From NCBI GenBank assembly GCA_001799565.1, contig MGTS01000042.1, positions 157,793-221,792 of the forward strand: a DNA stretch of 64,000 bases. The letters run 5' to 3'. A program made the position numbers and the translations under genes. This stretch comes from Elusimicrobia bacterium GWA2_51_34 (GTDB taxonomy: Bacteria; Elusimicrobiota; Elusimicrobia; Elusimicrobiales; UBA9959). The notes below the pieces were generated by a model that worked only from the letters and a program-made list of their open reading frames with translations, was not told the DNA's origin and made no database searches. Below, piece by piece: positions 1 to 64,000 of the stretch. Every line of letters begins with the position of its first letter. Positions within the stretch are counted from its first letter, which is position 1.

Positions 1-192
1 AATTTGCCTGAGAAACATGTACAAAAACTGGAGGGGTGGCGAGGGGTTGCCCTGAAACCGCATAGCGGATGGGGGGCCCCGCTTCGGGGGGAAACCACGG
101 GAGGGGTTCCTACGCGGTGCAAGGGCAAACCCCTCGACAGGCCCCCGACCTAGCGAATATACAGCTCTACGCCCAAAGGCACCAATCCGGCG
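1..192. other. GC-rich, stem-rich segment downstream of ribF, cut by the window edge; possible structured RNA or repeat
   Basis: ggggttgccc (about 43-52) pairs with gggcaaacccc (about 122-132). Internal small hairpins include ccgc-ata-gcgg. Plus frame 1 is open to 153 but encodes G/R/P-rich, non-protein-like sequence. Confidence 0.2.
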
Positions 193-1110
193 TTACCTTA
201 TGGCTAATTTTGTTTTTTTGTGAGTTTCGATAAAAAAATGGCGGGCGTTAACTATATCTGCTTTTATATGCCGGACAAGGGACTCACGGGAATGGAACTT
301 GCGCTCGGGGCGGAGATGCTTTAAGAAAACGACTTCCAGCTTTCTGCCGTATATCATTTTTGAAAAATTCAGGATATGGGCTTCAAGAACCATGCGGCCG
401 CCCAGCGTGTCCACAGTGGGCCGCCTGCCCACGTTAAGCACCGCCTCAAAAGTATCGGCGCCAAGTTTGACGCGCGCCGCGAATATCCCTGGCGGCAGGA
501 TCTTTGCCGGATGCGCTTCTATATTTGCCGTCGGAAACCCCAGTTTACGGCCCAGCCCCGCGCCCCGCACCACACGGCCTGAAACACTGTAATCCCACCC
601 AAGGCAGACATTTGCTTCCTCCACATTGCCGCAGTGCAGAAAGGCCCGTATAAGGCTTGAGGAGATCTTATGTCCGCCGTGGCGCACGAACGACATGGCC
701 CTGAAAAAAATACCGACCCCGGCGCACGCTTTTCTTAAAAAGTCCACATTACCTTCGCGCCCGCGCCCGATGGCAAAGTCGCGCCCCACGCAGAGCCCGG
801 CCGCGCCGTAATAGTCCACAAGAACATCGGAGAAAAAACGTTCAGCCTGCATGGCGGAAAGTTTTGCGGTAAAAGGCAGGGCCTCCGCGCAAACCATGCC
901 AGCCTGCCTTACAAGGCGTTCTCTCTCTTCCGGCAAAGTGATAAGACAGTTTTCAGATTGTTTTAAAAAAAAGAATTTGGGAGGAGAGGGAAAGTAAATA
1001 ACGGCCGGCTTTAAAGCCAGCTTCCGGCTGTCGCGAAGCACGGCGGAGATTATTTTACGGTGTCCCCTGTGCACGCCGTCATAAGTGCCGATGGTGATTA
1101 ATTTCCGCAT
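193..1110 (-). CDS. ribF: Bifunctional riboflavin kinase / FMN adenylyltransferase
   Basis: 305-aa ORF with N-terminal GTYDGVHRGH nucleotidyltransferase motif and C-terminal riboflavin-kinase region (GFPTANI). Adjacent to truB. Confidence 0.9.
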   Translation of the reverse strand: MRKLITIGTYDGVHRGHRKIISAVLRDSRKLALKPAVIYFPSPPKFFFLKQSENCLITLPEERERLVRQAGMVCAEALPFTAKLSAMQAERFFSDVLVDYYGAAGLCVGRDFAIGRGREGNVDFLRKACAGVGIFFRAMSFVRHGGHKISSSLIRAFLHCGNVEEANVCLGWDYSVSGRVVRGAGLGRKLGFPTANIEAHPAKILPPGIFAARVKLGADTFEAVLNVGRRPTVDTLGGRMVLEAHILNFSKMIYGRKLEVVFLKHLRPERKFHSRESLVRHIKADIVNARHFFIETHKKTKLAIR

Positions 1111-1116
1111 GTTTTT

Positions 1117-1148
1117 TCACTGGACACTGTTCACTAACCACTAGCCAC
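1117..1148. repeat. Tandem heptamer tract CACTNNN (single arm) between ribF and truB
   Basis: cactgga cactgtt cactaac cactagc cac. Overlaps the truB stop. Confidence 0.5.
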
Positions 1149-1841
1149 TTTTATAAGCCTTGCCTTAATTTCCTGCGCGCTTAAGGCAATCATTGCCTCT
1201 CTGGTAATTGAATCTGAAACATTAAAGCGCCCTATGGACTCGCGCCTTAAAGCGGCAAGGTGGCCGAAAACTCCGAGCGTGTTGCCAAGTTCGTGCGCGA
1301 TGGAGCGGATGTAGGTGCCGCCGGAACATTCAATTTTAAATTGCAGTTCCGCGCCTTTGAGCTCCCAGGAAAGCCACTTTACCCGCGCCTCACGCTTTAT
1401 TTCCGGCATGACCGCGTTATCACGGGCCATGGCGTAAAGGCGCCGTCCCTGGAAGCGCACGGCTGAAAAAGGCGGAACCTGCTGTGTTATTGTTCCGCTG
1501 AAAGCGGCAATGGCACACTTCACGGCCTCTTCCGTTAAATCAGGCAAGGGAAGCTCGGCCATAACCCTGCCCTCGGCGTCCCAGGTATCGGTTTGTGAAC
1601 CGAATTTTATAACTCCGCAGTAAACCTTTGAAGAACCCTGCAGGGATGCCTGGATTTTGGTTGCGGAACCGACCAGCAGCAGAAGAAGCCCGGTGGCCAT
1701 GGGGTCAAGGGTGCCGCCATGTCCTATTCTTTTAAGGCGCAATTTGTGCCGCAGCAGATCCACAGCGTCGTGGGAAGTAATACCTTTCGGCTTGTCAAAA
1801 AGAAACAGACCTGAGAATAAGGCGGGGGGGATAACTGGCAT
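1134..1841 (-). CDS. truB: tRNA pseudouridine-55 synthase
   Basis: 235-aa ORF with KPKGITSHD and GHGGTLDPMATG motifs. Confidence 0.9.
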   Translation of the reverse strand: MPVIPPALFSGLFLFDKPKGITSHDAVDLLRHKLRLKRIGHGGTLDPMATGLLLLLVGSATKIQASLQGSSKVYCGVIKFGSQTDTWDAEGRVMAELPLPDLTEEAVKCAIAAFSGTITQQVPPFSAVRFQGRRLYAMARDNAVMPEIKREARVKWLSWELKGAELQFKIECSGGTYIRSIAHELGNTLGVFGHLAALRRESIGRFNVSDSITREAMIALSAQEIKARLIKVASG

Positions 1842-1863
1842 GGTTTTTAAATTTCATTATCTC

Positions 1864-1898
1864 TGCAATTTTGCATTTTACACTTTGCATTTTACATT
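1864..1898. repeat. Tandem heptamer tract TTGCATT/TTACAYT
   Basis: tgcaatt ttgcatt ttacact ttgcatt ttacatt, between truB and the DHH gene. Confidence 0.55.
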
Positions 1899-2884
1899 TT
1901 CTTCTGTTTCCCCAGCATTTTTGCCAACAAATCCAGCACCTTTACACGCGCGGCCTCAAATGGTTCCGGCAGCCGGCAGCCGGCCGCGTGCATATGGCCT
2001 CCGCCCCCTAAAGCTTTGGCCACCGCACTCACGTCAAGATTCCCTCTGGAACGAAAGGTTACATTAACTTTATCAGTACCCTCGCGCAGCAGAACCGCCG
2101 CCTTGACTCCCGGCACCATCATACCATGGTTAATAACACTTTCAGCGTGCTGGGGCGAAGCGCCGAAATCTTTAAAATCGGAATTCCTGAGGGCCATCAC
2201 CGCCAGCTTTCCCGCCCCTGTTATTTCAAGGCTTTCAAGCGCTCGGCCGAGTATTTTAAGGGAAAGGCAGCTGCGCGTGGCGTAAAGCAAATCGTTTATT
2301 TTTGAAAAATTAAAGCCGATTTCAAGAAGGCGCGAGGCAATTTCAAGCGTCCGCGGGCTGGTGGCCGGAAAATGGAACCGCCCGGTATCGGTGACAATAC
2401 CTGTATACAGGCAGATAGCCTCGCGTTTGGTGATATTAACTCCCATGTTATAGAAAAGCCGGTAGACAATCTCCGCTGTGGAAGAAGCGGTGGGCTCCAC
2501 AATATTAACGTCGCCGTAAAACTGCGAAGTGCGGTGGTGATCTATATTTACCACGGAAACGCAGCGTTTGAGCAAAGCGCCGATATCTCCGGCGCGTTCC
2601 GGACTTGAACATTCAAGCAGAATGGCGGCGTCAAATTTCGTTTTCGGAATTCGCGCTATTTTTACGCTTTTAAGATGCGGCAGGAAAGCCAGATTTTCAG
2701 GCGCGGGATCCTGCGAAAAAAGGAAGACCTTCTTGCCAAGGCGCTTCAGGACCGAGGCGATGGCGAGCATGCTTCCCAAAGTGTCGCCGTCCGGGTTCAG
2801 GTGGCCGGCCAGAAAAAAGCTTTCCGAACGCTCTATTACGGCCTCAAACGCTTTCAGTTGCTTTTCCAAATCAGGGGTTTTCAT
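1892..2884 (-). CDS. nrnA: DHH/DHHA1 family phosphoesterase (NrnA-like)
   Basis: 330-aa ORF with DHH motif (NIDHH) and DHHA1 GGGH motif. Lies between rbfA and truB. Confidence 0.75.
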   Translation of the reverse strand: MKTPDLEKQLKAFEAVIERSESFFLAGHLNPDGDTLGSMLAIASVLKRLGKKVFLFSQDPAPENLAFLPHLKSVKIARIPKTKFDAAILLECSSPERAGDIGALLKRCVSVVNIDHHRTSQFYGDVNIVEPTASSTAEIVYRLFYNMGVNITKREAICLYTGIVTDTGRFHFPATSPRTLEIASRLLEIGFNFSKINDLLYATRSCLSLKILGRALESLEITGAGKLAVMALRNSDFKDFGASPQHAESVINHGMMVPGVKAAVLLREGTDKVNVTFRSRGNLDVSAVAKALGGGGHMHAAGCRLPEPFEAARVKVLDLLAKMLGKQKKM

Positions 2885-3245
2885 GCGCGTCAGTGTCTTT
2901 TTTTTCGGACTTTATTTTAGAGAACAGGTCTTCAATGTGGGCCGCGTACTCCGGGGTGCTGTCAAACTTAAAAACCAGGTTGGGAATGACGCGAAGCCGC
3001 AGCCTTTTTTTGAGCGTCTGGCGTATGTCCCAGATGGCGGCCTTTAAAATACGCTCGCAGCGCTCCTTCTGCTGCGCCGTGCCGATTACTGAATAATACA
3101 CCGAAAGGTCTTTCGCGTCGTTAGTCAGGTCAACGCCGGTTATGGTAAGTATGCCTGCCGTAGAATTAAGGCCGTTTACGCCGCGCAAAGCCGCCGTTAC
3201 CTCGCGCAGAAAAAGCTCTTTAAGACGGTCTTCGCGTTTGAACAT
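2871..3245 (-). CDS. rbfA: Ribosome-binding factor A
   Basis: The ORF track starts at a TTG (3266). The ATG at 3245 gives MFKREDRLKELFLREV..., typical RbfA size and position downstream of infB. Start is uncertain. Confidence 0.8.
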   Translation of the reverse strand: MFKREDRLKELFLREVTAALRGVNGLNSTAGILTITGVDLTNDAKDLSVYYSVIGTAQQKERCERILKAAIWDIRQTLKKRLRLRVIPNLVFKFDSTPEYAAHIEDLFSKIKSEKKDTDAHENP

Positions 3246-3271
3246 AATAATCTTAGTACCGCTCAAGTAGA

Positions 3272-3356
3272 CAGAATCCAGGAGTCAGAATTCAGAATAG
3301 TTTAACTTTTTCCGCCACGGACATCCCGATTCTGGCTCCTGAATTCTGACTACCTG
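3272..3356. repeat. Heptamer-arm hairpin, CAGAATY/CAGGAGY dialect
   Basis: Left arm cagaatccaggagtcagaattcagaata and right arm gattctggctcctgaattctgactacctg. Lies between rbfA and infB. Confidence 0.7.
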
Positions 3357-3358
3357 TT

Positions 3359-5632
3359 TCAACTATTTGTTATTCTTCTTATAACCTCTTCTTTTGAAAT
3401 AGCCTCAACGATGTCGCCGGCCTTAAAGTCTTTTATCCCTTCAAGAAGGATGCCGCATTCAAGACCTTTATCCACCTCGCGCACGTCTTCCTTGAAGCGC
3501 TTGAGCCCGGAAATTTTACCGGCGCCTACTACATCTTTGCCGCGCATCAGACGCACGCTCTGGTTGCGCGTAAGTTTGCCTTCGCGCACCAGGGAGCCCG
3601 CCACCTTGCCAGAGCTGAGTTCAAATATCTGCTGGATCTCGGCGCGGCCCGTTACAGTTTCAACTATTTCCGGCGCGAGCATGCCGCTCATGGCCGCTTT
3701 AACATCCTCTATAAGGTCGTAGATTATCTTATACGTCCTTATTTCCACCCCGGCGGCTTTCGCCTCTTCCTTAACTACCGCGTCGGCTTCCACATGGAAA
3801 CCGAATATAACCGCGTCGGAAGCCTTGGCAAGAAGCACATCTGACTCCCTGATATTTCCCATGTTGGAATGCAGCAGGTGTATGGCCACTTCACCAGTGC
3901 TCAGTTTTTCAAGCGAGTCCTTTATTGCCTGCATTGAGCCGAACACGTCCGTTTTCAGGATGACATTCAGCATTTTAAGAGTTTTGTTTTCCACCTGCGA
4001 TTTAAGCGATAGCAGACTTACATGTTTCTGATGTATAAGCGCGTCTTCACGGCGGTTCAGTTTGCGCTTTTCCGCCATATGGCGCGCTTCTTTCTCGGAT
4101 TCCATCACCCTTAACACATCGCCCGCGTGCGGAACTCCGCCGCTTATTCCCAAAAGCTCCGCCGGCATGCTGGGACACAGGGCGTCAAGGCGCTCGCCCT
4201 TGTCGTTTAAGAGGGCGCGTACCTTGCCGTACATCGTTCCAACCACAAAAGCGTCGCCCACCTTTATGGTGCCGCTTATGTTGATTATAGTGGCAAGAAT
4301 GCCTTTTTGCGGGTGCAGCTCGGACTCTATAACTACGCCGTGACCGGGTTTGTCCGGGTTGGCTTTCAGTTCCATAAGCTCGGCCTGTATGGAGATCATT
4401 TCAAGCAATTTATCCAGGTTAGTATGCTTCTTAGCCGAAATTTCAACCATAACGGATTTCCCGCCCCACTCCTCGGGATTAAGCCCGTGGTTTGCCAGCT
4501 GCTGCTTGATCTGCTGGGGATTGGCGTTCGGCAGGTCCATCTTGTTTATGGCCACAATTATCGGCACATTGCCGGCCTTGGCGTGGTTAATGGCTTCAAG
4601 CGTCTGCGGCTGCACGCCGTCAACGGCTGAAACCACCAGCACAACTATGTCGGTAATCTTCGCGCCGTGGGCGCGCATAGCCGTGAATGCCTCGTGACCC
4701 GGGGTATCAAGCACGGTTATAAGGCCCCTTGAGGTTTTCACCGTGTAGGCGCCAATATGCTGGGTTATCTGGCCTGACTCGCTCTCTACCACATTAGAAT
4801 GGCGAAAGGCGTCCAAAAGCGTGGTCTTGCCGTGGTCCACATGGCCCATTATAGTGATTATCGGAGCCCTGGGTTTAAGATCTTCAGGCTTTTCTTTTTC
4901 TTCCAGTTCCACCACCTGCTCCTCGCCGAACATCGGAACAACTTCCAGATCATAGCCGTAATCGGCGGCTATAAGCTCGGCGGCGTCGGGGTCAAGCCGC
5001 TGATTTATGGTGGCAAATACACCCATGCCCATGAGTTTTTTTATCAGGTCGGTAGTTTTCACATTCAGCTTTTCCGCTAGTTCGCGCACTATAAGCTGAG
5101 TGGACACTTTCAATTTAGGAAGCGGCGGCTTTTCAACAGGGGGCGCGGGGACGGCAATAACCGGCTCTTTTACCGCGGGAACTACGGGCTTCTTAACCGG
5201 AGCCGGAGCTACGTGGGATACGGCTACAGCGGGCTTTTGCGAAGGCGGCACGACAGGCGAAACAGGCGGCTTGACGGCGGAGGGAGACTGGACAGGCGCG
5301 TCAGGCTTACGCGCCGCCTGGCGCGGAGAAACCAAAACTTTCGGCGGTTCTGCCGGTTTTACTGTTTTTCCCGCCGTAGCCGCGGTTTTCGGCTTTAGTG
5401 ACTTAGCGGGGCGGACTTTCTTTTCTTTGGCGGTGATTTCAGCCGCGCCTCCGGCCTGGACGGTCAAAGTTTTTTTAACGCGCGGAGCCGGCTTTTTTGC
5501 GGAAAGCTTTTTTTCGACCGCCTTTACGACTGCGGGTTTCTCAGCCTTTTTAGACGCGTCAGCCGCGGGCGCGGATTGCGCTTTTTTATCCTTACTCAAA
5601 TTTTCTTCATTTTTTGTTTTCTTCGGGCTCAT
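3359..5632 (-). CDS. infB: Translation initiation factor IF-2
   Basis: 757 aa with G domain motifs [17 protein letters not shown] and NKMD. N-terminal region is low-complexity and rich in P/A/K. Confidence 0.95.
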
Positions 5633-7019
5633 TTTGCACCTCTTTTTTCTCTAAATCCCCTTCAGGCGGTTTTTGCTCCGCTTCAGAAGCATCCTCGTCA
5701 ACAGCGGCGGAAGCCGCTTTCGCCTGCGGGTTACCGTAATCAGGGTGTTCCTTAATAAATTTCTGCGCCCCGCTTATTATTTTCTGGGCTGTTTTTTCCC
5801 CTATTCCTTCAAACGAGGTCAGATCTGCAACGCTCAGCGCGGAAAGTTTACGTATATCATTCATGCCCACTTTCACCAGCGTATCAGCCGCTTTTGGACC
5901 TATGCCCTCAATTTGCAGAAGATCCTGCGTGGAAGCCTCGGTATTTTTCCGTACCTCCTCCAACTTCTGACCCTCGGATTTAACTTCCAGCTGCCAACCG
6001 GTCAAACGCGACACCAGGCGGATATTCTGGCCCTCGCGGCCTATGGCTATTGCAAGCTGATCGTCCGGCACTATAACCATGGCTTTCTTGCTTTCTTTAT
6101 CCAGCACCCGCACAGAACTCACAGTAGCGGGCGCAAAGGCTTTGGCAAGCAGCGCCATCGTATCTTCAATATAGGGAATAAGGTCAATTTTTTCATTACT
6201 GAGTTCGCTCATTATCACGCGGATGCGCGAACCCCTTATGCCCACACAGGCCCCCACCGGGTCAACTTTAGTGGAATTGCTTTTTACAAGCACTTTGGCC
6301 CTGAAACCGGGATCGCGCACAATATCCACTATCTCAACCACCTTCTCAGCTATTTCGGGAATTTCCGCCTCAAAAAGGCCTTTCATGAAGGCGGTGGAAG
6401 CGCGGGAAAGAACTATCTGAAGCCCCTTATTCTCTTTGTCAACGCGGTGAATTATCGCGCGCACGCGCTGGTTCATGGTGTAATGTTCCCGGCGTATCTG
6501 CTCGCCGTAAGGCAGAATGGCCTCGGTCTTTCCCATGTCCACAAAAATATCGCGCCCGGCCAGGTGGTGCACCAGCCCGGTAACTATTTCACCTTCGCGC
6601 GGTTTGAATTCTTCGTAAACTTTGACTTTTTCAATTTCTCTTATCTTCTGAACAAGCACCTGCTTAGCGGTCTGCGCGGCTATGCGGGAAAAATCCTGTA
6701 TACCGACCTCCATGCTCAGGTCGTCGTCAAGTTTGGCTTTAGGGTTCTTCTTACGGGCCTCTTCAAGAGTGATCTCAAGTTCATCCGTAAACACCTGCTT
6801 AACCACTTTTTTAACCAAAAAACCTTTCATTTCGGCCGTTTCCGGGTCTATGGTGGCGGTTATCTGGGCGGTCTTGCCGAAGTACTTGCGAAGAGCCGAA
6901 ACCAGCGCGTCAGTTATTGTTTTAAAAACATCCTCGCGCAGGATACCTTTTTCCCTCTCAAGCTGTTCCAAAACCACCATCAGCTCGCTTTTGCCCTTAA
7001 ATACTTTTTCCGTGGTCAT
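5607..7019 (-). CDS. nusA: Transcription termination/antitermination factor NusA
   Basis: NusA-like S1/KH region with C-terminal HhH repeats. The track ORF extends to 7145 and overlaps rimP. The ATG at 7019 (MTTEKVFKGK...) follows the rimP stop and a weak RBS. Confidence 0.9.
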   Translation of the reverse strand: MTTEKVFKGKSELMVVLEQLEREKGILREDVFKTITDALVSALRKYFGKTAQITATIDPETAEMKGFLVKKVVKQVFTDELEITLEEARKKNPKAKLDDDLSMEVGIQDFSRIAAQTAKQVLVQKIREIEKVKVYEEFKPREGEIVTGLVHHLAGRDIFVDMGKTEAILPYGEQIRREHYTMNQRVRAIIHRVDKENKGLQIVLSRASTAFMKGLFEAEIPEIAEKVVEIVDIVRDPGFRAKVLVKSNSTKVDPVGACVGIRGSRIRVIMSELSNEKIDLIPYIEDTMALLAKAFAPATVSSVRVLDKESKKAMVIVPDDQLAIAIGREGQNIRLVSRLTGWQLEVKSEGQKLEEVRKNTEASTQDLLQIEGIGPKAADTLVKVGMNDIRKLSALSVADLTSFEGIGEKTAQKIISGAQKFIKEHPDYGNPQAKAASAAVDEDASEAEQKPPEGDLEKKEVQNEPEENKK

Positions 7020-7038
7020 TATATTATTACCCCTGTTT

Positions 7039-7566
7039 TTATTTATCCTTAAAAATATCGCCGTCGTCCGGGTTAAGCCTGACTTCCTTAATATCCTCAA
7101 GGTTGAATTTAAGATCATCGGACAGCAGAACCTGCCCGTTTTCAAAGCCGATAAGCGTGCCGTAATAAACCCGGGCTTTATTCAAAGGCTTTTTGAGTTC
7201 AACTTTTACCTTGCTGCCTGAAAATTTTTTAAAATCCTTCTCGCGCCTGAGCACGCGGTCAATGCCGGGGGAGGAAACTTCAATAATGTAACCTCCCTCA
7301 ATAATATTGTTCATATCCAGATACGCGCCTATTTTTTCCGTCAGAAGTCCGCAATCGTCAAGTGTAACCCCACGGCCCGCTTTTCCGCCTGAGACGGGCC
7401 CTTCCGGTCCCGAATCCGGCGATACGGCCAAGCCTTCTGTAACCCGGTCAACAAAAAACTGAAGCAGGGGCTTACCGTTATGACGGGATTCTTTGAAATC
7501 TGTTATCTCAAAACCGCTGTCAGCCAGCGTACCGGCAACAGCGGTCTCAAGCTCTTCCTTATCCAT
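7039..7566 (-). CDS. rimP: Ribosome maturation factor RimP
   Basis: 175-aa ORF immediately upstream of nusA. Contains the RimP-like SSPGIDR motif. Confidence 0.85.
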   Translation of the reverse strand: MDKEELETAVAGTLADSGFEITDFKESRHNGKPLLQFFVDRVTEGLAVSPDSGPEGPVSGGKAGRGVTLDDCGLLTEKIGAYLDMNNIIEGGYIIEVSSPGIDRVLRREKDFKKFSGSKVKVELKKPLNKARVYYGTLIGFENGQVLLSDDLKFNLEDIKEVRLNPDDGDIFKDK

Positions 7567-7634
7567 AAATATTCCCAGGTTACCCTGAAAAATGCAGTCG
7601 CATTATTGAACTGCAGGATTCGGGTTGCCGGCAG

Positions 7635-7661
7635 AAAAAAAAGCGGCTGAACTTCAGCCAC
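7635..7661 (-). terminator. Leader hairpin plus U-run upstream of rimP (candidate attenuator)
   Basis: On the minus strand, stem ggctgaa/ttcagcc (7643-7661) is followed by 8 T (7635-7642). It lies about 70 nt upstream of the rimP ATG. Confidence 0.35.
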
Positions 7662-7671
7662 CTTCATTGTT

Positions 7672-7700
7672 ATATTAGCAATTTACGCAAAAAAAAACAA
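7672..7700 (-). promoter_or_regulatory. Candidate sigma70-type promoter of rimP-nusA-infB
   Basis: Minus strand reads TTGTTT - 17 nt - TAATAT. The -35 is weak. Confidence 0.25.
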
Positions 7701-7824
7701 CACGCGGATTGATTATAACTCCCGGCACGCAAAGCAGTACGGTTTGGACGCCATTCGCAATAGCGTCCCCTGCGGTGATCTGTTGCGGTAAGGCAGACTA
7801 AAAGCGGCAAATATAAAATCTAAA

Positions 7825-7863
7825 ACAGCGGGCGCGGGTAAAATCCGTGCCCGCTGTTTTTTA
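7825..7863 (-). terminator. Rho-independent terminator (bidirectional shape) after the DUF1116 gene
   Basis: 12-13 bp GC-rich stem acagcgggcgcgg/ccgtgcccgctgt with loop gtaaaat, flanked by T-runs on both strands. Confidence 0.7.
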
Positions 7864-7878
7864 TACTAATTATTCCTT

Positions 7879-9276
7879 TCACCGCAGTTCTCCCGCAAAA
7901 AACTCAAAAGCTTTAACAAAAGGCTCCGACGGCGCGCTTAATACGCCCGCGCCCACCTGCCCTATTCCGGCTTTTTTATGGGCTACGCCGGTATCAATAA
8001 ACGGCAAAATACCCGTGCGCGCCACTTTGACAACATCAATACCCGTGGGCGTGCCGCGGAAATCCAGGTACGGGATCCTGTAAACATTATTTTCGCCGGC
8101 AGTTATTCCATACATAGCCAGAGTGTAACTCACGGCATCGGCCGCTTTTCCACCCACAAACTGCACAATAGCCGGCGCCGCCGCTATGGCAAAACCGCCC
8201 AGGCCGTTAGTTTCGGTAATGGCCGAATCTCCTATGTCGGGGTTTGCGTCAGCTTTTGTGAAACCGGGGAAATAGAGCGCGTCCGGAACGGGCGCGGGAC
8301 CTGTGAACCAGCGCCCGCCCCCGCCTGAAAGCTGAACGCCGAAATCCGTGCCGTTTCTTGCCATCACTACTACCAGGCTTGAGTTTTTCACTCCGCGCCC
8401 CGCGTCAAGCGAGGCCTTGCTAAGTGCCATGGAAAGGTTCAGGAAGAAATGGTCATTGCCGTTTATGAATTCAAGGGCTTTTGCCGCCACGTCAGGGGGG
8501 GAGGTTTTTATAACGGCCGGAGCTATGGCGCGATAGAACAGCGAAGTGGCCGCGCGGTTGCGGTTATGCACCTCGTCACCCATATGCAGGGCCTGGGCCG
8601 CTATAGTTTTCAGGTCAATGCCGCCCGATAGCGCGATCGCCGCCTTAAGAGCGGGGTAAAGCCCGGTCTCCATCCATTTAAGTCGCTCTATAACCTCCGG
8701 CGAATAAGCGCCGTAACGCAGTACCTTGCCCAGCCCCTCATTCATGGTGGCATAAGCGTAATTGCCGCCCGCTTTATTTTTCACGATAAAAACCGGCATG
8801 GAGGCCGAAATAATACCGGCCATGGGCCCCACGGCGCAATGTTCGTGGCAGGGCGCGTATTTTATTTTACCTGAAGCCGCCAGTTTTTCGGCTTCAGCGT
8901 GGGTTTTGGCCATGCCCTCATACATCAGGGCCGCAGCTATAGCGCCGCGCATAGGCCCGCACATACGCTTCCAGGTTATGGGAGGGCCGGCATGCAGGAT
9001 AAGATTTTTTTTCATGCCCGGGATCACTTTTGAAGCGATATCCATTTCTACCAGCACCGGCTGCGCAGCAAATATTTTTTCCAGCGCGGCCCGGTTGGCT
9101 TTAGCCACGGAGGAGGCGTGTTTTTCAACTTTTTCAAAAAGTTTCCTGTCACTGACCAGCGGCGGCTTAAACTGAACCTGCACGCTTTTAACACCCGCGT
9201 CCGAAAGCCCTTTCCGGAAAGATTCCAGGCCGAAGTTTACAATTTTCAATTCCTCGTTAAATAAAGTTGATTTCAT
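7879..9276 (-). CDS. DUF1116 protein (E. coli YlbE-like)
   Basis: The long ORF resembles the YlbE/DUF1116 family by my recollection and context (next to fdrA-like and DUF2877 genes). The track start at 9306 lies inside a repeat arm. The ATG at 9276 has a GGAGA RBS. Confidence 0.7.
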   Translation of the reverse strand: MKSTLFNEELKIVNFGLESFRKGLSDAGVKSVQVQFKPPLVSDRKLFEKVEKHASSVAKANRAALEKIFAAQPVLVEMDIASKVIPGMKKNLILHAGPPITWKRMCGPMRGAIAAALMYEGMAKTHAEAEKLAASGKIKYAPCHEHCAVGPMAGIISASMPVFIVKNKAGGNYAYATMNEGLGKVLRYGAYSPEVIERLKWMETGLYPALKAAIALSGGIDLKTIAAQALHMGDEVHNRNRAATSLFYRAIAPAVIKTSPPDVAAKALEFINGNDHFFLNLSMALSKASLDAGRGVKNSSLVVVMARNGTDFGVQLSGGGGRWFTGPAPVPDALYFPGFTKADANPDIGDSAITETNGLGGFAIAAAPAIVQFVGGKAADAVSYTLAMYGITAGENNVYRIPYLDFRGTPTGIDVVKVARTGILPFIDTGVAHKKAGIGQVGAGVLSAPSEPFVKAFEFFAGELR

Positions 9277-9291
9277 GTTATCTCCATATTT

Positions 9292-9397
9292 AAGGTCACA
9301 TGCCACAAGTCAGCTTAGTCTCAAGTTTCAAGTTACAAGTTCAAGCGAACTCACATTCTGGACTTGTGACCTGTGACCTGTGACTTGTGACTTGTAA
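9292..9397. repeat. Heptamer-arm hairpin, GTCACAR dialect, AACTCACATTCT loop
   Basis: Left arm is made of ..cacaagt/caagttt units and the right arm is gacttgtgacctgtgacctgtgacttgtgacttgtaa. The loop motif is shared with 26564.. and 29688... Confidence 0.8.
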
Positions 9398-10931
9398 TTA
9401 TTCTTCCGGCCAGCCTGCACGCGGCGGCATTTGAGGGCATTACCAGCACGCCTTCTGCCTCAAGGCCCTTCACCACTTTTGAACGCGTCTGCGGGTCCGT
9501 CTCGGTGCCGGTTACAGATGACACAATTGAAAGGCTCTTGTTGGCCTGAAAGGCTTTCCGTATGGACGGCAAAATATCATCCAAGGGCCGCATGTTAGAG
9601 CCGTAGCCCAGCACTACGTCAAGCAGAATAACGGACACATCAGGTCTGACGGCTTCAGAAACTATCATTTTGTTGCGCAGGGAATAGTCTATCATCGGGT
9701 GAGGGCGGCCTACGGTAAATTCGTCCTCGCCCAGATCAACAACCGCGTGCTCAGTAAGACGCATTGAGTCTTTCAATTTCCATTTTTTATCCAGCGGAGC
9801 GTTGGACCAGAGCGGGCCGATAATGCCAGGCAGGATTACCTGCGCTTCGCTTACGAAGGTGCCGCCTGAAAACAGGCCTCGCAAGTATTTACCGGCGGAT
9901 TTTTTCAGCGCAGCTTCCTTCCGCGCCAGGGTTTCCGCTTTCAGGTTCGTGTCGTAAATAATTTCTTTGGCCCTGGCCATTTGCCAGCCCTTACTGAGGC
10001 AGACCGCCTTTAACGCCGCTTCCTCAAGAGTGTTCGCCGCGTAAAAATTATCTTTTATCTTTCCCTTTATTTCTCCGCCCAGAAAGATCGCCGCCACGGG
10101 TTTTTTTATTTTTTTGATTTCCACGATTATCTTTTTAAGTATTTCAGGATGGGGGGGCTTTGAAACTATAAGTATTACCTCAGTGGCGGAGTCCGCGGCC
10201 AGCATTTTCAAACCCTGCAGCAGGGTAAGGGCCCCCACCTCAAGTTTAACGTCGCGCGAGCCGGTGCCTATAGCCTGAGAAACACCCGCGCCTTCATTTG
10301 AAATAAGCGTGGACACTTCCTGAAGGCCGGTGCCTGAAGCCGCCACTATGCCTATGTTCCCGCGCCGCACGGAGTTGGCAAAAGCGAGCGGCGCCCCGTT
10401 TATTATCGCGGTACCGCAGTCGGGGCCCATTACCAGCAGGCCTTTGGCAAGCGCCAGCTTTTTAAGTTCCACCTCCGTTTCCAGCGGAACGTTATCGGAA
10501 AAAAGCATCACATTAAGATTTTTTTCAAGGCAGTCGGCCGCCAACGCTCCGGCAAAGCGGCCTGCCACCGAAACTATGGCCAGGTTAGCACCGTCAAGCG
10601 TTTTAACTGCGTCCTCAAGGCCGGAGGCTTTTCTGTCGGAGCCGGCTTCGGCGGGGGCGGGCTTCCTGTTGAGCAATTCTTCTGCGGCCTTAAGCGCCGC
10701 TTCAGCCGCCGGCGGGTTTTTGGCTTTAACGGCCACAGCCAGGTCGCTGTCGCCGGCTTTAAGCACTTCCGGAGTAAGCAGACCGGACGCTTTTATAATT
10801 CCCTTGTTTTCCCTGGTGGCCATCACCACGGCCGAGTCTATTACTCCGGGAATAGAGTTAAGTTTTCTCGCGACCTGCATAAGCGAAACCGAGTCAAAAT
10901 AAGCGCCTTTTTTAATAATCGTTTTTATCAT
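9351..10931 (-). CDS. fdrA: FdrA-like acyl-CoA synthetase family protein
   Basis: 526 aa with a succinyl-CoA-synthetase-alpha-like CoA-binding/ligase fold signature. Clusters with DUF1116 and DUF2877 as in E. coli fdrA-ylbE-ylbF. The C-terminal tail SHKSQVTGHKSRM is encoded by the repeat arm. Confidence 0.75.
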   Translation of the reverse strand: MIKTIIKKGAYFDSVSLMQVARKLNSIPGVIDSAVVMATRENKGIIKASGLLTPEVLKAGDSDLAVAVKAKNPPAAEAALKAAEELLNRKPAPAEAGSDRKASGLEDAVKTLDGANLAIVSVAGRFAGALAADCLEKNLNVMLFSDNVPLETEVELKKLALAKGLLVMGPDCGTAIINGAPLAFANSVRRGNIGIVAASGTGLQEVSTLISNEGAGVSQAIGTGSRDVKLEVGALTLLQGLKMLAADSATEVILIVSKPPHPEILKKIIVEIKKIKKPVAAIFLGGEIKGKIKDNFYAANTLEEAALKAVCLSKGWQMARAKEIIYDTNLKAETLARKEAALKKSAGKYLRGLFSGGTFVSEAQVILPGIIGPLWSNAPLDKKWKLKDSMRLTEHAVVDLGEDEFTVGRPHPMIDYSLRNKMIVSEAVRPDVSVILLDVVLGYGSNMRPLDDILPSIRKAFQANKSLSIVSSVTGTETDPQTRSKVVKGLEAEGVLVMPSNAAACRLAGRIITSHKSQVTGHKSRM

Positions 10932-10948
10932 ATGTTCTCCATAAATTT

Positions 10949-11061
10949 CAGTCTCAAGTCACAGGTCACAAGTCACAAGTGAAAACAAGACAATCACAAG
11001 TCCCCAGTAAACTGCAGAACTGCTATTTACTTGTGACCTGTGACTGGTGTCCTGTAACCTG
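10949..11061. repeat. Heptamer-arm hairpin, GTCACAR dialect
   Basis: Left arm ctcaagtcacaggtcacaagtcacaagt... and right arm acttgtgacctgtgactggtgtcctgtaacctg. Confidence 0.75.
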
Positions 11062-11065
11062 CGCT

Positions 11066-11890
11066 TCAAGACGTAGTCAAAACGTCTTGAAGCGCAAAGA
11101 CCAATCCCGCGCAGAAATCCGCGCCTGAGGTATGTCCGCTTTTAAAGGCGTCCGCCGCCGCGGAAAGTAATTCCCGCTTTCCGGAACCGCAAAGGGCGAT
11201 CATAAGCCGCTTTATTTTAAACGTTACCAAGCCCTCATATGAACAGCGCAGGAAGGTATTGGAAATAAGGTTTCCGCCCTCTGAATTTTTATAAACCGCC
11301 AGGGCCGCTTTTTCAGTGTTAAGGCGCAGGCTTTTGCGCGCGAAACCAAGGCCGGCAAGCATGCCGCTTAAAAAATCATCGCCGGAGGGGGTAAGCCCGA
11401 AGCCAAGTCCGCGCATCATTCTGGCTCCGGCGGCGTAAGCCCCGGCGCTTAACAAGCCAGCGGCTTTTTTCATGCGCAATAGCATCTTACGCTCAAAAAC
11501 CCGCCGGAACTCAAGTTCCGCGTCCGGGTCAAAAATAAAACGCATGCTTCGCGGCGGAGCTCCGACCGCGAAAAAAACCTTCAGGGTTTCAATATTTTCG
11601 CGGACAAGGGCCGGCTCCGCGTCCAGTTCCGGCACGGAAGAATCATACATGGCGTCGGGCGCCTTCCGCAGGCGGTTATCGTCAACATAAAAAGAGAATT
11701 TGGTGGCCCTGAATTTTCTGGCGCCCGCGGGGATCTGCTTGACAACCAGATTAACCGGCCCGGCGCCCGCGCCCGGCGAAACCAGTGAAATTATCAGGCG
11801 TCCCCTGCGGAAATTAACCGCGTGCTCAAATGCCGAATGCAGGCGGTAATCGCCTTCAGGGATATTGTCGCCGAATGAGAGTAAGTCCAT
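11066..11890 (-). CDS. DUF2877 protein (E. coli YlbF-like)
   Basis: 274 aa. Size and position beside fdrA-like and DUF1116 genes match the ylbF family. Assigned from context and recollection. Confidence 0.6.
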   Translation of the reverse strand: MDLLSFGDNIPEGDYRLHSAFEHAVNFRRGRLIISLVSPGAGAGPVNLVVKQIPAGARKFRATKFSFYVDDNRLRKAPDAMYDSSVPELDAEPALVRENIETLKVFFAVGAPPRSMRFIFDPDAELEFRRVFERKMLLRMKKAAGLLSAGAYAAGARMMRGLGFGLTPSGDDFLSGMLAGLGFARKSLRLNTEKAALAVYKNSEGGNLISNTFLRCSYEGLVTFKIKRLMIALCGSGKRELLSAAADAFKSGHTSGADFCAGLVFALQDVLTTS

Positions 11891-11894
11891 GGTT

Positions 11895-12049
11895 AGTCAC
11901 AGGTCACAAGTCACCAGTCACAAGTAATAAATAGGGAAAGTCCTGGGGCTCATGTCACAAAACACAGGTACCAAGTCACATGTAACAAGTCATCAGTAAC
12001 GGCAAAGAGCCTCCTTAATACTTGTGACCTGTGACTTGTGACTTGTGAC
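11895..12049. repeat. Heptamer-arm hairpin, GTCACAR dialect (double left arm)
   Basis: Left arm agtcacaggtcacaagtcaccagtcacaagt plus a second degenerate arm. Loop is ggcaaagagcctccttaata. Right arm is cttgtgacctgtgacttgtgacttgtgac. Confidence 0.75.
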
Positions 12050-12815
12050 AATTTTCCTGCCAGGGAAAATCCTTACGCTCTCCTATAAACGGAAACCGCG
12101 CGCGCGTTTTTTCCACTAAAGCTTTATCAATATGCGCTTCCGATATGTAAATGCCCTCAGCCGTGCCCGCGTCCAGAACCGTCTTCCCGAGCGGGTCGAA
12201 GCACATGGAATTGCCGCTATACTCAACCGTGCCCTCAAGGCCGATGCGGTTTACACCGGCGCAATAAGCCTGGTTTTCCACGGCGCGCGCACGAAGCAGC
12301 GTCATCCAGTGTTCCGCGCGGCGCATGGGCCAGGCGGCTATCACGATATAAATATCAGCTTTCGCCGCCATGTTCCAGAATAAATAGGGAAACCGCAGGT
12401 CAAAACAGACCGCCGGCATTACTTTCAGGCCTTCAAGCTCAAAAAGTTCCTGCTTTGAACCCGCTTTATAACATTTATCTTCGCCGCCGAAAGCGTAGAG
12501 GTGGATTTTTGAATAAGTATTTATGCGGTCACCGTGCCTGTTCAGCGTTACAAGGTTGTTGAAGCCGTTTTCCACCCCGCCGTAGGAAATATTAATGTTT
12601 CGTTTCTGGGCCAGATCGCGAAAGAAATTCCTGTCGGAGTCGTTTAATTCGGCTATGGCGGTCTTCATGGTGAAACCGCTTAAAGTCATCTCGGAAAATA
12701 TAAGCCAGTCAATCTCGTTCTTGCGCGGACAGTTTTCTATCAGTTCTTCAATTTTTTTCTTATTGGCTTCCTTGTCTTCCCATTTGACATTGTACTGACA
12801 TAGGGCAAGTTTCAT
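12015..12815 (-). CDS. Carbon-nitrogen hydrolase family protein (nitrilase/amidase superfamily)
   Basis: 266 aa with Glu-Lys-Cys triad contexts (FSEM, KIHLY, PAVCFDLRFP). The C-terminal HKSQVTGHKY is encoded by the repeat arm. Confidence 0.8.
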   Translation of the reverse strand: MKLALCQYNVKWEDKEANKKKIEELIENCPRKNEIDWLIFSEMTLSGFTMKTAIAELNDSDRNFFRDLAQKRNINISYGGVENGFNNLVTLNRHGDRINTYSKIHLYAFGGEDKCYKAGSKQELFELEGLKVMPAVCFDLRFPYLFWNMAAKADIYIVIAAWPMRRAEHWMTLLRARAVENQAYCAGVNRIGLEGTVEYSGNSMCFDPLGKTVLDAGTAEGIYISEAHIDKALVEKTRARFPFIGERKDFPWQENCHKSQVTGHKY

Positions 12816-12835
12816 TATGGTACGGCCTCCTGTTT

Positions 12836-12926
12836 GACTACAAGCTAGTAAGCTGGTAGGCTAGTATGCTGGTATGCTTTTTAAGGAACTCCTTATAAGG
12901 CCTACTAGCCTACCCGCCTACTAGCA
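12836..12926. repeat. Octamer-arm hairpin, CTACCAGC dialect, palindromic AAGGAACTCCTT loop
   Basis: Left arm agctagtaagctggtaggctagtatgctggtatgc, loop tttttaaggaactccttataagg, right arm cctactagcctacccgcctactagc. Shares a 27-nt identical run with 42143... Confidence 0.8.
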
Positions 12927-12936
12927 GACCCATGCC

Positions 12937-15333
12937 TCACTTCTTAGCGGCTGCAACAGCTAACGCCACTTTCTCTTTCGTCACCGGCATTGATTTTATC
13001 CTCACACCAAGGGCGTCTTCTACCGCATTAGCTATAAGGGGGGCGGCCGGTATCATGGTATGCTCGCCCACTCCGCGCGCGCCGTAGGGGCCGTCGGGCT
13101 GGGCCACTTCTATTATTATCGGCACTACCACGTCAGGCATATCCTTGGCGGTGGGAATTTTATAATCCGAAAAATTAGCGTTCAGCAGGCGGCCCGTTTC
13201 GCCAAAGCGCATATCCTCGTACAGGACTGTGGCAAAGCCCTGCAACAGGCCGCCCACTATCTGGCCTTTTACCAGGTCCGGGTTTATAGCCTTGCCGCAG
13301 TCCACGGCAAGCGCCGCCTTTTTTATTTTCATCTTGCCGGTTTCTCTATCCACTTCAAGAATGACTCCGGCCGAACCGGTGGTGTAGTGCACATTGGGGT
13401 GCCCGCCCTGTCCGGTCTCCGGGTCGCCTATAGCGGAGGCGAATTCAGGCATGAACATGCCGGAGCCCATTATGGGGCCGCCCTTAAAGGTGTGGTCTTC
13501 GGCCTGTATACCGTTTATCACAAAGTCCCGCAGACGCAGTTCAAAATCCGGCCTGGTGTGGCAGCGCACCGTTTCGTTTTTCAGGTACAGCGTGGACTTG
13601 TCCAGGCAGTGTACGCGCTGAACCAGATCAAATATTTTTTCCCGCGCTTCCATGGCGGCGCTCTTTACGGCATTGCCGCAGCCCCAGGTCACATGGGAAC
13701 CCACCGTCTGCCACTCGTAAGGGTTACGGTCGGTATCGGGCGTTTCCACCCGTATTTTAGACACAGGCACGGTAAGCACCTCGGACGCTATCTGCGCCAT
13801 TACCGTCATCAGACCCTGGCCTATTTCCATGCCGGAAACAAGAATATTGATGCTGCCGTCCTCGTTAAATTTAAGGAAAGCGCTTGAAGCGGCGTTCGGC
13901 GGCATGGCGGGGGATTTCCAGAAGCATACCAGCGCCTTGCCTATGGCCTTTTTCGGGTCCTTTGATTCTTCCTTCACACCCCACTTTATTTCTTTTTCCA
14001 CTTTTTCTATGGCTTCTTTAATACCGTTAGGATTCATGGGCGCGCCATAGGGCAGGGTGTCGCCTTCCTTTATGGCGTTTTTCTTGCGGAAAGCCACCGG
14101 GTCCATGCCCAGCTTACCGGCTACGCGGGTAATGTGCGATTCCAACCCGAACAGAAACTCGGAATAGCCGAAGCCGCGGTAAGGCCCGCCGGGGGGGAGA
14201 TTGGTGTAAATACACATGGAGTCTATTTTCAGATTGTCCACTTTGTAGGGGCCGGAAGCCGAAAGTCCCGCCGCGTTTACCACATTCGCGCCGTACTCAA
14301 CATAAGCGCCGGCGTCCCAGCACATTTCAAAATCCAGCGCGGTAATGCGGCCGTCTTTTTTCACGCCCATCTTTATTTTGGCGGTTACGCCCTGGCGCTG
14401 ATAGGTGTTGTAAAATTCCTGCGCGCGGTTCCAAAGAACTTTTACGGGCCGGCCCTGCACAGACACAGCCAGCGCCGCTCCTATTATCTCCATGCTGACG
14501 CCCGCTTTACCGCCGAAACCGCCGCCGATATAGGTGCTTATCACGCGCACATCCTTGTGGCTTATCCCCATAGGCTCTAATACCTGCACAAACACATTAC
14601 GCTGGGTGAACGGCGACTGCGAGGAGGTCCACATGGTAAGACGGCCTGATTCGTCATAAAGGCCTATCACGCAATGCGGCTCTATGGCGCAATGCGCGTA
14701 TCTGGGGACATAATACGTATCCTCCATTACCAGATCCGCTTCTTTGAATCCTTTGGCCAGGTCGCCTTTGCGGGTTTTGCGCCAGTGAGCGATATTGGTG
14801 TTCGGCTTGGGGAAAAACCACGGCACATGGCGGTAGTTTTCTAGGTCGGGGTGTATGATGGGCGCATTTTTCTCAAGAGCTTTAACGGGGTCAAATACGG
14901 GGGTAAGTTCTTCGTATTTCACTTCTACGAGTGCCGCGCCGCGCAGCGCAACCTTGGGATCTGTTGCCACTACGGCGGCAACCTGTTCTCCTACAAAGCG
15001 CACTGTGTCGGTGGCGAAGACATAGCGGTCGGTCATATACAGGCCGAACTTGTGCTTAAAATTATCGCCGGTGACAACTTTTACCACCCCGGGAAGTTTT
15101 TCAGCTTTGGAAGTATCTATGGACTTTATGCGCGCATGGGCGAACGGACTTTCCACGATAGCCGCGTAAAGCAGCCCGGGCCCGAATTCCAGATCGTCGG
15201 TATATTTGGCCGCGCCCTTGATCTTCTCCCACCCGTCCACGCGTGGAACGCTGGTCCCCACCACCAACAAATCGTCCTGGGTTTTCACCTTGGTTGTTTT
15301 TTTAGGTTTGCTTATAATTTTCTGAAGATTCAT
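12937..15333 (-). CDS. Xanthine dehydrogenase family molybdopterin-binding large subunit
   Basis: About 800 aa with an aldehyde oxidase/xanthine dehydrogenase a/b-hammerhead and Mo-binding domain pattern (GGGFGGK). The ATG at 15333 has a GAGG RBS. The track start at 15411 is probably an extension. Confidence 0.85.
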   Translation of the reverse strand: MNLQKIISKPKKTTKVKTQDDLLVVGTSVPRVDGWEKIKGAAKYTDDLEFGPGLLYAAIVESPFAHARIKSIDTSKAEKLPGVVKVVTGDNFKHKFGLYMTDRYVFATDTVRFVGEQVAAVVATDPKVALRGAALVEVKYEELTPVFDPVKALEKNAPIIHPDLENYRHVPWFFPKPNTNIAHWRKTRKGDLAKGFKEADLVMEDTYYVPRYAHCAIEPHCVIGLYDESGRLTMWTSSQSPFTQRNVFVQVLEPMGISHKDVRVISTYIGGGFGGKAGVSMEIIGAALAVSVQGRPVKVLWNRAQEFYNTYQRQGVTAKIKMGVKKDGRITALDFEMCWDAGAYVEYGANVVNAAGLSASGPYKVDNLKIDSMCIYTNLPPGGPYRGFGYSEFLFGLESHITRVAGKLGMDPVAFRKKNAIKEGDTLPYGAPMNPNGIKEAIEKVEKEIKWGVKEESKDPKKAIGKALVCFWKSPAMPPNAASSAFLKFNEDGSINILVSGMEIGQGLMTVMAQIASEVLTVPVSKIRVETPDTDRNPYEWQTVGSHVTWGCGNAVKSAAMEAREKIFDLVQRVHCLDKSTLYLKNETVRCHTRPDFELRLRDFVINGIQAEDHTFKGGPIMGSGMFMPEFASAIGDPETGQGGHPNVHYTTGSAGVILEVDRETGKMKIKKAALAVDCGKAINPDLVKGQIVGGLLQGFATVLYEDMRFGETGRLLNANFSDYKIPTAKDMPDVVVPIIIEVAQPDGPYGARGVGEHTMIPAAPLIANAVEDALGVRIKSMPVTKEKVALAVAAAKK

Positions 15334-15420
15334 ATTCACCTCGGTTTCAGAGACGCTGCCTACTTTCTTACTTGTTTCCGCCGGACGGCGGCTATTTTTA
15401 CCTATCCGCATCCTTTAAAT

Positions 15421-15465
15421 TTCACTTGACCATGTCCCCTGCGTCACTTGTGACCTATGACTTTA
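15421..15465. repeat. Single degenerate CACTTGTGAC-type arm
   Basis: Sequence ttcacttgaccatgtcccctgcgtcacttgtgacctatgac, with no obvious partner arm nearby. Confidence 0.4.
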
Positions 15466-15734
15466 AAAAGGCGCCAGACGCCGCTTCGGGTTATATCTTT
15501 TTACTATAGTTGATTGCGCGTCAGACGCAGGCGCGCCGCAGCCTGCTTTAAAGCGGACCGTGTTGACTGAAATGTGGTTCTTGCCCGGAGAAAACAACCA
15601 GGTTGAACGGGAACGAGCCGACGCGGCGACGGGGACAATACGGGACGTTACCGGCGGCACCGGAGCTGACTGGCTTTCATCCGTTTTGGCTCGCCGTAAA
15701 CAAATTCCCATTGATACTCCAAAAAGGCTGCCTT

Positions 15735-15780
15735 TTCACTCTTTCTTACTCTACACTCGCCACTATCCACTAGACACTTA
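15735..15780. repeat. Tandem heptamer tract (..CAC T.. units), single arm
   Basis: Units tcactct ttcttac tctacac tcgccac tatccac tagacac. Overlaps the 2Fe-2S gene stop. Confidence 0.4.
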
Positions 15781-16245
15781 TTTTCCTTTCGCCGCCTCCG
15801 CTATCGCTTCTACTATCGGTTCATAGCCGGTGCAGCGGCAGAGGTTGCCGGCAATGGCTTCTTTAATTTCGTGATTATCGGGCTTTGAGTTCTTCTCAAG
15901 TAATTCGGTGGCGGAAAGAATCACTCCCGGAGCGCAGAAGCCGCACTGAAAGGCGTTCTTTTCATGAAATTTTTTCTGAAGCTTCTGCGTCCACTTGCGG
16001 GTATTGGCGCCTTCAAGCGTAACTATCTCCGCGCCGTCCGCCTCTACGGCAAGTGCCAGGCACGAACGTACGGTTCTGCCGTTCATCAGCACTGTGCAGG
16101 TGCCGCAGTCGCCGCGGTCGCAGCCCACTTTCGGGCTTTTGATCCCCAGCTTATTGCGCAGCACGTCCAGCAGGACATCATTGGGTTCTACTTCAATAGA
16201 AATTTTTTCATTATTTAAGCTAAATTGAATATTGTGTCGTTTCAT
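15778..16245 (-). CDS. (2Fe-2S)-binding small subunit of the XDH-family enzyme
   Basis: 155 aa with plant-type ferredoxin cysteines (CDRGDCGTC) and a second cluster motif (CGFCAPG ... CRCTGY). Confidence 0.9.
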   Translation of the reverse strand: MKRHNIQFSLNNEKISIEVEPNDVLLDVLRNKLGIKSPKVGCDRGDCGTCTVLMNGRTVRSCLALAVEADGAEIVTLEGANTRKWTQKLQKKFHEKNAFQCGFCAPGVILSATELLEKNSKPDNHEIKEAIAGNLCRCTGYEPIVEAIAEAAKGK

Positions 16246-16259
16246 TAATACTTCCTTGA

Positions 16260-16286
16260 TAGTCGAGAGTTTAGAGTCGAGAGTCT
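16260..16286. repeat. 3' arm (mRNA sense) of the stem bracketing four-helix gene 1, GAGAGTC/TAGAGT dialect
   Basis: tagtcgagagtttagagtcgagagtc is complementary over tagagtttagagt and flanks to 16667-16701. Confidence 0.7.
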
Positions 16287-16639
16287 GGGATTTTATTTGA
16301 ATTTGAGAGTCCTGTTATCATTCTCCCTATTCCATCAGCATCAGAATACAAAGTTTTATGTTTGACTTCTTCAATATAATTCAACTCTAGAGAAAGTCGC
16401 AGGAGAGTTGTTGTTTCACAAAGCGATCCATAAGACATAGACAAAAAATGTTTAAATTCTTTTTTAGATTTTCGCCCGGCGCCTTCAGCGATATTAAGCA
16501 CCACTGAAACTGCCGCCCTGCGTATTTGAGATGTGACCCCGAACATCTCATCCGCAGGAAAGCCCTTGGTCACCATATAGATTTCCTTAGTAAAAGATAA
16601 TGCCTTTTGCCAGACCATTAGTTTTTCAAAGCCAAACAT
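16271..16639 (-). CDS. Four-helix-bundle protein (23S rRNA intervening-sequence protein / Avd family)
   Basis: 122 aa with the hallmark pattern LxVWQKA...FPxxExFGxTSQxRRAAxSVxLNIAEGxGR...GSLxE. The last codons (DSRL) lie in the repeat arm. Confidence 0.85.
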   Translation of the reverse strand: MFGFEKLMVWQKALSFTKEIYMVTKGFPADEMFGVTSQIRRAAVSVVLNIAEGAGRKSKKEFKHFLSMSYGSLCETTTLLRLSLELNYIEEVKHKTLYSDADGIGRMITGLSNSNKIPDSRL

Positions 16640-16666
16640 TATAAGTCTCCCGCCTTTCCGCTTTCG

Positions 16667-16701
16667 GACACTCTAAACTCTAGACTCTCCACTCTACACT
16701 A
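16667..16701. repeat. 5' arm (mRNA sense) of the stem bracketing four-helix gene 1
   Basis: gacactctaaactctagactctccactctacacta. Overlaps the stop of the FAD-subunit gene. Confidence 0.7.
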
Positions 16702-17587
16702 TATTGTTTTCTCCATAACACGGACCTTTCCCGGACAGACGGGCCAGCGCTATTTCAAGCGCGCGCTCGAGCATAATTTCGGCCATATGCAGACGGTATT
16801 CCTTGCTGGAGCGGATATCTGCTATGGGACTGATTTCTGAAAGTATCAGTTTTCTGGCTTTTCCCAAAACCGGGGCGGAAAGTTTGTTGCCGTTAAGCAG
16901 CCGTTCGGTTTTTGGGCATCGCGCCGGTTTTGGCCCCAAAGCGCAGGTTGCCACGCGATAAGTGTTGTCCGCAAAAGCCAGAACGGCTATACCGCCCTGG
17001 GCCAGATCTTCGCCTTCATAGCGGCAAAGCTTCATGTAGCAGCCGGCGTGTTTTTTCTCCGGGAGCGGGAGTTCAAGCCCGGTAACTATTTCGTCGGCGG
17101 CAAGCGCGGTTTTTTTAGGGCCCGCGAACCAGTTGTGTATGGAAACGGCGCGTTCGCCCCTTATAGCGCGGACCAGCACCACCGCGTCGTAGACGGCCAG
17201 CACGGGCGCGGAATCCGCCGAGGGCACGGCCGAGCAGATATTACCGGCCACAGTGGCGCGATTGCGCACCCCTGTTGAGGCCACGGTAAGCGAAGCCTCC
17301 CACAGCAGGGGATACCTGGTTTTAACCAGGTCGGATTCTATGAGGTCCGCAAAAGTGACAAGCGCCCCTATTTTCAGTTTGTTGCCGTCAAGCGTCAGGC
17401 CGCGCAGCTCTTCAAGGTTTTTTATGTCAACCACTATTTCGGGTTTGGCGATATTTTCTTTAAGTTGCACAACCAGGTCGGTGCCGCCGGCAAGGGCTTT
17501 GGCTTTCTCACGGTAAAGTGAAAAGACATGAAGAGCTTCGTCCATGTCTTTGGGTTTAATGTACTCAAATTCAGTAGTAATAGGCAT
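16694..17587 (-). CDS. FAD-binding medium subunit of the XDH-family enzyme (CoxM/XdhB-like)
   Basis: 297 aa with a FAD_binding_5-type N-terminal region (AGGTDLVV) and a CO-dehydrogenase flavoprotein C-terminal-like region. Confidence 0.85.
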   Translation of the reverse strand: MPITTEFEYIKPKDMDEALHVFSLYREKAKALAGGTDLVVQLKENIAKPEIVVDIKNLEELRGLTLDGNKLKIGALVTFADLIESDLVKTRYPLLWEASLTVASTGVRNRATVAGNICSAVPSADSAPVLAVYDAVVLVRAIRGERAVSIHNWFAGPKKTALAADEIVTGLELPLPEKKHAGCYMKLCRYEGEDLAQGGIAVLAFADNTYRVATCALGPKPARCPKTERLLNGNKLSAPVLGKARKLILSEISPIADIRSSKEYRLHMAEIMLERALEIALARLSGKGPCYGENNIV

Positions 17588-17608
17588 GTAATTTACCTCC
17601 GGTAAATT

Positions 17609-17641
17609 AAGTCACAAGTCACAGGTCACAAGACACAAGCC
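17609..17641. repeat. 3' arm (mRNA sense) of the stem bracketing four-helix gene 2, GTCACAR dialect
   Basis: aagtcacaagtcacaggtcacaagacacaagcc is complementary (about 21 bp with 1 mismatch) to each unit at 18053-18225. Confidence 0.75.
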
Positions 17642-17672
17642 AGCAGTAATTAGTTACAGGCAGTTCCGACAC

Positions 17673-18023
17673 CTAAAGACTTTTATAGAAACACCACAAC
17701 AAACGGCCTGTCTCACACCTTAACGTCTCAACCTCAGCAAAAACTTTTTCCGGCAAATATCCCACGTCTTTACAAAACTCAAGCAGGTATTCGGTCTCGG
17801 CAAGAGAACCAAGAGCTATGTTTGCAAACTGCTTTAATTCTTTATTCCCTTGCCTACCGGTTCCCTCAACTATATTCACAGGCACAGATAGTGCGGCACG
17901 CCTCAACTGGCTTGTAACCCCATAAACTTCATCTTTTGGAAAAGACGATGTAGCGGCATAAACGGCCTTTGCCAATGCATCCGCTTTCTTCCATACCTCA
18001 AGCTTTTTGTATCCCTTTTCCAC
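17673..18023 (-). CDS. Four-helix-bundle protein (23S rRNA intervening-sequence protein / Avd family), paralog 2
   Basis: 116 aa with GTG start. Same hallmark pattern (LEVWKKA...FPKDEVYGVTSQLRRAALSVPVNIVEGTGR...GSLAE). Confidence 0.85.
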   Translation of the reverse strand: MEKGYKKLEVWKKADALAKAVYAATSSFPKDEVYGVTSQLRRAALSVPVNIVEGTGRQGNKELKQFANIALGSLAETEYLLEFCKDVGYLPEKVFAEVETLRCETGRLLWCFYKSL

Positions 18024-18052
18024 GCTTATCCCTTCTGATTTCTGTCTTGTGA

Positions 18053-18225
18053 CAACATAAATTCTGCTACTTGTGACCTGTGACTTGTGACAACAGAAAT
18101 TCTGCTACTTGTGACCTGTGACTTGTGTCTTGTGACAACAGAAATTCTGCTACTTGTGACCTGTGACTTGTGTCTTGTGACAACAGAAATTCTGCTACTT
18201 GTGACCTGTGACTTGTGTCTTGTGA
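18053..18225. repeat. Tandem array, one 38-nt plus three 45-nt units (caacagaaattctgctacttgtgacctgtgacttgtgtcttgtga)
   Basis: Units start at 18053, 18091, 18136 and 18181. The three full units are identical or nearly identical. Each contains a GTCACAR-dialect arm. Confidence 0.9.
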
Positions 18226-18226
18226 C

Positions 18227-18254
18227 AGCAAAATGAGCGAAAGCTCATTTTGCT
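18227..18254 (-). terminator. 12-bp stem with GAAA-type tetraloop right after the cyclase stop codon
   Basis: agcaaaatgagc-gaaa-gctcattttgct. There is no clean U-run beyond the stem, so it may be a stabiliser or processing hairpin rather than a terminator. Confidence 0.3.
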
Positions 18255-19069
18255 TACGCTGTCCAGGCCACTACCCGGCCCATGGCGGATTCCAACTCAA
18301 TGCCCTTCAGGGGGAAAAAGCCCAGCCAGCAGCGTTTATTGGATAGTTTGTCTATTTCTCCGCCGATATTCTCAGCGTGCACAAGACGCTTGGGGAACAG
18401 TTTCAGGTGCATTACCTGATAGTATTCTTCAAAAGGAAACATCTCATCCCATGCCTTACCGTAATTTACCTTAAGCTTGTGTTCGGCCTCCAGGAACAGC
18501 TTGGGATGCCAGTTGCGTATTATGGTGTTCATGGGATGATCGGCGGAACCGCAGTCCACGCCTATCCATTTAAATTTCATGGCCAGCGCCCACTTATGAA
18601 ATTTAGGGCCGGGGCCGGGGTGTTTGCAGAAATAACGCACCTCGTCGCAGACATTTTTTTCATACCACGCGTATTTGTGATAGCCGGTGTTGATTATTAA
18701 AATGTCTCCCTTACGGATATCGGCGCGCTTCATAAGCATTTCGGGCTCATAGAGATCGTAATCTCCGACATCTTTGGAAATATCAACAACAACCGCGTTT
18801 CCTATCCACTCATTCATGGGAACTTCACCTATGGTGCGGCCGGCGCTGTAGAAATGAATTTCGCCGTCCATGTGCGTGCCCACATGGTTGGAAGTCTTCA
18901 TTATCTGGCCGTTTGCGCCCTGCCCCATATGCGCGCCCGCTATGCGCTTGAAATACTGAAGCTGGAGCGGCATGTAGCTTGGCCAGGGGGGGGTGTGGAT
19001 GCTCAAAGGCTGGGTAAGGTCGTACATTTTCGCATGCTCCATTACTTTGATAAAGTCAGTGGGTTTCAT
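18254..19069 (-). CDS. Cyclase family protein (kynurenine/aryl-formamidase-like)
   Basis: 271 aa with the metal-binding motif HVGTHMDGEIH (HxGTHxDxxxH). Confidence 0.8.
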   Translation of the reverse strand: MKPTDFIKVMEHAKMYDLTQPLSIHTPPWPSYMPLQLQYFKRIAGAHMGQGANGQIMKTSNHVGTHMDGEIHFYSAGRTIGEVPMNEWIGNAVVVDISKDVGDYDLYEPEMLMKRADIRKGDILIINTGYHKYAWYEKNVCDEVRYFCKHPGPGPKFHKWALAMKFKWIGVDCGSADHPMNTIIRNWHPKLFLEAEHKLKVNYGKAWDEMFPFEEYYQVMHLKLFPKRLVHAENIGGEIDKLSNKRCWLGFFPLKGIELESAMGRVVAWTA

Positions 19070-19089
19070 ATTTTTTCCTCCGTAAAAAA

Positions 19090-19250
19090 TGCCATAAGCC
19101 GTAAGTTTCAGATACGGCTATTTGCCATAAGCCATAGGCAGAAAGACTGCCATAAGCTTTACGCCATATGCCATAGGCTTGTAAGGAACTCCTTAAAAGC
19201 TTACGGCCTATGGCGGGTGCGGCGCCCTTATGGCCTACGGCGTAACAAAG
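19090..19250. repeat. Hairpin, CCATARGC dialect, AAGGAACTCCTT loop
   Basis: Left part gccataagccgtaagtttcagatacggctatttgccataagccataggc..., loop gtaaggaactccttaaaagc, right arm ttacggcctatggcgg..cttatggcctacgg. Homologous in reverse orientation to 27403... Confidence 0.8.
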
Positions 19251-19336
19251 CGATAGACGCTTTGTTACTATGAATTTTAACAAATGCGGGAGGGGGGTTC
19301 AATGTAAGAAAAATTCAACTCTGGCTCTCTTTATAT

Positions 19337-19367
19337 TGGATTCCTGCCAAAAACTTGCAGGAATGAC
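19337..19367 (-). repeat. Small palindromic element GTCATTCCYGC-N8-9-GCRGGAATCC
   Basis: Reverse complement reads gtcattcctgcaagtttttggcaggaatcca. A second copy is at 28275-28305. Confidence 0.6.
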
Positions 19368-19460
19368 AATCCTCAGTCACGGACAGCGCCATAGGCCCGC
19401 GACAAGCCAGTGTCACTGGAGGTGCCGTCTCAAAGGCCTATGGCCCTCAAACGGCCAGCG
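19367..19460 (+). repeat. ~95-nt palindromic element, intergenic copy A
   Basis: caatcctcagtcacggacagcgccataggcccgcgacaagccagtgtcactggaggtgccgtctcaaaggcctatggccc... is about 90 percent identical by eye to 40611-40706 inside yidC. Confidence 0.8.
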
Positions 19461-19496
19461 CGAATGATGGGTTTATCGAATATTTACGCGGACGGG

Positions 19497-20300
19497 TTAT
19501 TCGTAAAAATTAAACCGCCAGCCGAGGCCGAGCCCGAAACGCAGGTTTTCCAGTTTTTCAGCCAGCGGCCCCGCAAGCTTTTTGTCGCCATCGGGAAGCC
19601 AGATTTTCTCATATATCAGGTAAAGGGAAGCCGCAAAACCGCGGTTTATCAAAGCGGGCGCGCTCAAACTGATTTGAAGGCCGGGGGAAAAAAGAAGGCC
19701 ATACGAAGCGGCCCGCTCGCTAAAGGCGGAATTATCCGCCAAAACACAGTCAACGGAATAGAACCGGTAAATACCTCCTGCACCCGCAAGCAAAGAAAAG
19801 TTTGCGAATTCACCCTGATAAAGCTCGCGGCCGAAATAAAGCGTAAGCGAGCGCGTTCTTGTTCTAAAACTATTCACCGCGTCCGAAGAATAGGTAACCG
19901 TGCTGTGCTCTATTATAACGGAAGTTATATTTTCTTTAACGTTAACGCCATTAGCGCGTAAAAAAGAGCCTTCATCTTTTATCGCAGGCAGGGCTGAGTC
20001 GCTGTATAAAAGCCGGAATGATCTTTTACTTTTGCCTGAACCCAGTTCAAAAGCCGGCAAACCGCGCAGGCTGTCATGGAAAAATATCAACTGCGCGGTC
20101 CAGTCGCGCTTAAATAATCCCCTGGGGGCGATTACTCCCTGCAAAGTTCCGGGCGCGTTTAAATCCAGAGAGGGGGAAATTCTTTCAGGAACCCGAGCGG
20201 AAGAAGTGGAGAGAGGAACGGCATATTCCGCAAAAACCGGGATTGAAACAAGAAAACACACTATAATTGAAAAAACAAAAACACCTTTGTATAGGAGCAT
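19497..20300 (-). CDS. Hypothetical secreted / outer-membrane-like protein
   Basis: 267 aa with an N-terminal hydrophobic signal-like segment and an aromatic-rich C-terminus (WRFNFYE). No family recognised. Confidence 0.55.
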   Translation of the reverse strand: MLLYKGVFVFSIIVCFLVSIPVFAEYAVPLSTSSARVPERISPSLDLNAPGTLQGVIAPRGLFKRDWTAQLIFFHDSLRGLPAFELGSGKSKRSFRLLYSDSALPAIKDEGSFLRANGVNVKENITSVIIEHSTVTYSSDAVNSFRTRTRSLTLYFGRELYQGEFANFSLLAGAGGIYRFYSVDCVLADNSAFSERAASYGLLFSPGLQISLSAPALINRGFAASLYLIYEKIWLPDGDKKLAGPLAEKLENLRFGLGLGWRFNFYE

Positions 20301-20347
20301 TTGTCCGTCACCCCCAAAAAGCAGCCTGAACCTGACAACCTGAGCAG

Positions 20348-22084
20348 TTACTTTAGTTCCGCCAGTTTGGAGGGAAGTTCGGAAAGTTTCCAGCGCACCG
20401 CTGTCTTTTCAGCGCGCTTTTTAAATTCGCACTCGCCGTCCTTCAAAGTTTTGGCGCTTACAACAATACGATACGGCAGACCGATAAGATCCGCGTCCTT
20501 GAACTTTACTCCGGGCCGCTCGTTGCGCTCGTCCCAAAGAACCGAGAATCCGGCGGCGTGTATCTGTTCGTAAACTTTCAGGGACTGCGCCATTGAATCT
20601 GTATCTTCCGTTTCAATGGTAACCAGGGAGAATTCAAAAGGCGCGATGGCCGGCGGCCAGATTATACCCCACTCGTCGTGAAACTGCTCTATCGCGGCGG
20701 CAACGGTTCTAGAAACCCCGATACCGTAGCAACCCATCACCATAAGCGACGATTTCTGGCGCTCATCCAAAAACTCGCACTTCAGGGATTTTGAATATTT
20801 GGTGCCTAGCTTGAAGGTCTGCCCTACTTCTATACCGCGCTTAAACTCAAACGGCTTCCTGCAATTGGGACACATATCGCCTTCAGCCGCCACGCGCAAA
20901 TCGGCAAAGCTGTCAGGGTTGTAATCGCGGCCTATGTTCACGCCGGTGGTGTGCGTATCGTTCCGGCACGCGCCGGAAACTCCGTTAAACACGCCTTTAA
21001 GAGCGTAATCGGCTATAACTGTTTTAAGCGGCTTGGTATCCTTACCCGGGACATATTTATTTTTTATATCAACAGGGCCGGCAAAGCCGGCGGGACACCC
21101 GGCTATGGCTTCGTAAATATTCTGCGGAGCTTTTTCAAGCCCGGTAACGCCCAGGGCGCGGCGCAGCTTGTTTTCATTAAGTTCGTGGTCGCCGCGCACC
21201 AAAGCCATTACCGGTTCTCCGTCGGCAAGAAAAAACAGCGTCTTTATGAACTGCTTTTTATTCACTTTAAGGAATTTAGCCACCTCATCAACGGTATAAA
21301 GGCCGGGTGTGGCCACATCCGTAAGCGGATGGAATTTAGACGGATCGGCCTTCCTCTCCGGCATTTCAGCCACGGCGGCTTTTTCAGTGTTGGCGGCATA
21401 TCCACAAGCCGGGCAAAGGGCTATTTCAGCCTCGCCGGTGTTGGCTATCACCATAAATTCGTGCGAATGGTTGCCGCCTATCGGACCGCTGTCGGCTTCA
21501 ACGGGTTTGAAGCCAAGTCCGCACCGGCGGAAAATGCGCTCATAGGCGCCGTACACAAGGCCGTACCACTTTTCGCAATCCTGCTCGGAAGCGTGGAAAG
21601 AATAGGCGTCTTTCATCAAAAATTCCCGCGCGCGCATTACCCCGAAGCGCGGCCGTATTTCGTCGCGGAATTTGAGGCCGAACTGGTAAAGCATTATGGG
21701 CAGCTGCCGGTAAGAACTGACGTCGCGGCGCACCATGTTAGTAATAACCTCTTCGGCGGTGGGGGCAAAGCAGAATTCAGAATCTTTTCTGTCTTTGATA
21801 CGCAAAAGCTCCTTGCCGTAGATCTGCCAGCGGCCCGTTTCCATCCACAGCTCTTTGGGCTGTATGACCGGCAGCCACACTTCCTGTCCGCCTATGGCGT
21901 CAAGTTCTTCGCGCACGATATTTTCAACTTTCCTGAGCACCCGCAATCCCAGCGGCAGCCACTCGTAAATACCGCTGGCAAGCTTGCGTATCATGCCGGA
22001 ACGGAACATAAGTTTGACCGAAATATTATCCGCATCCTGCGGGGCTTCCCGAAGAGTGGGAAGAAAATAATTAGATAATTTCAT
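20348..22084 (-). CDS. proS: Proline--tRNA ligase (bacterial type with editing domain)
   Basis: 578 aa with class II aaRS motifs and an INS editing region. The N-terminus MKLSNYFLPTLREAP is typical of ProRS. Confidence 0.95.
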   Translation of the reverse strand: MKLSNYFLPTLREAPQDADNISVKLMFRSGMIRKLASGIYEWLPLGLRVLRKVENIVREELDAIGGQEVWLPVIQPKELWMETGRWQIYGKELLRIKDRKDSEFCFAPTAEEVITNMVRRDVSSYRQLPIMLYQFGLKFRDEIRPRFGVMRAREFLMKDAYSFHASEQDCEKWYGLVYGAYERIFRRCGLGFKPVEADSGPIGGNHSHEFMVIANTGEAEIALCPACGYAANTEKAAVAEMPERKADPSKFHPLTDVATPGLYTVDEVAKFLKVNKKQFIKTLFFLADGEPVMALVRGDHELNENKLRRALGVTGLEKAPQNIYEAIAGCPAGFAGPVDIKNKYVPGKDTKPLKTVIADYALKGVFNGVSGACRNDTHTTGVNIGRDYNPDSFADLRVAAEGDMCPNCRKPFEFKRGIEVGQTFKLGTKYSKSLKCEFLDERQKSSLMVMGCYGIGVSRTVAAAIEQFHDEWGIIWPPAIAPFEFSLVTIETEDTDSMAQSLKVYEQIHAAGFSVLWDERNERPGVKFKDADLIGLPYRIVVSAKTLKDGECEFKKRAEKTAVRWKLSELPSKLAELK

Positions 22085-22154
22085 AATAAAGCCTCCCAGA
22101 AAATTGATGCATAGATGCGTGGATGCGCGGCAATGTGGAAGTAAGAAGTTCCCG

Positions 22155-23252
22155 TCACCGGGAACTTCTTATCTTCCTGATAATTTCATTGACCCATTCG
22201 CTTTCTTTTACCACTTTGATCTGTTTGCCTTTCTCTATCCACACGCCCCTGCCCACGGCGCCCGCTATCCCAAAATCCGCCGAACGCGCCTCGCCCGGTC
22301 CGTTTACCACGCAGCCCATCACGGCAATCTTCAGGCCTTGCGAGCGCTTAAGAAGGGCCTTGTCGGAATAAATCCTGTCTTCAAGCTCGTGTATTATTTT
22401 GCTCACGCTCACCTGGCAGCGCCCGCAGGTGGGGCAGCTTATAAGGTTTGGGCCGTAAACGCGCAGCCCCAGGGCCTTTAAAATTTCATAAGCGGCGCGC
22501 ACCTGCATGACCGGGTCCTCGGTAAGCGACACGCGCACGGTATCACCCACTCCCTGGGAAAGCAGCAGACCTATGCCAAGCGAAGATTTCACCGTGCCGG
22601 AGAGAAAACTGCCGGCCTCTGTCACGCCAAGATGCAGCGGTATATCCGATTTTTCCGAAAAGAGCAAATTGGCCATTACCGTGCGCTCCAGATCGTCGGC
22701 TTTCAGCGAAACCACTATGTCGCCAAAATCCATATTTTCAAGAACGCGCGCCTGGTCCAGCGCCTCTTTAACCATCATCTTCGCCCACTCACCGGGTTCC
22801 CAACGCGGATTTGGATTGGTTTTAAGGGCGTTAAGCGAGCCTGCGTTTACGCCTATCCTTATGGGCACATCCGAAGACTTGCAGGCCCTGGCCACTTCCC
22901 TGACCTTGTCTCTGTCGCCTATATTTCCCGGGTTTATGCGTATTTTATCTACGCCCTGCCTTACGGCTTCAAGGGCCAGCCTGTGGTCAAAGTGAATATC
23001 CGCAACCAGCGGGATGCCTATGGCGCTTTTAATGCGGCCCAGGTTTTGGGCCGCTTCCATGTCGGGCACGGCCACCCTTATAATTTCGCAGCCCGCGTCT
23101 TCCAACCGGCGTATCTGGTCTACCGTGGCTTTAAGATTACGCGTGTCTGTGTTGCACATGGACTGCACTGAAACGGGGTTTGAGCCGCCTATAGCGAAGC
23201 GGCCCACTTTTACCGTCCTGGTTTTTTTGGTTTTGGAATGGCCGTGTGTCAT
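22155..23252 (-). CDS. ispG: 4-hydroxy-3-methylbut-2-en-1-yl diphosphate synthase
   Basis: 365 aa. IspG-like, with C-terminal 4Fe-4S cysteines (CPTCGRC ... GCVVNGPGE). Confidence 0.95.
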   Translation of the reverse strand: MTHGHSKTKKTRTVKVGRFAIGGSNPVSVQSMCNTDTRNLKATVDQIRRLEDAGCEIIRVAVPDMEAAQNLGRIKSAIGIPLVADIHFDHRLALEAVRQGVDKIRINPGNIGDRDKVREVARACKSSDVPIRIGVNAGSLNALKTNPNPRWEPGEWAKMMVKEALDQARVLENMDFGDIVVSLKADDLERTVMANLLFSEKSDIPLHLGVTEAGSFLSGTVKSSLGIGLLLSQGVGDTVRVSLTEDPVMQVRAAYEILKALGLRVYGPNLISCPTCGRCQVSVSKIIHELEDRIYSDKALLKRSQGLKIAVMGCVVNGPGEARSADFGIAGAVGRGVWIEKGKQIKVVKESEWVNEIIRKIRSSR

Positions 23253-24391
23253 GGCTGCGGCGCCCCGGAAACCGCGGCCGCCTTGCGCGCCTTGTGCGAA
23301 GTTATTATGCGGTTTATATCGCTATAGGTGGCAAATACCAGGATCCCTATCAGCATGGCTATGCCCATGGAATTAACCACCTGCATTATTTTTGGGGTGA
23401 CTTTTTTACCGGTCAGGCCTTCAAATATATAAAGGACAGCGTGCCCGCCGTCCAAAAGCGGGATCGGCAAAAGATTAAAAAAACCCACGGCCACGGAAAT
23501 CAAACCGATAAGAAAAATCAGGTCCGAAAATCCGCTGTGCGCCGCTTTGCTTACAATGTTCACTATGCCTATGGGACCGGCCAGATCGGGTTTTTCCTTG
23601 TGACGGATATTTGAAGCCAGAGATTTCACCGTAAAAGCGGTCCAGAACCAGCACTGGCCGGCGGCCATTTTACCGGATTTAAACAGGCCGATGCGAATGA
23701 ATGTCATACCGGGGGAAATGCCGATAACGCCTACGCGTTCGGGGCCCCTGGCTGTTTTAATTTTAACAGTCTTATTTTCAGTCCCGCGCTGGTATTTAAC
23801 AGCCACTTCCTTCTCAACTTTTGCGTGAATAAGCGCGGCCATCTTATCCCAGGCCGCCACCGGCGCGCCATCCACGGAAAGTATTCTGTCGCCTATTTTC
23901 AGGCCCGCTGTTTCGGCCGGGTAGCCCTGGGCTATCTCGCCTATAACCGGCTCATTTGAAGGCACGGGCTCCCCCGTAATAAATATTACCCCCGCGAAAA
24001 GCGCGAAAGCGAGGATATAATTCATGGTGGGGCCGGCAAAAACCACGGCGAGGCGGTAATACCAGGGCTTTGAAAAATATTCGTCCGCAGCCCCGGTAGC
24101 CTCTTCCATATTTTCTCCGGCGGGTTTTACATAACCGCCAAGGGGAATGGCGCGCAGACTGTAGCGCGTGACGCCGTAAGTGCGGCCAAAAAGCTCCGGC
24201 CCGAAACCAAAAGAGAAAGCCTCCACTTTTATTTTCACAAGTTTACAGACAATAAAATGGCCGAACTCATGCAGAAAAATAACCAGCCCGAAAGTGAAAA
24301 GCACCGCTATTATTGATACTCCTCCATCTTTCAGGAACGCGAATGAAGGAGCATGAAAACCAAATAAAGCCAGAGTTCCGGATGTAAACAT
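23249..24391 (-). CDS. rseP: RIP metalloprotease RseP (site-2 protease)
   Basis: 380 aa with an HEFGH zinc motif, a PDZ region and multiple TM segments. 4-nt overlap with ispG. Confidence 0.9.
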   Translation of the reverse strand: MFTSGTLALFGFHAPSFAFLKDGGVSIIAVLFTFGLVIFLHEFGHFIVCKLVKIKVEAFSFGFGPELFGRTYGVTRYSLRAIPLGGYVKPAGENMEEATGAADEYFSKPWYYRLAVVFAGPTMNYILAFALFAGVIFITGEPVPSNEPVIGEIAQGYPAETAGLKIGDRILSVDGAPVAAWDKMAALIHAKVEKEVAVKYQRGTENKTVKIKTARGPERVGVIGISPGMTFIRIGLFKSGKMAAGQCWFWTAFTVKSLASNIRHKEKPDLAGPIGIVNIVSKAAHSGFSDLIFLIGLISVAVGFFNLLPIPLLDGGHAVLYIFEGLTGKKVTPKIMQVVNSMGIAMLIGILVFATYSDINRIITSHKARKAAAVSGAPQP

Positions 24392-24395
24392 TTTT

Positions 24396-25574
24396 TTACC
24401 TCTTTTTTATATTCGCCGCTATACCGGCCGCTTTTTGCCGGGCCCAGCCGTCGGTTTCAACAGCCTCCGAAAGCGTTATCACTCCCGGTTTATGTTCATG
24501 GTGGGCAGAAAGCGTTTTCTCCACTATTACGGTTATGTCCGTGAAACGGACCGCGCCTCTTAAAAATTTTTCAACCGCCACTTCATTCGCGGCGTTGAGA
24601 ACCGCGGGATAGCCGCCTCCTTTTTTTCCCGCCCAAAGCGCGAGCTCAAGGCAGGGGAATTTTTTAAAATCAGGCCTCGCGAAATCAAGCTTGGCGAGCT
24701 TAAAGAAATCAAGCGGCTTCACAGGCGAACGGCGCCTCTGCGGCCAGGTAAGCGCGTATTGTATGGGGAGGCGCATGTCAGGCCAGGACAGCTGGGCCAG
24801 CACAGAACCATCCACAAATTCCACGCCCGAATGCATTACCGACTGCGGATGTATGAGCACCTGTATTTTTCCAAGCGGCACGGAAAATAAGTTCGCTATT
24901 TCTATGGCCTCAAGCCCTTTGTTCATAAGCGTGGCCGAATCCACGGTAATTTTGGGGCCCATGCTCCAGCGGGGATGGTTAAGCGCCTCTTTAACGGTCA
25001 CAGTTGAAAATTTCGTCTTGCGCGCGTAGAAAGGCCCGCCCGAAGAGGTCAGAAAAATCCTTGAAACCGCGGAGTTGTAATCGCCGTCTTTCACTCCGGC
25101 AAGACACTGGAAAATAGCGGAGGGTTCCGAATCCACTGGAATAAGTTTCGCCTGCCAGCGCGCGGCCTCTCTCATCAGCGCCGGGCCGGCCATAACCATA
25201 GGCTCCTTGTTGGCAAGCGCTATGTGCTTTGAAGCCCTTATGGCGGCAACAAGCGGGGCAAACCCCACCGCGCCGGTAACGGCGTTAAGAACTATATCCG
25301 CGTCTTTAAGGGACGCCATTTCGCTTAAACCTTCCACACCCGGCGCGAGCAGTTTTACGCCTTGCGGCAGAAGGCCTTTAAGGCGTTGCGAGGCGTCATA
25401 GTCAAAAACTGAAACATAACGGGGACGAAAAGCCCTGACCTGGGCCAGCAGTTCTTCAAGGTTTGAATTGGCGGAAAGGCCGAACGCTTTGTAGCCGGCG
25501 CCCAGTTTTTTAACGGCGCTCAGCGCGTTTTTGCCTATGGAGCCGGTGGAGCCCAGAATAACTATTTTTTTCAT
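24396..25574 (-). CDS. dxr: 1-deoxy-D-xylulose 5-phosphate reductoisomerase
   Basis: 392 aa with N-terminal GSTGSIG NADPH-binding motif. Lies in the conserved dxr-rseP context. Confidence 0.95.
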   Translation of the reverse strand: MKKIVILGSTGSIGKNALSAVKKLGAGYKAFGLSANSNLEELLAQVRAFRPRYVSVFDYDASQRLKGLLPQGVKLLAPGVEGLSEMASLKDADIVLNAVTGAVGFAPLVAAIRASKHIALANKEPMVMAGPALMREAARWQAKLIPVDSEPSAIFQCLAGVKDGDYNSAVSRIFLTSSGGPFYARKTKFSTVTVKEALNHPRWSMGPKITVDSATLMNKGLEAIEIANLFSVPLGKIQVLIHPQSVMHSGVEFVDGSVLAQLSWPDMRLPIQYALTWPQRRRSPVKPLDFFKLAKLDFARPDFKKFPCLELALWAGKKGGGYPAVLNAANEVAVEKFLRGAVRFTDITVIVEKTLSAHHEHKPGVITLSEAVETDGWARQKAAGIAANIKKR

Positions 25575-25587
25575 CTTTAATGAAGAG

Positions 25588-25718
25588 ATTACAGCGATAA
25601 CATACGGCGATTACAGTGATAGATGAACCAACAATTTGTTAACCTGATATTTCTTATTATCGCTGTCGTCTCTTTACCCATCGCCGTAATCCCTGCGTTC
25701 TTTATCGCTGTAATCATA
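25588..25718. repeat. Hairpin with GATTACAGCG/CGCTGTAATC-type arms
   Basis: Left arm agattacagcgataacatacggcgattacagtgataga. Right arm tattatcgctgtcg...catcgccgtaatcc...ttatcgctgtaatc. Followed by stem gggctgc-ttttca-gcagccc at the cdsA stop. Confidence 0.7.
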
Positions 25719-25737
25719 GGGCTGCTTTTCAGCAGCC

Positions 25738-26547
25738 CTACCTGGTGAACACGGCCAGATAGTAAATTATGGGCGCGAGGAATATATACGAGTCAAACCG
25801 GTCAAGCACTCCGCCGTGTCCCGGCAGGAGATTGGAAGAATCTTTCACTCCCACGGCCCGCTTAAGCATTGACTCCGCTATATCGGAGACCTGGCCGAAA
25901 ACTCCTATCAGCGCTCCGGCCGCCAGAGCGAAGGCCGGGGAAACGGTTTCTTTGGCGGCAAGGCGCAGAACGAAAACAGAACCGATGGCGAAAATAAAGC
26001 CGGCCGCCGCTCCCTCCCAGGTTTTTTTAGGGCTAATGGTTGAAAGCTTTCGTCTGCCGAAACGCCTGCCGATGACATAAGCGGCTGTGTCCATGATCCA
26101 GACCGTCACTATCAGCATGAAAGTAAGCCATTCGCCGTCGGGCCTTAAGTCCCGCAGGGCTATAAGGTGAAAAAGGCACCAGCTCACCATAAAAATACCC
26201 AGCAAAGTCAGCCCTATGCGCTCAAGGTACTTGTGGGTGGAAAAAAGCTCGTAAATCATGGTAAAGATAACGGTGAGCGTTATAAAAAAACCTGCAAAGT
26301 TATCACCGCCGGCCTGGGCCGCGTAGTTGTGGTCAAAAAAAAGCGCAACCGGCAACAGCATCCCCATGATAAAAAGCGTGGCTCCCTGCACCGGCTTTCT
26401 GCCAAGTTTAAGCAGGGAATTATACTCGTACAGGGAAAGCATGATAACGGTGAAAATAAAACAGGCGTAGGTCAGGCCGCCGACATGGATGAACCAAATT
26501 ACCAGGGGTATGCCGGCTATTGCGGTTAAGAATCTGGGTAAAGGCAT
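25738..26547 (-). CDS. cdsA: Phosphatidate cytidylyltransferase
   Basis: 269 aa multi-TM protein with the C-terminal CDS signature (SxxKRxxGVKDSSNLLPGHGGVLDRFDS). Confidence 0.9.
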   Translation of the reverse strand: MPLPRFLTAIAGIPLVIWFIHVGGLTYACFIFTVIMLSLYEYNSLLKLGRKPVQGATLFIMGMLLPVALFFDHNYAAQAGGDNFAGFFITLTVIFTMIYELFSTHKYLERIGLTLLGIFMVSWCLFHLIALRDLRPDGEWLTFMLIVTVWIMDTAAYVIGRRFGRRKLSTISPKKTWEGAAAGFIFAIGSVFVLRLAAKETVSPAFALAAGALIGVFGQVSDIAESMLKRAVGVKDSSNLLPGHGGVLDRFDSYIFLAPIIYYLAVFTR

Positions 26548-26563
26548 AAATTATAGGCTGATT

Positions 26564-26663
26564 TACAAGTCACAAGTCACAAGCCATATTAATCTCAAGT
26601 TGCAGGTCACAAGTCTGAAGTAAACTCACATTCTGCACTTGTGACGTGTGACTTGTGACTTGC
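26564..26663. repeat. Heptamer-arm hairpin, GTCACAR dialect, AAACTCACATTCT loop
   Basis: tacaagtcacaagtcacaagcc...ctcaagttgcaggtcacaagtctgaagtaaactcacattctgcacttgtgacgtgtgacttgtgacttg. Confidence 0.8.
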
Positions 26664-27371
26664 CTAAGCGCCTCTCCTTCTTTCACGGGCCTGGTAATCC
26701 AGCAGAGCCCGGGTAAACTCCTTCGCGCCGAAATCCGGCCAAAGGGTGTCGGTGACATAAAATTCCGAATACGCGGTCTGCCAAAGCAGGAAATTTGAAA
26801 TGCGCCGCTCGCCGGAAGTTCTTATCAGCAGATCCGGGTCCGGCAAAGCCGGAGTGTAGAGCAGAGCGGAAAAACTTTTCTCGTCCACACTTTTGACACC
26901 CGAAGAAAGAGCGGTGTTGACAGCGTCAAGTATCTCCTGGCGGCCGCCGTAATTTATGGCGACATTCAGCGTCATACCGGTGTTGCCGGAAAGTTTTCGC
27001 GTAGTCTGATCTATTTTTTCCCGCGCGTTCGCGCTCAGAGCGTCAAGCCTTCCGCTTATCACCAGGCGCACTTTTTCACGGTTCAGCTCATCGGCGTAAC
27101 TGGTAATAGCCTGCTCAAGCAGAAACATAAGAGCTTTTATTTCCAGTTTTGAGCGGCTCCAGTTTTCTGTTGAGAAAGCGTAAAGAGTAAGGGCTTTAAT
27201 GCCGGCGTCGCTGGCGGCTTTTACCACGGTATGCACGGCTTCCACGCCTTTTTTATGGCCCGCTACGGCGGGCAGACCGCGGCTCCGCGCCCAACGGCGG
27301 TTGCCGTCCATAATAATGGCCACATGTCCGGGAAGGCGGGCGCGGTCAAGGGTATCAGTAGTGGTTTTCAT
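26664..27371 (-). CDS. uppS: Isoprenyl transferase (undecaprenyl diphosphate synthase)
   Basis: 235 aa with HVAIIMDGNRRWA and RTSGExRxSNFLLWQ motifs. Confidence 0.95.
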   Translation of the reverse strand: MKTTTDTLDRARLPGHVAIIMDGNRRWARSRGLPAVAGHKKGVEAVHTVVKAASDAGIKALTLYAFSTENWSRSKLEIKALMFLLEQAITSYADELNREKVRLVISGRLDALSANAREKIDQTTRKLSGNTGMTLNVAINYGGRQEILDAVNTALSSGVKSVDEKSFSALLYTPALPDPDLLIRTSGERRISNFLLWQTAYSEFYVTDTLWPDFGAKEFTRALLDYQARERRRGA

Positions 27372-27402
27372 TGTAGATAGGGCACAATGACAAGGCTATT
27401 AT

Positions 27403-27520
27403 TGCCATAGGCCGTATGCCATAGGCTTTATGAAGAATTTCCTTAATACGGCTTAAGAGCATATGGCCTATGGCAATAGCCGTATCTAAAATTTACGGCT
27501 TATGGCTTAAGCTTATGGCT
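27403..27520. repeat. Hairpin, CCATAGGC dialect
   Basis: Left arm ttgccataggccgtatgccataggc, loop tttatgaagaatttccttaatacgg, right part catatggcctatggcaatagccgtatctaaaatttacggcttatggcttaagcttatggc. Confidence 0.8.
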
Positions 27521-27527
27521 TTACTTT

Positions 27528-28097
27528 TTACACCGTAAGCAGCTCTTTTTCCTTACCGGCCACAGCTTCGTCAACATTTTTCGTGTAGACATCGGTTGTT
27601 TTTTGCACGGAGGCCTCGTGACGTTCCAGATCATCCTCTGAAATTTCCCCGGCTTTCTGGGCTTTTTTGATTTTTTCAAGGGTATCGCGCCGGATGCTGC
27701 GTATGGCCACCCTGGAATCCTCACCCATGCTATACACCACCTTCACCATCTTTTTACGCTGGTCCTCGGTCATAGCGGGAAGGCTGATGCGTATAACATC
27801 GCCGTTCCGGGAAGGGGACGTGCCAAGATCCGTCTTTCTGAGTTCCAGTTCCACCGCCTCTATTGCGGTCTTGTCCCAGGGTCGCACCTCAATGGTTCTA
27901 GGCTCAGGAATTGAAATGGCGGCTATCTGTTTTAAAGGCACACGGACGCCGTAATATTCAACATATACATTATCAAGCAGCTGCGGATTAGCGCGGCCGG
28001 TACGCAGCGAAGTGAGCTCCCTCTTGAATTTTTCCACTTTTTCCATCATATCCATCTCAAGCTGTTCAAGTATATCGCTTATCTGTGGTCCTGGCAT
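27528..28097 (-). CDS. frr: Ribosome recycling factor
   Basis: RRF-like. The ATG at 28097 (MPGPQISDILE...) follows AAGGAGA at 7-nt spacing. The track start at 28124 is likely an extension. Confidence 0.9.
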   Translation of the reverse strand: MPGPQISDILEQLEMDMMEKVEKFKRELTSLRTGRANPQLLDNVYVEYYGVRVPLKQIAAISIPEPRTIEVRPWDKTAIEAVELELRKTDLGTSPSRNGDVIRISLPAMTEDQRKKMVKVVYSMGEDSRVAIRSIRRDTLEKIKKAQKAGEISEDDLERHEASVQKTTDVYTKNVDEAVAGKEKELLTV

Positions 28098-28274
28098 AAA
28101 AGCATCTCCTTGGCTTTGCGCCACGCAAAGCCGCGAAATATATTTTAATTATATAACTTTAGAGGCCGGCGGGGAAAACAACATTTTCCAAATCCTCCGA
28201 TAAGGGAGGATTTGGGACCTCTGGGACTGATATGGGAAATGAATTTAACAACCTCCGGGCGGATTTTTTTATCT

Positions 28275-28305
28275 GTCATTCCCGCAGCTGTTGGCGGGAA
28301 TCCAG
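28275..28305 (+). repeat. Small palindromic element GTCATTCCCGC-N8-GCGGGAATCC
   Basis: gtcattcccgcagctgttggcgggaatccag. 8-bp stem attcccgc/gcgggaat. Confidence 0.6.
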
Positions 28306-28407
28306 AAATTCATTAATCCCTAGTTTTTTGTTGAATGCTGAAACCTGCCGCCGGCAAATTCATCCCCAACGTCCCAAAAAATCAGTTTTATCTGTTTTTT
28401 TGGAAAA

Positions 28408-28974
28408 TCAGGAAACCGCGGAATCTTCAATAAGTTCGCAGATTATGTGGGCGCAGAGCAGGTGCATTTCCTGGACACGGGGGGTGTCGGTCTCGTCAAT
28501 TACAAGCGCCAGGTCGCAGGCGGGCTTTATAGAACCGCCGCCGCGGCCAAGCAGGCCGAGCGTAAAAAGACCAAGCTCGCTGGCTTTTTCTACGGCCTTA
28601 AGAACATTGGCGCTGACACCTGAGGTGGAAATGGCCACAAGGGCGTCGCCGCGGCGGCCAAGCGCTTCTACCTGACGCTCGAAAACACGCTCAAAGCTGT
28701 AATCGTTTGAAAGGCAGGTAAGTATAGAGGTGTCGGTAGTAAGCGCCACAGCAGCTATGGCGCGGCGCTCTTTTTTAAAACGGCCCACAAGTTCTCCGGC
28801 TATGTGCTGGCTGTCGGCGGCGGAACCGCCGTTTCCGCAAACCAGTATCTTTCCGCCGGATGAAACAACTCCGGAAAGCGCCGCGGCCGCGCGTTCAATT
28901 TCAGGCGCCATGACCGCCATTTTTTCCGCCGCGGCAAGGTGGCTTTTAATGGCAAGAACTATTTTGGGGTTCAT
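28408..28974 (-). CDS. SIS-domain sugar phosphate isomerase (GmhA/DiaA-like)
   Basis: About 189 aa from the ATG at 28974, which forms an ATGA overlap with the pyrH stop. Carries the [11 protein letters not shown] and STSGxS motifs typical of phosphoheptose isomerase. Confidence 0.8.
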
Positions 28975-29675
28975 TTTATGAGTGTGCCGACTTTTTCGCC
29001 GTGCAGGGCTTTTTTTATGTTGCCTGGGGTGTGAAGGTTGAAAACAAGGATGGGAATATGGTTTTCCATGCAAAGCGTAAGGGCGCTGGTATCCATAAAC
29101 TTAAGGCCTTTTTTCACCGCTTCCATGTAGGCTATGCCCTTTATGAGCTTCGCTTTTTTGTCTATCTTCGGATCGCCGGTATAAACGCCGTCAACCTGCG
29201 TGGCCTTGAAAATAACATCGGCCCCTATCTCCGCCGCCCTGAGCGCCGCCGCTGTATCGGTTGTAAAATACGGATTGCCGGTGCCGCCCGCGAAAATGAC
29301 CACGCGCCCCTTCTCAAGATGCCGTATGGCGCGACGCCGTATAAACGGCTCGGCCAGGCTTGAAATTTCTATGGCGGTCTGAACCCGGGTGGAAACACCC
29401 TCATGCTCAAGGGCTGACTGCAGCGCCATGGCGTTTATAACGGTGGCTAGCATACCCATATTATCAGACGTAACACGGCCTATCATGCCTTTGCCGTCGC
29501 GCGCGCCGCGCCAGATGTTACCGCCGCCTATAACAACGGCAAGCTGCAGGTCTTTTTTCAGAGCCTGACGTATTTCTCCGGCTATATAGGTAAGCGCATT
29601 CGTATTTATGGCGCGGCTGTCACCCGCGCCTGCTAGGGCCTCGCCTGACAGTTTAAGAAGGACTCGTTTGTACAT
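28971..29675 (-). CDS. pyrH: UMP kinase
   Basis: 234 aa. N-terminus [14 protein letters not shown] and GGGNIWRG motif. Confidence 0.95.
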
Positions 29676-29687
29676 AATTAAGAAGGT

Positions 29688-29786
29688 TGCAAGTCACAAG
29701 CCAGCATAATTTCAAGTTTCAGGGTACAAGTTTCAAGCAAACTCATATTCTTCACTTGTGTCCTGTGACTTGTGTCTTGTGACCTG
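29688..29786. repeat. Heptamer-arm hairpin, GTCACAR dialect, AAACTCATATTCT loop
   Basis: ttgcaagtcacaagcc...ttcaagtttcagggtacaagtttcaagcaaactcatattcttcacttgtgtcctgtgacttgtgtcttgtgacc. Confidence 0.8.
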
Positions 29787-29790
29787 GCTT

Positions 29791-30699
29791 TTATTCCACT
29801 CCTACAATGTAACAGTCAAAACGCTTTACGGTAATATTGCCGCCGAGCTTTGTTGCCATGTTTTTCACCGTCTGCGACACACTCAGTTTGGCGTCCCGTA
29901 TTGAAGCCTGCTCTAGCAGACATGATTCCTGGTAAAACTTGCTCACCCGGCCTTCCAGCATTTTGGCTATGCCTTCCGGCGACTTGGCTTTATACGGCTT
30001 GCCGGTCTCAGCGGCGATGGCCTTAGAGTCTTCCTCGTCTTTTTCCATCTTGGCGCGATATATCTCCCGTTCTTTCGCCACTAAGTCGGCGGGAACATCT
30101 TCTTTCTTGAGCCACTTCGGGTTCATCGCCACGCTCTGCATGGCAATTTCTTTAGCGAGATTTAAAAGTTCGGCTTCGGCCGCGGGCAACCCGCCATCAA
30201 ATTCCACTTCCACCATGGCTGCTTTTTTGGTGTCGGAATGAAGATAAAAATTCACGGCGGACGCGGGCCCAGCGTGATAAACTACGCCGCGGCGTATCTG
30301 CATATTTTCGCCCATCTTAACGGCCACGGCCTGCAATTTTTCTTTGGCAGAGGCGTTTTCGGCGGGGTTGGCCGGAGCGGCATCGGCAAGCATGGAAGAA
30401 ACAAGCTCCTGAGCTAAACCGGCGACTGCCGGGTTTTTAGCCACAAAATCCGTTTCACAGTTTATTTCTATCATGGCGCATGTTTTGGAGTCGGGGGAAG
30501 TTTTAAGCGCCACTACTCCCTCCTTCATCATGCGTCCGGCGCGCTTGGCAAGGCCGGCAAGGCCTTTTTTCCTTAAAAGTTCAACAGCCTTGGCCAGGTC
30601 GCCGGCGGTTTCTTTCAGGGCGCTTTTACAATCCATTATTCCCGCTCCGGTCCGGCTCCTTAAATTCATTACCTGTTCGCTGGTTATTGTGGCGGTCAT
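29791..30699 (-). CDS. tsf: Elongation factor Ts
   Basis: 302 aa with an N-terminal UBA-like region (LRSRTGAGIMDCKSAL). Lies in the rpsB-tsf context. Confidence 0.95.
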   Translation of the reverse strand: MTATITSEQVMNLRSRTGAGIMDCKSALKETAGDLAKAVELLRKKGLAGLAKRAGRMMKEGVVALKTSPDSKTCAMIEINCETDFVAKNPAVAGLAQELVSSMLADAAPANPAENASAKEKLQAVAVKMGENMQIRRGVVYHAGPASAVNFYLHSDTKKAAMVEVEFDGGLPAAEAELLNLAKEIAMQSVAMNPKWLKKEDVPADLVAKEREIYRAKMEKDEEDSKAIAAETGKPYKAKSPEGIAKMLEGRVSKFYQESCLLEQASIRDAKLSVSQTVKNMATKLGGNITVKRFDCYIVGVE

Positions 30700-30732
30700 A
30701 AGTTATGCTCCATGATAGTAATTGACCAAGTT

Positions 30733-30809
30733 GTTCAGGCTGTAGGGAGTTAGACTATTAGGTAAGAATTCTGATTTGACTAATAGCCTACCGCCTACCC
30801 GCCTGAACA
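30733..30809. repeat. Hairpin, GGCTGTAGG/CTAATAGCC dialect
   Basis: gttcaggctgtagggagttagactattaggtaagaattctgatttgactaatagcctaccgcctacccgcctgaac. Confidence 0.75.
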
Positions 30810-30815
30810 GTTACG

Positions 30816-31670
30816 TTATTCCTCGGTTTTCGCGGATTCAACCGGCGTTTCTAAGGGGGCCTCTTCAACTGCCGGCGGTTCTTCAGCCGAAGGCTGCTCG
30901 GCGGCCGTAAAGTCCGATACCTGGAGTTCGGCCTGCTGCGCGTTGTGGAGTTCCGCCGGCTGGACGGCAGCAGCCTTTGCCGCTTCCGCCTCGGCGCGGC
31001 CGTCTATCACGGCATCGGCCACAATGGCGCAAAAAAGCCGTATGGAACGCGCGGCGTCGTCGTTTCCGGGAATGGGCCAGTCAAGCGCGTCAGGGTCGCA
31101 ATTGGTATCGCAGACGCCAACCAGAGTGATGCCAAGTTTTCGCGCTTCCCGAAGAGCGTTATTTTCCTCAATGGGATCGATTATGAATACAACTTCAGGC
31201 AGATTTTTCATGTGGCGTATGCCCGTAAGCAGTTTCACCAGCCGGTTCTTTTGTTTAGTCAGGCGGGAAACTTCTTTTTTTGACATTACGCGGAAAAGGC
31301 CGTCACTTTCCATCTTTTCCAGATCTTCCAGTCTTTTAACGGACTTTTTTATGGTCTCAAAATTAGTAAGCGTGCCGCCGAGCCATTTTTCGTAAACACA
31401 GGGGACATTAGCCCTTTCGGCTTCTTCCTTGAGTATGTCCTTGGCCTGCTTCTTGGTGCCCACGAAAAGGAAGCGTTTGCCTTCCTTGGCGCAATCCTTC
31501 ACAAAATTGTAGGTCTTTTTAATTTCCTTGACTGTTTTCTGCAAATCCAGGATATGGATGCCGTTCCTCTCTCCGAATATATAACGGGCCATCTTGGGGT
31601 TCCATCTATAGGTCTGATGACCGAAATGCACCCCGGCTTCAAGCATGCTTTTCATTGATATGTTCAACAT
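30816..31670 (-). CDS. rpsB: 30S ribosomal protein S2
   Basis: 284 aa. uS2 N-terminal 230 aa ([11 protein letters not shown]...) plus an Ala/Glu-rich C-terminal extension. Confidence 0.95.
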
Positions 31671-31719
31671 CTGTGTTGTTCCTCCGTGCTCTCAACGTTT
31701 CTTTTCCCGCCCTCTGAAC

Positions 31720-31795
31720 AAAGTCACAAGTTTACATGTCTCAAGTCACAAGCCAGAAAGTTCCAGTCTCCCCACTTGCAACCTGTAACTTGCGC
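31720..31795. repeat. Heptamer-arm hairpin, degenerate GTCACAR dialect
   Basis: Left arm caaagtcacaagtttacatgtctcaagtcacaagcc and right arm ccacttgcaacctgtaacttgcg. Confidence 0.6.
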
Positions 31796-31860
31796 CGCAC
31801 TGGAGCAGGATTTCACTTGTGCTATGTTATCATATTAAGGGAGCTTGATTCAACGGTTTT

Positions 31861-31889
31861 TTACACGACCGCTCCATATTTTCTATACT
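31861..31889 (+). promoter_or_regulatory. Candidate promoter of nadE
   Basis: TTACAC - 17 nt - TATACT, 28 nt upstream of the nadE ATG. Confidence 0.35.
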
Positions 31890-31917
31890 CTTATTCTAAG
31901 TCAGAACGCACAATATT

Positions 31918-33573
31918 ATGAAAATAGCCGTGGCGCAGATAAATCCGAAAGTGGGCGATATTGAAGGCAACCTTGCCCGCGTAAAAAAATTCTCCCTGGC
32001 GGCGGCCTCGGCCGGCGCGGAACTGACGGTTTTCCCTGAACTGGCGCTCACCGGCTACCCGCCGCTTGACCTGCTTGAGAATGAAGACTTCATAAAAGCG
32101 AATCTGCGCGCTCTTAAAAAACTAGCCTCCCTTAAAATTAAAACAGCCATTGTGGTAGGGTGTGCGGATTTTAATCATTCTCCGAAAGGCAAGGCGCTGC
32201 GGAACTGCGCGGCGCTTGTAGCGGGAGGCAAAATACTCGCGCTCAGAGCGAAGTCGCTTTTACCCGCCTATGGCGTTTTTGACGAGGCGCGCTATTTTGA
32301 GCCCGCCGCGGAAAACCTGCCAGTGGTATTTAACGGAAGAAAGCTGGGGCTCACCATATGCGAAGATATCTGGGCGGGCACTGAACTTTTACCAAAGCGC
32401 CTGCTTTACAGAAACAACCCCGTTGAAACGCTCTGCGCGCGCAAGGCGGAAATTATTATAAACATCTCCGCCTCTCCTTATTATTACGGTAAAACAGCCA
32501 GGCGGTTCGCCGTACTTTCCGGTCTGGCTAAAAAAATAAAAAAACCCGTTATTTACGCCAACCAGACCGGAGCCAACGACGAACTTATATTTGACGGCAA
32601 CAGTTTCGCGCTTGACGCGAAAGGGCGGCTGACCGCCAAGGCCCGATCTTTCCGGGAAGACCTTATACTGACGGATACCGGTGAAAAAACCGCGCGCGTT
32701 GAATTCGACCTGCCGTCTAAAGGCGCAGAACTGGGCTTGGCTCTCACGCTTGGGATACGGGATTATTTTTTAAAGTCAGGCCACTCAAAGGCCGTGCTTG
32801 GCCTCAGCGGGGGAATAGACTCCGCCGTGGCGGCGGCGCTGGCCGCCCGGGCGCTTGGGCCCGGCAATGTGGAGGCACTGCTTATGCCCTCCGCCTACAC
32901 CTCTGCAAGAAGCGTTTCAGACGCGCTCGCGCTTGCCGGGAACCTGGGAATAAAATCAGAAATTCTGCCCATAAAAAACATTTACTCGGCCTTCCTTAAA
33001 ACGCTTGGGTGCGCGCGAAATAAGAGCGTGCCCCTTTACATGCAAAACTTACAGGCGCGCGCGCGCGGCACGCTTTTAATGGCGCGCGCGAACATTACGG
33101 GGGCGTTGGCGCTTGTAACCGGAAATAAATCCGAGATAGCCGTGGGTTACTGCACGCTCTACGGCGACACGGCGGGCGCGCTTGCCCTGTTAGCCGACCT
33201 GGTGAAGGAGGATGTTTACGCCGTTGCGCGCTGGCTGAATTCCACCGGGGAACTGATACCGCTCTCCATAATAAACCGACCGCCCACCGCAGAGCTAAAG
33301 CCCGGACAAAAAGATTCCGACGACCTGCCTCCTTATAAAATTCTTGACCGAGTGATCCGCCTGTATATCGAGCAGAATAAAAATCCCGCGGCAATCGCCG
33401 CGCTTTCCGGCCTTGGCAAAAAAACCGTGATCGCGCTGTTAAAACGGATTGAGTCTTCCGAATACAAGCGCAAACAACTTCCAACCGGGCTTATAGTTTC
33501 TGAAAAATCATTCTGCGCCGGTAGAAAAATGCCGGTAACTAAAACCATGGATTTTATTTCGCGACACTCATGA
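31918..33573 (+). CDS. nadE: Glutamine-dependent NAD+ synthetase
   Basis: 551 aa. N-terminal C-N hydrolase domain plus a C-terminal NAD synthetase domain with the SGGIDS PP-loop. Confidence 0.9.
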   Translation: MKIAVAQINPKVGDIEGNLARVKKFSLAAASAGAELTVFPELALTGYPPLDLLENEDFIKANLRALKKLASLKIKTAIVVGCADFNHSPKGKALRNCAALVAGGKILALRAKSLLPAYGVFDEARYFEPAAENLPVVFNGRKLGLTICEDIWAGTELLPKRLLYRNNPVETLCARKAEIIINISASPYYYGKTARRFAVLSGLAKKIKKPVIYANQTGANDELIFDGNSFALDAKGRLTAKARSFREDLILTDTGEKTARVEFDLPSKGAELGLALTLGIRDYFLKSGHSKAVLGLSGGIDSAVAAALAARALGPGNVEALLMPSAYTSARSVSDALALAGNLGIKSEILPIKNIYSAFLKTLGCARNKSVPLYMQNLQARARGTLLMARANITGALALVTGNKSEIAVGYCTLYGDTAGALALLADLVKEDVYAVARWLNSTGELIPLSIINRPPTAELKPGQKDSDDLPPYKILDRVIRLYIEQNKNPAAIAALSGLGKKTVIALLKRIESSEYKRKQLPTGLIVSEKSFCAGRKMPVTKTMDFISRHS

Positions 33574-33633
33574 CCCCACCACCTGCTTGCCCGACTTTGG
33601 CGGGCCCTTTCGGTCCCGAAGCAGGTGGTGGGG
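33574..33633. repeat. Perfect 15-bp GC-rich stem immediately after the nadE stop
   Basis: ccccaccacctgctt ... aagcaggtggtgggg with an internal gcccg/cgggc hairpin. Its left 15 nt recur (1 mismatch) inside mnmG at 46444. Confidence 0.7.
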
Positions 33634-33659
33634 TAAACCGCGCCGGCTCCCGTTTCCGC

Positions 33660-33690
33660 CATTTTTCATTTTTCATTTTTCATTTTGCAC
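33660..33690. repeat. Tandem heptamer tract (CATTTTT)x4
   Basis: catttttcatttttcatttttcattttgcac, directly upstream of the Omp85-like ATG. Confidence 0.7.
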
Positions 33691-33695
33691 TCCCC

Positions 33696-35057
33696 ATGTT
33701 CCTCGCCCTGTGCCTTTTATGCACGGCCTCCGTCCACGCCCAGACCGTTAAAAAGAAAAGGAACCCGCTTCCCGCCACTGCCGCTTTGACGGGTCCGCCG
33801 AAGCTGTTTGGCGGAAAACCCGCCCCTCCGACAAAAGCGGAAATAATAAAACCGCTTGAAACGCCGGCCGCCGCTTATCAGGATAACATCGTGGGACGCC
33901 TGATACGCAAACTTTCCGTGGAAACTGCCTACGGCCCGCTGATAACTTTGCCGATACTGGAATCCAGCAAGGATATGGGGGCCGCTTACGGCGTAATGCC
34001 TATAATGGCCATAAGAAACAAAACAGACCGGACCGTAAAAGCGGTGTTGGCGCCCTCAATAAACTATAACCGCAACCTGGGCGCCACTCTAGCCTGGCGC
34101 TACTATATTTTTCCAAATGAGAAACGCCTTATAGTGATGCGCGCGGCCATGTCGCAGCATGTTGAAAAAGACTTTCTTTTCAGTTATTTCGCGCCGGATT
34201 TTTGGAGCAGCCGCCTGCGCCTGCACGCGGAAGCCCGGGACGGAATAACCGGCAAACCCTCTTTTTACGGTTTTGGCCCGGACTCGTCCAAAAGCGCAAA
34301 AGCCAATTACTCCCTGCACCGCCGGGGGGAGGAAATAGGTGTTGAAACGCGTTTAATAAAAAATCTGTATGCGGACCTGACACACTCTTACTATGTCCAA
34401 AGTGTCTCAAGGGGCCCCGTGGCGGGAGTACCGCAGCTGGCCGACACTTTCCCCGCGGCTTTTACCCCGGCCGCCGGGGACAATAACTTTGTAGTCCACC
34501 GCCTGGCCCTGCTTTATGACGACACAGATCATCCCTTCCTGCCGAAGGTAGGCACCTACGCCTCACTTTCCGGCGCCTTCTCCTCAAAGGCCTTTCTGTC
34601 GGATTATTCATACAGCCTCTATACCGCTGAAATCAAGCAGTATTATAATTACAAGGAAGAGGGGCACTTTGTAACCGCTATACACTACCTGCTTCAGGAG
34701 CAGAAAGGCGAAACCCTGCCCTTCTACGCTATGCCGCAGCTGGGCGAATCCACCGGCCTTCGCATGGCGGGGGAGGGCCGCTTCACCGACCGCGGGCGTT
34801 TCGTGGTAAATATAGAAGAGCGGATGACCATTTCACGTTTACCGTTCATGGATTTTATCAGTGAAATTGAAGTAGCGCCTTTTTTGGATGTCGGCACGGT
34901 ATTTCCGGAGCTTTCAAAAATGCGCTTCAGGGATCTTAAATGGGGCCCCGGCGTGGCGATGCGCCTGCTGATAAGACCGCAGGTGGTTGCCACGCTTGAC
35001 TTCGCCTTCGGTTCCGAAGGAACCAACGCCATTATAAAGATAGGGTATCCGTTCTAG
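33696..35057 (+). CDS. Omp85/BamA-superfamily-like outer membrane beta-barrel protein (hypothetical)
   Basis: The start at 33696 gives a signal peptide MFLALCLLCTASVHA. The C-terminus ends in ...KIGYPF (terminal aromatic). Alternating beta-strand-like pattern. Family assignment is tentative. Confidence 0.6.
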   Translation: MFLALCLLCTASVHAQTVKKKRNPLPATAALTGPPKLFGGKPAPPTKAEIIKPLETPAAAYQDNIVGRLIRKLSVETAYGPLITLPILESSKDMGAAYGVMPIMAIRNKTDRTVKAVLAPSINYNRNLGATLAWRYYIFPNEKRLIVMRAAMSQHVEKDFLFSYFAPDFWSSRLRLHAEARDGITGKPSFYGFGPDSSKSAKANYSLHRRGEEIGVETRLIKNLYADLTHSYYVQSVSRGPVAGVPQLADTFPAAFTPAAGDNNFVVHRLALLYDDTDHPFLPKVGTYASLSGAFSSKAFLSDYSYSLYTAEIKQYYNYKEEGHFVTAIHYLLQEQKGETLPFYAMPQLGESTGLRMAGEGRFTDRGRFVVNIEERMTISRLPFMDFISEIEVAPFLDVGTVFPELSKMRFRDLKWGPGVAMRLLIRPQVVATLDFAFGSEGTNAIIKIGYPF

Positions 35058-35079
35058 CGGCCATTCCGGCCGCGCTTTA

Positions 35080-35220
35080 CGCCATAAGCCATAGGCGTAA
35101 ATACTGCCATAAGCTATAAGCCATATGCCATAAGCTTCTAAGGTGGCTCCTTAAAAAGCGTATGGCCTAAAGCATACGGCATATGGCGCGGCTGGAACAG
35201 CCGCCTATGGCTTATGGCAA
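35080..35220. repeat. Hairpin, CCATAAGC dialect
   Basis: Left arm cgccataagccataggcgtaaatactgccataagctataagccatatgccataagc, loop ttctaaggtggctccttaaaaagc, right arm gtatggcctaaagcatacggcatatggcg...gcctatggcttatggc. Confidence 0.8.
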
Positions 35221-35221
35221 C

Positions 35222-37390
35222 CTACTGTAATTGCGACAAATCGGCTACATCTTCAAAAAGCAGAACCAGGGATTTTATAAGGTTCAGGCGGTTGTCGCGG
35301 ACCTTCGGATCTTCGGCCATTACCATAACCGTGTCAAAAAAACTGTCCAGGCTGGCTTTTATGGAGAGCAGTTCCTCAAAACTTTTTGAGTAGTCCCGGT
35401 TGGCCAGATGGCTCTTAAGTCCGGCGGAGACACCGGCGATGCTCCGGCAAAGAATTTTCTCTTCTTCCTTTTCAAACAACCCCTCTTCGGGAATACCGGT
35501 AAGGGGTGTTTGGGCCTGCCTTAAAATGTTCTTCGCCCGCTTGAAAGCCATGGACATGGCCGCAAAGTCCGGGTTTGAGCGGAAAGCATGTATATCCTTA
35601 AGGCGGGCCCTGCAATCTGGCAGATCTCCGGCCTCCATAAAAAATCCTCTTACGGCCTTGATTTCATCAAACTTAAAACCCTCGTCCTCAAAAACGCCTT
35701 GCGCCCTGGCCCATGTAAAATCAAGCAGCTGGGCTTTTACAGCGGCTGCGTCAAAGGAGGAAGATGGTAGCGGCAAAAACTCCAGGGCGCGCCCAACAGC
35801 GTCGGAGAGATTAATTTTAAACCCTTTTTCCAGCGCAATGCGCGCCATACCCTGCGCCTGCCGCCTCAAGGCGTGCGGGTCCTCGCTGCCGGTGGGAATA
35901 ATTTTAAGCGCGAAATCGCCGGCCAGCGTGTCCAATTTTCCGGCAAGGGAAACCAGCGCTCCCTCGCACGAAGACGGAAGGGGGGATTTGGCTGAAAGCG
36001 GCCAGTAAAATTCACCCACCGTGCGGGAAGCCGTTTCGCTAAAACCCGAGTTTTTTGCGTAGTAATAACCCATGGCGCCCTGTAGTTCGGTAAATTCCCG
36101 AACCACATTGCTTACAAGATCAGCGTAAACATAGCCCGAAGCTTTTATGGCCTCTTCCTTATTAACAAGGGAGCCGCAATTATCGCAAAGCCAGCTGGTT
36201 AGTTTTTTTACCCGGTCGGTTTTGTCGCACATTGAACCCAGCTTCTCCTGAAAAACTATATTCTTCAGCTTACCGGCGAACTCATCCAACGGAACGGCCA
36301 AATCGCGCGAGAAAAAAAACACGGCGTCCCGGAAACGCGCCTCAAGCACATTTTTAAACCCGCTTTCAACATTGCGCTGGCCCTTTGACACGCCGTCGCG
36401 TATACCCACAAAATGCGGTTCAAGCCCCGCCCTTTTGGGCAAGGGAGCGCGGCCTGCCGCCGCATCCGCATCGCCCGGACCGGCTGATGACTCCAAAAGA
36501 GCGGGGCCTTTCGGGCCGGAGACGGTAAAGAATTTAAGCTGTTTTTTCATTACCAGATGCACCAGCTCAACGGGGAGTTTTAAAAAGTCCTGCGAATATT
36601 CACCCGCCACGCAAACAGGGTATTCCACCAGATAAAGGTTTTCGTGCAGCAGTTCCGGATCCGCATCCACCTCAAGCTTCATCCTCTTTGACATCCGCTC
36701 TATCTCCGTGCGCAGCATTTCAAGACGCTCTGCGTCCTTAACTATTACATTGGCGTTTTCAAGCAGTTTAAAATACTTTTCCGCCGAGGGAACGCTAAGG
36801 CGGCGCGAACCTTTGGCGCTTAAGCCCGCGCTAAGGCGGCCCGACCTCACACCCGCGATTTTAAACGCCACGGGCTTGTCGCCATAAAGGGCGAGCAGGC
36901 CTCGTATGGGACGGGCGAAACGGAAGCGCCCGGCTTCCCACACCATATTTTTCGGGAACTGAAGTTTTGAAATAATCCGGGGAAATATTTCAGAAAGCGT
37001 TTTAGCAGCGGGGCTGCCCGGGATTTTTTCCTCAAAAACCAGCACCTCTCCCTTGTTCGGCACGGTTTCAACGCCAAGCTTGTCGGGAGTTGTCCCCCGC
37101 GAACGCGCGAAACCCGAAGACTGCGGTGTAAATCCGCCTTTTTCGTCTTTAAGCAGGCGGGCGGCGGGGCCGTATGCCTTGCGCGTTATTTCCCCTGTAC
37201 GCGCGTTCACGCCCGAAATATAAAGCGTCAGGCGCTTGTAAGTGCCGAAGGCGTCTATAGCGTCGCACGCAAGATTGGCCTCCGCAAGCATTACGGCCGC
37301 GTATTTTTTCATCTGCTCTTCGGCGGAAGTTACAAAACGGGCCGGAATGTTCTCAATAAGTATTTCAAGCAAGGCGTCTCGTTTAGTCAT
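35222..37390 (-). CDS. glyS: Glycine--tRNA ligase beta subunit
   Basis: 722 aa downstream of glyQ. GlyS-like N-terminus (LLEILIENIPARF). Confidence 0.9.
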   Translation of the reverse strand: MTKRDALLEILIENIPARFVTSAEEQMKKYAAVMLAEANLACDAIDAFGTYKRLTLYISGVNARTGEITRKAYGPAARLLKDEKGGFTPQSSGFARSRGTTPDKLGVETVPNKGEVLVFEEKIPGSPAAKTLSEIFPRIISKLQFPKNMVWEAGRFRFARPIRGLLALYGDKPVAFKIAGVRSGRLSAGLSAKGSRRLSVPSAEKYFKLLENANVIVKDAERLEMLRTEIERMSKRMKLEVDADPELLHENLYLVEYPVCVAGEYSQDFLKLPVELVHLVMKKQLKFFTVSGPKGPALLESSAGPGDADAAAGRAPLPKRAGLEPHFVGIRDGVSKGQRNVESGFKNVLEARFRDAVFFFSRDLAVPLDEFAGKLKNIVFQEKLGSMCDKTDRVKKLTSWLCDNCGSLVNKEEAIKASGYVYADLVSNVVREFTELQGAMGYYYAKNSGFSETASRTVGEFYWPLSAKSPLPSSCEGALVSLAGKLDTLAGDFALKIIPTGSEDPHALRRQAQGMARIALEKGFKINLSDAVGRALEFLPLPSSSFDAAAVKAQLLDFTWARAQGVFEDEGFKFDEIKAVRGFFMEAGDLPDCRARLKDIHAFRSNPDFAAMSMAFKRAKNILRQAQTPLTGIPEEGLFEKEEEKILCRSIAGVSAGLKSHLANRDYSKSFEELLSIKASLDSFFDTVMVMAEDPKVRDNRLNLIKSLVLLFEDVADLSQLQ

Positions 37391-37437
37391 AAAGTTTTTC
37401 CTAAGTGTAATAGCATGAAAACGAAATGATTTATCAG

Positions 37438-37520
37438 TATAGAGTGGAGTGTTTAGAGTGTAGAGAATATAAGGGATTTCCTTAAAAACTCCCGACTCTC
37501 AACTCTAGACTCTCAACTAT
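37438..37520. repeat. Heptamer-arm hairpin, TAGAGTG/GACTCTC dialect
   Basis: Left arm tatagagtggagtgtttagagtgtagag, loop aatataagggatttccttaaaaact, right arm cccgactctcaactctagactctcaacta. Confidence 0.8.
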
Positions 37521-38380
37521 CATTTTATTCCAGGAGCTGATTCATTGTCCTTTACATAAGCTGCGGCGCAGGCGCGCGAGATAACGCGTATCCTTTTTAT
37601 CAGGTCCACCCGCTCCGATACCGAAATAGCGCCGCGCGCGTCAAGCAGGTTGAAATTATGAGAACATTTCATTACCAGATCATAGGCGGGCAGGTAACAG
37701 CTCATTTTTACCAGGCGGAAAACTTCTTTTTCCCAACGCTCAAAGTTGGACCGCAGATTCTCCACATCGGCCGCTTCAAAATTATAATGGGAAAACTGCT
37801 CTTCCTGCTCCTTATGCAGCTCGCCATAGGTAACGTGATTATTCCACTTTATATCAAAGATGCTGTCCTTTTTCTGCGCGAACATGGCCAGGCGCTCAAG
37901 GCCATAGGTTATTTCCACCGTTATGGGATTTAGTTCAAAAGAAGCCATGTGCTGAAAATAAGTGAACTGCGTTATCTCCATTCCGTCAAGCCACACTTCC
38001 CACCCCACACCCGAAGCGCCAAGCGTGGGCGATTCCCAGTCGTCCTCTATCCAGCGTATATCATGCTCGCTGTGATCTATGCCGACCGCTTTTAAGGAAT
38101 TAAGATATACCTGTTGGATATCCGCGCGCGGCGGTTTTATAATTACCTGGTACTGGTAGTACCTGCCAAGGCGGTTCGGGTTTTCACCGTAACGTCCGTC
38201 GGCCGGGCGGCGGCAGGGTTCCACATAGGCCGTACTGACAGGCAGCGCGGTAAGCGAACCAAAAAAAGTGGCCGGGTTATAAGTGCCGGCGCCCTTTTCA
38301 AGATCATAGGGCTGTATTATGGCGCAGCCCTGGCGGGCCCAGTACCGGTCAAATTTTAAAATTATATCCTGCAGATTCAT
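37520..38380 (-). CDS. glyQ: Glycine--tRNA ligase alpha subunit
   Basis: 286 aa. Highly conserved GlyQ N-terminus ([17 protein letters not shown]). Confidence 0.95.
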
Positions 38381-38526
38381 TAGTCCTCCGTGGAGCCGCT
38401 GAAAGTCAGCAACCCCATCATAGTTCCTGCGACTTTCTGTGCAGGAACAATTATACCTATTTTAAAATTCACCGGCTGTCGCAGCCGGCAGCGCCGGAAG
38501 TCAGTTTCTTTGCCAGTTGCCAGGAG

Positions 38527-38571
38527 TTTACCAGCCTACCAGCTTACCAGCATACAAGCCTACTAGCAAGC
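38527..38571. repeat. Single CTACCAGC-dialect arm
   Basis: tttaccagcctaccagcttaccagcatacaagcctactagcaagc, with no clear partner arm. Confidence 0.55.
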
Positions 38572-38573
38572 AG

Positions 38574-39197
38574 TCACACAAACTGCGCCGTATTCAGCGT
38601 TATACCCAGTTCCTCTCCAAAAAATTTATTTATCAGCCCCTCAAGCATGTTTTCGGCGGCACGGTCATCCTTTAACTCCGCCACTTCAAGCCAGGAGCCG
38701 CAATGCATCGCCTCCCAAAACCGTGAATCAAAACCGAGTGAAGTTTCTTTAAGGCCGTAGCCGGCAAGCTCCATAACACGCAAAATAAAAGCGAACCGCA
38801 TCCACGCGGAGGGGGGGTTGACGTCCAGCGCCTGAAGCGCGGAAAGCAGCAGTTCGTATTTCCCGGCGCTCGGCTGGGCCGCCGGAGTCAGTTTGTTGAC
38901 TACCTCGCAAAAATGAAACGCCATAAAAATTCTGTCCCGGCTGGCGCGCAGGCCGGGAAAAATAGACAAGGTGGCGCCTCCTGTGCATACGGGGAAGTTT
39001 GAACCGCCGCGCAGATAAAAACGATAATCGCCCCAGGTTATGGGTTCGCTCAGGGCTTTAAGCTTGCCTGCCGCCCTGCGCACACTTTTAAAATTCACCT
39101 CCAGCTTGCCTCCCCCTTTGGTGAAAACCGTGACTATGCGGTCGTTCTCCCGCAGCGGGCGGCTTCTAAGGACTATTCCGTAATCGCAAAAAATCAT
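38574..39197 (-). CDS. recO: DNA repair protein RecO
   Basis: 207 aa with an N-terminal OB-fold-like region (GIVLRSRPLRENDRIVTVFT). Confidence 0.8.
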   Translation of the reverse strand: MIFCDYGIVLRSRPLRENDRIVTVFTKGGGKLEVNFKSVRRAAGKLKALSEPITWGDYRFYLRGGSNFPVCTGGATLSIFPGLRASRDRIFMAFHFCEVVNKLTPAAQPSAGKYELLLSALQALDVNPPSAWMRFAFILRVMELAGYGLKETSLGFDSRFWEAMHCGSWLEVAELKDDRAAENMLEGLINKFFGEELGITLNTAQFV

Positions 39198-39215
39198 ATT
39201 TTATTTATACATATT

Positions 39216-39327
39216 CAGGTTCACGGTTCAGTGGTTCAAAGGTTCAACGGTTGGGAATCAGGGAACACAAAAAGACCGTGAAAAAAATAACCGTGAACCG
39301 CTGAACCGTGAACCTGGTAACCTGAAC
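39216..39327. repeat. Hairpin, GGTTCAC/GGTTCAG dialect
   Basis: Left arm caggttcacggttcagtggttcaaaggttcaacggttgggaatcagggaac and right arm ccgtgaaccgctgaaccgtgaacctggtaacctgaac. Confidence 0.8.
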
Positions 39328-39372
39328 AGGCGCTTACATTTTACCAAACATCCGGCGCGCCACAGGTTTGTT

Positions 39373-39401
39373 TTGCAATTTACCGCCGTTATTTATATAA
39401 T
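39373..39401 (+). promoter_or_regulatory. Near-consensus sigma70-type promoter of rpmH-rnpA-yidD-yidC
   Basis: TTGCAA - 17 nt - TATAAT. The -10 ends 9 nt before the rpmH ATG and there is no SD. Confidence 0.55.
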
Positions 39402-39410
39402 TAACGCACC

Positions 39411-39548
39411 ATGCTACCTACATACAGACCAAACGTCAGAAAAAGAAAGAAGCATATCGGCTTCCGCGCTAAAATGAAAACCCCGGGCGGCAGACAGACA
39501 CTCGCGAGGCGCCGCCGGAAAGGCCGATGGAGCTTAATACCCGATTAG
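39411..39548 (+). CDS. rpmH: 50S ribosomal protein L34
   Basis: 45 aa, [45 protein letters not shown]. Translated by hand because it falls below the track length cut-off. Confidence 0.9.
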
Positions 39549-39562
39549 CGGCGTAATGCGCC

Positions 39563-39633
39563 GCAAGTCACAAGTTTTCCGCCGAAGGCGGACCCGCCGG
39601 GTTGTATTGGCGGGCAAGTCACAGGTCACAAGT
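39563..39633 (+). repeat. GC hairpin core embedded between direct GTCACAR tracts, copy 1
   Basis: gcaagtcacaagtttt-ccgccgaaggcggacccgccgggttgtattggcggg-caagtcacaggtcacaagt. A reverse-complement copy lies at 57656-57722. Confidence 0.75.
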
Positions 39634-39645
39634 AAGAGTTTACTA

Positions 39646-40002
39646 TTGAAAAAGTTAACTTTTTCAAAAACTTCGCGACTGCGCCTGCACAAGGCATTTG
39701 AGCTTATTTTCGCCAACGGCTCAAAGACCGCCACAAAAGATTTTGTGATGTGGCACACGCTTGACACCAAGCCGGAAACGGAAAAACAAATAGGCGTTAT
39801 AGCCTCAAAAAAAACCGGCGGCGCGGTAAGGCGGAACAGACTTAAAAGGCTTCTAAGGGAAGCCTTCAGGTTGTCAAAAGACGAGTTGAAAGATGGAGCG
39901 CGCGTTATAATCTACTTCAAAGCGGGCTGCGCAATAGATAGTTTAAAAGAAGCCGCGGCCGCCCTTGATGGAATATTGATAAAAGCGCGCCTGAAAAAAT
40001 GA
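39646..40002 (+). CDS. rnpA: Ribonuclease P protein component
   Basis: Follows rpmH. The probable TTG start at 39646 ([14 protein letters not shown]...) is chosen because the upstream part of the track ORF (from 39556) is repeat sequence. Start is uncertain. Confidence 0.8.
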
Positions 40003-40241
40003 AAGCCGGCAAAACCTGCCTTAAAAACTTTACAGGTAAAACACTGCGGGGACTTGAGTCCGCTTACCGGATGCTTCGGCCTTTTTTAGGCCCGAAGGCC
40101 TGCAGATTCAGCCCCACCTGTTCTGAGTACGGTTTTGAATCTCTTAGGAGCCACGGCCCGCTTAAAGGGTCCGTACTAGCTTTAAAAAGAATAGCCCGCT
40201 GCCATCCTTTCAACCCGGGCGGTTACGACCCGGCGCCCTGA
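39999..40241 (+). CDS. yidD: Membrane protein insertion efficiency factor YidD
   Basis: 80 aa with the CRFxPTCSEY motif. Confidence 0.9.
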
Positions 40242-40478
40242 AGTTTCCCTTGAAACCATTAAACAACGGCAACCTGATACTGGACACAGTAATAATGGTG
40301 TTTACCATATTGTTCAAGGAATTACCGCTTGGGAGGTTCAGCGAACGACTGAACGAAGTGAAGGCAGTGAGCGAACACAAGGAGGGCGAAGCCCTTCCTT
40401 GTGGGAGCACCGCCCGTCACCCATAAAGGGCGGCGTTAATCGCCCGCCTTAGGCGGATGCGACAGAGGGGAGGTTTAA

Positions 40479-42134
40479 ATGCAGAAAAATCTTGTACTTG
40501 CCGTAGTTTTATCATCGGTGGTATATATTTTTTGGTACTCTTTTATGGAGAAGAGGATGCCTCCTCGCGCCGCCTCCTCCGTTTCATCGTCCTCTTACCC
40601 GCAAACCGCTCAATCCTCAGTCGCGGACAGCGCCAGAGGCCCGCGACAGGCCAGTGTCACTGGAGGTGCCGTCCCAAAGGCCTTTGGCCCACAAAACGGC
40701 CAAAACCCCGCGGCTGCAAACACCTCTTCCCCGCAGCCCCCGTCACAGCAGGCTTCATTACAGCCGACCTCAGGCGAACTGCCGGCCGATTGGAAAACAA
40801 AGGCCGCCCGCGTTAAGCTCGGCAAAGCGGAATATTTTATCCACCCCGCCGGAGCTTCCATAAAAAGCATGGTTTACGAAGGCCCGGTGGCCCCCATAGA
40901 ACTGGTGCTGTCGCCGGAAGACGGGCTGTTTTCAAGCTTTGAAGGCCTTACCTTTTCCATAAAGAACAAAAACGCGCAAAACCCGGAATTCTCGGCAAAA
41001 ACAAAACAGGGCGTGACCATATCAAAAAAATTCTTTCTAAACGGTCCCGACGGTATAAATTCCATTGAAATAACCGCCTCAAACGCCTCATCGGAACCCG
41101 CCGCGCTTGAACCCTGGACGCTTTCTATCGGCCCGGGCCTTGGTACGGCGCCCAGCGAGGAAAAAGAAAATCCCGGACTGACATACGCCCAATACACTTT
41201 TCAAGAACCGGGGAAAAAACACCCCACGATAAAAAAGCTGAAGGAAGACGTCCGGACGGAGCCGTGGGTGTGGGCCGGGGTGGATAACCGCTACTTTATC
41301 GCGGCGGTTATAGGCGGTGTTTTCGACAGGGACCGCCTTCTCTACTCCGCGGTGGAAATAAAAGGCAACAAGGTTCCTCGCCTCGCGATCCCATTCGGAG
41401 AGACAAAACTCGCTCCCGGAGCGGTAAAAACCTGGAAGCTTGATTTTTACGCCGGCCCGAAAGACTACGCCCTGCTTAAAAGCCTCGGCAGCGGGCTTGA
41501 CCGCGCGGTGGACTTCGGCTTCTTCGCTCCGCTGGCCAAACTTGCCGACTCCTCGCTTGGGTACTTTTACCGCCTGACCGGCAATTATGGCGTGGCCATA
41601 ATCATACTCAGCGTGCTTATACAGATAATGCTCTCCCCTTTAAGCATAAAAAGCTACAAATCCATGGCGCTGATGAAAAAAATACAGCCGGAAATGCAGG
41701 AGATACAGAAGCGCTACAAAGCCGACCCCAAACGCATGAACCAGGAGGTAATGGACCTTTATAAGCGCCACGGCACCAATCCTCTTGGCGGCTGCCTGCC
41801 GATGCTCCTGCAGATACCGGTCTTTTTCGCGCTATTTACGGCACTGAGAAATTCCTGGAATTTACACGGCGCGCCGTTTATTTTCTGGATAAAAGACTTG
41901 TCGTCCAAGGACCCGTATTATGTGCTGCCGCTGGTAATGGGAGCGATAATGTTTTTTCAGCAGACTTTGAACCCGCAGGCGGGCGACCCTGCCCAGGCGA
42001 AGATGATGAAATGGATGCCGGTTATTTTCACGTTCATGTTTCTCAGCTTCCCCGCGGGGCTTGTAATGTACTGGCTTATAAACAGCATGTGGGGATTTGC
42101 CCAAACGATGTATCTGCAGAAAAAGATGGCGTGA
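40479..42134 (+). CDS. yidC: Membrane protein insertase YidC
   Basis: 551 aa. N-terminal TM segment, large periplasmic region and a C-terminal 60-kDa insertase core (GCLPMLLQIPVFFALF). Carries a repeat-derived in-frame segment at 40611-40706. Confidence 0.9.
   Translation: MQKNLVLAVVLSSVVYIFWYSFMEKRMPPRAASSVSSSSYPQTAQSSVADSARGPRQASVTGGAVPKAFGPQNGQNPAAANTSSPQPPSQQASLQPTSGELPADWKTKAARVKLGKAEYFIHPAGASIKSMVYEGPVAPIELVLSPEDGLFSSFEGLTFSIKNKNAQNPEFSAKTKQGVTISKKFFLNGPDGINSIEITASNASSEPAALEPWTLSIGPGLGTAPSEEKENPGLTYAQYTFQEPGKKHPTIKKLKEDVRTEPWVWAGVDNRYFIAAVIGGVFDRDRLLYSAVEIKGNKVPRLAIPFGETKLAPGAVKTWKLDFYAGPKDYALLKSLGSGLDRAVDFGFFAPLAKLADSSLGYFYRLTGNYGVAIIILSVLIQIMLSPLSIKSYKSMALMKKIQPEMQEIQKRYKADPKRMNQEVMDLYKRHGTNPLGGCLPMLLQIPVFFALFTALRNSWNLHGAPFIFWIKDLSSKDPYYVLPLVMGAIMFFQQTLNPQAGDPAQAKMMKWMPVIFTFMFLSFPAGLVMYWLINSMWGFAQTMYLQKKMA
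40611..40706 (+). repeat. ~95-nt palindromic element, copy B, in-frame inside yidC
   Basis: caatcctcagtcgcggacagcgccagaggcccgcgacaggccagtgtcactggaggtgccgtcccaaaggcctttggccc... encodes QSSVADSARGPRQASVTGGAVPKAFGPQNGQ. Confidence 0.8.
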
Positions 42135-42142
42135 GTTTATAA

Positions 42143-42231
42143 GGCTGGTAAGCTAGTAGGCTAGTATGCTGGTATGCTTTTTAGGAGTTACTAAAAGGCC
42201 TTCTGGCCTACCCGCTTACCAGCATACTAGC
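42143..42231. repeat. Octamer-arm hairpin, CTACCAGC dialect
   Basis: Left arm ggctggtaagctagtaggctagtatgctggtatgc, loop tttttaggagttactaaaagg, right arm ccttctggcctacccgcttaccagcatactagc. Confidence 0.8.
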
Positions 42232-42267
42232 AATAATTCTCTGAAAGTTAATCTGGAGGAATAAAAA

Positions 42268-43242
42268 ATGAAAGAGATAAAAGCGGAAGCGAACACTATA
42301 CAGGACGCCGTAGAGAAAGGCCTTTCCGAAATAGGCATGCGGCGCGACCAGGTTGAGGTTGTGGTGGTGCATGAAGGCACCCGCGGTTTCCTTGGCATAG
42401 GCGCCAAAAAAGCCTGCGTTATTTTAAGGGAGAAAAAATGGACCGGAACCGGCGCCCAGCAGGAAGATGACAGCCGGCGCCGCCCGTCTTATGGAAACAG
42501 CGAGCCCAGGCGTTCCCGCGGCGGCCGCGGGGGCGGGCGTTATGAGCGGGGGGGAGAACGGCGCCCCGATGCAAGAGCAAATTACGCGGCAAGGGGAAAC
42601 CGCGACGCGGCGCCGTCCCCGCAGTTCCAGACAGCGCCGGAAGCGCGTGACAGATCGGAATCACGACCGTTCGCAAGGAGCGCAATGGCCCGTCCGCCCG
42701 CGGCTGACCTTGTATTCAAGGAAGAGAGCCTGCCGGAATCCGTAACTTCCTTTAAGGCCCCCGAGGACCCGCTTGAACACTCAAAGCTGGCTCTTATAAA
42801 AACGCTGGAACTTCTTGGCATGCCCGCCACCATCGCGGACGCCTCCTACAACCAGGCGGAAGCTCTTGTTTCGCTGCGCTTTGACTGCGCCCAAACGCAG
42901 TTTTTCACCGCCGAAAACGGCCGCGCCCTGCAGGCCCTGCAGTTCCTTGTAAATTCCATGCTGAATAAAAACCGCCAGCCGCGCCTGGCGCTGAGAGTGG
43001 ACACCGGCGACTACTGGAAAAACAAAGAAACTGAAATAGCTAAAAGAGTTGAACAGGCCGTAAATGAAGTAAAAACCAGTTCACAACCATGCCGGCTTGA
43101 ACCTATGCCCGCGCCTATGCGCAAGCTGATTCATAACCTTGTAAAAAGCTCCTATCCCGAAATGGAAACCATGTCGGAAGGAGAAGGCCAATGGCGAAAA
43201 GTAGTGATACGCCAGATGACACCCAAGCAGGAAGTAAAATAA
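42268..43242 (+). CDS. jag: RNA-binding protein Jag/KhpB (Jag_N-KH-R3H)
   Basis: 324 aa downstream of yidC. Jag_N-like N-terminus, an RGG/R-rich disordered linker and a C-terminal KH/R3H-like region. Confidence 0.8.
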   Translation: MKEIKAEANTIQDAVEKGLSEIGMRRDQVEVVVVHEGTRGFLGIGAKKACVILREKKWTGTGAQQEDDSRRRPSYGNSEPRRSRGGRGGGRYERGGERRPDARANYAARGNRDAAPSPQFQTAPEARDRSESRPFARSAMARPPAADLVFKEESLPESVTSFKAPEDPLEHSKLALIKTLELLGMPATIADASYNQAEALVSLRFDCAQTQFFTAENGRALQALQFLVNSMLNKNRQPRLALRVDTGDYWKNKETEIAKRVEQAVNEVKTSSQPCRLEPMPAPMRKLIHNLVKSSYPEMETMSEGEGQWRKVVIRQMTPKQEVK

Positions 43243-43254
43243 GAAGCCGAGGGT

Positions 43255-43337
43255 ATCAGGTGGCAGGTTACAGGTTACAGGAAGAACTCTGAAAAATTCT
43301 GCCTGCTGCCTGCCGCCTGCCACCTGTGCTTTTTTTA
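43255..43337 (+). terminator. Heptamer-arm hairpin (CAGGTKR dialect) followed by a T-run; terminator after jag
   Basis: Left arm caggtggcaggttacaggttacaggaag and right arm ctgcctgctgcctgccgcctgccacctg (outer 11 bp perfect), then tgcttttttta. Confidence 0.65.
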
Positions 43338-43349
43338 TATGCCTCATAT

Positions 43350-44735
43350 ATGCCGATAGCCGATACCGGAAGTACCATAGTGGCCCCCTGCACCCCGCCG
43401 GGGGCCGGCGCCATAGCTATATTGCGGCTCTCGGGGCCCAGGGCTTTCGCCATTGCCGCCTCCTTTCTTAAGCCGGTACGTTCGCTAAAAAACCCCAGGC
43501 CGCGTATGGCCTATATGCTTTCCGTTACCGACGGAAAAAAACTGGTGGACAAGGCTGTGGCGCTGTTTTACAAAGGCCCAAAGAGCTACACGGGGGAGGA
43601 TACCGTGGAAATTTTCTGCCATGGCTCACCCTATATAATACGCTCCATCCTTAACCTGTCAATAAAAGCCGGCGCGAGCCCCGCCGGACCCGGTGAATTT
43701 ACCATGCGGGCGTTTTTAAAAGGCAAACTTGACCTGGCGCAGGCGGAAGCGGTAAACGACCTTATCGCCTCGCAAACCAGAAGCGCCCACCGCGCGGCCT
43801 TAAGCCAGGTAGAGGGTTCACTTTCAAAACAAGTGGCGGGACTTAAAGGAAAACTGGTAAACCTGCTTGCGCGCCTTGAAGCGCGCCTTGACGATTCCTA
43901 CGGAGATATGCCGCCTTTCGGAGTACGGCAATTTCTCGCTAAAGCCAATTCCGTCACGGCCGAAATACGGAAGCTTTCCAATGGCTTTGAAAACGGCCGC
44001 CGTGTGAAAGAAGGCATAAAAGTTGCGATCGCCGGCGCGCCCAATTCCGGCAAATCTTCACTTTTAAACGCTATACTCGGCTACCCGCGCGCCATAGTTT
44101 CGCCGGCGGCCGGCACCACCCGCGACACTGTTGAAGCCGGACTTGAGATTGACGGGTTTGAAGTAAATTTCACCGATACGGCCGGACTTAAAGTGCGCAC
44201 GCCCGACAGCATAGAACGCCAGGGAATAAACCGCACGATGGCCGCCATGGGAACAGCGGACATAATACTGCTGGTAAAAGACGCCTCCATAGCGCAAAGC
44301 CCCATGGACCGCCTGGCGCTTGAAACCGCGCTTAAAAATACCGGGGGGAAAACCGCAAGACTGATAAGGATTTTAAACAAATCCGACCTGCTGACAGGCA
44401 AAGTTAAAAAAATAAAAAAAGGCGGACTCGTAGTTTCCTGCAAGACGGGGTTGGGCCTTTCCGGAGTAAAGCGGGCGATTATAAGCGGAGAAAAAAAATA
44501 TTTTACCGCGCGGACTACAGCTCTCGTCACATCGGCGCGGCACTTTGAGGCCCTCTCGCTTGCCGCCGGTGAGCTTGAAAAATTACGCGGGCTGAAACGA
44601 CGGCCGGCATTCCCCCTTGAACTCGCGGCCGAACATATACGCGGGGCGGCAAGCAGGCTTTCCTCAATACTCGGCGAAACCGCGCCGGATGAAATACTTG
44701 CCGATATTTTTAAAAATTTCTGCGTAGGGAAGTAA
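43350..44735 (+). CDS. mnmE: tRNA modification GTPase MnmE
   Basis: G domain motifs GAPNSGKSSLLN, DTAG and NKSD. C-terminal FCVGK. The ATG at 43350 is preferred over the GTG at 43326. Confidence 0.9.
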   Translation: MPIADTGSTIVAPCTPPGAGAIAILRLSGPRAFAIAASFLKPVRSLKNPRPRMAYMLSVTDGKKLVDKAVALFYKGPKSYTGEDTVEIFCHGSPYIIRSILNLSIKAGASPAGPGEFTMRAFLKGKLDLAQAEAVNDLIASQTRSAHRAALSQVEGSLSKQVAGLKGKLVNLLARLEARLDDSYGDMPPFGVRQFLAKANSVTAEIRKLSNGFENGRRVKEGIKVAIAGAPNSGKSSLLNAILGYPRAIVSPAAGTTRDTVEAGLEIDGFEVNFTDTAGLKVRTPDSIERQGINRTMAAMGTADIILLVKDASIAQSPMDRLALETALKNTGGKTARLIRILNKSDLLTGKVKKIKKGGLVVSCKTGLGLSGVKRAIISGEKKYFTARTTALVTSARHFEALSLAAGELEKLRGLKRRPAFPLELAAEHIRGAASRLSSILGETAPDEILADIFKNFCVGK

Positions 44736-44759
44736 GTAATATTTCAGAAAGCGTGGGGG

Positions 44760-44853
44760 AAGCTAGTAGGCGTGTATGCTTGTAGGCCTAATTTAGGAAC
44801 TCCACAGAAAGCATACCAGCATACAAGCTTACCAGCCTACCAGCAAACTTCAC
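44760..44853. repeat. Octamer-arm hairpin, CTACCAGC dialect
   Basis: Left arm gctagtaggcgtgtatgcttgtaggcc, loop taatttaggaactccacagaaa, right arm gcataccagcatacaagcttaccagcctaccagc. Confidence 0.8.
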
Positions 44854-44866
44854 TACGGAACTAATT

Positions 44867-45607
44867 ATGAACGAAACAGCCCGCCTTTTTTTGGCTATAC
44901 TGGCCCGCCCGCTCTCGGCTATAGCCGGCCTTACGGCTAAAAACTCATCCCTGAAAGCGCCGCTGATCATGTTTTTACTTTACTCGGCCCTCCACGCGCT
45001 TATTCTGCCGTGGCTTTCACCCGCTTTTATACCGGAAGCTCCGGCGGCCGCTTTCGGAAATCCTTTTTATTATTATTTTTGGGGCGCGCCTCTGAACCTG
45101 TTTACAGGCGCAATGCTGGCCGCCATTCTGCCGTCGGCGGCGTCATTGTTTTCCTCCGGCAGAATAACCGCGCGGGTGCTTTTAGCGGCCCTGATTTCAA
45201 TTATTGTCTTTACAGCGGCTTCGGCGTCGGGGAAAACAGCCGCCGCCTCATGGCTTTTACCCGCGGCATTTATCGCTTCAGCCGCGGCATGTGCCGCGCG
45301 CCGCCTGGATGAAAGCCGCGCTATATTTGCCGTAATACTCTCGTCCTCCGCCGTTTCGCTTGCCATGCTTCCCGCTGAAATACTCTCCATTTATTTAGAC
45401 TCAAAAATACTTTTTGAAATATTCTACGCCCTGGAAGCCATATGGATCCTATGGCTCCTGGTAAAAGCGCTCGGCGTTACGGAACACTTGAGCGCTCCCA
45501 GAACGGCCGCAGCCGTGCTCTTTACCGCCGTGCTCTGCGGAGCGTTAATATTCGGCCTTGCAAGGCTTCTGCCTGATTACATTGCGGCTATTCTGCTGGT
45601 TTGTTGA
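44867..45607 (+). CDS. Hypothetical polytopic membrane protein
   Basis: 246 aa with 5-6 hydrophobic segments. No family recognised. Inserted between mnmE and mnmG. Confidence 0.6.
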   Translation: MNETARLFLAILARPLSAIAGLTAKNSSLKAPLIMFLLYSALHALILPWLSPAFIPEAPAAAFGNPFYYYFWGAPLNLFTGAMLAAILPSAASLFSSGRITARVLLAALISIIVFTAASASGKTAAASWLLPAAFIASAAACAARRLDESRAIFAVILSSSAVSLAMLPAEILSIYLDSKILFEIFYALEAIWILWLLVKALGVTEHLSAPRTAAAVLFTAVLCGALIFGLARLLPDYIAAILLVC

Positions 45608-45611
45608 AATG

Positions 45612-45722
45612 TAGCGGGCAGGCTGGTAGGCGAGTAGGCCAGTAGGCTGGTATGCGGGTAAGTTTTTTGTAGAATTCACAATTAGGCCTACAAGCATACA
45701 CGCCTACCAGCCTACTAGCTGG
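45612..45722. repeat. Octamer-arm hairpin, CTACCAGC dialect
   Basis: Left arm gcgggcaggctggtaggcgagtaggccagtaggctggtatgcggg and right arm aattaggcctacaagcatacacgcctaccagcctactagc. Confidence 0.8.
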
Positions 45723-45743
45723 CGGCCTTACATACATCTTACT

Positions 45744-47639
45744 ATGCCTTTTTTCAACTGCCCTGAAAAGTTTGACGTTATAGTGGCCGGCGGCGGACAC
45801 GCCGGCTGCGAAGCCGCGCTTGCCGCCGCCCGGATGGGCGCTAAAACTCTTCTTATAACCCAGGATCTGGATACCATAGCCCAGATGTCCTGCAACCCCT
45901 CCATAGGCGGCGTGGGCAAGGGCCAGTTGGTAAGAGAAATTGACGCACTGGGCGGCCAGATGGCGAAAGTAGCCGACGCCTCGGCGCTCAGCTATCACAT
46001 GCTTAACCTCTCACGGGGGCCGGCCGTGCAGTCCCCGCGCGCTCAATGCGATAAAAAACTATACCAGTTCACCATGAAAAGTGTTCTTGAAAAACAAAAA
46101 AACCTGCGCCTTGTGCAGGATGAAGCCGCGTCCGTGTGGACGAAAGGCTCTAAACTTGAGGGAATAATTACAGTCCGCTCCACGCGTTACAAAGCAGGAG
46201 CCGTGGTGCTTAGCGCCGGAACTTTTCTGCGGGGAGTAATACACATAGGGATGCGCGACTTCAGGGGGGGAAGATACAACCACCCGCCAAGCGACGAGCT
46301 TTCAAAAAGCCTTAAATCCCTGGGCCTGAAACTGGGAAGGCTGAAAACCGGCACCCCCATGCGCCTGAGCGGCGCAAGCATAGATTTCACAAAATGCGCG
46401 GAACAGAAACCCGACAATCCTTTTGAGCCTTTTTCGCATTTTACCCCGCCACCTGCTTCGGGCAGAATGCCCGTTTTCGGGCAGGCCGATAGCGGGGTTA
46501 CGGCGTCGCAAGTTAAGGCTTTTATGCCGTGCTGGATAACCCGCACCAACTTAAAAACTTCCGCCGTAATAAAAGCCAACCTGTCAAAATCCCCGCTTTA
46601 CTCCGGCAAGATAAAATCCACTGGCCCGCGCTACTGTCCGTCCATAGAGGACAAGGTGGTAAAATTCCCTCATCATCCGGAGCACCACCTTTTTCTTGAG
46701 CCGGAAGGTTATAATACGCTTGAGTATTACGTGAACGGCCTTTCCTCAAGCCTGCCGGAAGAAACTCAAACTGAATTTGTGCATACCATCGCCGGCCTTG
46801 AAAAAGCGGAACTTATGCGGCCCGCTTACGCCATAGAATATGATTTTTCTTGCCCGTTCCAGCTTAAATATTCGCTTGAGAGCAAGCTTGTGGACGGCCT
46901 GTTCCTGGCAGGCCAGTTAAACGGCACCACCGGCTACGAAGAAGCCGCCGCCCAGGGACTTATGGCGGGCGTAAACGCCGCGCTTAAAATTCAGGGGCGC
47001 GCCCCTTTGATCTTAGGCCGGGACGAGGCCTATATAGGCGTGATGATAGACGACCTGATAGCCCGCGATCTGGACGAACCCTACCGTGTTTTCACTTCAA
47101 GGGCGGAATACCGCCTGCTACTGAGAAAAGATAACGCCGACCTGCGGCTCTCCGGTCACGGCTTTAAACTGGGGCTTCTTGACGCGGGGCTGGCTCCGGC
47201 TTTTGAGCGTTACCGCCGCGCGGCCAAAGAGCTGCTTGAAAACCCGAAGGCCCGGCCCGGCCCGGACTTAAAGCTTTCACCCTGGAGCGCGGCTAAAGCC
47301 GCCAAAACCGCGCAAATAGAACGGGATTACGCGCCTTATATAGAAAGGAACCGCAAAGAAGCCCAAAAACTGAAAACTTTTGACCAGGTGCTCATACCCG
47401 GAACACTTGACTTTAACGCCATAAAAGGGCTGCCGCTTGAAGCGAAACAGAAACTTAGCCGTTCGCGCCCGCTTAATATGGCGCAGGCTTCGCGCATAAG
47501 CGGAGTTACACCGGCGGATCTGCAGTTGCTCCGGATAATAGTAGAAAAATATAATTACTCAGGTTCACGGTTCAGCGGTTCAACGGTTGGAAATCAGGGA
47601 ACGCAAATACTTGCGGAAAAACATGGAAAAAGAAATTGA
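45744..47639 (+). CDS. mnmG: tRNA uridine 5-carboxymethylaminomethyl modification enzyme MnmG
   Basis: 631 aa with FAD-binding [10 protein letters not shown] and the conserved [11 protein letters not shown] motif. The C-terminal about 25 aa are encoded by a GGTTCAC-dialect half element. Confidence 0.95.
47561..47608. repeat. Half element (left arm only) of the GGTTCAC dialect inside the mnmG 3' end
   Basis: caggttcacggttcagcggttcaacggttggaaatcagggaacgcaaa matches the left half of 39216... Confidence 0.7.
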
Positions 47640-48282
47640 AGAAAGACTGGGTCTCTGGGGCTTGAAACTTGACGCGGAGACTTTGGCGAAACTTAAAATA
47701 CTTGCGCGTGAAGTAAAAGAGAAAAACGCGGGACTTAATTTAATTTCAAAAAACGACGAGCCATGTTTTTGGAGCCGCCACCTTGCCGACTCGCTGGCCG
47801 CGGCGCCCCTGCTTCAAAAACTTGTTTTACCAGGCGCGCTGGCTGCAGACGCGGGCTCAGGGCCGGGTTTCCCGGGCCTTCCGCTAGCTGCCGCCCTGCC
47901 GTCGGTCAATTTTGAGCTTTGGGATTCAAACCGCAAAAGGGTGGAGTTCGCCCTGTGGGCCGCCGGCTCAATGAAACTGAAAAACGCCGCGGTATTCTAC
48001 CGCAGAATAGGCCAAAGCGGGGCGTTTGAGAAGGCCCGCTACGATGCCGTGCTTGAACGGGCCATGGGAAAACTTGAAAATATACTGCCCCAATGCTTAA
48101 ATATGCTTAAATCAGGCGGGGTGTTCCTGGCCTGGCAGAGCGGCCTTGAAGACGCCGCCGCCCCGGGCTCGCTAAAAGCTCTTACGAAAGCGGGCGCGAA
48201 GCTTGAAACCAGGTTCACCTACGCACTTCCGGGTGAAACACGCGAGCGGCTTATACTGGTTTTTCGAAAAGGAAAGTTGTGA
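47623..48282 (+). CDS. rsmG: 16S rRNA (guanine527-N7)-methyltransferase RsmG
   Basis: SAM-binding [12 protein letters not shown]. The ATG at 47623 ([10 protein letters not shown]...) overlaps the mnmG end by 17 nt. Confidence 0.85.
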
Positions 48283-48384
48283 GTTTGGAGTTTAGGAGTT
48301 TGGAGTTCAAGAGTTTTTGAGTTTAGAGTCCTCAAACTCCCAACTCCCCAACTCTCAACCCCTGACTCTCAACTCCAAACTATC
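48281..48384. repeat. Heptamer-arm hairpin, GGAGTTT/AAACTCC dialect
   Basis: Left arm gagtttggagtttaggagtttggagttcaagag and right arm ctcaaactcccaactccccaactctcaacccctgactctcaactccaaac. Confidence 0.8.
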
Positions 48385-48408
48385 AATACTCGTTATGGAG
48401 ATAATACA

Positions 48409-48921
48409 ATGCACATACTCAACTATTACTTCACGCCCTTCGCGGTGATACTTATAGCTTTCGCCATATTTTTCTCGGAGCCGGAACGGGGCGTAACTTA
48501 CGCCTCCTTCGGCCTGTTGGCGGCGGCTTTCGGACTTAACTACTGGATGTCCTCCAATGTTTACCAGCTCATGCGCTTCACCCGCAGCATAAGGGGCATT
48601 ATTGTCTGGATAAACCTGATAACCAGCGCGGCGCTTTTTTATCTGCTGTCGCCTTATTGGGCGCCGATGTGGCTGCTGTTCTTAACGGCGCCCGCCGCCT
48701 CCGCCATGTTTATGAAAAAATGGCAGGTATTTCTTACGGCGCTCTCCGCCGCGGCTATGATGCTTGGCATCTATTATCTGCGCAGTGTTATTTACGGCAT
48801 AGGGCTTAGTACGCAGTTACTCGGCATGGCCGCCACGCAGGCGGTTTTTATAGTGTTTTTTTCCATGTTCACCGCGGCCATGACGGAAATGACAGTGAAA
48901 GTGAGGGATTCGCTCAGGTGA
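48409..48921 (+). CDS. Hypothetical membrane protein
   Basis: 170 aa with about 5 hydrophobic segments. No family recognised. Confidence 0.55.
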   Translation: MHILNYYFTPFAVILIAFAIFFSEPERGVTYASFGLLAAAFGLNYWMSSNVYQLMRFTRSIRGIIVWINLITSAALFYLLSPYWAPMWLLFLTAPAASAMFMKKWQVFLTALSAAAMMLGIYYLRSVIYGIGLSTQLLGMAATQAVFIVFFSMFTAAMTEMTVKVRDSLR

Positions 48922-48940
48922 TATGACTTTGGAAGAGATA

Positions 48941-49058
48941 GTTAGTGGAGAGTGTAGAGTTGAGAGTGTAGAGTGTGAAGAGAACTCTCTTCCAATCTCT
49001 ACACTATCTACTTCAATTATTTCTGCTCTACACTCCAGACTCTACACTCTCCACTATC
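48941..49058. repeat. Heptamer-arm hairpin, TAGAGTG dialect (outer 17 bp perfect)
   Basis: tagtggagagtgtagag ... ctctacactctccacta, with further gagagtgtagagtg / ctctacac units inside. Confidence 0.8.
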
Positions 49059-49082
49059 AACTTCTTATTACGCTCTCAACGA

Positions 49083-50234
49083 ATGGACATCTTAGCTAAA
49101 CTTCGCGTACTTTTCTGGGGCCTGGTAGCAGGGCTTTGGGGGCTATTCATGTACCAGTACATGAACAATGACCTCTCTCTCCCGCCGCAGATACGCCTGT
49201 CAAAAAATCCTTTTACCGGCAAGCCGATGGAAGAAAGAATAGTAAAAAAACACGCCGCTCCAGGCGTTTACGCCCCGCCGGAAGCCCGCATCATCCCGCC
49301 GCAGACCTCAACAAGCCGGCCCCAGGGCGGTCTTATTAAACCCCTGGGCGGCGCCGACATCAAAGAAATTGTGTCACCCTCCGGCGGCGCCGCGGACCGG
49401 CAGCAGGACGTTGTCACAGAAGATATGATCCCCGGACACTCCGCCAAAGAAAAAACCGCCATGCGCGCCTCCGGCGCGCGGAGCGAAACCTACCCGGAAA
49501 CGCCAAAGGGTTTTTCAATGGAAGAAACGCGCAATTTCGTGTTTTACGAGGAGGGGCTGAAAGTATCGGACGAGCTAAAGAGCACGGTTGAAAACCTGCA
49601 CGGCAGCATCATGCTTGACCTGGTGGCTTTTTCGCCCTGGACAAGGGATAATAAGGTTTTCATTTTCTACTCACAAACCCCCGCCACCTATCGCCGCATA
49701 ACCGGGAGGCCCGCCTGGTCGGGGGGGGCTGCTTCTTTGAGCGAAAGAAAAATTTATCTTTACAAAAGCGATGAAGCGTTCGGCATACTCGCTCACGAAC
49801 TGACGCATATGTATTTTGACGGTTTTTTCACGCCTTCAAACCCAAGCCCGCTCTGGCTGAGCGAAGGCATAGCCACCTATATACAATCCGAACGCGGTTA
49901 TTCCACTCCCAACTGGCTCACACATAACCTTAATTTGCTGCAAAAGGGCGGCGGCTTTAAACTGCAGGATCTGGTGCGCATAGAGAACCTGCAGGATGCC
50001 GACGAGGAAAATGTGCGCCTTTGGTACGCCCAGTCCTACAGTGTGGTCCGTTTTCTGCTTAAAATCAAAGCGGGAGACGCTTTTTATGTTTTTTGCAGGG
50101 GGGTAAGGGACGGCAAACCCGCGGCCCAGGCCCTGTATCAGGCCTACGGCATGCCCTACAATAAACTTTCCTCGCTTGAATACGCCTGGCGTTACGACCT
50201 GAAGACCGGAAAACTTGCTACCGCTAACCGGTAA
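49083..50234 (+). CDS. Membrane-anchored zinc metallopeptidase-like protein (HExxH, MA clan)
   Basis: The start at 49083 (MDILAKLRVLFWG...) lies after the repeat. Has an N-terminal TM segment, the HELTHMYF motif and a downstream SEGIATY glutamate. Confidence 0.6.
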   Translation: MDILAKLRVLFWGLVAGLWGLFMYQYMNNDLSLPPQIRLSKNPFTGKPMEERIVKKHAAPGVYAPPEARIIPPQTSTSRPQGGLIKPLGGADIKEIVSPSGGAADRQQDVVTEDMIPGHSAKEKTAMRASGARSETYPETPKGFSMEETRNFVFYEEGLKVSDELKSTVENLHGSIMLDLVAFSPWTRDNKVFIFYSQTPATYRRITGRPAWSGGAASLSERKIYLYKSDEAFGILAHELTHMYFDGFFTPSNPSPLWLSEGIATYIQSERGYSTPNWLTHNLNLLQKGGGFKLQDLVRIENLQDADEENVRLWYAQSYSVVRFLLKIKAGDAFYVFCRGVRDGKPAAQALYQAYGMPYNKLSSLEYAWRYDLKTGKLATANR

Positions 50235-50288
50235 AAGCGGGTACGCCGGCGGTAAACCTAAATGACAGGCTTTACCCGGAGGAATTGA

Positions 50289-52109
50289 TTGAGCGCGGAA
50301 TTTCCCTGGAAACGGGCGGTTGCGGTGTTCCTGCTGGCGTTCGCTGTGCGGGCCGCCTTCCTGGCGCAGTGGGCGCATCTTCCTTATATAGACTCCTTCT
50401 GCACGGACGCCTGGGCGTACAACAGGTGGGCGCTTGACATCCTGCACGGGCGCCTGATAAGGCACACCGCTTTCTACCAATCCCCTTTCTACCCGTATTT
50501 TCTGGCCGCCTTCTATAAACTTGCCGGCTATCATCCCCAGGCCGTCCTTTGGGTCCAGGCGTTTGCGGACTCATGCGCCTGCGTAGTCCTGATGCGCGTG
50601 GCGCAGCGCTGTTTCGGCGCGCGCGCCGCTCTGCCGGCGGGCCTGCTCTGCGCCTTTTACCGGCCGCTCATTTTCAACACTGGCCTGTTAACGAAGGAAA
50701 CTTTCGTAGTGCTCGCTCTGTCGCTTTTCGTGTTGTCGGTACTCCGCTGCGACGCGCGCGCTAAGGCGCGCGACTATTTCCTGTGCGGAGCGCTGGCGGG
50801 CTGGTGCGCTCTGCTGCGCGCCAACGTCCTGCTGCTTGTGCCGGCCGCTTTGCTGTGGCTCTGGCTGCGCCGGCAGCAGCACCCGCCGGAGAAAAGAGCC
50901 AGGGGGGGAAAGTGGAGAGCGGCTATCGCCCTGGCGGCGGGGCTGGCCATTGCCATACTGCCCGCCGCCGCGCATAATTTTATAGCCAGCCGGGACGTGG
51001 TGCTTATTAATTATACCGGCGGCTTCACTTTTTTCACAGGGAATAATCCCGAAGCCACGGGGACGGTAACATATCCTTCCGGCATAGATTCGGACCCGCT
51101 CCTTGAGGAGAGACAGTCCACGCTGTTCGCGCAAAAGGCCGAAGGCAGGACGCTGAAGCCATCGGAGGTTTCCTCGTTCTGGTTCCGGAAAGGCACTGCG
51201 TTCATCATTAATAACCCGTACAAGTGGCTAGGCCTGACCTGCCTGAAGTTCTGGTACTTCTGGAACTGGTATGAGATCCCTGATAATTATAATCTCCCGT
51301 TCATCACCAAACATTTTGACACCGTCTTAAACTGGCCGCTGGCGTCTTTCGCGCTGATAGGCAGCCTGGGCGCGGTAGGCCTGTTCTTCTGCCGTTTGAA
51401 CGGGGTTTCAGGTTTATTGCCGGTCCTGCTTGCGGCTTACCTCGCCTCTATCCTCCCGTTCTGGATAAGCGGCCGTTACCGCCTGCCTGGAGTGGTTTTT
51501 CTGCTTCCGCTGGCCGCAGGCGCCCTTATGCGGCTGGCTGACGCCGCAAAACGCCTTGAACCGGGCGCCATATTAAAACCCTGCCTGGCCGCCGTACCGC
51601 TTATCCTGCTCTGTCTGAGCAGGCCGCCGGTAAACGTTAAATTTTCAGAGGCGGCGGGCTGGGGGCAGTTAACCGGCATTTACTGCGATCGGGGCGAGTA
51701 CCGCAAGGCCGTGGAAGCTTTTTTGCGGGCTTCCGCGCTTGAACCGGAAAGTCTCAGCCCGTCGGATATCTCCAAGGCGGCTGTTTCTTTGCATCGTCTC
51801 GGTCAATCCGAAAAAGCCCTGGAGCTTTACAGACAGGGAAACGTAATTTATCCGCAATCAGCCCTGCTGTATAATAACCAGGGCAGCCTGCTTTTTCAGC
51901 TTGGAAGGACGCGGGAGGCTGTGGAGATGTTGAAGAAAGCCGTTGAAACCGATCCCGACCCCGGGCTTGAATACCGCAATTTATTCCATGCTTATTCCAA
52001 GCTGGGCAAAAGAGACCAGGCCATAAAATACGGAGAACTGGCCGCCGCGCGTTTTCCGGAGGATGAGCAACTTCAGCGCGATGTGCGGGCTATAATAAAA
52101 GCCCGCTAA
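50289..52109 (+). CDS. GT-C-type glycosyltransferase (ArnT/PMT-like) fused to C-terminal TPR repeats
   Basis: 606 aa. TTG start 6 nt after GGAGG. Many TM segments, then TPR-like repeats (YRKAVEAFLRASALEP..., ALELYRQG..). Confidence 0.65.
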   Translation: MSAEFPWKRAVAVFLLAFAVRAAFLAQWAHLPYIDSFCTDAWAYNRWALDILHGRLIRHTAFYQSPFYPYFLAAFYKLAGYHPQAVLWVQAFADSCACVVLMRVAQRCFGARAALPAGLLCAFYRPLIFNTGLLTKETFVVLALSLFVLSVLRCDARAKARDYFLCGALAGWCALLRANVLLLVPAALLWLWLRRQQHPPEKRARGGKWRAAIALAAGLAIAILPAAAHNFIASRDVVLINYTGGFTFFTGNNPEATGTVTYPSGIDSDPLLEERQSTLFAQKAEGRTLKPSEVSSFWFRKGTAFIINNPYKWLGLTCLKFWYFWNWYEIPDNYNLPFITKHFDTVLNWPLASFALIGSLGAVGLFFCRLNGVSGLLPVLLAAYLASILPFWISGRYRLPGVVFLLPLAAGALMRLADAAKRLEPGAILKPCLAAVPLILLCLSRPPVNVKFSEAAGWGQLTGIYCDRGEYRKAVEAFLRASALEPESLSPSDISKAAVSLHRLGQSEKALELYRQGNVIYPQSALLYNNQGSLLFQLGRTREAVEMLKKAVETDPDPGLEYRNLFHAYSKLGKRDQAIKYGELAAARFPEDEQLQRDVRAIIKAR

Positions 52110-52371
52110 CCTTATATTTTTTACAGACAACTACCTGACCGGTAAAATGACAGAGAAGCGGCTTCCGTGGTATAGAAGCTGAGTTCCGGCCCCTCCAGGC
52201 AGATCTCAAAAATCTCGCGTTCCTGCCCGTTCCCTGATACTCCACCCCCCGGTTCAGACGCGCACGAATCACACTTTTAAAATATTTCTCGCTGCTGTCA
52301 TAAATGTTATAAAATAATGGCGGGCCCGCTTTGGGCCTGTATTACTAACCGGTACAAGCGGAGGCATGTTA

Positions 52372-53391
52372 ATGAAGAACAACGGGAGAAGTTATATTTA
52401 CGGATTGGCGGCGTTACTAATGGCGCTCTCCGGCGGCACGCCGGCTTTCAGCAAAGATCAGGCCCCAAAGAACATAAAAGAGCAGATAGACTCTATCCAG
52501 AATCTCATTAAACAAAAAGGCGGGAAATGGGTGGCGGGAGAGACCTCTCTTTCCAATCTGTCAAAAGAAGAATGGCGGATGCGCGTCGGTCTTAATTTCA
52601 AGGCGCTCAACGCGCCCGCCCTGCCTGAACTGGCCGCGGTAAATCCTCCCGTCAGCCTGGATTGGAGAAATTCCAACGGCAGCTACGTAACCGGCATCCG
52701 CAACCAGGCGAAATGCGGCTCCTGCTGGGCGTTCTCTCTTACAGCGGCGCTTGAATCGTATATTCTTATTAACCGCAACACACCGGGCGCGGATCTTGAC
52801 CTGTCCGAACAGGTTATGCTCTCGTGCAGCGGAGTGGGGTCCTGCAGCGGAGGCTATCTGGAAGCCGATTATCTGCAGAGCAACGGCCTGCCGCCGGAGA
52901 CGGCTTATCCCTATACCGCAACCGACGGCGACTGCTCTTCCGCTTCCACCGGCTGGCAGAGTTCAGCCTATAAGATAAAATCATGGGGCACTGTTCCGCA
53001 AAGCCCCGCCTACATCAAGTCTGCTCTGGTCGCGTACGGGCCTTTGCCTACCGGCTTTATGGTATACGAGGACTTCATGCATTATAAGTCGGGGATATAT
53101 TCATACACCACGGGCAAAAGATTAGGCGGCCATGCCGTCCTGATAGTGGGTTATAATGACACGGAAAATTACTTCATCGTTAAAAACAGCTGGGGTCCCG
53201 GCTGGGGCGAGGACGGCTTCTTCAAGATTGCCTACTCCGAAGTGGACAATGCCGTTAACTTCGGCATGAGCACCATCGCCTATAAAGCCGATTCCCACAA
53301 CCCCTTTCCGGTACCTGATGTCCGTTTTAATTCCGAAGACACGTGGGCCAGAACAGCGCCCCTATTTGCGCCGCTGCTTCAGTGGAAGTAA
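52372..53391 (+). CDS. Secreted papain-family (C1A) cysteine peptidase
   Basis: Signal peptide present. Catalytic Cys context QAKCGSCWAFS, His in GGHAVLIVGY, Asn/Trp in KNSWGPGWG. The ATG at 52372 has GGAGG at 7-nt spacing. Confidence 0.85.
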   Translation: MKNNGRSYIYGLAALLMALSGGTPAFSKDQAPKNIKEQIDSIQNLIKQKGGKWVAGETSLSNLSKEEWRMRVGLNFKALNAPALPELAAVNPPVSLDWRNSNGSYVTGIRNQAKCGSCWAFSLTAALESYILINRNTPGADLDLSEQVMLSCSGVGSCSGGYLEADYLQSNGLPPETAYPYTATDGDCSSASTGWQSSAYKIKSWGTVPQSPAYIKSALVAYGPLPTGFMVYEDFMHYKSGIYSYTTGKRLGGHAVLIVGYNDTENYFIVKNSWGPGWGEDGFFKIAYSEVDNAVNFGMSTIAYKADSHNPFPVPDVRFNSEDTWARTAPLFAPLLQWK

Positions 53392-53429
53392 TATAGGGAA
53401 CAATCATTAGCCGCAACTGACCAGGTGGA

Positions 53430-53596
53430 TAGGCTGTAGGCTATTAGACTATTAGGTAAGGCCGTCTGATGGCCATAGGCCTTGGCCGCTTTTTTGCGCA
53501 TAGCGCTCGTTGCGGCACGCCCAAAGGTCAGATACGACACTGGCATAGCCTTGAATCAGATTTGACTGACAACCTAATAGCCTTCAGCCCTCAGCC
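53430..53596. repeat. Hairpin, GGCTGTAGG/CTAATAGCC dialect with an expanded (~110 nt) loop
   Basis: Left arm aggctgtaggctattagactattaggtaagg and right arm gaatcagatttgactgacaacctaatagccttcagccctcagcc. Arms match 30733.. but the loop is much longer. Confidence 0.7.
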
Positions 53597-53608
53597 TAAA
53601 CACCTTAA

Positions 53609-54490
53609 ATGCCCCACCCTAAATATTTTGACGCGCATAACCACATTCAAAACTATTCGGGCCCGTGTGAAGCCGGCGCAGGGCGCGCGGGACTGATACT
53701 CTTAAACGGCACAGCGCCGGATGACTGGCAAAAGGTCCTGGACCTGGCCGCCGCCGACGAGCGGATTTGGCCCTGTTTCGGCCTGCACCCCTGGTTCATA
53801 AATAAAGCCGGACCGCGCTGGCTTGAAGAACTGGAACTGTTTCTTAAGCGCGCGCCCTCCTGCGTGGGCGAGATAGGCCTGGACGGCGCGAAAAATACCG
53901 GCGCCAAGCGGCAGGAGGAAGTTTTCACGTCCCAGCTTAAACTGGCCGCCCGGCTCAGGCGGCCCGTCTGCCTGCATTGCGTAAAAGCCTGGGGAAAGAT
54001 GTTGAAAATAATTAAAGAAGAACTGCCGGGAACTTTCATGCTGCACTCTTACGGCGGCCCGGCCGAAATGATAAAAGAATTTTCCGCGCTGGGCGCTTAT
54101 TTTTCGTTCGGCTCCGCGATAATGGATCCGAAAAGGGGGAAATTACGCGAAGCGCTTTTAACCGTTCCTCCGGATCGCCTGCTTTTTGAAACCGAGCCGT
54201 CCTACTTCGCCAAGGCTTCGAAGGGACGTGGTCCTGCGAAGCTATTGTCGAGCGAAGCAAACCCGTCCTCCTTCGCCAAGGCTTCGGAGGGACGTAGTCC
54301 TGCGAAGCTGTTGTCAAGCGAAGCAGACCCGTCCTCCTTCGCCAAGGCTTCGGAGGGACATGGTCTGCCGGTATTGATTTCCGCAGCGGCGGACGTTATG
54401 GGCAGACCCGCCCAGGAACTTGCGGAACTTTCCTGGGTCAATGGAATTAAATTTTTAGGAGATATAGTAGATGTAAATAGTAAAGAGTAA
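53609..54490 (+). CDS. TatD-family metal-dependent hydrolase carrying an in-frame tandem repeat insertion
   Basis: 293 aa with an N-terminal FDAHNH metal motif and a TatD-like core. Residues around 197-254 are encoded by the 66-nt repeat. Confidence 0.8.
   Translation: MPHPKYFDAHNHIQNYSGPCEAGAGRAGLILLNGTAPDDWQKVLDLAAADERIWPCFGLHPWFINKAGPRWLEELELFLKRAPSCVGEIGLDGAKNTGAKRQEEVFTSQLKLAARLRRPVCLHCVKAWGKMLKIIKEELPGTFMLHSYGGPAEMIKEFSALGAYFSFGSAIMDPKRGKLREALLTVPPDRLLFETEPSYFAKASKGRGPAKLLSSEANPSSFAKASEGRSPAKLLSSEADPSSFAKASEGHGLPVLISAAADVMGRPAQELAELSWVNGIKFLGDIVDVNSKE
54197..54369 (+). repeat. 66-nt palindromic element, 2.6 tandem copies, in-frame in tatD
   Basis: Units start at 54197, 54263 and 54329. 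Units 1 and 2 differ at 6 of 66 positions. They encode PSYFAKASKGRGPAKLLSSEAN / PSSFAKASEGRSPAKLLSSEAD / PSSFAKASEGHG. Confidence 0.9.
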
Positions 54491-54576
54491 AGCGTAAATA
54501 GTCACTTCTACTCACCATTCACTCTTTACTTTTTACCCTTCACTCTTTACACTTTACGCTTTACTCTTTACTTTCT
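54467..54576. repeat. Heptamer-arm hairpin, GTAAAGM/CTTTAC dialect
   Basis: Left arm gtagatgtaaatagtaaagagtaaagcgtaaatagtcac and right arm cactctttactttttacccttcactctttacactttacgctttactctttac. The left arm encodes the TatD C-terminus. Confidence 0.8.
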
Positions 54577-54580
54577 TATT

Positions 54581-55333
54581 ATGACCGAAGACCGACTCGC
54601 GCGCATAAGACTGCTGGTGGGCTCCGGCGGCGTTGAACGCCTGAAGAATTCCTTTGTTGTTGTGGCCGGGCTTGGCGCGGTAGGCAGTTACGCCGTGGAA
54701 GGCCTGGCAAGGGCCGGCGTGGGCCGCCTTCGGCTTGTGGATTTTGACATTATAAAGGAAAGCAACATCAACCGCCAGCTTTACGCTTTGGGCTCTACCA
54801 TCGGAAAACACAAAGCCGACGTAGCCGCCGGCCGGGTGCTGGACATCAACCCTGCCTGCCGCGTGGAACCGCTTAAAATTTTCGCGGCGGACGAAACTTT
54901 TGACACAATACTTGAAGGCGACCCCGACATAGTAATAGACGCCATTGACGCCATGGGCCCGAAGACCGCCTTCATAGCGGAAACGCAAAAGAGGGGGATA
55001 AAACTTATCTCTTCCATGGGCGCGGCCCTGCGCACCGACCCTTCCGCCATACGAGTGGGCCCCTTCGCGCAAGCGCACGGCTGCCCGCTGGCCGCCAGGC
55101 TTAAGTACTGGCTCAGGAAGAAGAACTCGCCCCCGCAGTTCACCTGCGTTTACTCCGTAGAACCGCTGGGCCGTCTTCGCCTTGCGGCACGCCAGGCTGC
55201 GGCTCCTGAAAAAGATTATTACGACCGCGGCCGCCGGCGGGCCGCTTTAGGCAGCCTTCCCACTATTACGGGAATTTTCGGCCTCACTATAGCCAATACC
55301 GCGATACAAACATTGATAGCGAGTAGGGGTTAG
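54581..55333 (+). CDS. tcdA: tRNA threonylcarbamoyladenosine dehydratase (ThiF/E1-like)
   Basis: 250 aa with a Rossmann GLGAVGS motif. TcdA/CsdL-like length and pattern. Confidence 0.8.
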   Translation: MTEDRLARIRLLVGSGGVERLKNSFVVVAGLGAVGSYAVEGLARAGVGRLRLVDFDIIKESNINRQLYALGSTIGKHKADVAAGRVLDINPACRVEPLKIFAADETFDTILEGDPDIVIDAIDAMGPKTAFIAETQKRGIKLISSMGAALRTDPSAIRVGPFAQAHGCPLAARLKYWLRKKNSPPQFTCVYSVEPLGRLRLAARQAAAPEKDYYDRGRRRAALGSLPTITGIFGLTIANTAIQTLIASRG

Positions 55334-55474
55334 CGAATAGCGAATAGCGACGGAGTTTCTTAAATAAAGTTCCCGTTCCTCCCCAGTCGCGGACAACGCC
55401 AGAGGCCCGCGACAGGCCAGAGTCACTATTCGCTAACCCCTATTCGCTATTCGCTTTCCTACTATTCGCTACGC
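55321..55474. repeat. Heptamer-arm hairpin, GCGAATA dialect, with a partial copy of the 95-nt element in its loop
   Basis: Left arm aggggttagcgaatagcgaatagcga, loop contains cagtcgcggacaacgccagaggcccgcgacaggccagagtcact, right arm attcgctaacccctattcgctattcgc. Confidence 0.8.
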
Positions 55475-55530
55475 ACTACCTCAAATTCCACAAAAAATCC
55501 TTATTTTTCAATGCTTTTTTGTACAGGGTA

Positions 55531-55559
55531 TTGACAAGTACGGAGGCATTCACTATACT
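55531..55559 (+). promoter_or_regulatory. Consensus-like sigma70-type promoter of the dcw cluster (Pmra)
   Basis: TTGACA - 17 nt - TATACT, 60 nt upstream of the mraZ ATG. Confidence 0.65.
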
Positions 55560-55568
55560 CTAGGTCCG

Positions 55569-55603
55569 GTGGTTTAAAGTGGTGGATAGTATATTAAGAG
55601 TGG
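55569..55603 (+). promoter_or_regulatory. Candidate MraZ operator: GTGG boxes at about 10-nt phasing
   Basis: GTGG at 55569, 55579 and 55600 (also 55582), just downstream of the -10. Confidence 0.4.
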
Positions 55604-55619
55604 AGCAAAAAGGTTAAAC

Positions 55620-56069
55620 ATGGGCGCTCTATACGGTGAATATTCATATATCATGGACGGCAAGAGCCGTATATTCATTCCCGCCCGGTTCCGTCAAGAG
55701 CTGCAGAAAGAAGACAAAACGCATTTCATGATCACCATCGGCTTCGACCGCTCGCTCTCGCTGTTCCTGCCGTCTAAGTGGGAAGAACTCATTTCAAACA
55801 ACATGCAGATTTTCAATTACGAGAATAAGGAAGAGGAAAGAGCCTTTAAAAGGTATTTCTTCGGCAACGCCGCGGACGCGTCTTTGGATGAACAGGGCAG
55901 GATACTGCTGCCCCACAACCTTAAAGCCTTCGCGAATTTAAAAAAGGACGTGCTAATACGGGGCGTCGGGAACAAGGCGGAAATATGGGATGTGCAAGCC
56001 TGGACAGAATACAAAAAAACAAAAGTAGACCCCTCGCTGGACAAATTCAGCAAGATCTTCGACCTATGA
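55620..56069 (+). CDS. mraZ: Transcriptional regulator MraZ
   Basis: 149 aa with duplicated SpoVT/AbrB-like halves (GKSRIFIPARFR ... QGRILLPHNL). Confidence 0.9.
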   Translation: MGALYGEYSYIMDGKSRIFIPARFRQELQKEDKTHFMITIGFDRSLSLFLPSKWEELISNNMQIFNYENKEEERAFKRYFFGNAADASLDEQGRILLPHNLKAFANLKKDVLIRGVGNKAEIWDVQAWTEYKKTKVDPSLDKFSKIFDL

Positions 56070-56953
56070 CGGAGAATTACACGCACCTTCCGGTAATGCC
56101 GGAGGAAGTCGCGCGCTTGCTGGTAACAGATAAGGAAGGGGTTTATGTTGACGCCACACTCGGCATGGCCGGGCATACCCTTAAGCTGCTGTCCGTACTG
56201 GGGCCGAATGCGCGGGTTATAGGCGTTGACTGGGACCCCGAGATGGCGGCCATAGCGGCCAAAAATACGGCGGGTTTAGGCGACAGGGTAAAGATCATAC
56301 AGGGCAATTTTGCCAACATTGACGAGATGATGAACCGCGAAAACATTAAAAACATTTCCGGCGTCCTTTTTGACCTGGGCGTTTCTTCTCTGCATTTCGA
56401 CAAAGCCCTGCGCGGTTTCAGCTTAAGGAATGACGGCCCGCTGGACATGCGCATAAACCAGACAAATCCCCTGACCGCCTACGCGATATTACGGTATTGG
56501 CCTTACGAGCAGATAGAACACCTTATCCGCGTTTGCGGCGAGCGCAACGCGGGCAAAATAGCCAGGGCCATAATCACAAAAAGGGAAACCAAACCCCTTG
56601 AAACCACGGGGGAACTCAGGGACCTTGTAGAGCGCGTGCTGCCCTACAGGGGGGAAAAGACCCACCCCGCCACTAAAACTTTTTTATCCCTCCGGGTGGC
56701 CGTCAATTACGAATTTGACAACCTCACGCGCGGCATACAGAAAATAATACCTTTCCTGTCAAAGGGCGGCAGGATAGGGATAATAACTTTCCACTCGCTC
56801 GAGGACCGCATCGTTAAAGAGACCTTCAAATTTATGACCAAGATGGGCGACTGGCACGCTGTCACAAAAAAACCGGTAACCCCGTCGCAGGAAGAAGAGG
56901 CGGCCAACAACCGGGCCAGAAGCGCCAAACTTAGAGTGATAGAGAAGATATAA
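56066..56953 (+). CDS. rsmH: 16S rRNA (cytosine1402-N4)-methyltransferase RsmH
   Basis: The ATG at 56066 forms an ATGA overlap with the mraZ stop. N-terminus HLPVMPEEV and motif DATLGMAGH. Confidence 0.9.
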   Translation: MTENYTHLPVMPEEVARLLVTDKEGVYVDATLGMAGHTLKLLSVLGPNARVIGVDWDPEMAAIAAKNTAGLGDRVKIIQGNFANIDEMMNRENIKNISGVLFDLGVSSLHFDKALRGFSLRNDGPLDMRINQTNPLTAYAILRYWPYEQIEHLIRVCGERNAGKIARAIITKRETKPLETTGELRDLVERVLPYRGEKTHPATKTFLSLRVAVNYEFDNLTRGIQKIIPFLSKGGRIGIITFHSLEDRIVKETFKFMTKMGDWHAVTKKPVTPSQEEEAANNRARSAKLRVIEKI

Positions 56954-56959
56954 GGAGGC

Positions 56960-57133
56960 ATGATGAACCCTGAGAACATCCTTAAAGCCGGTGCGAAATT
57001 ACAAAGGCTCTTCACGAGCCGCGCGTCAAGAGCCAAACTCAACGGGCTTAAAGCTTCCCTGTGTCCCACTAAGATCTTCTACCTCTGGGAAAAACACGGC
57101 GTCAAACGAATAGAACTCTTCAGCATGGAATAA
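56960..57133 (+). CDS. Hypothetical 57-aa basic protein between rsmH and ftsL
   Basis: Hand-translated: MMNPENILKAGAKLQRLFTSRASRAKLNGLKASLCPTKIFYLWEKHGVKRIELFSME. AAGGAGG lies 1 nt upstream of the first ATG and 4 nt upstream of the second. Below the track length cut-off. Confidence 0.45.
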   Translation: MMNPENILKAGAKLQRLFTSRASRAKLNGLKASLCPTKIFYLWEKHGVKRIELFSME

Positions 57134-57137
57134 AGGG

Positions 57138-57232
57138 AAAGGCTGTAGGCTGAAGGAAGACTAGGCTGAAGGTAAAGCAGACTAAAAAGTTACACCTAAT
57201 AGCCTTTCTTCCTAACAGCCTTCAGCCTTAAT
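57138..57232. repeat. Hairpin, GGCTGAAGG/CCTTCAGCC dialect
   Basis: Left arm aaggctgtaggctgaaggaagactaggctgaaggtaaagc and right arm cctaatagcctttcttcctaacagccttcagcc. Confidence 0.75.
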
Positions 57233-57239
57233 ACTTACT

Positions 57240-57608
57240 ATGATGAGACGGACGCGAAAACTGAAATTCACGGCGCTAGCAGCGACAAGCGCCGTATTTT
57301 TCCTCTTCGCCTGGGAAAATATCCAGGCCGTAAAGCTTGGTTACCGCATAGAACAGCTCCGCAAGGACAATACAGACCTTGAAAACGCCAACACCTACCT
57401 GAAAAAAGAAATTCAAATTTCTCTGTCTCCCGAAAAACTGGAAGCTGAAGCCTTAAAACTGGGCATGGTATATCCCGAACCCTCTTCTATTGTCCAGCTT
57501 GATTCAAAACCAGAAGACAAAACGCGCGCCTTCGGCTGGCTGGCAAGGCTGCTCCGGCGTCTGGGGGGAAGCGCACAGGAGCACGTGAGCACAAGCAAAA
57601 CAGTCTGA
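57240..57608 (+). CDS. ftsL: Cell division protein FtsL-like
   Basis: 122 aa. Short cytoplasmic tail, one TM segment and a coiled-coil-like periplasmic part (LRKDNTDLENANTYLKKEI). Canonical dcw position. Confidence 0.7.
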   Translation: MMRRTRKLKFTALAATSAVFFLFAWENIQAVKLGYRIEQLRKDNTDLENANTYLKKEIQISLSPEKLEAEALKLGMVYPEPSSIVQLDSKPEDKTRAFGWLARLLRRLGGSAQEHVSTSKTV

Positions 57609-57655
57609 GAGTCTTAGAGCCGGGAATCTGCGCGTAGTGGAATCAGATTTCTGCC

Positions 57656-57722
57656 CTCTGACCCCTGACTTGTGACCTGCCCGCCAATACAACATGGCGG
57701 GTCCGCCTTCGGCGTAAAACTT
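57656..57722 (-). repeat. GC hairpin core embedded in GTCACAR tracts, copy 2 (reverse orientation)
   Basis: ctctgacccctgacttgtgacctg-cccgccaatacaacatggcgggtccgccttcggcg-taaaacttg. Ends 3 nt before the ftsI ATG. Confidence 0.75.
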
Positions 57723-57724
57723 GA

Positions 57725-59422
57725 ATGGCCGCCAGAATATTAAAAACAAGGATTAAGCTCTGTATGTTTCTGGCCGTGCTGCCCGCTTTGCCGATTTCCA
57801 TCCGTTTATTCTACCTGCAGACCGTAAAACACGAAAACCTTACGGCGGCCGCTTCCAATGAATTCAACCGCACAGTCTCGGAAACGGGGCCGCGGGGCAG
57901 GATCTTTGATTCCTCCGGCGCGCTGCTTGCCGAATCCATAACCGCCTGGGATTGTTCCCTCTCAAAGAAAGATTTTAAAAACCCCGCCAGCTCGCTTGAC
58001 GCCCTGGCGGCCGCGCTGGCCATTCCACCCTCCCGGCTGCGCGAGAAATACCGCAAGGCTAAAAATTTCGTGGTTGTAAAACGAAGACTTGATAAAGCGT
58101 CCCACGAGAGAGTAAAAGCGCTGGCCTTAAAAGGCGTACGCCTTGACGTGGCCCAGACACGCTACTATCCGTCGGGGGAACTCGCCCGGAATGTGCTGGG
58201 GGTTGTAGGCGGGAACACCGGCCTTACCGGCATTGAGCTTCTCTACGACAAGGTTTTAAGCGGCCTTGTAAGCCGCCGGGGAGTGATACGGGACGCTTCC
58301 GGCAGGGTAATTTACGAAAACAAGGAGGGGGGGGAGGAACACCCGCGCGATATTTACCTTACGCTTGATAAAAACATACAGTTTTTTACCCAGGAAGCGG
58401 TAAAAAAAGAGGTGCAGAGGAACCGCGCCGCTTTTGGCATGGGACTGGTACAGGACCCGAACACCGGCAAGATACTTGCCATGGCCACCTACCCCGATGA
58501 TCCGGTAAAACTGCCGCCTGTTGAGTGGGTATACGAACCCGGTTCCACCTTCAAGAGCATAATGATTGCCGCGGCGCTTGAAAAGAACATAGTTTCGGAG
58601 CGTGACACCTTTTTCTGTGAAAACGGCGCCTGGAAATTCAACAACAGGGTCACCCTCCACGACCACGAACCCGAAGGCGTGCTGACGCTTTCAGGTGTAA
58701 TAGAACGCTCCTCAAATATCGGCTCCGCTAAAATAGGTCTTAAACTGGGGCTTGAAAATTATTACCTTTACACCAAAGCCTTCGGCTTCGGCACCAAGCC
58801 GGGCCTTGGTTTTTACGGCGAATCGGCCGGCATTCTGCGGGCGCAGAAGAACTACCGCCAGGTAGATCTGGCCGTGGGCGCTTACGGGCACGGGCTTGCC
58901 GCCACGCCGCTGCAGGTTATAAGCGCGTATTCCGCGCTCGCGAACGGCGGCCGCCTGCTTGAAGCCCGCCTGGTTGACAGGATAACCGATTTTTACGGCA
59001 GGGAAATTGCGCACGAAGAACCGGCAGCCATAAGGCGCGCGGTTTCCGAAGAAACGGCGCGCCGGGTTAAAACGATACTGCTTGCCGTGGTGGATAAAGG
59101 CACCGGAGTAAACGCCGCCGTTACCGGCTACCGCGTGGCGGGAAAAACCGGCACCTCAAAAAAAATAGACCCAAAAACCGGCAAGTACCTGACAGGAAGC
59201 AATGTCGCCTCTTTCTGCGGCTTCTTTCCGCTGGACAAACCGCTTTACACCGTGCTTGTGGTAATGGACAACCCGAAAATCTCGCAATACGGCGGCGAAA
59301 GCGCCGCGCCGGCTTTCCAGGTGATTGCAAAAAAGATAATTACCATGAAAGGCATAAAGCCGGACGCGCCGGAACAGTTTAAAAAAACCTTAAAAGATTC
59401 GCCCCGCCATGTTTCGGATTAA
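57725..59422 (+). CDS. ftsI: Penicillin-binding protein (FtsI/PBP2-type transpeptidase)
   Basis: 565 aa with an N-terminal TM segment, a PBP dimerisation region, and STFK, SSN and KTGT motifs. Confidence 0.9.
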   Translation: MAARILKTRIKLCMFLAVLPALPISIRLFYLQTVKHENLTAAASNEFNRTVSETGPRGRIFDSSGALLAESITAWDCSLSKKDFKNPASSLDALAAALAIPPSRLREKYRKAKNFVVVKRRLDKASHERVKALALKGVRLDVAQTRYYPSGELARNVLGVVGGNTGLTGIELLYDKVLSGLVSRRGVIRDASGRVIYENKEGGEEHPRDIYLTLDKNIQFFTQEAVKKEVQRNRAAFGMGLVQDPNTGKILAMATYPDDPVKLPPVEWVYEPGSTFKSIMIAAALEKNIVSERDTFFCENGAWKFNNRVTLHDHEPEGVLTLSGVIERSSNIGSAKIGLKLGLENYYLYTKAFGFGTKPGLGFYGESAGILRAQKNYRQVDLAVGAYGHGLAATPLQVISAYSALANGGRLLEARLVDRITDFYGREIAHEEPAAIRRAVSEETARRVKTILLAVVDKGTGVNAAVTGYRVAGKTGTSKKIDPKTGKYLTGSNVASFCGFFPLDKPLYTVLVVMDNPKISQYGGESAAPAFQVIAKKIITMKGIKPDAPEQFKKTLKDSPRHVSD

Positions 59423-59452
59423 ACCCTGATAAAAAATTGTAGAATAGTTTTC

Positions 59453-60307
59453 ATGGGGAAAATTAAAATACTGTGTATGGTAATCCTGGCAGCTGGCGCC
59501 GTATTCGCTGCCATGGAAGGGTACCGCTACATCACCGCGAGCATCTCAAAAAGCGCCGTGCAAAAATCAAAACGACGCATAGCCGTGATCGGGTTTTCTT
59601 CGGAAACCGGCCGCAAGAACCGTTCAAGCGCCATAGTAACTGAGCGCCTGACCGTTGAAATGGCCTCCAACCCTAAAATTGAAGTTATTGAGCGGGCGAA
59701 ACTGGATCAGGTTCTGGAAGAGCAGAACCTTCACGCCAAAGGCGTGATGGACCAGCAAACCACGAAAAAAATAGGCCATATACTTGGAGTTGACGCCGTG
59801 GTTATGGGCACGGTTATAAATGTAAACAGCGATGAGGTGGAAATCAACGCCCGCCTGGTTGACACCCAGAACGCCCAGGTACTGAAAGCCGTAACCAAAA
59901 CTGTAAGAAAAGACTGGGACGAAGGAAATTCTTCCTGGGATTCAATGGCGATGAACATGGATGTGGATCCTGAAAACATACCATCACTCCTGCCTGATAC
60001 TTTTAAAGAATTGGACTGGGATTCCAACTGCCGCGGATACTCGCTGGAAGAGGTTAAATTTATTGAACTGGCGGTGGACTTCAAGGCCAAAAAGACCGCC
60101 CTGGAAGTAAAAAAAGGAACGCTGGATCCCCAACAAATAACCAGAAACCCGGGGAGCGAAATAAAAAATGACGCCCTGCGAAAAATATTTTATAACAGAC
60201 TGACACAGTGGCATAAAAACCCGGAACTAAAAAACTTGACCCCGAAAGAAGAAGCGCTTGTGGCGAAGGTAGAGCCGCTGCTAGACACCTACCCCTGCCG
60301 TCAATAA
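59453..60307 (+). CDS. Periplasmic FlgO/CsgG-N/LpoB-like domain protein
   Basis: 284 aa. N-terminal hydrophobic anchor followed by IAVIGFSSETG...VIERAKLDQVLEEQNL...LGVDAVVMGTV...ARLVDTQNAQVL, a pattern I associate with the FlgO/LpoB-type fold. Tentative. Confidence 0.5.
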   Translation: MGKIKILCMVILAAGAVFAAMEGYRYITASISKSAVQKSKRRIAVIGFSSETGRKNRSSAIVTERLTVEMASNPKIEVIERAKLDQVLEEQNLHAKGVMDQQTTKKIGHILGVDAVVMGTVINVNSDEVEINARLVDTQNAQVLKAVTKTVRKDWDEGNSSWDSMAMNMDVDPENIPSLLPDTFKELDWDSNCRGYSLEEVKFIELAVDFKAKKTALEVKKGTLDPQQITRNPGSEIKNDALRKIFYNRLTQWHKNPELKNLTPKEEALVAKVEPLLDTYPCRQ

Positions 60308-60314
60308 GGACCGG

Positions 60315-60437
60315 CTCAGGTTGTCGGGTTCCCGGTTCAGCGGTTCACGGTTAAAGATTAAATAATTTAATATTTTTATTTTCACAATCTTCTTATTCCT
60401 TGATTTTCAACCGTTGAACCATTGAACCGTGAACCAA
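60315..60437. repeat. Hairpin, GGTTCAC dialect with an AT-rich loop
   Basis: Left arm ctcaggttgtcgggttcccggttcagcggttcacggtt and right arm caaccgttgaaccattgaaccgtgaacc. Confidence 0.75.
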
Positions 60438-60459
60438 AGCAGTTATACATGTCCACAAA

Positions 60460-62028
60460 ATGACCCTCACCGACATTCTAAAAAATACGGGGGAAACTCC
60501 GGGCGCGGACGGGTCTGCTTCGCTTAACAATAGTTTCGCAGGACCACGTCCCTTCGAAGCCTTGGCGAAGAAGGACGGCGGCGTGGAAATAACGGCCATT
60601 ACGAACGATTCGCGCAAGGCGGTTAAAGGCGCGCTTTTTTTCGCCCTGCCCGGCGCCAAAACCGACGGAAGCCTCTATATCCGGCAAGCCCTTGAAAACG
60701 GCGCTTCAGCCGTTGTTTCACAAAACGCCGCGGACCCCGCTTTGAAAACCGCCTACCCCTCGGCCGTCTGGCTTCGCACCCCGGACATTTCAGCGCTCCT
60801 TTCCACCGCAGCGGCCAACTTTTACCATAACCCTTCGGCAGAGCTTAAAGTAACAGGGCTTACCGGCACAAAAGGAAAAACCACCACCGCCTACCTTCTT
60901 GAAAGCATACTGGCCGCGCACGGCGACAAGCCGGGCGTGGCAGGCACCATAAACTACCGCGTGAACGGCAGGGTGCTTTCAAAAGCCGCGAACACCACCC
61001 CGCTCGCCCACGACCTGCAGGCCCTGCTTCGCGCTATGGTCGGCGCCGGGGCGAAAAGCGCCATAATGGAAATTTCGTCCCACGCGCTCGCGCTCAAACG
61101 CGCCGACAATGTGCGATTTGACTGCGCCGTATTCACAAACCTGCAAAGCGACCACATGGATTTCCACAAAACCCGCGGGGACTACTTCCTTGCCAAGGCC
61201 CGGCTTTTTGAACTGCTGGCCGCTTCGCCTAAAAAAAACAAAACCGCGGTTATAAACGCGGACGACGAAATGGCCGCTGAACTTATAAGCGGGCTTTCCC
61301 GCGGCCTGAAAACCCTTACCTTTGCCGTTGACGGGAAAGCGGACTTTAAAGCCTCTGCGGTACAAATACTGGAACAAAAAACGCTTTTCAACCTTAACGC
61401 GCCCGGGGGTAAAACGCCTGTCGTCCTTAACCTGCTAGGCCTGCATAATGTTTACAACGCGCTCGCCGCGATAACGGCGGCGTGCGCCATGGGCGTAGGG
61501 CTTGAAACCGCCGTTAAAGGCGTCCAGGCGCTCACACGGGTGCCGGGGCGCCTTGAGCGTATAGACCTGGGGCAGAATTTCACCGTATTTGTGGACTACG
61601 CCCACACCGGCGCGGCCCTTGAAAGCGTGCTTACAAATTTAAAAAAACTGCCGCATGCGAAAATAATCACCGTTTTCGGCTGCGGGGGCGACCGCGACCG
61701 CACCAAACGCGCGCCCATGGGAGCGGTTTCCTGCTCTTTAAGCGACCGGGTTATAATAACAAGCGACAATCCTAGGACCGAGGACCCCGCCCGGATTTTC
61801 TCGGATATTGAAAAAGGACTCGCCGGTGTATTCTTAAATTATGAAACACTCCCCTGCCGCCGGGAAGCCATTTTCAAGGCCATAGCCGCCGCTTCAAAAG
61901 GCGACATCGTGCTTATAGCCGGAAAAGGCCACGAGGACTATCAGATACTAAAGAACGAAACTATCCATTTCAGCGACCGGGAAGAAGCCGAAGAAGCGAT
62001 AAAAAAGAAAATGCAAAATGCAAAATGA
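60460..62028 (+). CDS. murE: UDP-N-acetylmuramoyl-L-alanyl-D-glutamate--2,6-diaminopimelate ligase
   Basis: 522 aa with the GTKGKTTT P-loop, a Mur ligase middle and C-terminal domain pattern, and a DNPR motif. The N-terminus carries one reverse-oriented copy of the 66-nt element. Confidence 0.9.
   Translation: MTLTDILKNTGETPGADGSASLNNSFAGPRPFEALAKKDGGVEITAITNDSRKAVKGALFFALPGAKTDGSLYIRQALENGASAVVSQNAADPALKTAYPSAVWLRTPDISALLSTAAANFYHNPSAELKVTGLTGTKGKTTTAYLLESILAAHGDKPGVAGTINYRVNGRVLSKAANTTPLAHDLQALLRAMVGAGAKSAIMEISSHALALKRADNVRFDCAVFTNLQSDHMDFHKTRGDYFLAKARLFELLAASPKKNKTAVINADDEMAAELISGLSRGLKTLTFAVDGKADFKASAVQILEQKTLFNLNAPGGKTPVVLNLLGLHNVYNALAAITAACAMGVGLETAVKGVQALTRVPGRLERIDLGQNFTVFVDYAHTGAALESVLTNLKKLPHAKIITVFGCGGDRDRTKRAPMGAVSCSLSDRVIITSDNPRTEDPARIFSDIEKGLAGVFLNYETLPCRREAIFKAIAAASKGDIVLIAGKGHEDYQILKNETIHFSDREEAEEAIKKKMQNAK
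60511..60578 (-). repeat. 66-nt palindromic element, single reverse-oriented copy, in-frame in murE
   Basis: The reverse complement ccgtccttcttcgccaaggcttcgaagggacgtggtcctgcgaaactattgttaagcgaagcagaccc differs from tatD unit 1 at about 5 of 66 positions. In murE it encodes GSASLNNSFAGPRPFEALAKKDG. Confidence 0.9.
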
Positions 62029-62075
62029 AAAACGGGGTGTCGCCATTATACCGGGGGAAATGCAAAGTGAAAAGC
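62008..62075. repeat. AATGCAA/AAGTGAA heptamer tracts at the murE 3' end
   Basis: aaatgcaaaatgcaaaatgaaaaa ... gaaatgcaaagtgaaaagc. Reverse complement of the TTGCATT tract at 1864-1898. Confidence 0.55.
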
Positions 62076-62089
62076 AGGGCGCGATTATT

Positions 62090-62956
62090 ATGTTATATAA
62101 TCACGCTATGGGGAAGGATATATTTAAAACACTTTGCGTAGTTTTTTTACTGGCCGCGCCGCAATTTCTTTCCAGCGCGCTGGTGACAAGCGAACCCGCG
62201 GCCGGTATGACGCTGGAAGCCCGCGAAAGGCTGATTTCCGGCGGCGATCCCGCAGATGAGCCCGTAAGGTTTTTTATTACCAGCGAAGATTCTTCCTTCG
62301 GCGTGGACGAACAGAATTTTCAGGGCGTGAAAATATGGCAGATACGTATTTCTGATTCACAAAACCGCAAAGTCAGCTATATTCAGGGGGTCGGCCGGCC
62401 GGACGAGCGGCCAATCCTTTGGAACGGCCTGTCGGCGTCCGGGAAACCTCTTCCCGACGGTTTCTATAACGCCAGCCTTATACTTGCGGACTCAAACGGC
62501 AAATTCCGTGAAACGCCGGAGGTTACGGTTTCCCTTGTGACTCCGCTGGAAGTAGCGAATCTGGCCACATCAGGACTGGGCTTCAATTATACGCCTGAAG
62601 GCCTGGTAGTGTATATTTCAAACGCAATGACATTCTCGGTAGGCAATAATAAGATCCGGGCCGAGGCAAAGCCGGCTCTTGACTCAATGGTCGCATTCCT
62701 TAAACTGCATCCCGCGAATAAAATTATTATCCGCGGTTACACCGATTCCACCGGCACGCGGGAAATAAATGTCGCGCTCTCCAAAAGAAGAGCTTTTTCC
62801 GTTTACGGTTATTTCCGCCAGAACGACATTGACCCCAGCCGTCTGTCTTATGAAGGCCTTGGTTCAAGCAACCCGGTTTATTCAAACGCCACCGCCGAGG
62901 GGAAAACCAGGAACAGAAGGGTTGAAGTTGTAGTATTAAAAACCGTCGTAATTTAA
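62090..62956 (+). CDS. OmpA-family protein with N-terminal Ig-like region
   Basis: C-terminal OmpA domain (RGYTDSTGTREINVALSKRRA ... NRRVEVVV) and a signal-like segment FKTLCVVFLLAAPQFLSSA. Start is uncertain (62018, 62090 or 62108). Confidence 0.8.
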   Translation: MLYNHAMGKDIFKTLCVVFLLAAPQFLSSALVTSEPAAGMTLEARERLISGGDPADEPVRFFITSEDSSFGVDEQNFQGVKIWQIRISDSQNRKVSYIQGVGRPDERPILWNGLSASGKPLPDGFYNASLILADSNGKFRETPEVTVSLVTPLEVANLATSGLGFNYTPEGLVVYISNAMTFSVGNNKIRAEAKPALDSMVAFLKLHPANKIIIRGYTDSTGTREINVALSKRRAFSVYGYFRQNDIDPSRLSYEGLGSSNPVYSNATAEGKTRNRRVEVVVLKTVVI

Positions 62957-63364
62957 CTAGCCCAAATAACCGCCGCAATCAGGCAAAAAATCCCATAAAT
63001 CCACATCTGTCCGGGGAAATTCCGCCACATATCACAAAAAATTGGCGTAAACAGCCGTATTTATGCGTATTTCCCTGCGGAAACCGTCATGCTTGACTTT
63101 TAAAACGCTCAACGACGCAAGCCATCCCCCAAAATGGACATGATTCTGCATTTCCCGGTTTTGCCGCCTTACCGGACAGCACCGCTAAATTGACATAAAA
63201 TCCCTTTCTCATAGGAGATTTGGCCTATTCTAAGGTCCGACTCGGTTTACACCCCACCCCAGTTTAAAACTTTCCCCGGACAGCTGTGCATAAATCGCTT
63301 TTATCACCGCGACAATACGCTGTCGCGTTGGTCTGCTATGATATTTAAGCGGCAAAGGAGGAAT

Positions 63365-64000
63365 ATGATTATAAAAAAACCGGCAAAGTCTTTTGGACAG
63401 GGTACCACTGGACATGATTTCTCGGTTTTAATTCAAGACCTCAGGAATCTTCATGACCACCTTAAATATCAAACAGTCAAGGCTGTCAACACAAACCTGA
63501 CCCTGCGTAACTGGCTGTTCGGCTGCCGCATTAAGAAATACGAGTTAAAGGGCAGAGACCGCGCAAAATACGGGGAAGGATTATTTGCCGCCTTAGCTGA
63601 AAAGCTTACCGGGCAGGGAATTCCCAATTGCGCCCAATGGCAACTTTATCTCTACCGTAACTTTTATCTGGCCTTCCCGGAGATTTTTGGGACGCTGTCC
63701 CAAAAATTACAATCCATGCTTCCCGACGAACCACAAACAAGCGTAAAATCAGGTGCGTTGTTCCCGAAATCAGACTTTCTTCCGGATAAACTCCTAAACG
63801 ACCTTTCCTACAGCCATTTTGAAGAATTAACAAAAGTGGAGCCCGGACTTAAACGTAACTTCTATGTTGCCGAATGCATCCGCGGGAACTGGTCCGTCAG
63901 GGAGTTGAAGCGGCAAATCGCAAGCCTTTACTACGAGCGAGCCAGCCTTTCAAAAAATAAGGCTAAACTTTCTAATATAACACATGCAAAAGCCGAGACG
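63365..64000 (+). CDS. DUF1016/YhcG-like (PDDEXK nuclease family) protein, 3' end beyond the window
   Basis: Hand-translated from an ATG preceded by AAAGGAGG: MIIKKPAKSFGQG...RNWLFGCRIKKYELKGRDRAKYGEGLFAALAEKL...NFYVAECIRGNWSVRELKRQI. Open to the window end. The pattern matches the N-terminal DUF1016 region as I recall it. Confidence 0.6.
   Translation, partial: MIIKKPAKSFGQGTTGHDFSVLIQDLRNLHDHLKYQTVKAVNTNLTLRNWLFGCRIKKYELKGRDRAKYGEGLFAALAEKLTGQGIPNCAQWQLYLYRNFYLAFPEIFGTLSQKLQSMLPDEPQTSVKSGALFPKSDFLPDKLLNDLSYSHFEELTKVEPGLKRNFYVAECIRGNWSVRELKRQIASLYYERASLSKNKAKLSNITHAKAET

Follow-up and report, generated by a model that had tools for sequence, protein, structure and literature searches.

The intergenic gaps of the window -the whole 64-kb stretch of Elusimicrobia DNA analyzed here, from Rifle groundwater- contain real tandem repeats, confirming the earlier observation, and the gene-less hairpins that they build are probably miniature members of the S23p-cassette class, that is, STRR/IVS-type elements that fold in transcripts. 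In its full-length form, this class consists of a small PF05635/TIGR02436 gene placed between a 5' array of purine-rich tandem units, (AGTNNNN)n, which are heptamers or octamers built around an AG(T) core, and a complementary 3' array. The association between arrays and PF05635 is the key to the nature of the elements. The window has two PF05635 genes ("23S rRNA intervening-sequence protein", S23p), both bracketed by inverted arrays, a link that the original prediction had missed:

16255-16705, minus strand: cassette 1, PF05635/TIGR02436 ORF at 16271-16639; (AGAGTNN)n array upstream at 16668-16700 (on the plus strand), its complement downstream at 16261-16285
17605-18240, minus strand: cassette 2, PF05635 ORF at 17673-18023; GTCACAR arrays upstream at 18045-18234 and downstream at 17609-17639

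The upstream array of cassette 2 is a 45-nt higher-order repeat whose length differs between assemblies. Cassette dialects recur without the gene, GAGAGTC/TAGAGTG in two gene-less hairpins and GTCACAR in seven, while cognate S23p genes for about ten dialects were not seen within the 64-kb window.

The PF05635-array association crosses phyla. All six of the first-sampled PF05635 loci, from four phyla, carry arrays. Extending the comparison to 72 diverse metagenomic PF05635 genes, the median inverted-complementarity score of the flanks was 16.5, against 8.0 for 83 control ORFs; with the cut-off at the 95th percentile of these controls, 51 of the 72 loci scored above it compared with 3/83 controls (p = 7e-16). 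A 7/8-mer TRF tract lies at most 200 nt from the gene in 68/72 loci, with 47.8 tracts per 10 kb close to the PF05635 gene versus 4.0 on the remainder of those contigs. L057 is the only one of 80 IF-2 loci to contain a PF05635 gene; leaving aside AT-rich loci, its tract density is also the highest, and infB is directly followed there by an 8-mer hairpin. The same arrangement of arrays flanks S23p genes on annotated plasmids of the cyanobacteria Nostoc, Calothrix and Trichormus, which are the classic STRR hosts, and on plasmid C of Trichormus variabilis the dialect is the CAGAATY/CAGGAGT of the window hairpin at 3268-3356. The cassette of S23p gene and inverted arrays is widespread, and poorly understood.

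Within the window, TRF returned 55 merged period-7/8 tandem tracts, whereas 20 dinucleotide-shuffled versions gave 0-7, on average about 3. The tracts concentrate outside genes: 43 of the 55 fall between genes or at their edges, in a window that is 89% coding and 11% non-coding or gene edge (binomial p = 2e-31), and several of those scored as coding are the final ~10 codons of ORFs running into an arm, such as AllF (9361-9395) and the CN-hydrolase (12020-12049). An assembly artefact is ruled out by nine independent assemblies that agree at 99.9-100% over the region. Our catalogue, with 27 paired gene-less hairpins, 2 gene-bracketing arrays and about 8 single-arm arrays, compares with the roughly 35 elements first proposed, and their presence in nearly every gap holds: of the 41 gaps that reach 40 nt, 28 contain a tract by TRF alone and about 35 do when fold-detected elements are included. 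The four consecutive elements originally described at 9292-9397, 10949-11061, 11895-12049 and 12836-12926 all exist, the first three as GTCACAR hairpins and the fourth as a hairpin of 8-mer units GCTGGTAG/CTACCAGC. Arms are tandem units in about 12 dialects. The paired gene-less hairpins, listed without strand, are:

3268-3356: CAGAATY/CAGGAGT, infB-rbfA gap; dG -31.7 (plus), -39.2 (minus); z = -5.1
9290-9397: GTCACAR, AllF-AllG gap; right arm read as the final AllF codons; z = -4.7
10946-11063: GTCACAR, AllH-AllF gap; followed by a separate GC hairpin at 11060-11096
11893-12051: GTCACAR, inner array 11951-11992; right arm gives the CN-hydrolase stop region; z = -9.7
12838-12932: 8-mer GCTRGTAD/CTACCAGC, apex AAGGAACTCCTT; orthologous L092 gap 16 nt
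19086-19262: compound hairpin, GCCATAR, apex AAGGAACTCCTT; z = -6.1
25583-25706: roughly 10-mer GATTACAGCG, cdsA-dxr gap
26560-26665: GTCACAR, uppS-cdsA gap
27390-27525: GCCATAR, frr-uppS gap; z = -10.4; beats all unit permutations
29684-29787: GTCACAR, tsf-pyrH gap
30728-30812: GGCTGTAG-type, rpsB-tsf gap
31712-31802: degenerate GTCACAR, divergent gap; good fold only on minus (dG -29.9; plus -12.3)
35076-35206: GCCATAR, gap of convergent genes
37433-37527: TAGAGTG, glyQ-glyS gap
39214-39330: GGTTCAC, 96% complementary over 23 nt
42140-42232: 8-mer dialect, sharing an exact run with 12838-12932
43253-43337: CAGGTKR, T-run at the sequence end
44755-44848: 8-mer dialect, orientation opposite to 42140
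45616-45732: 8-mer dialect, gene-less
48276-48392: GGAGTTT/AAACTCC; z = -7.5
48938-49068: TAGAGTG, arms 41 nt; z = -12.6
53420-53592: GGCTGTAG / TAGACTAT, long loop
54466-54580: GTAAAGM, gene-less
55310-55478: GCGAATA, small repeat nested in the loop
57138-57236: GGCTGWAG; z = -8.2
57603-57682: GAGTCTK, weak and doubtful; z = -0.4
60323-60440: GGTTCAC, gene-less

For the element at 11893-12051, the only Rfam near-match was a chance match to a miRNA precursor.

Most elements are confined to the interval from a stop codon to the following ribosome-binding site. They start in most cases from -37 to +31 nt relative to the upstream stop and usually end 0-42 nt ahead of the following start codon, so the stem does not include the ribosome-binding site. 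Stable stem-loops directly past stop codons are what Rho-independent terminators or attenuators, incidentally built from repeats, would look like, and the element at 43253-43337 does end in the T-run claimed for it. However, a T-run of at least four is absent after 23 of 24 elements, and without U-runs they are therefore not terminators. They also lie inside operons co-transcribed across bacteria (rpsB-tsf-pyrH-frr, glyQ-glyS, nusA-infB-rbfA), ordinary GC-rich hairpins, some with T-runs as in canonical terminators, exist separately and adjoin some of them (7822-7860, 11060-11096, 22137-22177 and ~25710-25740 in the cdsA-dxr gap), and orthologous L092 gaps can lack elements altogether. The terminator role once suggested is hence highly improbable, while the other two, non-autonomous elements and mRNA punctuation, stay the leading readings.

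Folding supports the preferred reading, with a limit as to what is conserved. Twenty-five of the 27 curated hairpins fold better than shuffles (z = -2.8 to -12.6), and nucleotide shuffles are thus beaten easily; unit-shuffled arms, on the other hand, are mostly not beaten, being outdone by only 3/19 elements (nearly so by 6/19; Fisher p = 0.06), so that the proposed arm complementarity survives this comparison narrowly. It is mainly the consensus units that are complementary, and pairing at variable unit positions is mostly not mirrored between the arms of window hairpins. The arms have a clear polarity, the 5' one being more purine-rich in 21 window hairpins and less so in 4, and the upstream arm of PF05635 loci showing G>C in 49 cases and G<C in 2; gene-less and gene-bearing forms have common dialects and a common 5'-purine polarity. 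More window hairpins are stabler on the sense strand (16) than on the antisense strand (8), a difference without significance (p = 0.22), while in PF05635 cassettes the sense duplex is stabler than the antisense in 35/51 (p = 0.011), a bias of the gene-bearing form towards the sense strand in pairing strength.

The conservation of the unit core admits a second, tentative reading, compatible with the first, in which the arrays are TRAP- or iteron-like protein-binding sites, with an AG(T) core every 7-8 nt putatively bound by a ring-shaped oligomer. The hairpin would then be secondary to, or compete with, binding, and the role of the arrays would be to modulate the translation or the stability of neighboring genes, or to label the ends of the element for its own propagation. 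AG is found in 48 of 52 consensus units and AGT in 31 of 52 (about 8.5 expected), with variable spacer positions, and unit order is unmirrored in most hairpins. L177 and L092 each have an orthologue of cassette 1 (92% and 66% identity, respectively), and all three cassettes keep the AGT cores and not the pairing of variable positions: between the window and L177, the upstream arm has changed at about 6 positions and the downstream arm at 1, which pairs with none of them. These changes point to selection on the repeated core, not on a perfect stem. The most plausible binder, on RNA or DNA, would be the S23p pentamer itself: the relatives 2GSC and 2RLD in the PDB have five chains each, 2GSC being described as a homopentameric toroid (PMC4990558), and arms most often have 4-5 units. 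However, arm lengths span 2-38 units, a single-strand binder would recognize one arm only, and the strict inverted 5'-purine/3'-pyrimidine layout with its sense-strand pairing bias is what a stem predicts. Protein binding also fits the single-arm arrays directly upstream of start codons, a position they share with the TAACTGA repeats of Beggiatoaceae (PMC4679880). The single-arm arrays listed are:

1117-1150, minus strand: sense (AGTGNNN)5, ending a few nt ahead of the ribF start codon
1868-1900, no strand: TTGCATT/ATTTTAC
15740-15777, minus strand: sense (AGTGNNN)n; L092 has a similar AGTG-type array in the same gap
22106-22127, no strand: short GATGCGTR array, adjoining a separate GC-rich hairpin at 22137-22177
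38529-38567, no strand: 8-mer TACCAGCC
47562-47588, no strand: GGTTCAC, within the final mnmG codons

At orthologous gaps of related genomes, elements are gained, lost and replaced by other dialects. The cdsA-dxr gap measures 163 nt with its hairpin here, and these genes overlap in the syntenic relative L092; the XDH/CN-hydrolase gap is 121 nt versus 16 nt; the orthologous L092 gap lacks cassette 2; and the uppS-cdsA gap has a hairpin in both genomes, GTCACAR here and GGGTAKA in L092. Given these presence/absence differences and the copy-number dynamics, the elements are not static conserved terminators with the same sequences at all orthologous sites.

Such insertion polymorphism would also suit purely selfish MITE-like DNA, non-autonomous, with no RNA role and moved in trans by the product of a conventional transposase gene located elsewhere. 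Ends resembling inverted repeats, the occurrence of copies in either orientation relative to transcription (44755 is opposite to 42140) and the lineage restriction, with about 10 tracts per 10 kb here versus 0-3 in Elusimicrobia with 71-78% IF-2 identity, agree with it, as do near-identical dispersed copies. The elements at 12836 and 42143 have an exact run of 28 nt in common (27 nt had been claimed), and dispersed repeat families rather than low complexity are supported. The match of 19090 to the reverse complement of 27450 stands in that local similarity is better in this orientation, but the exact run is only 14 nt. The "conserved loop" holds for a GTCACAR sub-family (local scores 60-64; the loop of 9290-9397 is also present in 26560 and 29684), but not across dialects, where strict matches to the apex motif AAGGARYTCCTT number only 2, which is not significant. 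Nevertheless, we regard this selfish origin as unlikely: target-site duplications are absent (flanking direct repeats average 3.6 nt versus 3.8 nt for random positions), each arm is a tandem array of units, with about 12 dialects and no unique terminal inverted repeat, and the bias of the cassettes towards sense-strand pairing speaks for a constraint acting on the RNA. S23p, to our knowledge not a known transposase, is the only gene linked to the elements, and no transposase was found among the Pfam-scanned window ORFs, a set that excludes five ORFs between 54581 and 62956.

Mechanistically, for STRR/IVS-type elements, both arms would pair in the polycistronic transcript to form an imperfect stem of 25-45 bp. 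This stem may be cut by RNase III, by analogy with the IVSs of Coxiella and of Leptospira and Salmonella, where such cutting has also been demonstrated. The element would separate or stabilize neighboring cistrons and hence be tolerated inside conserved operons. Arrays would lengthen and shorten by slippage, and new copies would be made at the DNA level, in either orientation and with no target-site duplication, S23p possibly acting in trans, although we know of no demonstrated activity of this protein. The loops of the gene-less hairpins hold no PF05635 pseudogene remnants that would indicate direct descent by internal deletion.

The STRR analogy drawn originally is apt, but the paired-arm architecture does not go beyond it, as hairpin-forming STRRs are already known in filamentous cyanobacteria, between hupS and hupL and elsewhere (PMC2670836). 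In the Coxiella IVS, the S23p ORF, which is probably not even translated, follows a tandem array of GACAGAT heptamers that differs in copy number from strain to strain, and RNase III cuts within a terminal 28-bp stem (PMC4990558). Cyanobacterial STRR hairpins and the ORF-bearing 23S rRNA intervening sequences would fall in the same class as the elements described here.

Each of the four hairpins originally predicted in consecutive intergenic gaps was found where it had been placed, and all four are real:

9292-9397, 10949-11061 and 11895-12049: hairpins of GTCACAR/YTGTGAC units
12836-12926: hairpin of 8-mer GCTRGTAD/CTACCAGC units

Across the window, TRF reported 55 merged tracts of period 7 or 8, against 0-7 (mean ~3) in 20 dinucleotide-preserving shuffles. 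As proposed, the tracts lie largely outside genes: 43 of the 55 are intergenic or at a gene edge, while coding sequence occupies 89% of the window (binomial p = 2e-31), and the leftover "coding" tracts are mostly the final few codons of ORFs that extend into an arm, as at 9361-9395 (AllF) and 12020-12049 (CN-hydrolase). The initial count of about 35 elements resolved on curation into 27 paired gene-less hairpins, about eight single-arm arrays and two gene-enclosing arrays. The claim that nearly every gap is occupied holds in a softer form: the window has 41 internal gaps that measure 40 nt or more, and a TRF tract is present in 28 of them, an element in ~35 when fold-detected elements are included. 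Fold strength stands out from shuffles in 25 of the 27 gene-less hairpins (z = -2.8 to -12.6), and since nine independent assemblies of the population are 99.9-100% identical across the region, the hairpins are not an assembly artefact. The elements are able to form imperfect stems of 25-45 bp and lie exclusively in the interval from a stop codon to the ribosome-binding site that follows it. Typically they start within ~30 nt of the preceding stop, sometimes across it, and usually end 0-42 nt 5' of the next start, with the ribosome-binding site just beyond the stem.

The operons that host them are ordinary housekeeping and metabolic ones among the ORFs scanned (all but five, between 54581 and 62956):

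ribF-truB-nrnA-rbfA-infB-nusA-rimP
allFGH and the xanthine-dehydrogenase cluster
proS, ispG, rseP, dxr, cdsA, uppS, frr, pyrH, tsf, rpsB
glyQS, recO
rnpA-yidD-yidC-jag-mnmE-mnmG-rsmG

Rfam gave zero matches over the window at gathering thresholds, and at E<0.05 its sole match was a chance plant miRNA-precursor hit to hairpin 11892-12053; no tRNA or tmRNA genes were found in the window. Positions 1-192, 3' of ribF and cut by the window start, are rich in G and fold strongly (dG -82.7 over 217 nt), likewise with no Rfam match. Genes run all-minus from 193 to 31670 and mostly plus from 39556, with the switch falling within 31671-39555. The set rnpA-yidD-yidC-jag-mnmE-mnmG-rsmG, which is oriC-proximal, sits just to the right of this switch, so 31671-39555 or its surroundings may contain the replication origin. 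The minus-strand form is the more stable one in 18 of the 27 hairpins, which may relate to the same switch.

Complementarity between the arms resides mainly in the consensus unit. Measured against unit-permuted arms, only 3 of 19 elements paired better (6 of 19 nearly so; Fisher p = 0.06), and mirror-order pairing of unit variants is mostly absent. The conserved loop is present in a GTCACAR sub-family (9290, 26560 and 29684; local scores 60-64, one orientation). An apex common to different dialects did not reach significance: the proposed universal motif AAGGARYTCCTT has just two strict matches, a number equalled in 17 of 100 shuffles. Looser apexes resembling AAGGA..TCCTT recur in the window and in two related Elusimicrobia contigs, L090 and L092, at a significance that could not be shown. 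Within a dialect, copies have up to 28 identical nt in common and may point with or against transcription, and ~12 dialects, 8-mers included, coexist within 64 kb.

The window also has a short dispersed repeat unrelated to the hairpins, CGGACARCGCCAKAGGCCCGCGACA, in three copies (none expected) at 19380-19404, 40624-40648 and 55390-55414. The copy at 55390 lies within the loop of a heptamer hairpin, that at 19380 shares a gap with hairpin 19086-19262 and lies some 120 nt past it, and that at 40624 falls at the 5' end of yidC as annotated. Such nesting of small repeats in tandem-heptamer elements is reminiscent of small dispersed repeats that have been reported from Nostoc.

Two candidate identities, terminators and MITEs, lack the expected hallmarks. 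Intrinsic terminators would carry a T-run, which 23 of 24 elements do not; a run of at least four T within 15 nt was found in only one, and the ordinary GC-rich hairpins of the window, some with T-runs, form a separate set. As for MITEs, no target-site duplications were detected: direct repeats flanking the elements are at most 3.6 nt long on average (3.8 nt at random positions) and none reaches 6 nt, a comparison in which short duplications could be missed owing to the fuzzy element ends. The gene-bearing relatives of the hairpins encode only S23p, and the window ORFs scanned (all but five, between 54581 and 62956) include no transposase, of Y1 or other type. The hairpin-rich related contig L090 does carry a gene for a 319-aa Y1 (IS200/RAYT-type) transposase at 15789-16748, a candidate mobilising enzyme.

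Orthologous gaps were compared with L092, a syntenic Elusimicrobia contig, from frr to the CN-hydrolase gene. At two hairpin sites of the window L092 has no such spacer: cdsA and dxr overlap in L092 and are 163 nt apart in the window, and the gap between the xanthine-dehydrogenase and CN-hydrolase genes is 16 nt in L092 and 121 nt in the window. Between uppS and cdsA both have a hairpin, of GGGTAKA units in L092 and of GTCACAR units in the window. The anticipated presence/absence differences are thus borne out, L092 lacking some window hairpins and bearing other dialects at other sites, and elements come and go, or give way to others, as genera diverge. Elusimicrobia further removed, with IF-2 identity of 71-78%, contain 0-3 tracts per 10 kb versus ~10 in the window; the spacers of these IF-2-based relatives (L010-L031) are too diverged to align and serve as a density control only. 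The nine assemblies of the window's own population (L001-L009) differ mainly in a 45-nt array and in two short stretches unaligned in L002 and L003; being otherwise 99.9-100% identical, they are uninformative on strain polymorphism. At the site of an 82-aa window ORF (15463-15711), L092 has three extra small genes in its xanthine-dehydrogenase cluster (10933-12406; Rv0078B-like, DUF6036 and ORF6N/pRha-like), and small cassettes of other kinds are thus also accommodated in operon spacers of these genomes.

Two of the inverted arrays in the window enclose a gene of the S23p family ("23S rRNA intervening-sequence protein" or "four helix bundle protein"):

16271-16639, minus strand: S23p ORF of cassette 1 (PF05635/TIGR02436), inserted in the xanthine-dehydrogenase cluster
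16668-16700 and 16261-16285: arrays of cassette 1, 5' (AGAGTNN)n pairing with 3' (NNACTCT)n
17673-18023, minus strand: S23p ORF of cassette 2 (PF05635/TIGR02436), inserted in the xanthine-dehydrogenase cluster
18045-18234 and 17609-17639: arrays of cassette 2, 5' (GTCACAR)n pairing with 3' (YTGTGAC)n

Both assignments are well above threshold, at 132.5 and 120.7 bits for PF05635 (cut-off 33.8) and 121.7 and 108.2 bits for TIGR02436 (cut-off 24); PADLOC had no match for either protein. The cassettes are tied to the gene-less hairpins by their dialects, that of cassette 1 being reused in two hairpins and that of cassette 2 in seven. At the site of cassette 2, L092 has a gene-less hairpin of AAAGTCK units. 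Cassette 1 has orthologues in L092 (66% protein identity) and in L177, another related Elusimicrobia contig from SRR22388287 (92%), and the alignment of the three keeps the AGT/ACT cores while the positions in between drift. None of the 27 gene-less hairpins has an ORF or S23p remnant in its loop, and because a six-frame HMM search for degraded S23p in the loops returned only the two intact genes, recent ORF decay is unsupported as their origin.

The arm 5' of the cassette 2 gene (18045-18234) is a higher-order tandem repeat of 45 nt in ~4 copies, each composed of a GTCACAR array and a CAGAATTTCTG spacer. The spacer between the cyclase and S23p genes measures 230, 330 or 185 nt across assemblies of one population, a difference that could be true copy-number variation or assembly collapse.

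The association between S23p genes and inverted arrays is general. Arrays were present at all of the first six PF05635 loci sampled (three Elusimicrobia, Pyrinomonadaceae, Daejeonella and Caldiserica). We then scanned metagenome contigs with the PF05635 alignment, obtaining 80 diverse loci, 72 of them usable, and scored how far the 140 nt preceding the gene are inverted-complementary to a segment spanning -45 to +140 relative to its stop, with 83 ORFs from the same contigs as controls. The median score was 16.5 for the PF05635 loci and 8.0 for the controls (Mann-Whitney p = 7e-16), and 51 of 72 loci exceeded the control 95th percentile, compared with 3 of 83 controls. A TRF tract of period 7 or 8 lies within 200 nt of the gene at 68 of the 72 loci, and tract density is 47.8 per 10 kb beside the gene versus 4.0 elsewhere on the same contigs; given this low background in most genomes, the arrays are part of the cassette itself and not just a ubiquitous landing pad. 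In the reverse direction, a PF05635 gene occurred at only one of 80 IF-2 loci from many phyla (L057), where it and an 8-mer hairpin directly follow infB; this locus has the top tract density among the non-AT-rich ones.

The association extends to cyanobacteria, with S23p genes between inverted heptamer arrays on plasmids of Calothrix brevissima, Trichormus variabilis ATCC 29413 and Nostoc edaphicum; a metagenomic cassette, L121, has arms of CCCCAGT, the unit of STRR1. The arms of the cassette on Trichormus plasmid C (NC_007412.1, ~60340-60790; L180) are of a CAGAATT/CAGGAGT dialect, and the gene-less window hairpin 3268-3356 has the same mixed composition, CAGAATY alternating with CAGGAGT. This common dialect could be convergence or horizontal transfer.

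Gene-bearing and gene-less forms also obey common rules. On the sense strand of the cassettes, as defined by the ORF, the upstream arm has more G than C in 49 cases and fewer in 2, and is the purine-rich one in 41 versus 10. This polarity can be checked in gene-less hairpins, for which the identity of the 5' and 3' arms is the same on both strands; of these, 21 have the higher purine content in the 5' arm, versus 4 with the lower. Gene-less hairpins thus have both dialect and polarity in common with the S23p cassettes. In the cross-metagenome set, upstream-arm consensus units contain AG in 48 of 52 and AGT in 31 of 52 (~8.5 expected), with a median arm length of 4.4 units (interquartile range 3.9-5.5). 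The AGT core rests on this set, since within the window its rank as top spaced trinucleotide is confounded by the abundant GTCACAR dialect and was discarded. The general unit form is (AGTNNNN)n, which STRR1, STRR3 and the complement of TAACTGA fit; the units of STRR1-3 are CCCCAGT, TTGGTCA and CAACAGT, of which the first and third match AGTNNNN.

The sense duplex of the cassettes is stabler than the antisense one in 35 of 51 (binomial p = 0.011, Wilcoxon p = 0.0045), a bias that would follow from the toleration of G·U pairing in RNA; the gene-less hairpins of the window gave 16 versus 8, which is not significant. By analogy with related elements, the window hairpins would fold within polycistronic RNA and serve as RNase III substrates, a proposal to which we assign a little under an even chance. 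Such cleavage would make them tolerable inside essential operons, whose mRNAs would be punctuated. A serious and non-exclusive alternative is that an S23p-type oligomer binds the repeated core. It is favoured by the five chains present in each of PDB entries 2GSC and 2RLD, by the drift of non-core positions without compensation, in the unit permutation as in the cassette 1 orthologues, and by the location of single-arm arrays just 5' of start codons.

STRRs, TAACTGA repeats, ORF-bearing 23S rRNA intervening sequences (IVSs) and the window hairpins might represent one system of S23p and (AGTNNNN)n arrays, a unification that we regard as tentative and rather unlikely. It would consist of a widespread pentameric four-helix-bundle S23p with cognate tandem sites on its own flanks. 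Gene-less hairpins would then be trans-dependent miniatures, each dialect with its own putative S23p paralogue, which would bind the arrays and control processing, translation or copying of the element. The S23p/"four helix bundle" family is among the commoner uncharacterised small bacterial proteins, and STRRs, which serve as markers for fingerprinting cyanobacteria, have been puzzling since 1990. In five or more phyla the two are physically linked, the unit core being shared and the polarity fixed, and this merges two unexplained observations into one question that is testable in tractable hosts such as Anabaena PCC 7120.

The elements also affect annotation. ORFs routinely enter arrays and so acquire false C-termini: AllF (9351-9395) and CN-hydrolase (12015-12049) owe their final 10-15 codons and their stops to arrays, and the 142-aa Caldiserica S23p protein P0010 (L096, 3034-3462) ends in the translated repeat SQLSTLNSK... 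As a period of 7 or 8 shifts the frame with each unit, a stop-containing unit would end all three frames within three units. Operon predictions from gap length will be misled, and dense hairpins break assemblies, the 45-nt array differing among those of one population. A different repeat, of 66 nt in 2.6 copies (92% matches; 54197-54365), occupies the 3' part of the TatD-family ORF 53609-54490, whose Pfam match stops at residue 211 of 293; the C-terminal third is probably repeat-derived rather than coding.

Among known systems, REP/BIME elements and MITEs (Correia, RUP, ERIC, Nezha) are likewise small, intergenic, palindromic, dispersed, lineage-specific and co-transcribed with their flanks, and some are substrates of RNase III or RNase E. 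The window elements differ in their arms, which are tandem arrays of many dialects, and in their gene, which encodes a four-helix-bundle protein and not a transposase. REP/BIME elements are marked by a GTAG/CGTC head on an imperfect palindrome of 20-40 nt and by a RAYT gene in the genome; neither a head nor a RAYT gene was apparent in the window. Avd of diversity-generating retroelements (DGR) is a pentamer that binds nucleic acid. Its four-helix-bundle fold is homologous to that of S23p (sub-threshold matches to PF22296 and NF033474; PMC10053308), yet the window proteins fall far under the Avd equivalog cut-off (NF033474 32.6 and 24.7 bits; cut-off 80) and are not Avd. The ORFs scanned (all but five, between 54581 and 62956) include no reverse transcriptase, and no TR/VR-like repeat pair was apparent in the window.

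TAACTGA repeats of marine Beggiatoaceae, cyanobacteria and Bacteroidetes are heptamers repeated in tandem 2-6 times between genes, most often right before a start codon, and are patchy across phyla (MacGregor 2015, PMC4679880). The complement TCAGTTA holds the AGT core, and they resemble the single-arm arrays 1117-1150 and 15740-15777; unlike the window elements, they are of one unit type and almost always direct (169 direct sets versus 1 inverted, PMC4679880). A link to S23p is not reported in that paper, where the word "intervening" is absent.

ORF-bearing IVSs (Coxiella, Leptospira, Xanthomonas, Brucella) loop out an S23p ORF by a stem of terminal inverted repeats. In Coxiella the ORF is preceded by tandem GACAGAT heptamers of strain-variable number and the 28-bp terminal stem is cut within by RNase III, of which the Salmonella, Leptospira and alphaproteobacterial IVSs are also cited as substrates (PMC4990558). 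The window elements are not 23S IVSs, since they are not located in rRNA: IVSs occupy helix 25 or 45 of 23S rRNA, whereas no rRNA was found in the window with Rfam, the elements lie between protein-coding genes, and 27 of the 29 paired ones have no ORF.

The closest counterpart is the STRR, and the original analogy is apt, with tandem 7-nt units, dispersed, mostly intergenic and including hairpin-forming inverted arrays. STRRs in the strict sense are rejected, as the host is an Elusimicrobia (its nearest IF-2 relatives all are) and no canonical units occur in tandem, dimers of CCCCAGT, TTGGTCA and CAACAGT being absent from both strands of the window. A 1997 paper by Vioque reportedly concerns STRRs in RNase P RNA. 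STRRs are described as intergenic, highly iterated tandem heptamers, some inverted and hairpin-forming, as between hupS and hupL; their function is unknown, with transcript stabilisation or translational coupling proposed (PMC2670836). Inverted hairpin-forming arrays having already been described there, the paired-arm architecture does not go beyond STRRs, contrary to what had been supposed (PMC2670836). The likeness includes S23p genes between inverted heptamer arrays on plasmids of STRR hosts and the CCCCAGT arms of L121; the difference lies in the Elusimicrobia host and the ~12 dialects with 8-mers. Full-text searching found no literature linking STRRs to S23p genes, and only the single Coxiella case as a prior description of PF05635-array coupling.

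The architecture is therefore that of hairpin-forming STRRs and ORF-bearing IVSs, and its kind is known. What appears new is its occurrence in Elusimicrobia, the first description there as far as could be found, at about one element per operon spacer and in ~12 dialects including 8-mers, together with the statistical coupling, across phyla, of PF05635 to inverted (AGTNNNN)n arrays of fixed polarity.

Follow-up and report, generated by a model that had tools for sequence, protein, structure and literature searches.

Intervening sequences of bacterial 23S rRNA sit in helix 25 or 45 and, in Leptospira and Coxiella burnetii (S23p), carry an open reading frame (ORF) of the PF05635/TIGR02436 family within a stem of terminal inverted repeats; intervening sequences without an ORF also exist in rRNA. 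To our knowledge the family has no known function and takes its name from this rare rRNA location. The Coxiella element is 428–444 nt in length and has a 28-bp stem of terminal inverted repeats. Tandem GACAGAT heptamers, in 2–4 copies that vary between strains, lie 5′ of the ORF, RNase III cuts at the start of the first repeat, and S23p is argued by the authors to be decaying (PMC4990558).

Other described systems share single aspects of this organization. In REP/REPIN–RAYT systems, a gene lies between inverted copies of the repeat cognate to it, and many further copies are gene-less; in the work of Nunvar (2010), Bertels and Rainey (2011) and Ton-Hoang (2012), one genome reportedly carries several repeat families with a dedicated gene for each. 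Intergenic heptamers are familiar as cyanobacterial STRR, Xanthomonas GGGAATC repeats, octamer and heptamer pairs in Geobacter metallireducens and TAACTGA in Beggiatoaceae. As far as we know, no other longer simple repeat is as over-represented as the heptamer in many bacterial genomes, and there is no accepted explanation for this. Such tandem 7–8-mers mostly comprise about 4 units, lie between co-directional genes, often form inverted pairs, are transcribed and vary between strains, and have been read as G-quadruplex formers, regulator sites or products of slippage (PMC4692102, PMC2700814, PMC4679880). In the DGR ribonucleoprotein, all five protomers of Avd touch an RNA stem-loop, with flipped-out bases entering between protomers (10.1101/2023.10.23.563531). 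In the literature searched, we found no paper that ties heptamer repeats to the four-helix-bundle (4HB) gene family PF05635/TIGR02436 or that describes a general link.

We analysed a 64,000-nt stretch of DNA from Elusimicrobia bacterium GWA2_51_34 (the window), in which a xanthine-dehydrogenase-type operon is interrupted by two PF05635/TIGR02436 4HB genes, all on the minus strand:

18254–19069, minus strand: putative cyclase/arylformamidase-like host gene (PF04199; profile match)
17673–18023, minus strand: 4HB-2 gene, 116 aa, PF05635/TIGR02436 (profile match)
16694–17587, minus strand: FAD-binding subunit of a xanthine-dehydrogenase-family molybdoenzyme, host gene (profile match)
16271–16639, minus strand: 4HB-1 gene, 122 aa, PF05635/TIGR02436, Avd-like four-helix bundle (profile and structure match)
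15778–16245, minus strand: 2Fe-2S subunit, host gene (profile match)
12937–15411, minus strand: molybdopterin-binding large subunit, host gene (profile match)

ORF matches and coordinates agree with an earlier reading of the sequence alone, which had placed both 4HB ORFs between the cyclase, FAD and 2Fe-2S (FeS) genes of one minus-strand operon. The two are the sole PF05635/TIGR02436 genes in the whole window. Unlike DGR Avd, they have metabolic neighbours (cyclase, FAD, FeS, Moco) and no reverse transcriptase, and there is no transposase near them. Between positions 15400 and 19500, promoter and terminator signals are not above chance; the six intrinsic-terminator-like matches in this interval are no more than in shuffles, and none is at the arms described below. 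The window has no Rfam match at the gathering score and PADLOC gave no match.

Both proteins are clear family members, with PF05635 scores of 132.5 bits (E = 8.6e-39) for 4HB-1 and 120.7 bits (E = 3.8e-35) for 4HB-2 (cut-off 33.8) and TIGR02436 scores of 121.7 and 108.2 bits (cut-off 24). The AlphaFold model of 4HB-1 (pLDDT 93.4) has four long helices in an up-and-down bundle like that of PDB 2GSC, its best structural match (TM 0.87–0.94; E = 4.9e-19 by sequence), and of 2RLD (TM 0.81–0.91). The PDB entries of these solved members each comprise five chains and are pentameric, which matches the pentameric barrel of Avd, a protein of homologous fold. The model aligns to the Avd structures 4DWL and 8UB7 with TM 0.73–0.83, and there is a PHROG Avd match (E = 2e-11); the dedicated Avd models NF033474 (32.6 and 24.7 bits; cut-off 80) and PF22296 (35.7 and 22 bits; cut-off 40) score below threshold. 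The 4HB protein probably forms a pentamer like that of Avd and binds the repeat stem cognate to it. Both genes are under purifying selection (pN 0.13 for 4HB-2 and 0.23 for 4HB-1, against pS of 0.73 and 0.80), values that equal those of the neighbouring enzyme genes, whereas Coxiella S23p is argued to be decaying.

Each 4HB gene is enclosed by arrays of period 7 that are able to pair only across the gene:

16667–16701, minus strand: 5′ (upstream) arm of the 4HB-1 cassette, sense AGTGTAG AGTGGAG AGTCTAG AGTTTAG AGTGT (sequence and repeat scan)
16258–16293, minus strand: 3′ (downstream) arm of the 4HB-1 cassette, complementary heptamers (inverted-repeat scan)
18046–18234, minus strand: upstream region of 4HB-2, about four tandem 45-nt units (inverted-repeat and tandem-repeat scans)
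18070–18091, 18108–18136, 18153–18181 and 18198–18226, minus strand: GTCACAR heptamer arms within the 45-nt units
17609–17641, minus strand: 3′ (downstream) arm of the 4HB-2 cassette, made of heptamers that read YTGTGAC in sense orientation (inverted-repeat scan)
18228–18253, minus strand: short GC-rich hairpin directly 3′ of the cyclase stop codon, outer flank of the 4HB-2 cassette, kept in the relative L103
17590–17608, minus strand: small hairpin over the FAD ribosome-binding site (ATTTACCGGAGGTAAAT), outer flank of the 4HB-2 cassette, kept in L103

For 4HB-2, positions 17611–17632 pair with 18070–18091 over 22 nt (100%), and 17609–17632 pair with each of the three other upstream copies over 24 nt (96%). 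Each 45-nt unit consists of a GTCACAR arm and the short palindrome GCAGAATTTCTGTTG; a general repeat scan of 15700–18800 found no long direct-repeat pair besides this array. The units number three or four in other assemblies of the same organism, either as real variation or through assembly collapse, and we therefore do not count these differences as evidence of variation. For 4HB-1, the pairing of 16258–16277 with 16670–16689 (20 nt, 90%) has an alternative in which the register is moved by one repeat (16268–16293 with 16675–16700; 26 nt, 81%). Thus, the earlier description of inverted heptamer brackets around each ORF stands, with the qualifications that the stem of gene 1 is imperfect and that the arms run into coding ends: the 5′ arm of 4HB-1 covers the FAD stop codon (16694–16696) and the 3′ arm takes in the final 23 nt of the 4HB-1 ORF. 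When the minus-strand cassettes are folded as RNA, the minimum-free-energy (MFE) structure closes both long-range stems (z = −3.2 and −4.7), but that of 4HB-1 is absent from the centroid structure and is thus the weaker of the two. The 4HB-1 flanks contain no local hairpins and the 4HB-2 flanks only two, both non-heptamer. Three ordinary genes of the window are also bracketed by same-dialect repeats, but only because they fall between a pair of complete hairpins that share a dialect. The observation of 4HB genes inside heptamer-array hairpins is confirmed for this window.

The cassettes resemble the rRNA intervening sequences of Leptospira and Coxiella in their PF05635 ORF, their size and their enclosing stem of terminal inverted repeats, and differ from them in being flanked by protein-coding genes. 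This precedent, already invoked from the sequence, is apt, as the Coxiella element combines the same gene family with tandem heptamers of variable number, the first of which is where RNase III cuts (PMC4990558).

The window also contains hairpins of both repeat types, or dialects, without a gene (repeat scans; no strand assigned):

10950–11061, 9317–9395, 11895–12049, 26565–26662 and 29710–29783: empty hairpins of the GTCACAR dialect
48944–49055, 37435–37522 and 48281–48386: empty hairpins of the TAGAGTN dialect

By chance, the window should contain 0.02 copies of the GTCACAR double heptamer and 1.0 of the TAGAGT-type motif; it contains 36 and 24, respectively. Gene-less hairpins, of these two dialects and of others not seen with 4HB genes in this window, far outnumber 4HB genes and lie in unrelated housekeeping operons with no common theme. 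They look like the intergenic heptamers of cyanobacteria, Xanthomonas, Geobacter and Beggiatoaceae, and the window arrays are likewise tandem 7-nt intergenic units in about 4 copies, often in inverted pairs (compare PMC4692102).

Related operons reveal the same junctions in other states. In about 45 relatives without either 4HB gene, the FAD subunit of which is mostly 67–78% identical, the arrangement is cyclase, about 60 nt, FAD, 9–13 nt and FeS; as the gap between FAD and FeS is so short, the arms there came with the gene. L103 has an empty GTCACAR hairpin at the cyclase/FAD junction, with outer flanks orthologous to those of the window. In L087, whose FAD subunit is 90% identical, both junctions contain empty hairpins, and the dialect of the one between FAD and FeS is that of 4HB-1. 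Orthologous loaded cassettes are present in L166, in which every repeat has A>T in the heptamer of the 5′ arm and the matching T>A in that of the 3′ arm, and in L172, in which one identical 30-nt arm is common to an empty hairpin and the 4HB cassette. The proposal of a cassette family with gene-less derivatives is thus borne out, orthologous junctions being bare, occupied by an empty hairpin or loaded. Close relatives differ in the presence of hairpins and in their dialect, and a neighbour-joining tree of the FAD subunit fits either ancestral presence with repeated losses or repeated gains. These comparisons show the cassettes to be insertions into an otherwise tight operon, co-oriented with the host genes.

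The arm dialect follows the protein. Members of the 4HB-2 clade, which are well conserved (65–85% identity across Elusimicrobia, Omnitrophota and WOR-3), have arms with a GTCAC/CACAAG-type core in Elusimicrobia, Omnitrophota, WOR-3 and Planctomycetota, and in the 4HB-1 clade the core is of the AGTNNAG type or, as with TTAGAGC/TTAGAAC in L174, closely similar to it. Paralogs 1–2 kb apart in one genome have different dialects, and the heptamers combine invariant core positions with free positions. The pairing of dialect with paralog suggested by the sequence-only reading therefore extends across phyla (Mantel P = 0.003; nearest cross-phylum relative test P = 3e-6). Because dialect tracks protein clade, a 4HB gene and its arms stay one unit.

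To place the locus in a wider context, we used a survey of 78 4HB loci that represent at least 12 phyla (a genome scan returned 80 loci, all outside the source genome) with 166 non-adjacent genes as controls, and scored arms as present when the flanking inverted-repeat score was at least 30. Flanking inverted arms occur at 54 of the 78 4HB loci (69%) compared with 8 of the 166 control genes (5%) (P = 5.5e-24), and at least 2 of those 8 control genes are cargo genes themselves. The arrays, with a median of 4.4 units, have a period of 7 in 54 of 66 cases, 8 in 9 and 9 in 3; shuffled flanks yielded none. The typical cassette spans about 450–650 nt and consists of 4–5 tandem G-rich heptamers, 5–65 nt with a ribosome-binding site, the 4HB ORF, 0–50 nt and 4–5 complementary heptamers. 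The 4HB gene is oriented with both neighbours at 49 loci and against both at 6, with median gaps of 65 and 50 nt. About 30% of the loci are without detectable arms, mostly in Bacteroidota (arms in only 6 of 19); once Bacteroidota and Ignavibacteria are set aside, arms are present on 84% of 4HB genes, and some armed loci have no other heptamer hairpin in the surrounding 5 kb. The Xanthomonas campestris family member XCC0516, crystallised as PDB 2GSC, begins within a 4-unit GGGAATC array adjoining bccP, in a genome with roughly 70 GGGAATC pairs, and Xanthomonas transcripts start or stop in GGGAATC-type repeats more often than in controls (PMC4692102). Similar hairpins carry a second cargo, the GxxExxY protein (PF13366), which has a PD-(D/E)XK nuclease fold. 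In the library searched, TIGR02436/PF05635 comprises at least 18,889 clusters at 50% identity. Hairpin packaging is a property of the 4HB gene family across phyla rather than a peculiarity of one genome, and the enrichment of heptamer arms at four-helix genes is broader than was first claimed.

Signals of constraint on RNA were sought in the arms and in the window. Across the 54 arm pairs, G·U mismatches are not in excess of A·C mismatches (47 versus 37, P = 0.33), and sense and antisense folding do not differ in the 24 intergenic regions of the window. Irrespective of which way the genes point, it is the minus strand of the window that tends to give the better fold, a pattern suggestive of a mutational strand bias. 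Nor did we find register-specific compensation between arms: their complementarity is 0.891, compared with 0.880 when two arrays are drawn independently from one heptamer profile, such that the repeat motif, rather than base pairs, may be conserved. Two candidate signals were dropped. The G-rich 5′ arm (44 of 54) does not mark the transcribed strand, because an inverted repeat reads alike on both strands, and reflects only the handedness of the element; a conserved palindrome at the loop tip (AAGGAGTTCCTT-like) occurs in just two exact cases.

We lend even credence to the reading in which 4HB genes are the cargo of hairpin cassettes akin to ORF-bearing 23S rRNA intervening sequences, here in the junctions of protein-coding operons. 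A cassette without its own promoter or terminator would be transcribed by read-through from the host promoter, and the arms of the transcript would pair into a stem of about 25–35 bp. As in rRNA intervening sequences, RNase III would cut this stem, freeing the 4HB mRNA and parting the flanking cistrons. An Avd-like pentamer would bind stems of its own dialect both in the cassette that encodes it and in empty hairpins, with successive protomers reading periodic features of the heptamers. Gene loss would leave an empty hairpin, and hairpin loss a bare junction. Excision from mRNA by RNase III and binding of the protein to the stem are steps that we infer by analogy.

Other accounts read the same evidence differently. 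The arrays could be recognised as DNA (as a hairpin, a cruciform or single strand at a fork) in the manner of REP/REPIN–RAYT, with the 4HB or PD-(D/E)XK GxxExxY cargo spreading or maintaining its cognate repeats, empty hairpins as non-autonomous copies and RNA processing as incidental. This seems unlikely, although much of its signature is present: one gene between inverted members of its own repeat family, which also has many gene-less intergenic copies, identical arms at two sites of one genome, turnover of junction state and dialect among close relatives, a variable copy number of arm-bearing tandem units (for the 45-nt unit, perhaps an assembly collapse), no RNA-strand signal in the mismatch and folding tests, and a nuclease-fold cargo in the same kind of hairpin. 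However, RAYT is a Y1 HUH transposase, whereas the cargo here is a 120-aa helical bundle with no known catalytic fold (elsewhere a small PD-(D/E)XK protein) and no transposase nearby, and REP is a single imperfect palindrome with a conserved tetranucleotide, whereas the window repeats are tandem heptamer arrays. DNA mobility alone does not predict the co-orientation of 49 loci against 6, and orthologous cassettes persist at the same junctions until synonymous sites are saturated, which indicates stable residents rather than active transposons.

Selection on the 4HB proteins as strong as that on neighbouring enzymes is what a domesticated regulator would show, each paralog acting in trans on arrays of its own dialect (perhaps by altering how stable the mRNA is, how the next cistron is translated or how the DNA is structured locally), with the gene within its own site for autoregulation. 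Paralog-specific dialects, heptamers with an invariant core and free positions, the fit of 4–5-unit arrays to a pentamer and a complementarity for which the shared motif alone accounts all agree with this. So do the paired arrays of Geobacter metallireducens, read by their authors as sites for unidentified global regulators (PMC2700814), and the Nostoc heptamer repeats that alter recF/recO expression, for which an unidentified binding partner was postulated (10.1101/2022.06.06.494920). We nevertheless judge such a regulator improbable, as hairpins come, go and switch dialect between close relatives faster than expected for regulon sites, their hosts are unrelated housekeeping operons, and rRNA houses the same gene family. 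It is more doubtful still, and in our view very unlikely, that the hairpins are an independent repeat family born of replication slippage, into the loops of which unrelated 4HB ORFs fell by recombination with no functional link. Empty hairpins are indeed much commoner than loaded ones, the L103 hairpin is empty where that of the window is loaded, and the unrelated GxxExxY cargo occupies the same kind of hairpin. Against this, most 4HB genes outside Bacteroidota and Ignavibacteria have arms, among them loci with no other heptamer hairpin in 5 kb, the arms arrived with the gene at the tight FAD–FeS junction, and the dialect goes with the protein clade in different phyla, neighbouring paralogs having different ones.

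A broader proposal, which we offer tentatively and with some doubt, is that 4HB pentamers are the readers of bacterial heptamer repeats, one protomer per repeat of an approximately 5-unit array of their own dialect, as Avd reads flipped-out bases. Each paralog would, together with its arrays, make up a network that either propagates itself or serves in regulation, and rRNA intervening sequences, STRR, GGGAATC pairs and the Geobacter sites would belong to one hairpin-cassette system with GxxExxY as a second cargo. The link between gene family and repeats yields a candidate binding partner for the heptamer repeats and a candidate ligand for the 4HB protein. Some apparent CRISPR links of the family may only mirror insertion between operon genes, and annotators could recognise both cassettes and their empty derivatives. 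The rRNA intervening sequences become a special case of a widespread element that mostly dwells in operons.

Two small ORFs interrupt a minus-strand molybdoenzyme operon, the genes of which are listed here from the cyclase onward:

18254-19069, minus strand, putative cyclase, first gene in this order
17673-18023, minus strand, 4HB-2, between the cyclase and the FAD subunit
16694-17587, minus strand, FAD subunit, between 4HB-2 and 4HB-1
16271-16639, minus strand, 4HB-1, between the FAD and 2Fe-2S subunits
15778-16245, minus strand, 2Fe-2S subunit, after 4HB-1
12937-15411, minus strand, molybdopterin subunit, after the 2Fe-2S subunit

Downstream follow a CN-hydrolase gene and then AllH/AllF/AllG-type genes, and the same locus is present on several public contigs; both 4HB proteins are identical to proteins named for Elusimicrobia bacterium GWC2_51_8, a groundwater organism. 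Both ORFs match the four-helix-bundle (4HB) models PF05635 and TIGR02436 far above cut-offs; they also match models of Avd, the accessory protein of diversity-generating retroelements (DGRs), but below cut-offs. They are 42% identical to each other and the sole family members in the 64-kb window, in agreement with the sequence-only reading of two paralogous 4HB ORFs splitting the operon. Rfam and PADLOC gave no match, and no promoter or terminator signal stands out in a scan of the cassette region. The 366-nt gap between the 2Fe-2S and molybdopterin subunit genes (15412-15777) contains a terminator-like hairpin (15482-15470, minus strand), one TAGAGT-type motif (15748-15758) and one GTCACA-like motif (15449-15461). 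This gap is about 450 nt in relatives and, in comparison locus L172, contains two small genes, one Rv0078B-like and one DUF6036.

Inverted tandem heptamer arrays (arms) flank both genes:

16258-16293 and 16667-16701, minus strand, arms of 4HB-1
17609-17641 and four complementary copies within the 45-nt tandem array 18046-18234, minus strand, arms of 4HB-2

Every arm array of both cassettes has a period of 7. The 4HB-1 arms pair over 20 nt at 90% (26 nt at 81% with one repeat out of register) and the 4HB-2 arms over 22 nt at 100%, plus 24 nt at 96% three times. Folding of the minus-strand cassettes as sense RNA, a check proposed by the sequence-only reading, closed the long-range stem in both minimum-energy structures (z = -3.2, -4.7). 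The 4HB-1 stem is absent from the centroid structure and is thus the weaker of the two; complementary heptamer arms do bracket both ORFs, as had been claimed, with an imperfect stem for 4HB-1. The 4HB-2 dialect (heptamer sequence type; GTCACAR) occurs as a double heptamer 36 times in the window versus 0.02 expected, and the TAGAGT-type motif of the 4HB-1 dialect occurs 24 times versus 1.0. Three ordinary genes likewise have complementary arrays on both sides because they are located between two complete hairpins, whereas each 4HB flank bears one hairpin half only. At 18046-18234 and L001-L006, the 45-nt unit, which combines a heptamer arm with a short palindrome, occurs in three or four copies or is rearranged; these differences, seen among assemblies of one organism, could be either real copy-number variation or short-read assembly collapse. 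A GTCACA heptamer array (12015-12049) encodes the final residues of the CN-hydrolase (...QVTGHKY-stop), so that host genes have their 3' ends overwritten by repeat arms. The end of the FAD gene (16694-16701) is likewise made of repeat arm, and 4HB protein P0010 has a long repeat-encoded tail.

Approximately 25 more intergenic hairpins occur in the window, most of them flanked by co-directional genes; tandem 7- or 8-mers make up their arms, which represent eight or more dialects. At least six further dialects were seen (GCCATAAG, GCTAGTAG/GGCTGGTA octamers, GGTTCAC, ATAGCGA, AAAGAGT, CAGAATY and others), and none of their hairpins within the 64-kb window holds a 4HB gene. These hairpins or arrays, all intergenic tandem 7-/8-mers, lie at:

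3264-3356, 12844-12925, 19070-19496, 25575-25737, 27393-27521
35081-35218, 38529-38567, 39216-39316, 42142-42178, 43264-43326
44810-44845, 45620-45713, 54473-54572, 55316-55471, 60327-60436

Gene orientation switches across a 247-nt divergent intergenic region (31671-31917; minus-strand genes left, plus-strand right) that holds a GTCACA-type motif (31738-31750). ORF 53609-54490 has, inside it or at its end, a 66-nt tandem repeat (54197-54365; 2.6 copies, 92% identity) unrelated to the heptamer arrays.

Using the FAD subunit as query, a metagenome scan returned 79 related loci. The FAD-to-FeS gap is 9-13 nt in about 45 of the 79; these relatives typically have some 60 nt between cyclase and FAD, and all of them lack a 4HB gene. 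By sequence comparison, the 4HB cassettes are insertions. L166 carries a 4HB-2 ortholog (81% identical) at the cyclase-FAD junction, and L172 a 4HB-1 ortholog (66%) at the FAD-FeS junction, together with an empty cyclase-FAD hairpin, one 30-nt arm of which is identical to an arm of its own 4HB cassette. L103 has an empty GTCACAR hairpin at the cyclase-FAD junction, with outer flanks orthologous to those of the 4HB-2 cassette (a short hairpin after the cyclase stop and one over the FAD ribosome-binding site). In L087 (FAD 90% identical) the two junctions each hold an empty hairpin, that at FAD-FeS in the 4HB-1 dialect and that at cyclase-FAD in a quite different one; other-dialect empty hairpins occupy either junction in L101, L091, L099, L102, L116 and L143. 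Insertions of 4HB genes also occur at the analogous junctions of two more distant operons, L125 and L152, in dialects that are different again. Since the same junctions are seen loaded (L166, L172), empty (L103, L087) or bare, we read these as interconvertible states, and the proposal of a cassette family with empty derivatives is upheld. A rough FAD-subunit tree is compatible with old presence and repeated loss, or with repeated gain. The 596-nt FAD-FeS gap of L152 (1655-2272; FAD 35% identity) is bounded by CAGTKAY-type heptamers; translation by eye gives a 4HB-like motif, FTDQIRRSSRSIGA, with no 4HB call in the ORF and phmmer screen, and the stretch could represent a cargo gene that has diverged or decayed.

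When one genome per species was searched with a small 4HB alignment, at least 80 loci were found, the matches listed coming from Acidobacteriota, Planctomycetota, Verrucomicrobiota, Bacteroidota, Patescibacteria, Omnitrophota, Chloroflexota, Proteobacteria and others. Among these matches, an upstream/downstream inverted-repeat score of at least 30 was reached by 54 of 78 4HB genes (69%) versus 8 of 166 non-adjacent control genes at the same loci (4.8%; Mann–Whitney P = 5.5e-24); at least two of the eight are themselves cargo genes. This is the enrichment foreseen for 4HB genes, here established across species, and flanking arms are a property of the family, not of the window's genome. Again among the matches listed, shuffled flanks had a mean score of 16 and no period arrays; the array period is 7 in 54 of 66, 8 in 9 and 9 in 3, with a median of 4.4 units. 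The 5' arm mostly ends 5-65 nt ahead of the start codon and the 3' arm mostly starts 0-50 nt past the stop, sometimes within the ORF end. In the same matches, 4HB genes are oriented as both neighbours in 49 cases and opposed in 6, with median gaps of 65 and 50 nt, and 15 of 78 loci have another empty heptamer hairpin. The dialect of empty hairpins near 4HB genes is often, not always, that of the adjoining cassette.

Dialect tracks the protein. GTCAC/CACAAG-core repeats, sometimes octamers, accompany relatives of 4HB-2 that lie at unrelated sites in Omnitrophota (lepA/lepB and fic/epimerase gene junctions), WOR-3 (between feoA and feoB) and Planctomycetota; the L166 ortholog has GTCTCAR arms, the A>T change being mirrored in the opposite arm. 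For 4HB-1, the relatives found in another Elusimicrobium and in Caldiserica have AGTNNAG-type repeats, and L174 has the close variant TTAGAGC/TTAGAAC. Within a dialect (GTCACAR, AGTNNAG), the heptamers combine invariant positions with free ones. In a set of 63 protein/arm pairs, arm k-mer similarity correlates with protein identity (Mantel P = 0.003; cross-phylum pairs only, P = 0.015), and dialect similarity to the nearest other-phylum protein relative is 3.4 times background (P = 3e-6). At three loci, two 4HB paralogs 1-2 kb apart (42-56% identity) differ in dialect, which extends the pairing of dialect and paralog first noticed in the window.

Two control genes with strong flanking arms are themselves cargo: that of L022 is a divergent 4HB gene, and that of L023 is a GxxExxY / PD-(D/E)XK gene, of a family unrelated to 4HB that has also been reported from rRNA intervening sequences. 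Such genes (TIGR04256, PF13366) lie in inverted-repeat hairpins between co-directional neighbours:

L023:1186-1599
L027:1878-2291
L178-L185:1201-1605

The Chloroflexota gene (L027) has repeats that are not strictly heptameric, and a Prevotella relative lies within heptamer arms between two co-directional sugar-nucleotide genes, with a 40-nt arm-bearing tandem unit in 2-4 copies depending on assembly. As GxxExxY genes occupy the same kind of hairpin, the element seems to keep its hairpin constant while its cargo can vary.

Nonsynonymous divergence between orthologous cassettes is 0.13 (4HB-2) and 0.23 (4HB-1), and synonymous divergence is near saturation (0.73 and 0.80); flanking enzyme genes give the same figures, and we interpret both 4HB genes as functional. 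The 4HB-1 structure model is a confident four-helix bundle (pLDDT 93.4), which best matches two family members of solved structure, 2GSC (Xanthomonas XCC0516) and 2RLD, both deposited with five chains, and then the Avd pentamer.

Two sequence-based tests found no sign that the sense RNA is under selection. Arm complementarity is no greater than expected for a pair of independent arrays built from one degenerate heptamer, so what is conserved may be a repeat and its inverted copy, and not individual base pairs; a simple stem would explain this pattern no better than a protein that reads the repeats. The 5' arm is G-rich in 44 of 54, which we rejected as a strand signal because it is only the handedness of the element. 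Across 24 intergenic regions of the window, the minus-strand hairpin sequence tends to fold better regardless of flanking-gene direction (mean sense minus antisense, -5 kcal/mol for minus-strand and +3 for plus-strand genes); this looks like a strand-specific mutational bias yielding G.T rather than A.C mismatches.

The suggested rRNA intervening-sequence precedent is sound: the Coxiella element has a stem and variable-number tandem heptamers, the first of which is the site of an RNase III cut (PMC4990558). In Xanthomonas, GGGAATC arrays, mostly of 4 units, form 70-75 inverted pairs, which are mostly transcribed and enriched in transcript ends; a supplementary table places one such array, next to bccP, across the start of the crystallised 4HB protein XCC0516, a point on which the authors are silent (PMC4692102). 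23S_rRNA_IVP genes have been noted between cas genes (PMC3936711). We found no statement of a general 4HB/heptamer-arm rule in literature on the family names and heptamer repeats, with subscription journals mostly outside the search, which is absence of evidence only; the separate pieces are already known.

That the hairpin is a mere landing pad for 4HB genes fits worst, given the bare tight junctions in relatives, the tracking of protein by dialect, paralogs with their own dialects, and arms at 48 of 57 4HB loci outside Bacteroidota and Ignavibacteria among the matches listed (6 of 19 in Bacteroidota). Alternatively, the repeats might act at the DNA level, as in a REP/RAYT-like system, or the 4HB protein might be a domesticated regulator with a dialect-defined regulon; paired inverted octa-/heptamer arrays in Geobacter metallireducens were interpreted as sites of unknown global regulators (PMC2700814). 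What chiefly separates these explanations is whether the repeats act as DNA or at another level, and whether a functional tie exists between protein and repeats. In the DGR ribonucleoprotein, five of five Avd protomers hold an RNA stem-loop via flipped-out bases (10.1101/2023.10.23.563531). The data are best explained by a hairpin cassette of intervening-sequence type that resides in operon junctions, its arms and cargo belonging together, with many empty derivatives; this much is shown. By analogy with these precedents and from the periodic, paralog-specific repeats, the host promoter would drive the cassette by read-through, RNase III would process its stem, and an Avd-like pentamer would bind the cognate repeat stem.

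Follow-up and report, generated by a model that had tools for sequence, protein, structure and literature searches.

A probable recent in-frame insertion into yidC of a modular, hairpin-forming repeat from groundwater Elusimicrobia

Positions 40611-40702 of the 64-kb stretch of DNA analysed here (called the window throughout) were inserted into an existing yidC gene. The inserted sequence belongs to a repeat family that is modular and whose members reside within genes in several reading frames. We consider it likely that yidC recently received this segment as a copy of a hairpin-forming repeat, dispersed and non-autonomous, that is similar to REPs and RPEs and comes from a modular mosaic family of a groundwater Elusimicrobia clade. 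Selfish repeats lying in frame within essential genes were for a long time regarded as a peculiarity of Rickettsia, and were later reported in a few other bacteria. The family described here is both abundant and modular, and its hosts form a free-living lineage of a candidate phylum for which metagenomes are the sole source of sequence.

Thirty codons gained in yidC

The host gene and the segment within it are as follows:

40479..42134, + strand: yidC, an ORF of 551 aa with YidC_periplas and 60KD_IMP domains (Pfam)
40611..40702, + strand: the composite repeat, which continues the yidC reading frame, delimited from ortholog alignment, empty sites and nucleotide identity

The best matches to the host-gene protein are Elusimicrobia YidC proteins of 509-540 aa. 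The net gain in yidC is 90 nt, i.e., 30 codons (approximately aa 45-74), with CA at each end of the insertion. A preliminary description of this DNA was right that the element is coding and in frame within the 551-aa ORF, where it encodes QSSVADSARGPRQASVTGGAVPKAFGPQNGQ. The same description proposed an alignment of YidC orthologs as the test of a repeat origin. In this alignment the segment is not conserved: the same 30 residues are missing from all 13 orthologs (the closest ones and 11 others), and in the closest ones, which are 92% identical, the gap comprises precisely these 30 codons. The empty site is intact in orthologous DNA, reading ACC GCT CAA AGC CCC in locus L005 and ACC GCC CAA AAC ACT in L006, and the orthologs have no pre-existing repeat at this position. 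The 2-3 nt CA/CAA common to both ends of the insertion could belong to a target duplication or to the element's terminus, which are indistinguishable here.

The insert lies between TM1 and the periplasmic domain (P1) of YidC, in a linker whose length differs among the aligned orthologs. In the predicted structure, the insert has a pLDDT of 25-30 and no secondary structure, and the whole of residues 18-98 has a pLDDT below 50, likewise with no secondary structure. The linker carrying the insert is thus predicted to be an unstructured, permissive position, as had been suggested earlier. On the assumption that the 90-nt insert is retained in yidC mRNA and protein, it is most likely a neutral passenger.

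A core nested within a second element

The element is a composite, in which a 42-nt hairpin core is placed within a 50-nt palindromic element, B, after the sequence CAATCCTC. It had previously been regarded as a single palindromic element; this holds for its parts, which are palindromic, while the whole is a nested composite of two hairpin modules:

40611..40618, + strand: left arm of B, CAATCCTC (B is found without the core elsewhere)
40619..40660, + strand: 42-nt core, AGTCGCGGACAGCGCCAGAGGCCCGCGACAGGCCAGTGTCAC, with the 7-bp stem GTCGCGG/CCGCGAC (nhmmer E 1.5e-15)
40661..40702, + strand: right arm of B, with the outer stem GCCGT/ACGGC around CCAAAGG/CCTTTGG, then CCCACAAA (blastn and nhmmer matches to B copies)

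Uninterrupted B consists of CAATCCTC joined directly to TGGAGG..ACGGCCA, and it is found in this form, without the core, at L054:8170, L053:4845, L039:4455 and L019:4761. The core, in turn, stands alone at most of its sites. The loci L019 and L008 form an empty and filled pair: exactly 42 nt were gained in L008 between CAATCCTC and TGGAGG, with an ambiguity of at most 1 nt and no target duplication for the core. In alignments of many copies, the two ends of neither module are inverted repeats of each other; the core runs from CAGTCGCGG.. to ..GTGTCAC, and B from CAATCC.. to ..ACGGCCA. Every B copy begins and finishes with CA, and most have GCCGTC right before the palindrome as well as a CCA/CCCA tail. 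The core has a 7-bp stem and a 14-nt loop, starts with CAGTCGCGG and carries neither a GTAG nor a CGTC tag.

The preliminary description also proposed two distinct repeat families in conserved genes of the window. The second repeat, of 66 nt, is indeed present, as three in-frame copies that interrupt the TatD domain. The distinctness of the families did not hold: the 66-nt unit adjoins a core copy in L045 and shares a contig with the core in L057, and the 66-nt unit and the composite element act as parts of a single, mosaic system of repeats. Units of 42, 51, 66 and 75 nt were measured, all of them multiples of three, as is the 90-nt net insertion in yidC. Individual module gains are 42 nt and, by inference, 48 nt, each again a multiple of three.

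Further copies in the window

Five other features of the window belong to the family or adjoin its members:

19335..19366, + strand: extra hairpin module, GGATTCCTGCC...GCAGGAATGA, abutting the intergenic composite copy
19367..19457, + strand: intergenic composite copy (left arm of B 19367-19374, core 19375-19416, right arm of B 19417-19457)
42591..42664, + strand: old, decayed composite copy, in frame in the jag linker (GGGGAAACCGC-type hairpin and core)
53459..53496, - strand: partial B-like module without the core, intergenic (nhmmer E 0.017; blastn 24 nt, 92%)
55385..55426, + strand: core-only copy, intergenic, ThiF-like gene to mraZ (nhmmer E 3.5e-14)

The similarity of approximately 90% first noticed by eye between the yidC segment and the intergenic copy is real: positions 40611-40695 and 19367-19451 are 93% identical over 85 nt without gaps (blastn E 2e-30). 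With one 1-nt gap the match extends to 40611-40702 and 19367-19457, so that the original extents, 40611-40706 and 19367-19460, were slightly too long. The recurrence of the first half of the element, originally placed at 55376-55428, likewise stands with revised coordinates; the 42-nt core matches 55384-55427 with 95% identity (nhmmer E 3.5e-14), and the copy itself occupies 55385-55426. A search with a 46-nt core pattern allowing at most 3 mismatches found two occurrences, with a shuffle expectation of 0.00.

The intergenic composite copy is flanked by the minus-strand genes 18254..19069(-) (cyclase) and 19497..20300(-). The hairpin module beside it also abuts the element in L054/L034, and has a compensatory variant, GGATTCCCGCC...GCGGGAATGA. 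The core at 55385..55426 sits between the arms of an inverted repeat of TAGCGAA units.

The copy in jag, which encodes ...QTAPEARDRSESRP, was recognized by local alignment to the hairpin and core of L014, with 52/73 matches, a 3-nt gap and a score of 33 against a background maximum of 15; its core has an nhmmer E of 0.15. In L005, the corresponding position of Jag holds a copy that has decayed less. No copy is evident in the Jag of L006, whose linker aligns poorly. The neighbouring genes jag and yidC thus contain an old and a fresh insertion, respectively. GC skew across the window has no clear sign change.

The family in other Elusimicrobia

Scans of sequence collections identified approximately 52 further sites in related Elusimicrobia. 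Elusimicrobia UBA9634 has 10 sites, and a different Elusimicrobia MAG has 1. In metagenomes, 37 loci contain 63 copies. It is important to consider that this census is biased, because it comprises exact pattern matches only, and that some loci are one site seen in different samples. Within the window and the fetched loci there are 56 core copies of 22 distinct sequences, occurring singly or in tandem. Tandem arrays have a period of 42 nt (L034/L054, L041/L049, L044, L051, L040 and L047) or 75 nt (L026 and L046), and near-identical loci differ in the number of units, with 2 copies in L040 vs. 3 in L047. Modules often neighbour other repeats; in UBA9634, a GTAG-tagged hairpin, GTAGTGGCAAAGCTTGCTTTGCC, adjoins the core.

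A peptide search using six-frame translations against 5.8 billion proteins, a database apparently without the window's own lineage, gave 2 matches; such a search is insensitive for 14-aa cores and does not amount to a census. Viral contigs contain no match to the core or B patterns, and there is therefore no sign of a phage vector. In the literature collection that we searched, no paper connects Elusimicrobia with palindromic or interspersed repeats.

Approximately one third of the sites are within Pfam-supported genes, and roughly two thirds (more than 30 sites) are intergenic. Besides yidC, some 15-16 Pfam-supported genes are hosts, among them nusB, grpE, lepB, queA, the CCA/poly(A) polymerase gene, infC, rpsB and mltA; NusB and GrpE were recovered via the peptide search. 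The Pfam families of the hosts include Peptidase_S26, MltA, PolyA_pol, Queuosine_synth, BcrAD_BadFG, Ribosomal_S2, IF3, OmpA, LytR_C, DUF192, GH3 and TPR. Hosts other than YidC have the element in termini or linkers, although some copies split domains, as in PolyA_pol and Queuosine_synth.

The yidC copy and a copy in nusB (L020:927-1019) are 98% identical in nucleotide sequence and are read in different frames, and grpE holds a variant of the element. One site in nusB carries different mosaics in L020 and L026. Depending on the sense frame, the same DNA encodes SVADSARGPRQASVT, QSRTAPEARDRPVS or SRGQRQRPATGQCH. The sense orientation is used by 15 of the 17 coding copies, and an antisense reading occurs in MltA and V_ATPase_I. 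Because all three sense frames and occasionally the antisense strand are used, the unit that spreads is DNA and not a protein motif.

Hairpins and open reading frames

Both of the stems first described, gtcgcgg/ccgcgac and ccagtg/cactgg, are there, as is the palindrome aaaggccttt, and all three are part of the minimum-free-energy fold. However, folding of the whole element is not exceptional in comparison with shuffled sequences (z-scores: yidC copy, -1.67; intergenic copy, 0.01), and we therefore do not claim a single stable structure for the 92-nt unit. Compensatory variants were observed in the core stem (GCCGCGG/CCGCGGC) and in the palindrome of B (CCAGAGG/CCTCTGG in L054 vs. CCAAAGG/CCTTTGG in the yidC copy). 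This covariation amounts to essentially one compensatory pair per stem, possibly a single inherited event, and its reading is limited by the fact that much of the core sequence is fixed by the search patterns. In the whole window, Rfam models yielded nothing at gathering thresholds, the sole hit being a chance miRNA match (E 6.9) at the intergenic copy, so the element belongs to no known RNA family.

The sense strand of the GC-rich element has no stop codon. We considered stop-free frames as independent evidence of adaptation to coding regions, and rejected this, as they are not significant given the composition: the composite has P = 0.086, i.e., 8.6% of composition-preserving shuffles do as well, and for the core at least five of six frames are open in approximately 72% of such shuffles.

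Comparison with known repeat systems

RPEs are short, dispersed, hairpin-forming non-coding repeats that are found in intergenic regions and, to an unusual degree, in frame within unrelated housekeeping genes (Ogata et al. 2000, 2002; PMC10969869, PMC3733652). They are approximately 100-150 bp in length and add a peptide without destroying the protein, and no mobilising enzyme has been described for them (PMC10969869, PMC3733652). The Elusimicrobia family similarly has intergenic copies and in-frame copies in unrelated protein-coding genes, which in YidC means at a permissive linker, and these copies, too, would lengthen the protein rather than destroy it. Unlike RPEs, it is found not in Rickettsia but in free-living groundwater Elusimicrobia with a genome of 52% GC, and its modules (42, 50 and 92 nt) are shorter, GC-rich, nested, mosaic and tandem, a comparison in which RPE-1 to RPE-10 were considered by description only.

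REPs are GTAG- or CGTC-tagged stem-loops whose mosaics are called BIMEs and which are mobilised by RAYT tyrosine transposases; intragenic REPs are reported from Opitutus terrae, R. conorii and Thauera, and published CGTC families have stems of 8-9 bp and loops of 4-5 nt (PMC3733652). Our family resembles REPs in its short stem-loops, high copy number, mosaic clusters and insertion without obvious duplication, and in being occasionally intragenic and encoding 20-80 aa. In B, a CGTC precedes a palindrome, with CCA as the tail, and a GTAG-tagged hairpin lies beside the core in UBA9634. In contrast to REPs, the core is untagged, the stem and loop sizes of B deviate from the published CGTC families, and a much larger share of copies is within genes than is typical. 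An approximate probe found no RAYT gene in the 413 kb of sampled DNA.

Bacterial MITEs such as Correia/NEMIS, ERIC and Nezha are small, non-autonomous elements that lie both between and within genes and occasionally form in-frame fusions. The Elusimicrobia family shares these properties; however, it has no terminal inverted repeats, and the sampled data show neither a clear target-site duplication nor a parent IS. Mycobacterial MIRU/VNTR units are dispersed and tandem, vary in copy number among strains and have translatable lengths, and they are located in intergenic regions of operons. The likeness extends to units of 40-100 nt, both dispersed and tandem, copy-number variation and lengths compatible with translation, but the Elusimicrobia units are inside conserved gene bodies and have conserved hairpins.

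Proposed mechanism and alternative explanations

We propose that the 42-nt core became nested in the 50-nt B after CAATCCTC, and that the composite was then dispersed as a unit to several loci. Insertion into a gene would add a short hydrophilic peptide without truncation; because module lengths are in threes and the GC-rich sense strand is free of stops, in-gene copies would lengthen the protein. Selection would then spare only copies located where they are tolerated, e.g., in linkers, loops and termini, and we infer that the element is selfish and neutral. It may be mobilised in trans by a putative hairpin-recognising enzyme, with single-stranded DNA as the probable intermediate, as for REP/RAYT or IS200/IS605, a route suggested by the insertion of the core without target duplication. 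A tblastn search of the 413 kb of sampled DNA with an approximate IS200 TnpA probe yielded nothing, and a 663-aa ORF between an inverted pair of cores in L030 does not, by eye, resemble a transposase.

The most serious competitor to insertion by transposition, though an unlikely one, is that recombination, gene conversion or replication slippage among existing hairpin-rich mosaic repeats, as in a MIRU-like minisatellite, produced the copies. The 42- and 75-nt arrays, the unequal copy numbers of the near-identical L040 and L047, the different mosaics at one nusB site (L020 and L026) and the frequent adjacency of modules to other repeats are all in keeping with this. However, the orthologous yidC sites offer no repeat to recombine with, and there are clean insertions mid-domain in the unrelated QueA, PolyA_pol and MltA, so a de novo insertion step is needed. 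Another alternative is a classical MITE, i.e., an IS deletion derivative with terminal inverted repeats, a DDE transposase and target-site duplications. Like MITEs, the element is small and non-coding, occurs dispersed and is nested in some cases, and the CA (or CAA) on either side of the yidC insertion, like the CA that bounds every B copy, could be a 2-3 bp duplication of a preferred target. A MITE is nevertheless decidedly improbable, given that neither the core nor B has inverted repeats at its ends, that core insertion duplicates at most 1 nt (L019 vs. L008), that tandem 42-nt arrays are atypical and that no parent IS sharing the termini was seen in approximately 413 kb of flanks.

It is very improbable that the 30 residues are a functional module under protein-level selection, e.g., a linker or interaction motif. 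In favour of this, an essential gene keeps them in frame, all sampled assemblies agree in this segment, and similar peptides occur in GrpE, LepB, IF3 and others. Against this, the peptides read from the three sense frames and from the antisense strand are unrelated, about two thirds of copies lie between genes, copies in unrelated genes reach 98% nucleotide identity, and the segment is predicted to be disordered. Finally, the window is metagenome-assembled, and repeats can produce mis-joins, or the intergenic copies might be fragments of an ancestral yidC linker. We give these ideas almost no credence. The insert has yidC sequence on both flanks, and the identical 1656-nt gene (551 aa) is shared by four assemblies that were deposited separately (one at JGI, two MAGs at NCBI and one assembly at ENA), so the insert is no assembly artefact. 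MAGs containing this yidC include GCA_003534785.1 and GCA_001799745.1. Moreover, YidC orthologs lack the segment, and dozens of family members, from several species, have flanking sequences that are unrelated.

Going beyond the insertion of a REP/RPE-like repeat, we regard it as conceivable but doubtful that the family is an undescribed, still active modular system, specifically adapted to protein-coding genes and moved by a putative hairpin-recognising enzyme, that keeps reshaping linker and loop regions in essential proteins. The proteins concerned may include YidC, LepB, QueA, the CCA-adding enzyme, IF3, S2, NusB, GrpE and Jag.

Consequences for annotation and further study

Where proteins of Elusimicrobia contain unexplained inserts of 14-30 aa, peptides repeated in tandem or extended termini, these probably derive from repeats and are not functional domains, and the repeats are able to break or confuse metagenome assemblies. 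With so many empty and filled pairs and variants in copy number, public metagenomes sampled as time series offer a means of testing how the repeats are mobilised. At the protein level, an example of a tryptic peptide within the yidC insert is GPRQASVTGGAVPK.

Insertion of a repeat element in yidC

A copy of the repeat lies in frame in yidC. Its host is a 551-aa ORF whose top database matches are Elusimicrobia YidC insertases. The relevant features of the window are as follows.

40479..42134, plus strand: yidC
40611-40702: repeat element in yidC
19367-19457: intergenic copy, between two genes on the minus strand (one of the cyclase family, the other an uncharacterised ORF)
55384-55427: first half of the element, between a ThiF-family gene and mraZ (copy 55385)
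53459-53496, minus strand: partial B-like module (see below)
42268..43242: jag, with a decayed copy at 42591-42664

Positions 40611-40695 match 19367-19451 at 93% identity over 85 ungapped nt (blastn E 2e-30), and the match reaches 19457 if one 1-nt gap is allowed; the half copy is 95% identical. The chance expectation of the 46-nt core pattern was 0.00. These two resemblances had been noticed in the preliminary description, whose translation of the yidC segment was also correct, and the stems and palindrome that it named are present both in the sequence and in the predicted fold. Taken as a whole, the unit has an ordinary folding energy (z = -1.67 for the yidC copy and 0.01 for the intergenic copy). 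The GC content of the element is 65%, versus 52% for the window.

In an alignment of YidC orthologs, 30 residues are missing at exactly this point from 13 of 13 sequences, including the closest, which is 92% identical over aligned positions. The empty site reads ACC GCT CAA AGC CCC in L005 and ACC GCC CAA AAC ACT in L006 (two of the loci that we fetched for comparison, designated L throughout), versus ACC GCT [CAA TCC TCA ... AAC GGC] CAA AAC CCC in the window. The net gain is 90 nt, with CA(A) at each junction. The exact 551-aa protein is recorded on 12 contigs, and because the gene is nucleotide-identical in all four fetched loci (a JGI metagenome, two NCBI MAGs and an ENA groundwater assembly), an assembly artefact is ruled out as the source of the insert.

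The site had been supposed to be a permissive linker, and the predicted structure agrees. In the AlphaFold model, the insert (approximately aa 45-74) has pLDDT 25-30 and no secondary structure, and its stretch runs between TM1 (helix 2-23) and the periplasmic beta-domain (from approximately residue 105, pLDDT ~80-89); the model is moderate overall, with a mean pLDDT of 59.5 from a shallow alignment. The linker also differs in length between orthologs. A second indel in it, outside the repeat element, consists of 5 aa (ASLQP, aa 91-95, window 40749-40763) relative to all aligned orthologs.

Composition of the element

The element is a modular dispersed repeat. Exact-pattern scans for the core found 10 loci in the Elusimicrobia MAG UBA9634, 1 locus in another Elusimicrobia MAG and one chance match in a Caldilineaceae MAG; in metagenomes, they found 37 loci with 63 core copies. 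Copy counts from the protein-homology and metagenome pattern searches are lower bounds, because the window's lineage seems to be absent from those collections: its YidC and contig (JGI sample 3300025154) are missing from those results, yet were found by exact-sequence look-up.

The part common to most copies is only ~42 nt, AGTCGCGGACAGCGCCAGAGGCCCGCGACAGGCCAGTGTCAC, and the flanks are unrelated. Some core copies form tandem arrays with a period of 42 nt, and other arrays have a period of 75 nt. One variant of the core, 51 nt long, has an additional GTCCGCCTGAGGCGGAC hairpin. What remains of the yidC element forms a module of its own, the 50-nt palindromic B, which reads CAATCCTC/TGGAGGTGCCGTC-CCARAGG CCTYTGG-CCCACAARACGGCCA and is found without the core at four loci. 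There is also an empty/filled pair: L019 has CAATCCTC/TGGAGG, and L008 has 42 nt between these at the same site, so the core inserted without target duplication. The B-alone loci and this pair therefore identify the yidC element as B with a nested core (left arm of B, 40611-40618; core, 40619-40660; right arm, 40661-40702). The preliminary description had taken it for a single element of about 95 nt; the repeat is real, but it is composite. Otherwise, that description's observation and interpretation both hold, with the refinement that the nested composite belongs to a large mosaic system occupying many conserved genes.

The composite occurs at at least 6 distinct sites (yidC, 19367, nusB in L020, grpE in L021/L025, queA in L038, and L055). 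Because the core has a constant position in B at these sites, the composite probably spread as a unit. Further modules adjoin copies in varied combinations, forming a BIME-like mosaic.

Modules adjoining copies of the element
GGATTCCYGCC..GCRGGAATGA: hairpin
GGGGAAACCGC..GCGGTGTCCCC: hairpin
CCCACCACCCGC..GCGGGTGGTGG: hairpin
GGCAAAGC..GCTTTGCC: GTAG-tagged hairpin, UBA9634
66-nt unit

Residence in genes

At each sampled site, we scanned the longest stop-to-stop ORF across the copy against Pfam. About 17 of about 52 distinct sites, or one third, are inside genes.

Genes containing copies of the element, limited to ORFs with supported domains (host; location; orientation and phase)
Signal peptidase I (Peptidase_S26); ahead of S26 domain; sense, 1
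MltA; within MltA domain; antisense
CCA/poly(A) polymerase (PolyA_pol); head domain split; sense, 1
QueA (Queuosine_synth); domain split near profile position 128; sense, 0
BadF/BcrA-type ATPase (BcrAD_BadFG); two tandem cores inside domain span; sense, 2
Ribosomal protein S2; C-terminal tail, three 25-aa repeats; sense, 0
IF3; C-terminal tail; sense, 1
OmpA-family protein; N-terminal to OmpA domain; sense, 1
LytR_C protein; N-terminal to LytR_C domain; sense, 1
DUF192 protein; N-terminal to DUF192 domain; sense, 1
GH3 glycosidase; N-terminal to matched GH3 C-terminal domain; sense, 2
TPR protein; N-terminal to TPR repeats; sense, 1
V-ATPase subunit I; N-terminal part of ORF; antisense
NusB; C-terminal tail; sense, 0
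GrpE; N-terminal region; sense, 1

MurF, HypF, an HD-domain protein and saccharopine dehydrogenase, which ORF length had suggested as hosts, were rejected, as their copies lie upstream of the true start. At L053:4845-4894, a core-less B, encoding NPLEVPSQRPLALTTAK, lies in frame close to the N-terminal end of an ORF that by eye resembles the ribosome silencing factor RsfS.

The core is translated as SVADSARGPRQASVT (phase 1), QSRTAPEARDRPVS (phase 0) or SRGQRQRPATGQCH (phase 2), and twice it is antisense. Because it is read in all three sense phases as well as in antisense, the spreading unit is DNA and not a peptide. The nusB and yidC copies are 98% identical in nucleotides, with different reading frames. 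Sense orientation is found in 15 of 17 cases (binomial P ~0.012 versus a 60% expectation), where it is important to consider that the sites are not all independent. The absence of stops on the sense strand is not significant given the GC content. Divisibility by three is common to the measured unit lengths (42, 51, 66 and 75 nt) and to the net insertion of 90 nt in yidC, consistent with filtering of the family by residence in genes; in-gene arrays were, however, ascertained for this property.

Relative ages of the yidC and jag copies

The copy in the jag linker is an old, decayed, in-frame composite of the GGGGAAACCGC hairpin and the core. It matches the hairpin and core of L014 at 52 of 73 positions with a 3-nt gap (score 33 versus a background maximum of 15). 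In Jag of the closest relative, the P0001 lineage (L005), the same place is occupied by a copy that is less decayed; in the more distant Jag of L006, whose linker aligns poorly, no copy is evident. Because the L005 copy is in the same place, the family predates the split of the window's lineage from its closest sampled relative, and the jag insertion is older than that in yidC, which postdates the split.

Comparison with known repeats and possible mobilisation

Functionally, the element matches Rickettsia palindromic elements (RPE), a class of short palindromic repeat found as in-frame insertions in numerous unrelated genes (summarised in PMC10969869), and the GTAG/CGTC REPs that have been described inside genes of Opitutus terrae, R. 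conorii and Thauera (PMC3733652). We regard it as RPE/intragenic-REP-like. However, host and size place it outside the RPE families, and its likeness to CGTC-tagged REPs is only partial: B consists of CGTC, then the palindrome, then a CCA tail, but its stem and loop sizes are wrong, and the core is untagged. Unlike MITEs, the element has no terminal inverted repeats. The mosaic clustering of modules resembles BIMEs, and the tandem arrays of the core resemble MIRUs. No matching family was found in Rfam, and we found no paper tying Elusimicrobia to such repeats.

The core stem has a compensatory variant (GTCGCGG/CCGCGAC versus GCCGCGG/CCGCGGC) in 4 distinct sequences, a score reached by 2 of 500 shuffles, and compensatory variants also occur in the B palindrome and in the hairpin that adjoins the 19367 copy (19335-19366). 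Tandem copy number shifts between near-identical loci, as in one pair with two units in L040 and three in L047. The ~413 kb of sampled sequence yielded no transposase, and viral contigs contained no copies. We suppose that an enzyme recognising the hairpins would mobilise the element in trans, and by analogy with REP/RAYT and IS200/IS605 the most plausible substrate would be single-stranded DNA. Purifying selection would then keep only frame-preserving copies at permissive sites.

In UBA9634 (L009, L010, L016, L018, L008 and L019), a perfect hairpin with a GTAG tag (CTGTAGTGGCAAAGCTTGCTTTGCC), the classical signature of REPs, usually stands beside the core, and in the first four of these loci a short CTAC-containing complement follows the core. 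The GTAG-tagged hairpin hints at mobilisation by a RAYT-type system.

Other repeats and features of the window

Three tandem copies of the 66-nt unit lie in frame (54188-54385, plus strand) in a TatD-family gene (53609..54490). The TatD Pfam match reaches only position 210 of the 253 in the profile; it breaks off at residue 211, inside the block of 66 residues (194-259) formed by the repeats. The murE ORF has an inverted copy (60507-60579, minus strand) in its 5' part, ahead of the Mur_ligase domain. Elsewhere, the unit is found at L057:908-959 and at L045:71-123; its position directly beside a core copy in L045 suggests that it is a further module of this mosaic system.

Most spacers in the window are also repetitive, many having long inverted repeats of degenerate tandem 7-8-nt units. 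The unit sequences differ by spacer (GCTGGTAG/CTACCAGC, GTCACAAG/CTTGTGAC, TAGCGAA/TTCGCTA, GCCATAAG, GGTTCAnn and others). Examples are 42136-42232, 38518-38583, 44754-44860, 45613-45735, 12836-12926, 9343-9400 with 10937-10980, 19091-19186, and 55328-55349 with 55427-55480. The fold of the yidC-jag spacer contains a perfect stem of 15 bp (z = -3.6). These inverted repeats may be terminators or another repeat class.

Gene strand switches across ~31.7-39.5 kb, from minus (193-31670) to plus (from 39556). The rnpA-yidD-yidC-jag-mnmE cluster, with further ORFs downstream, begins at the plus-strand side, and in L003 an rpmH gene is called immediately upstream. The sign of the AT skew changes near 32-38 kb, but that of the GC skew does not. 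This region is possibly origin-proximal. Finally, a 45-nt tandem repeat of about 4 copies, made of GTGAC-type units (18031-18233), directly adjoins a 23S_rRNA_IVP / bAvd-like four-helix-bundle gene (17673..18023, minus strand).
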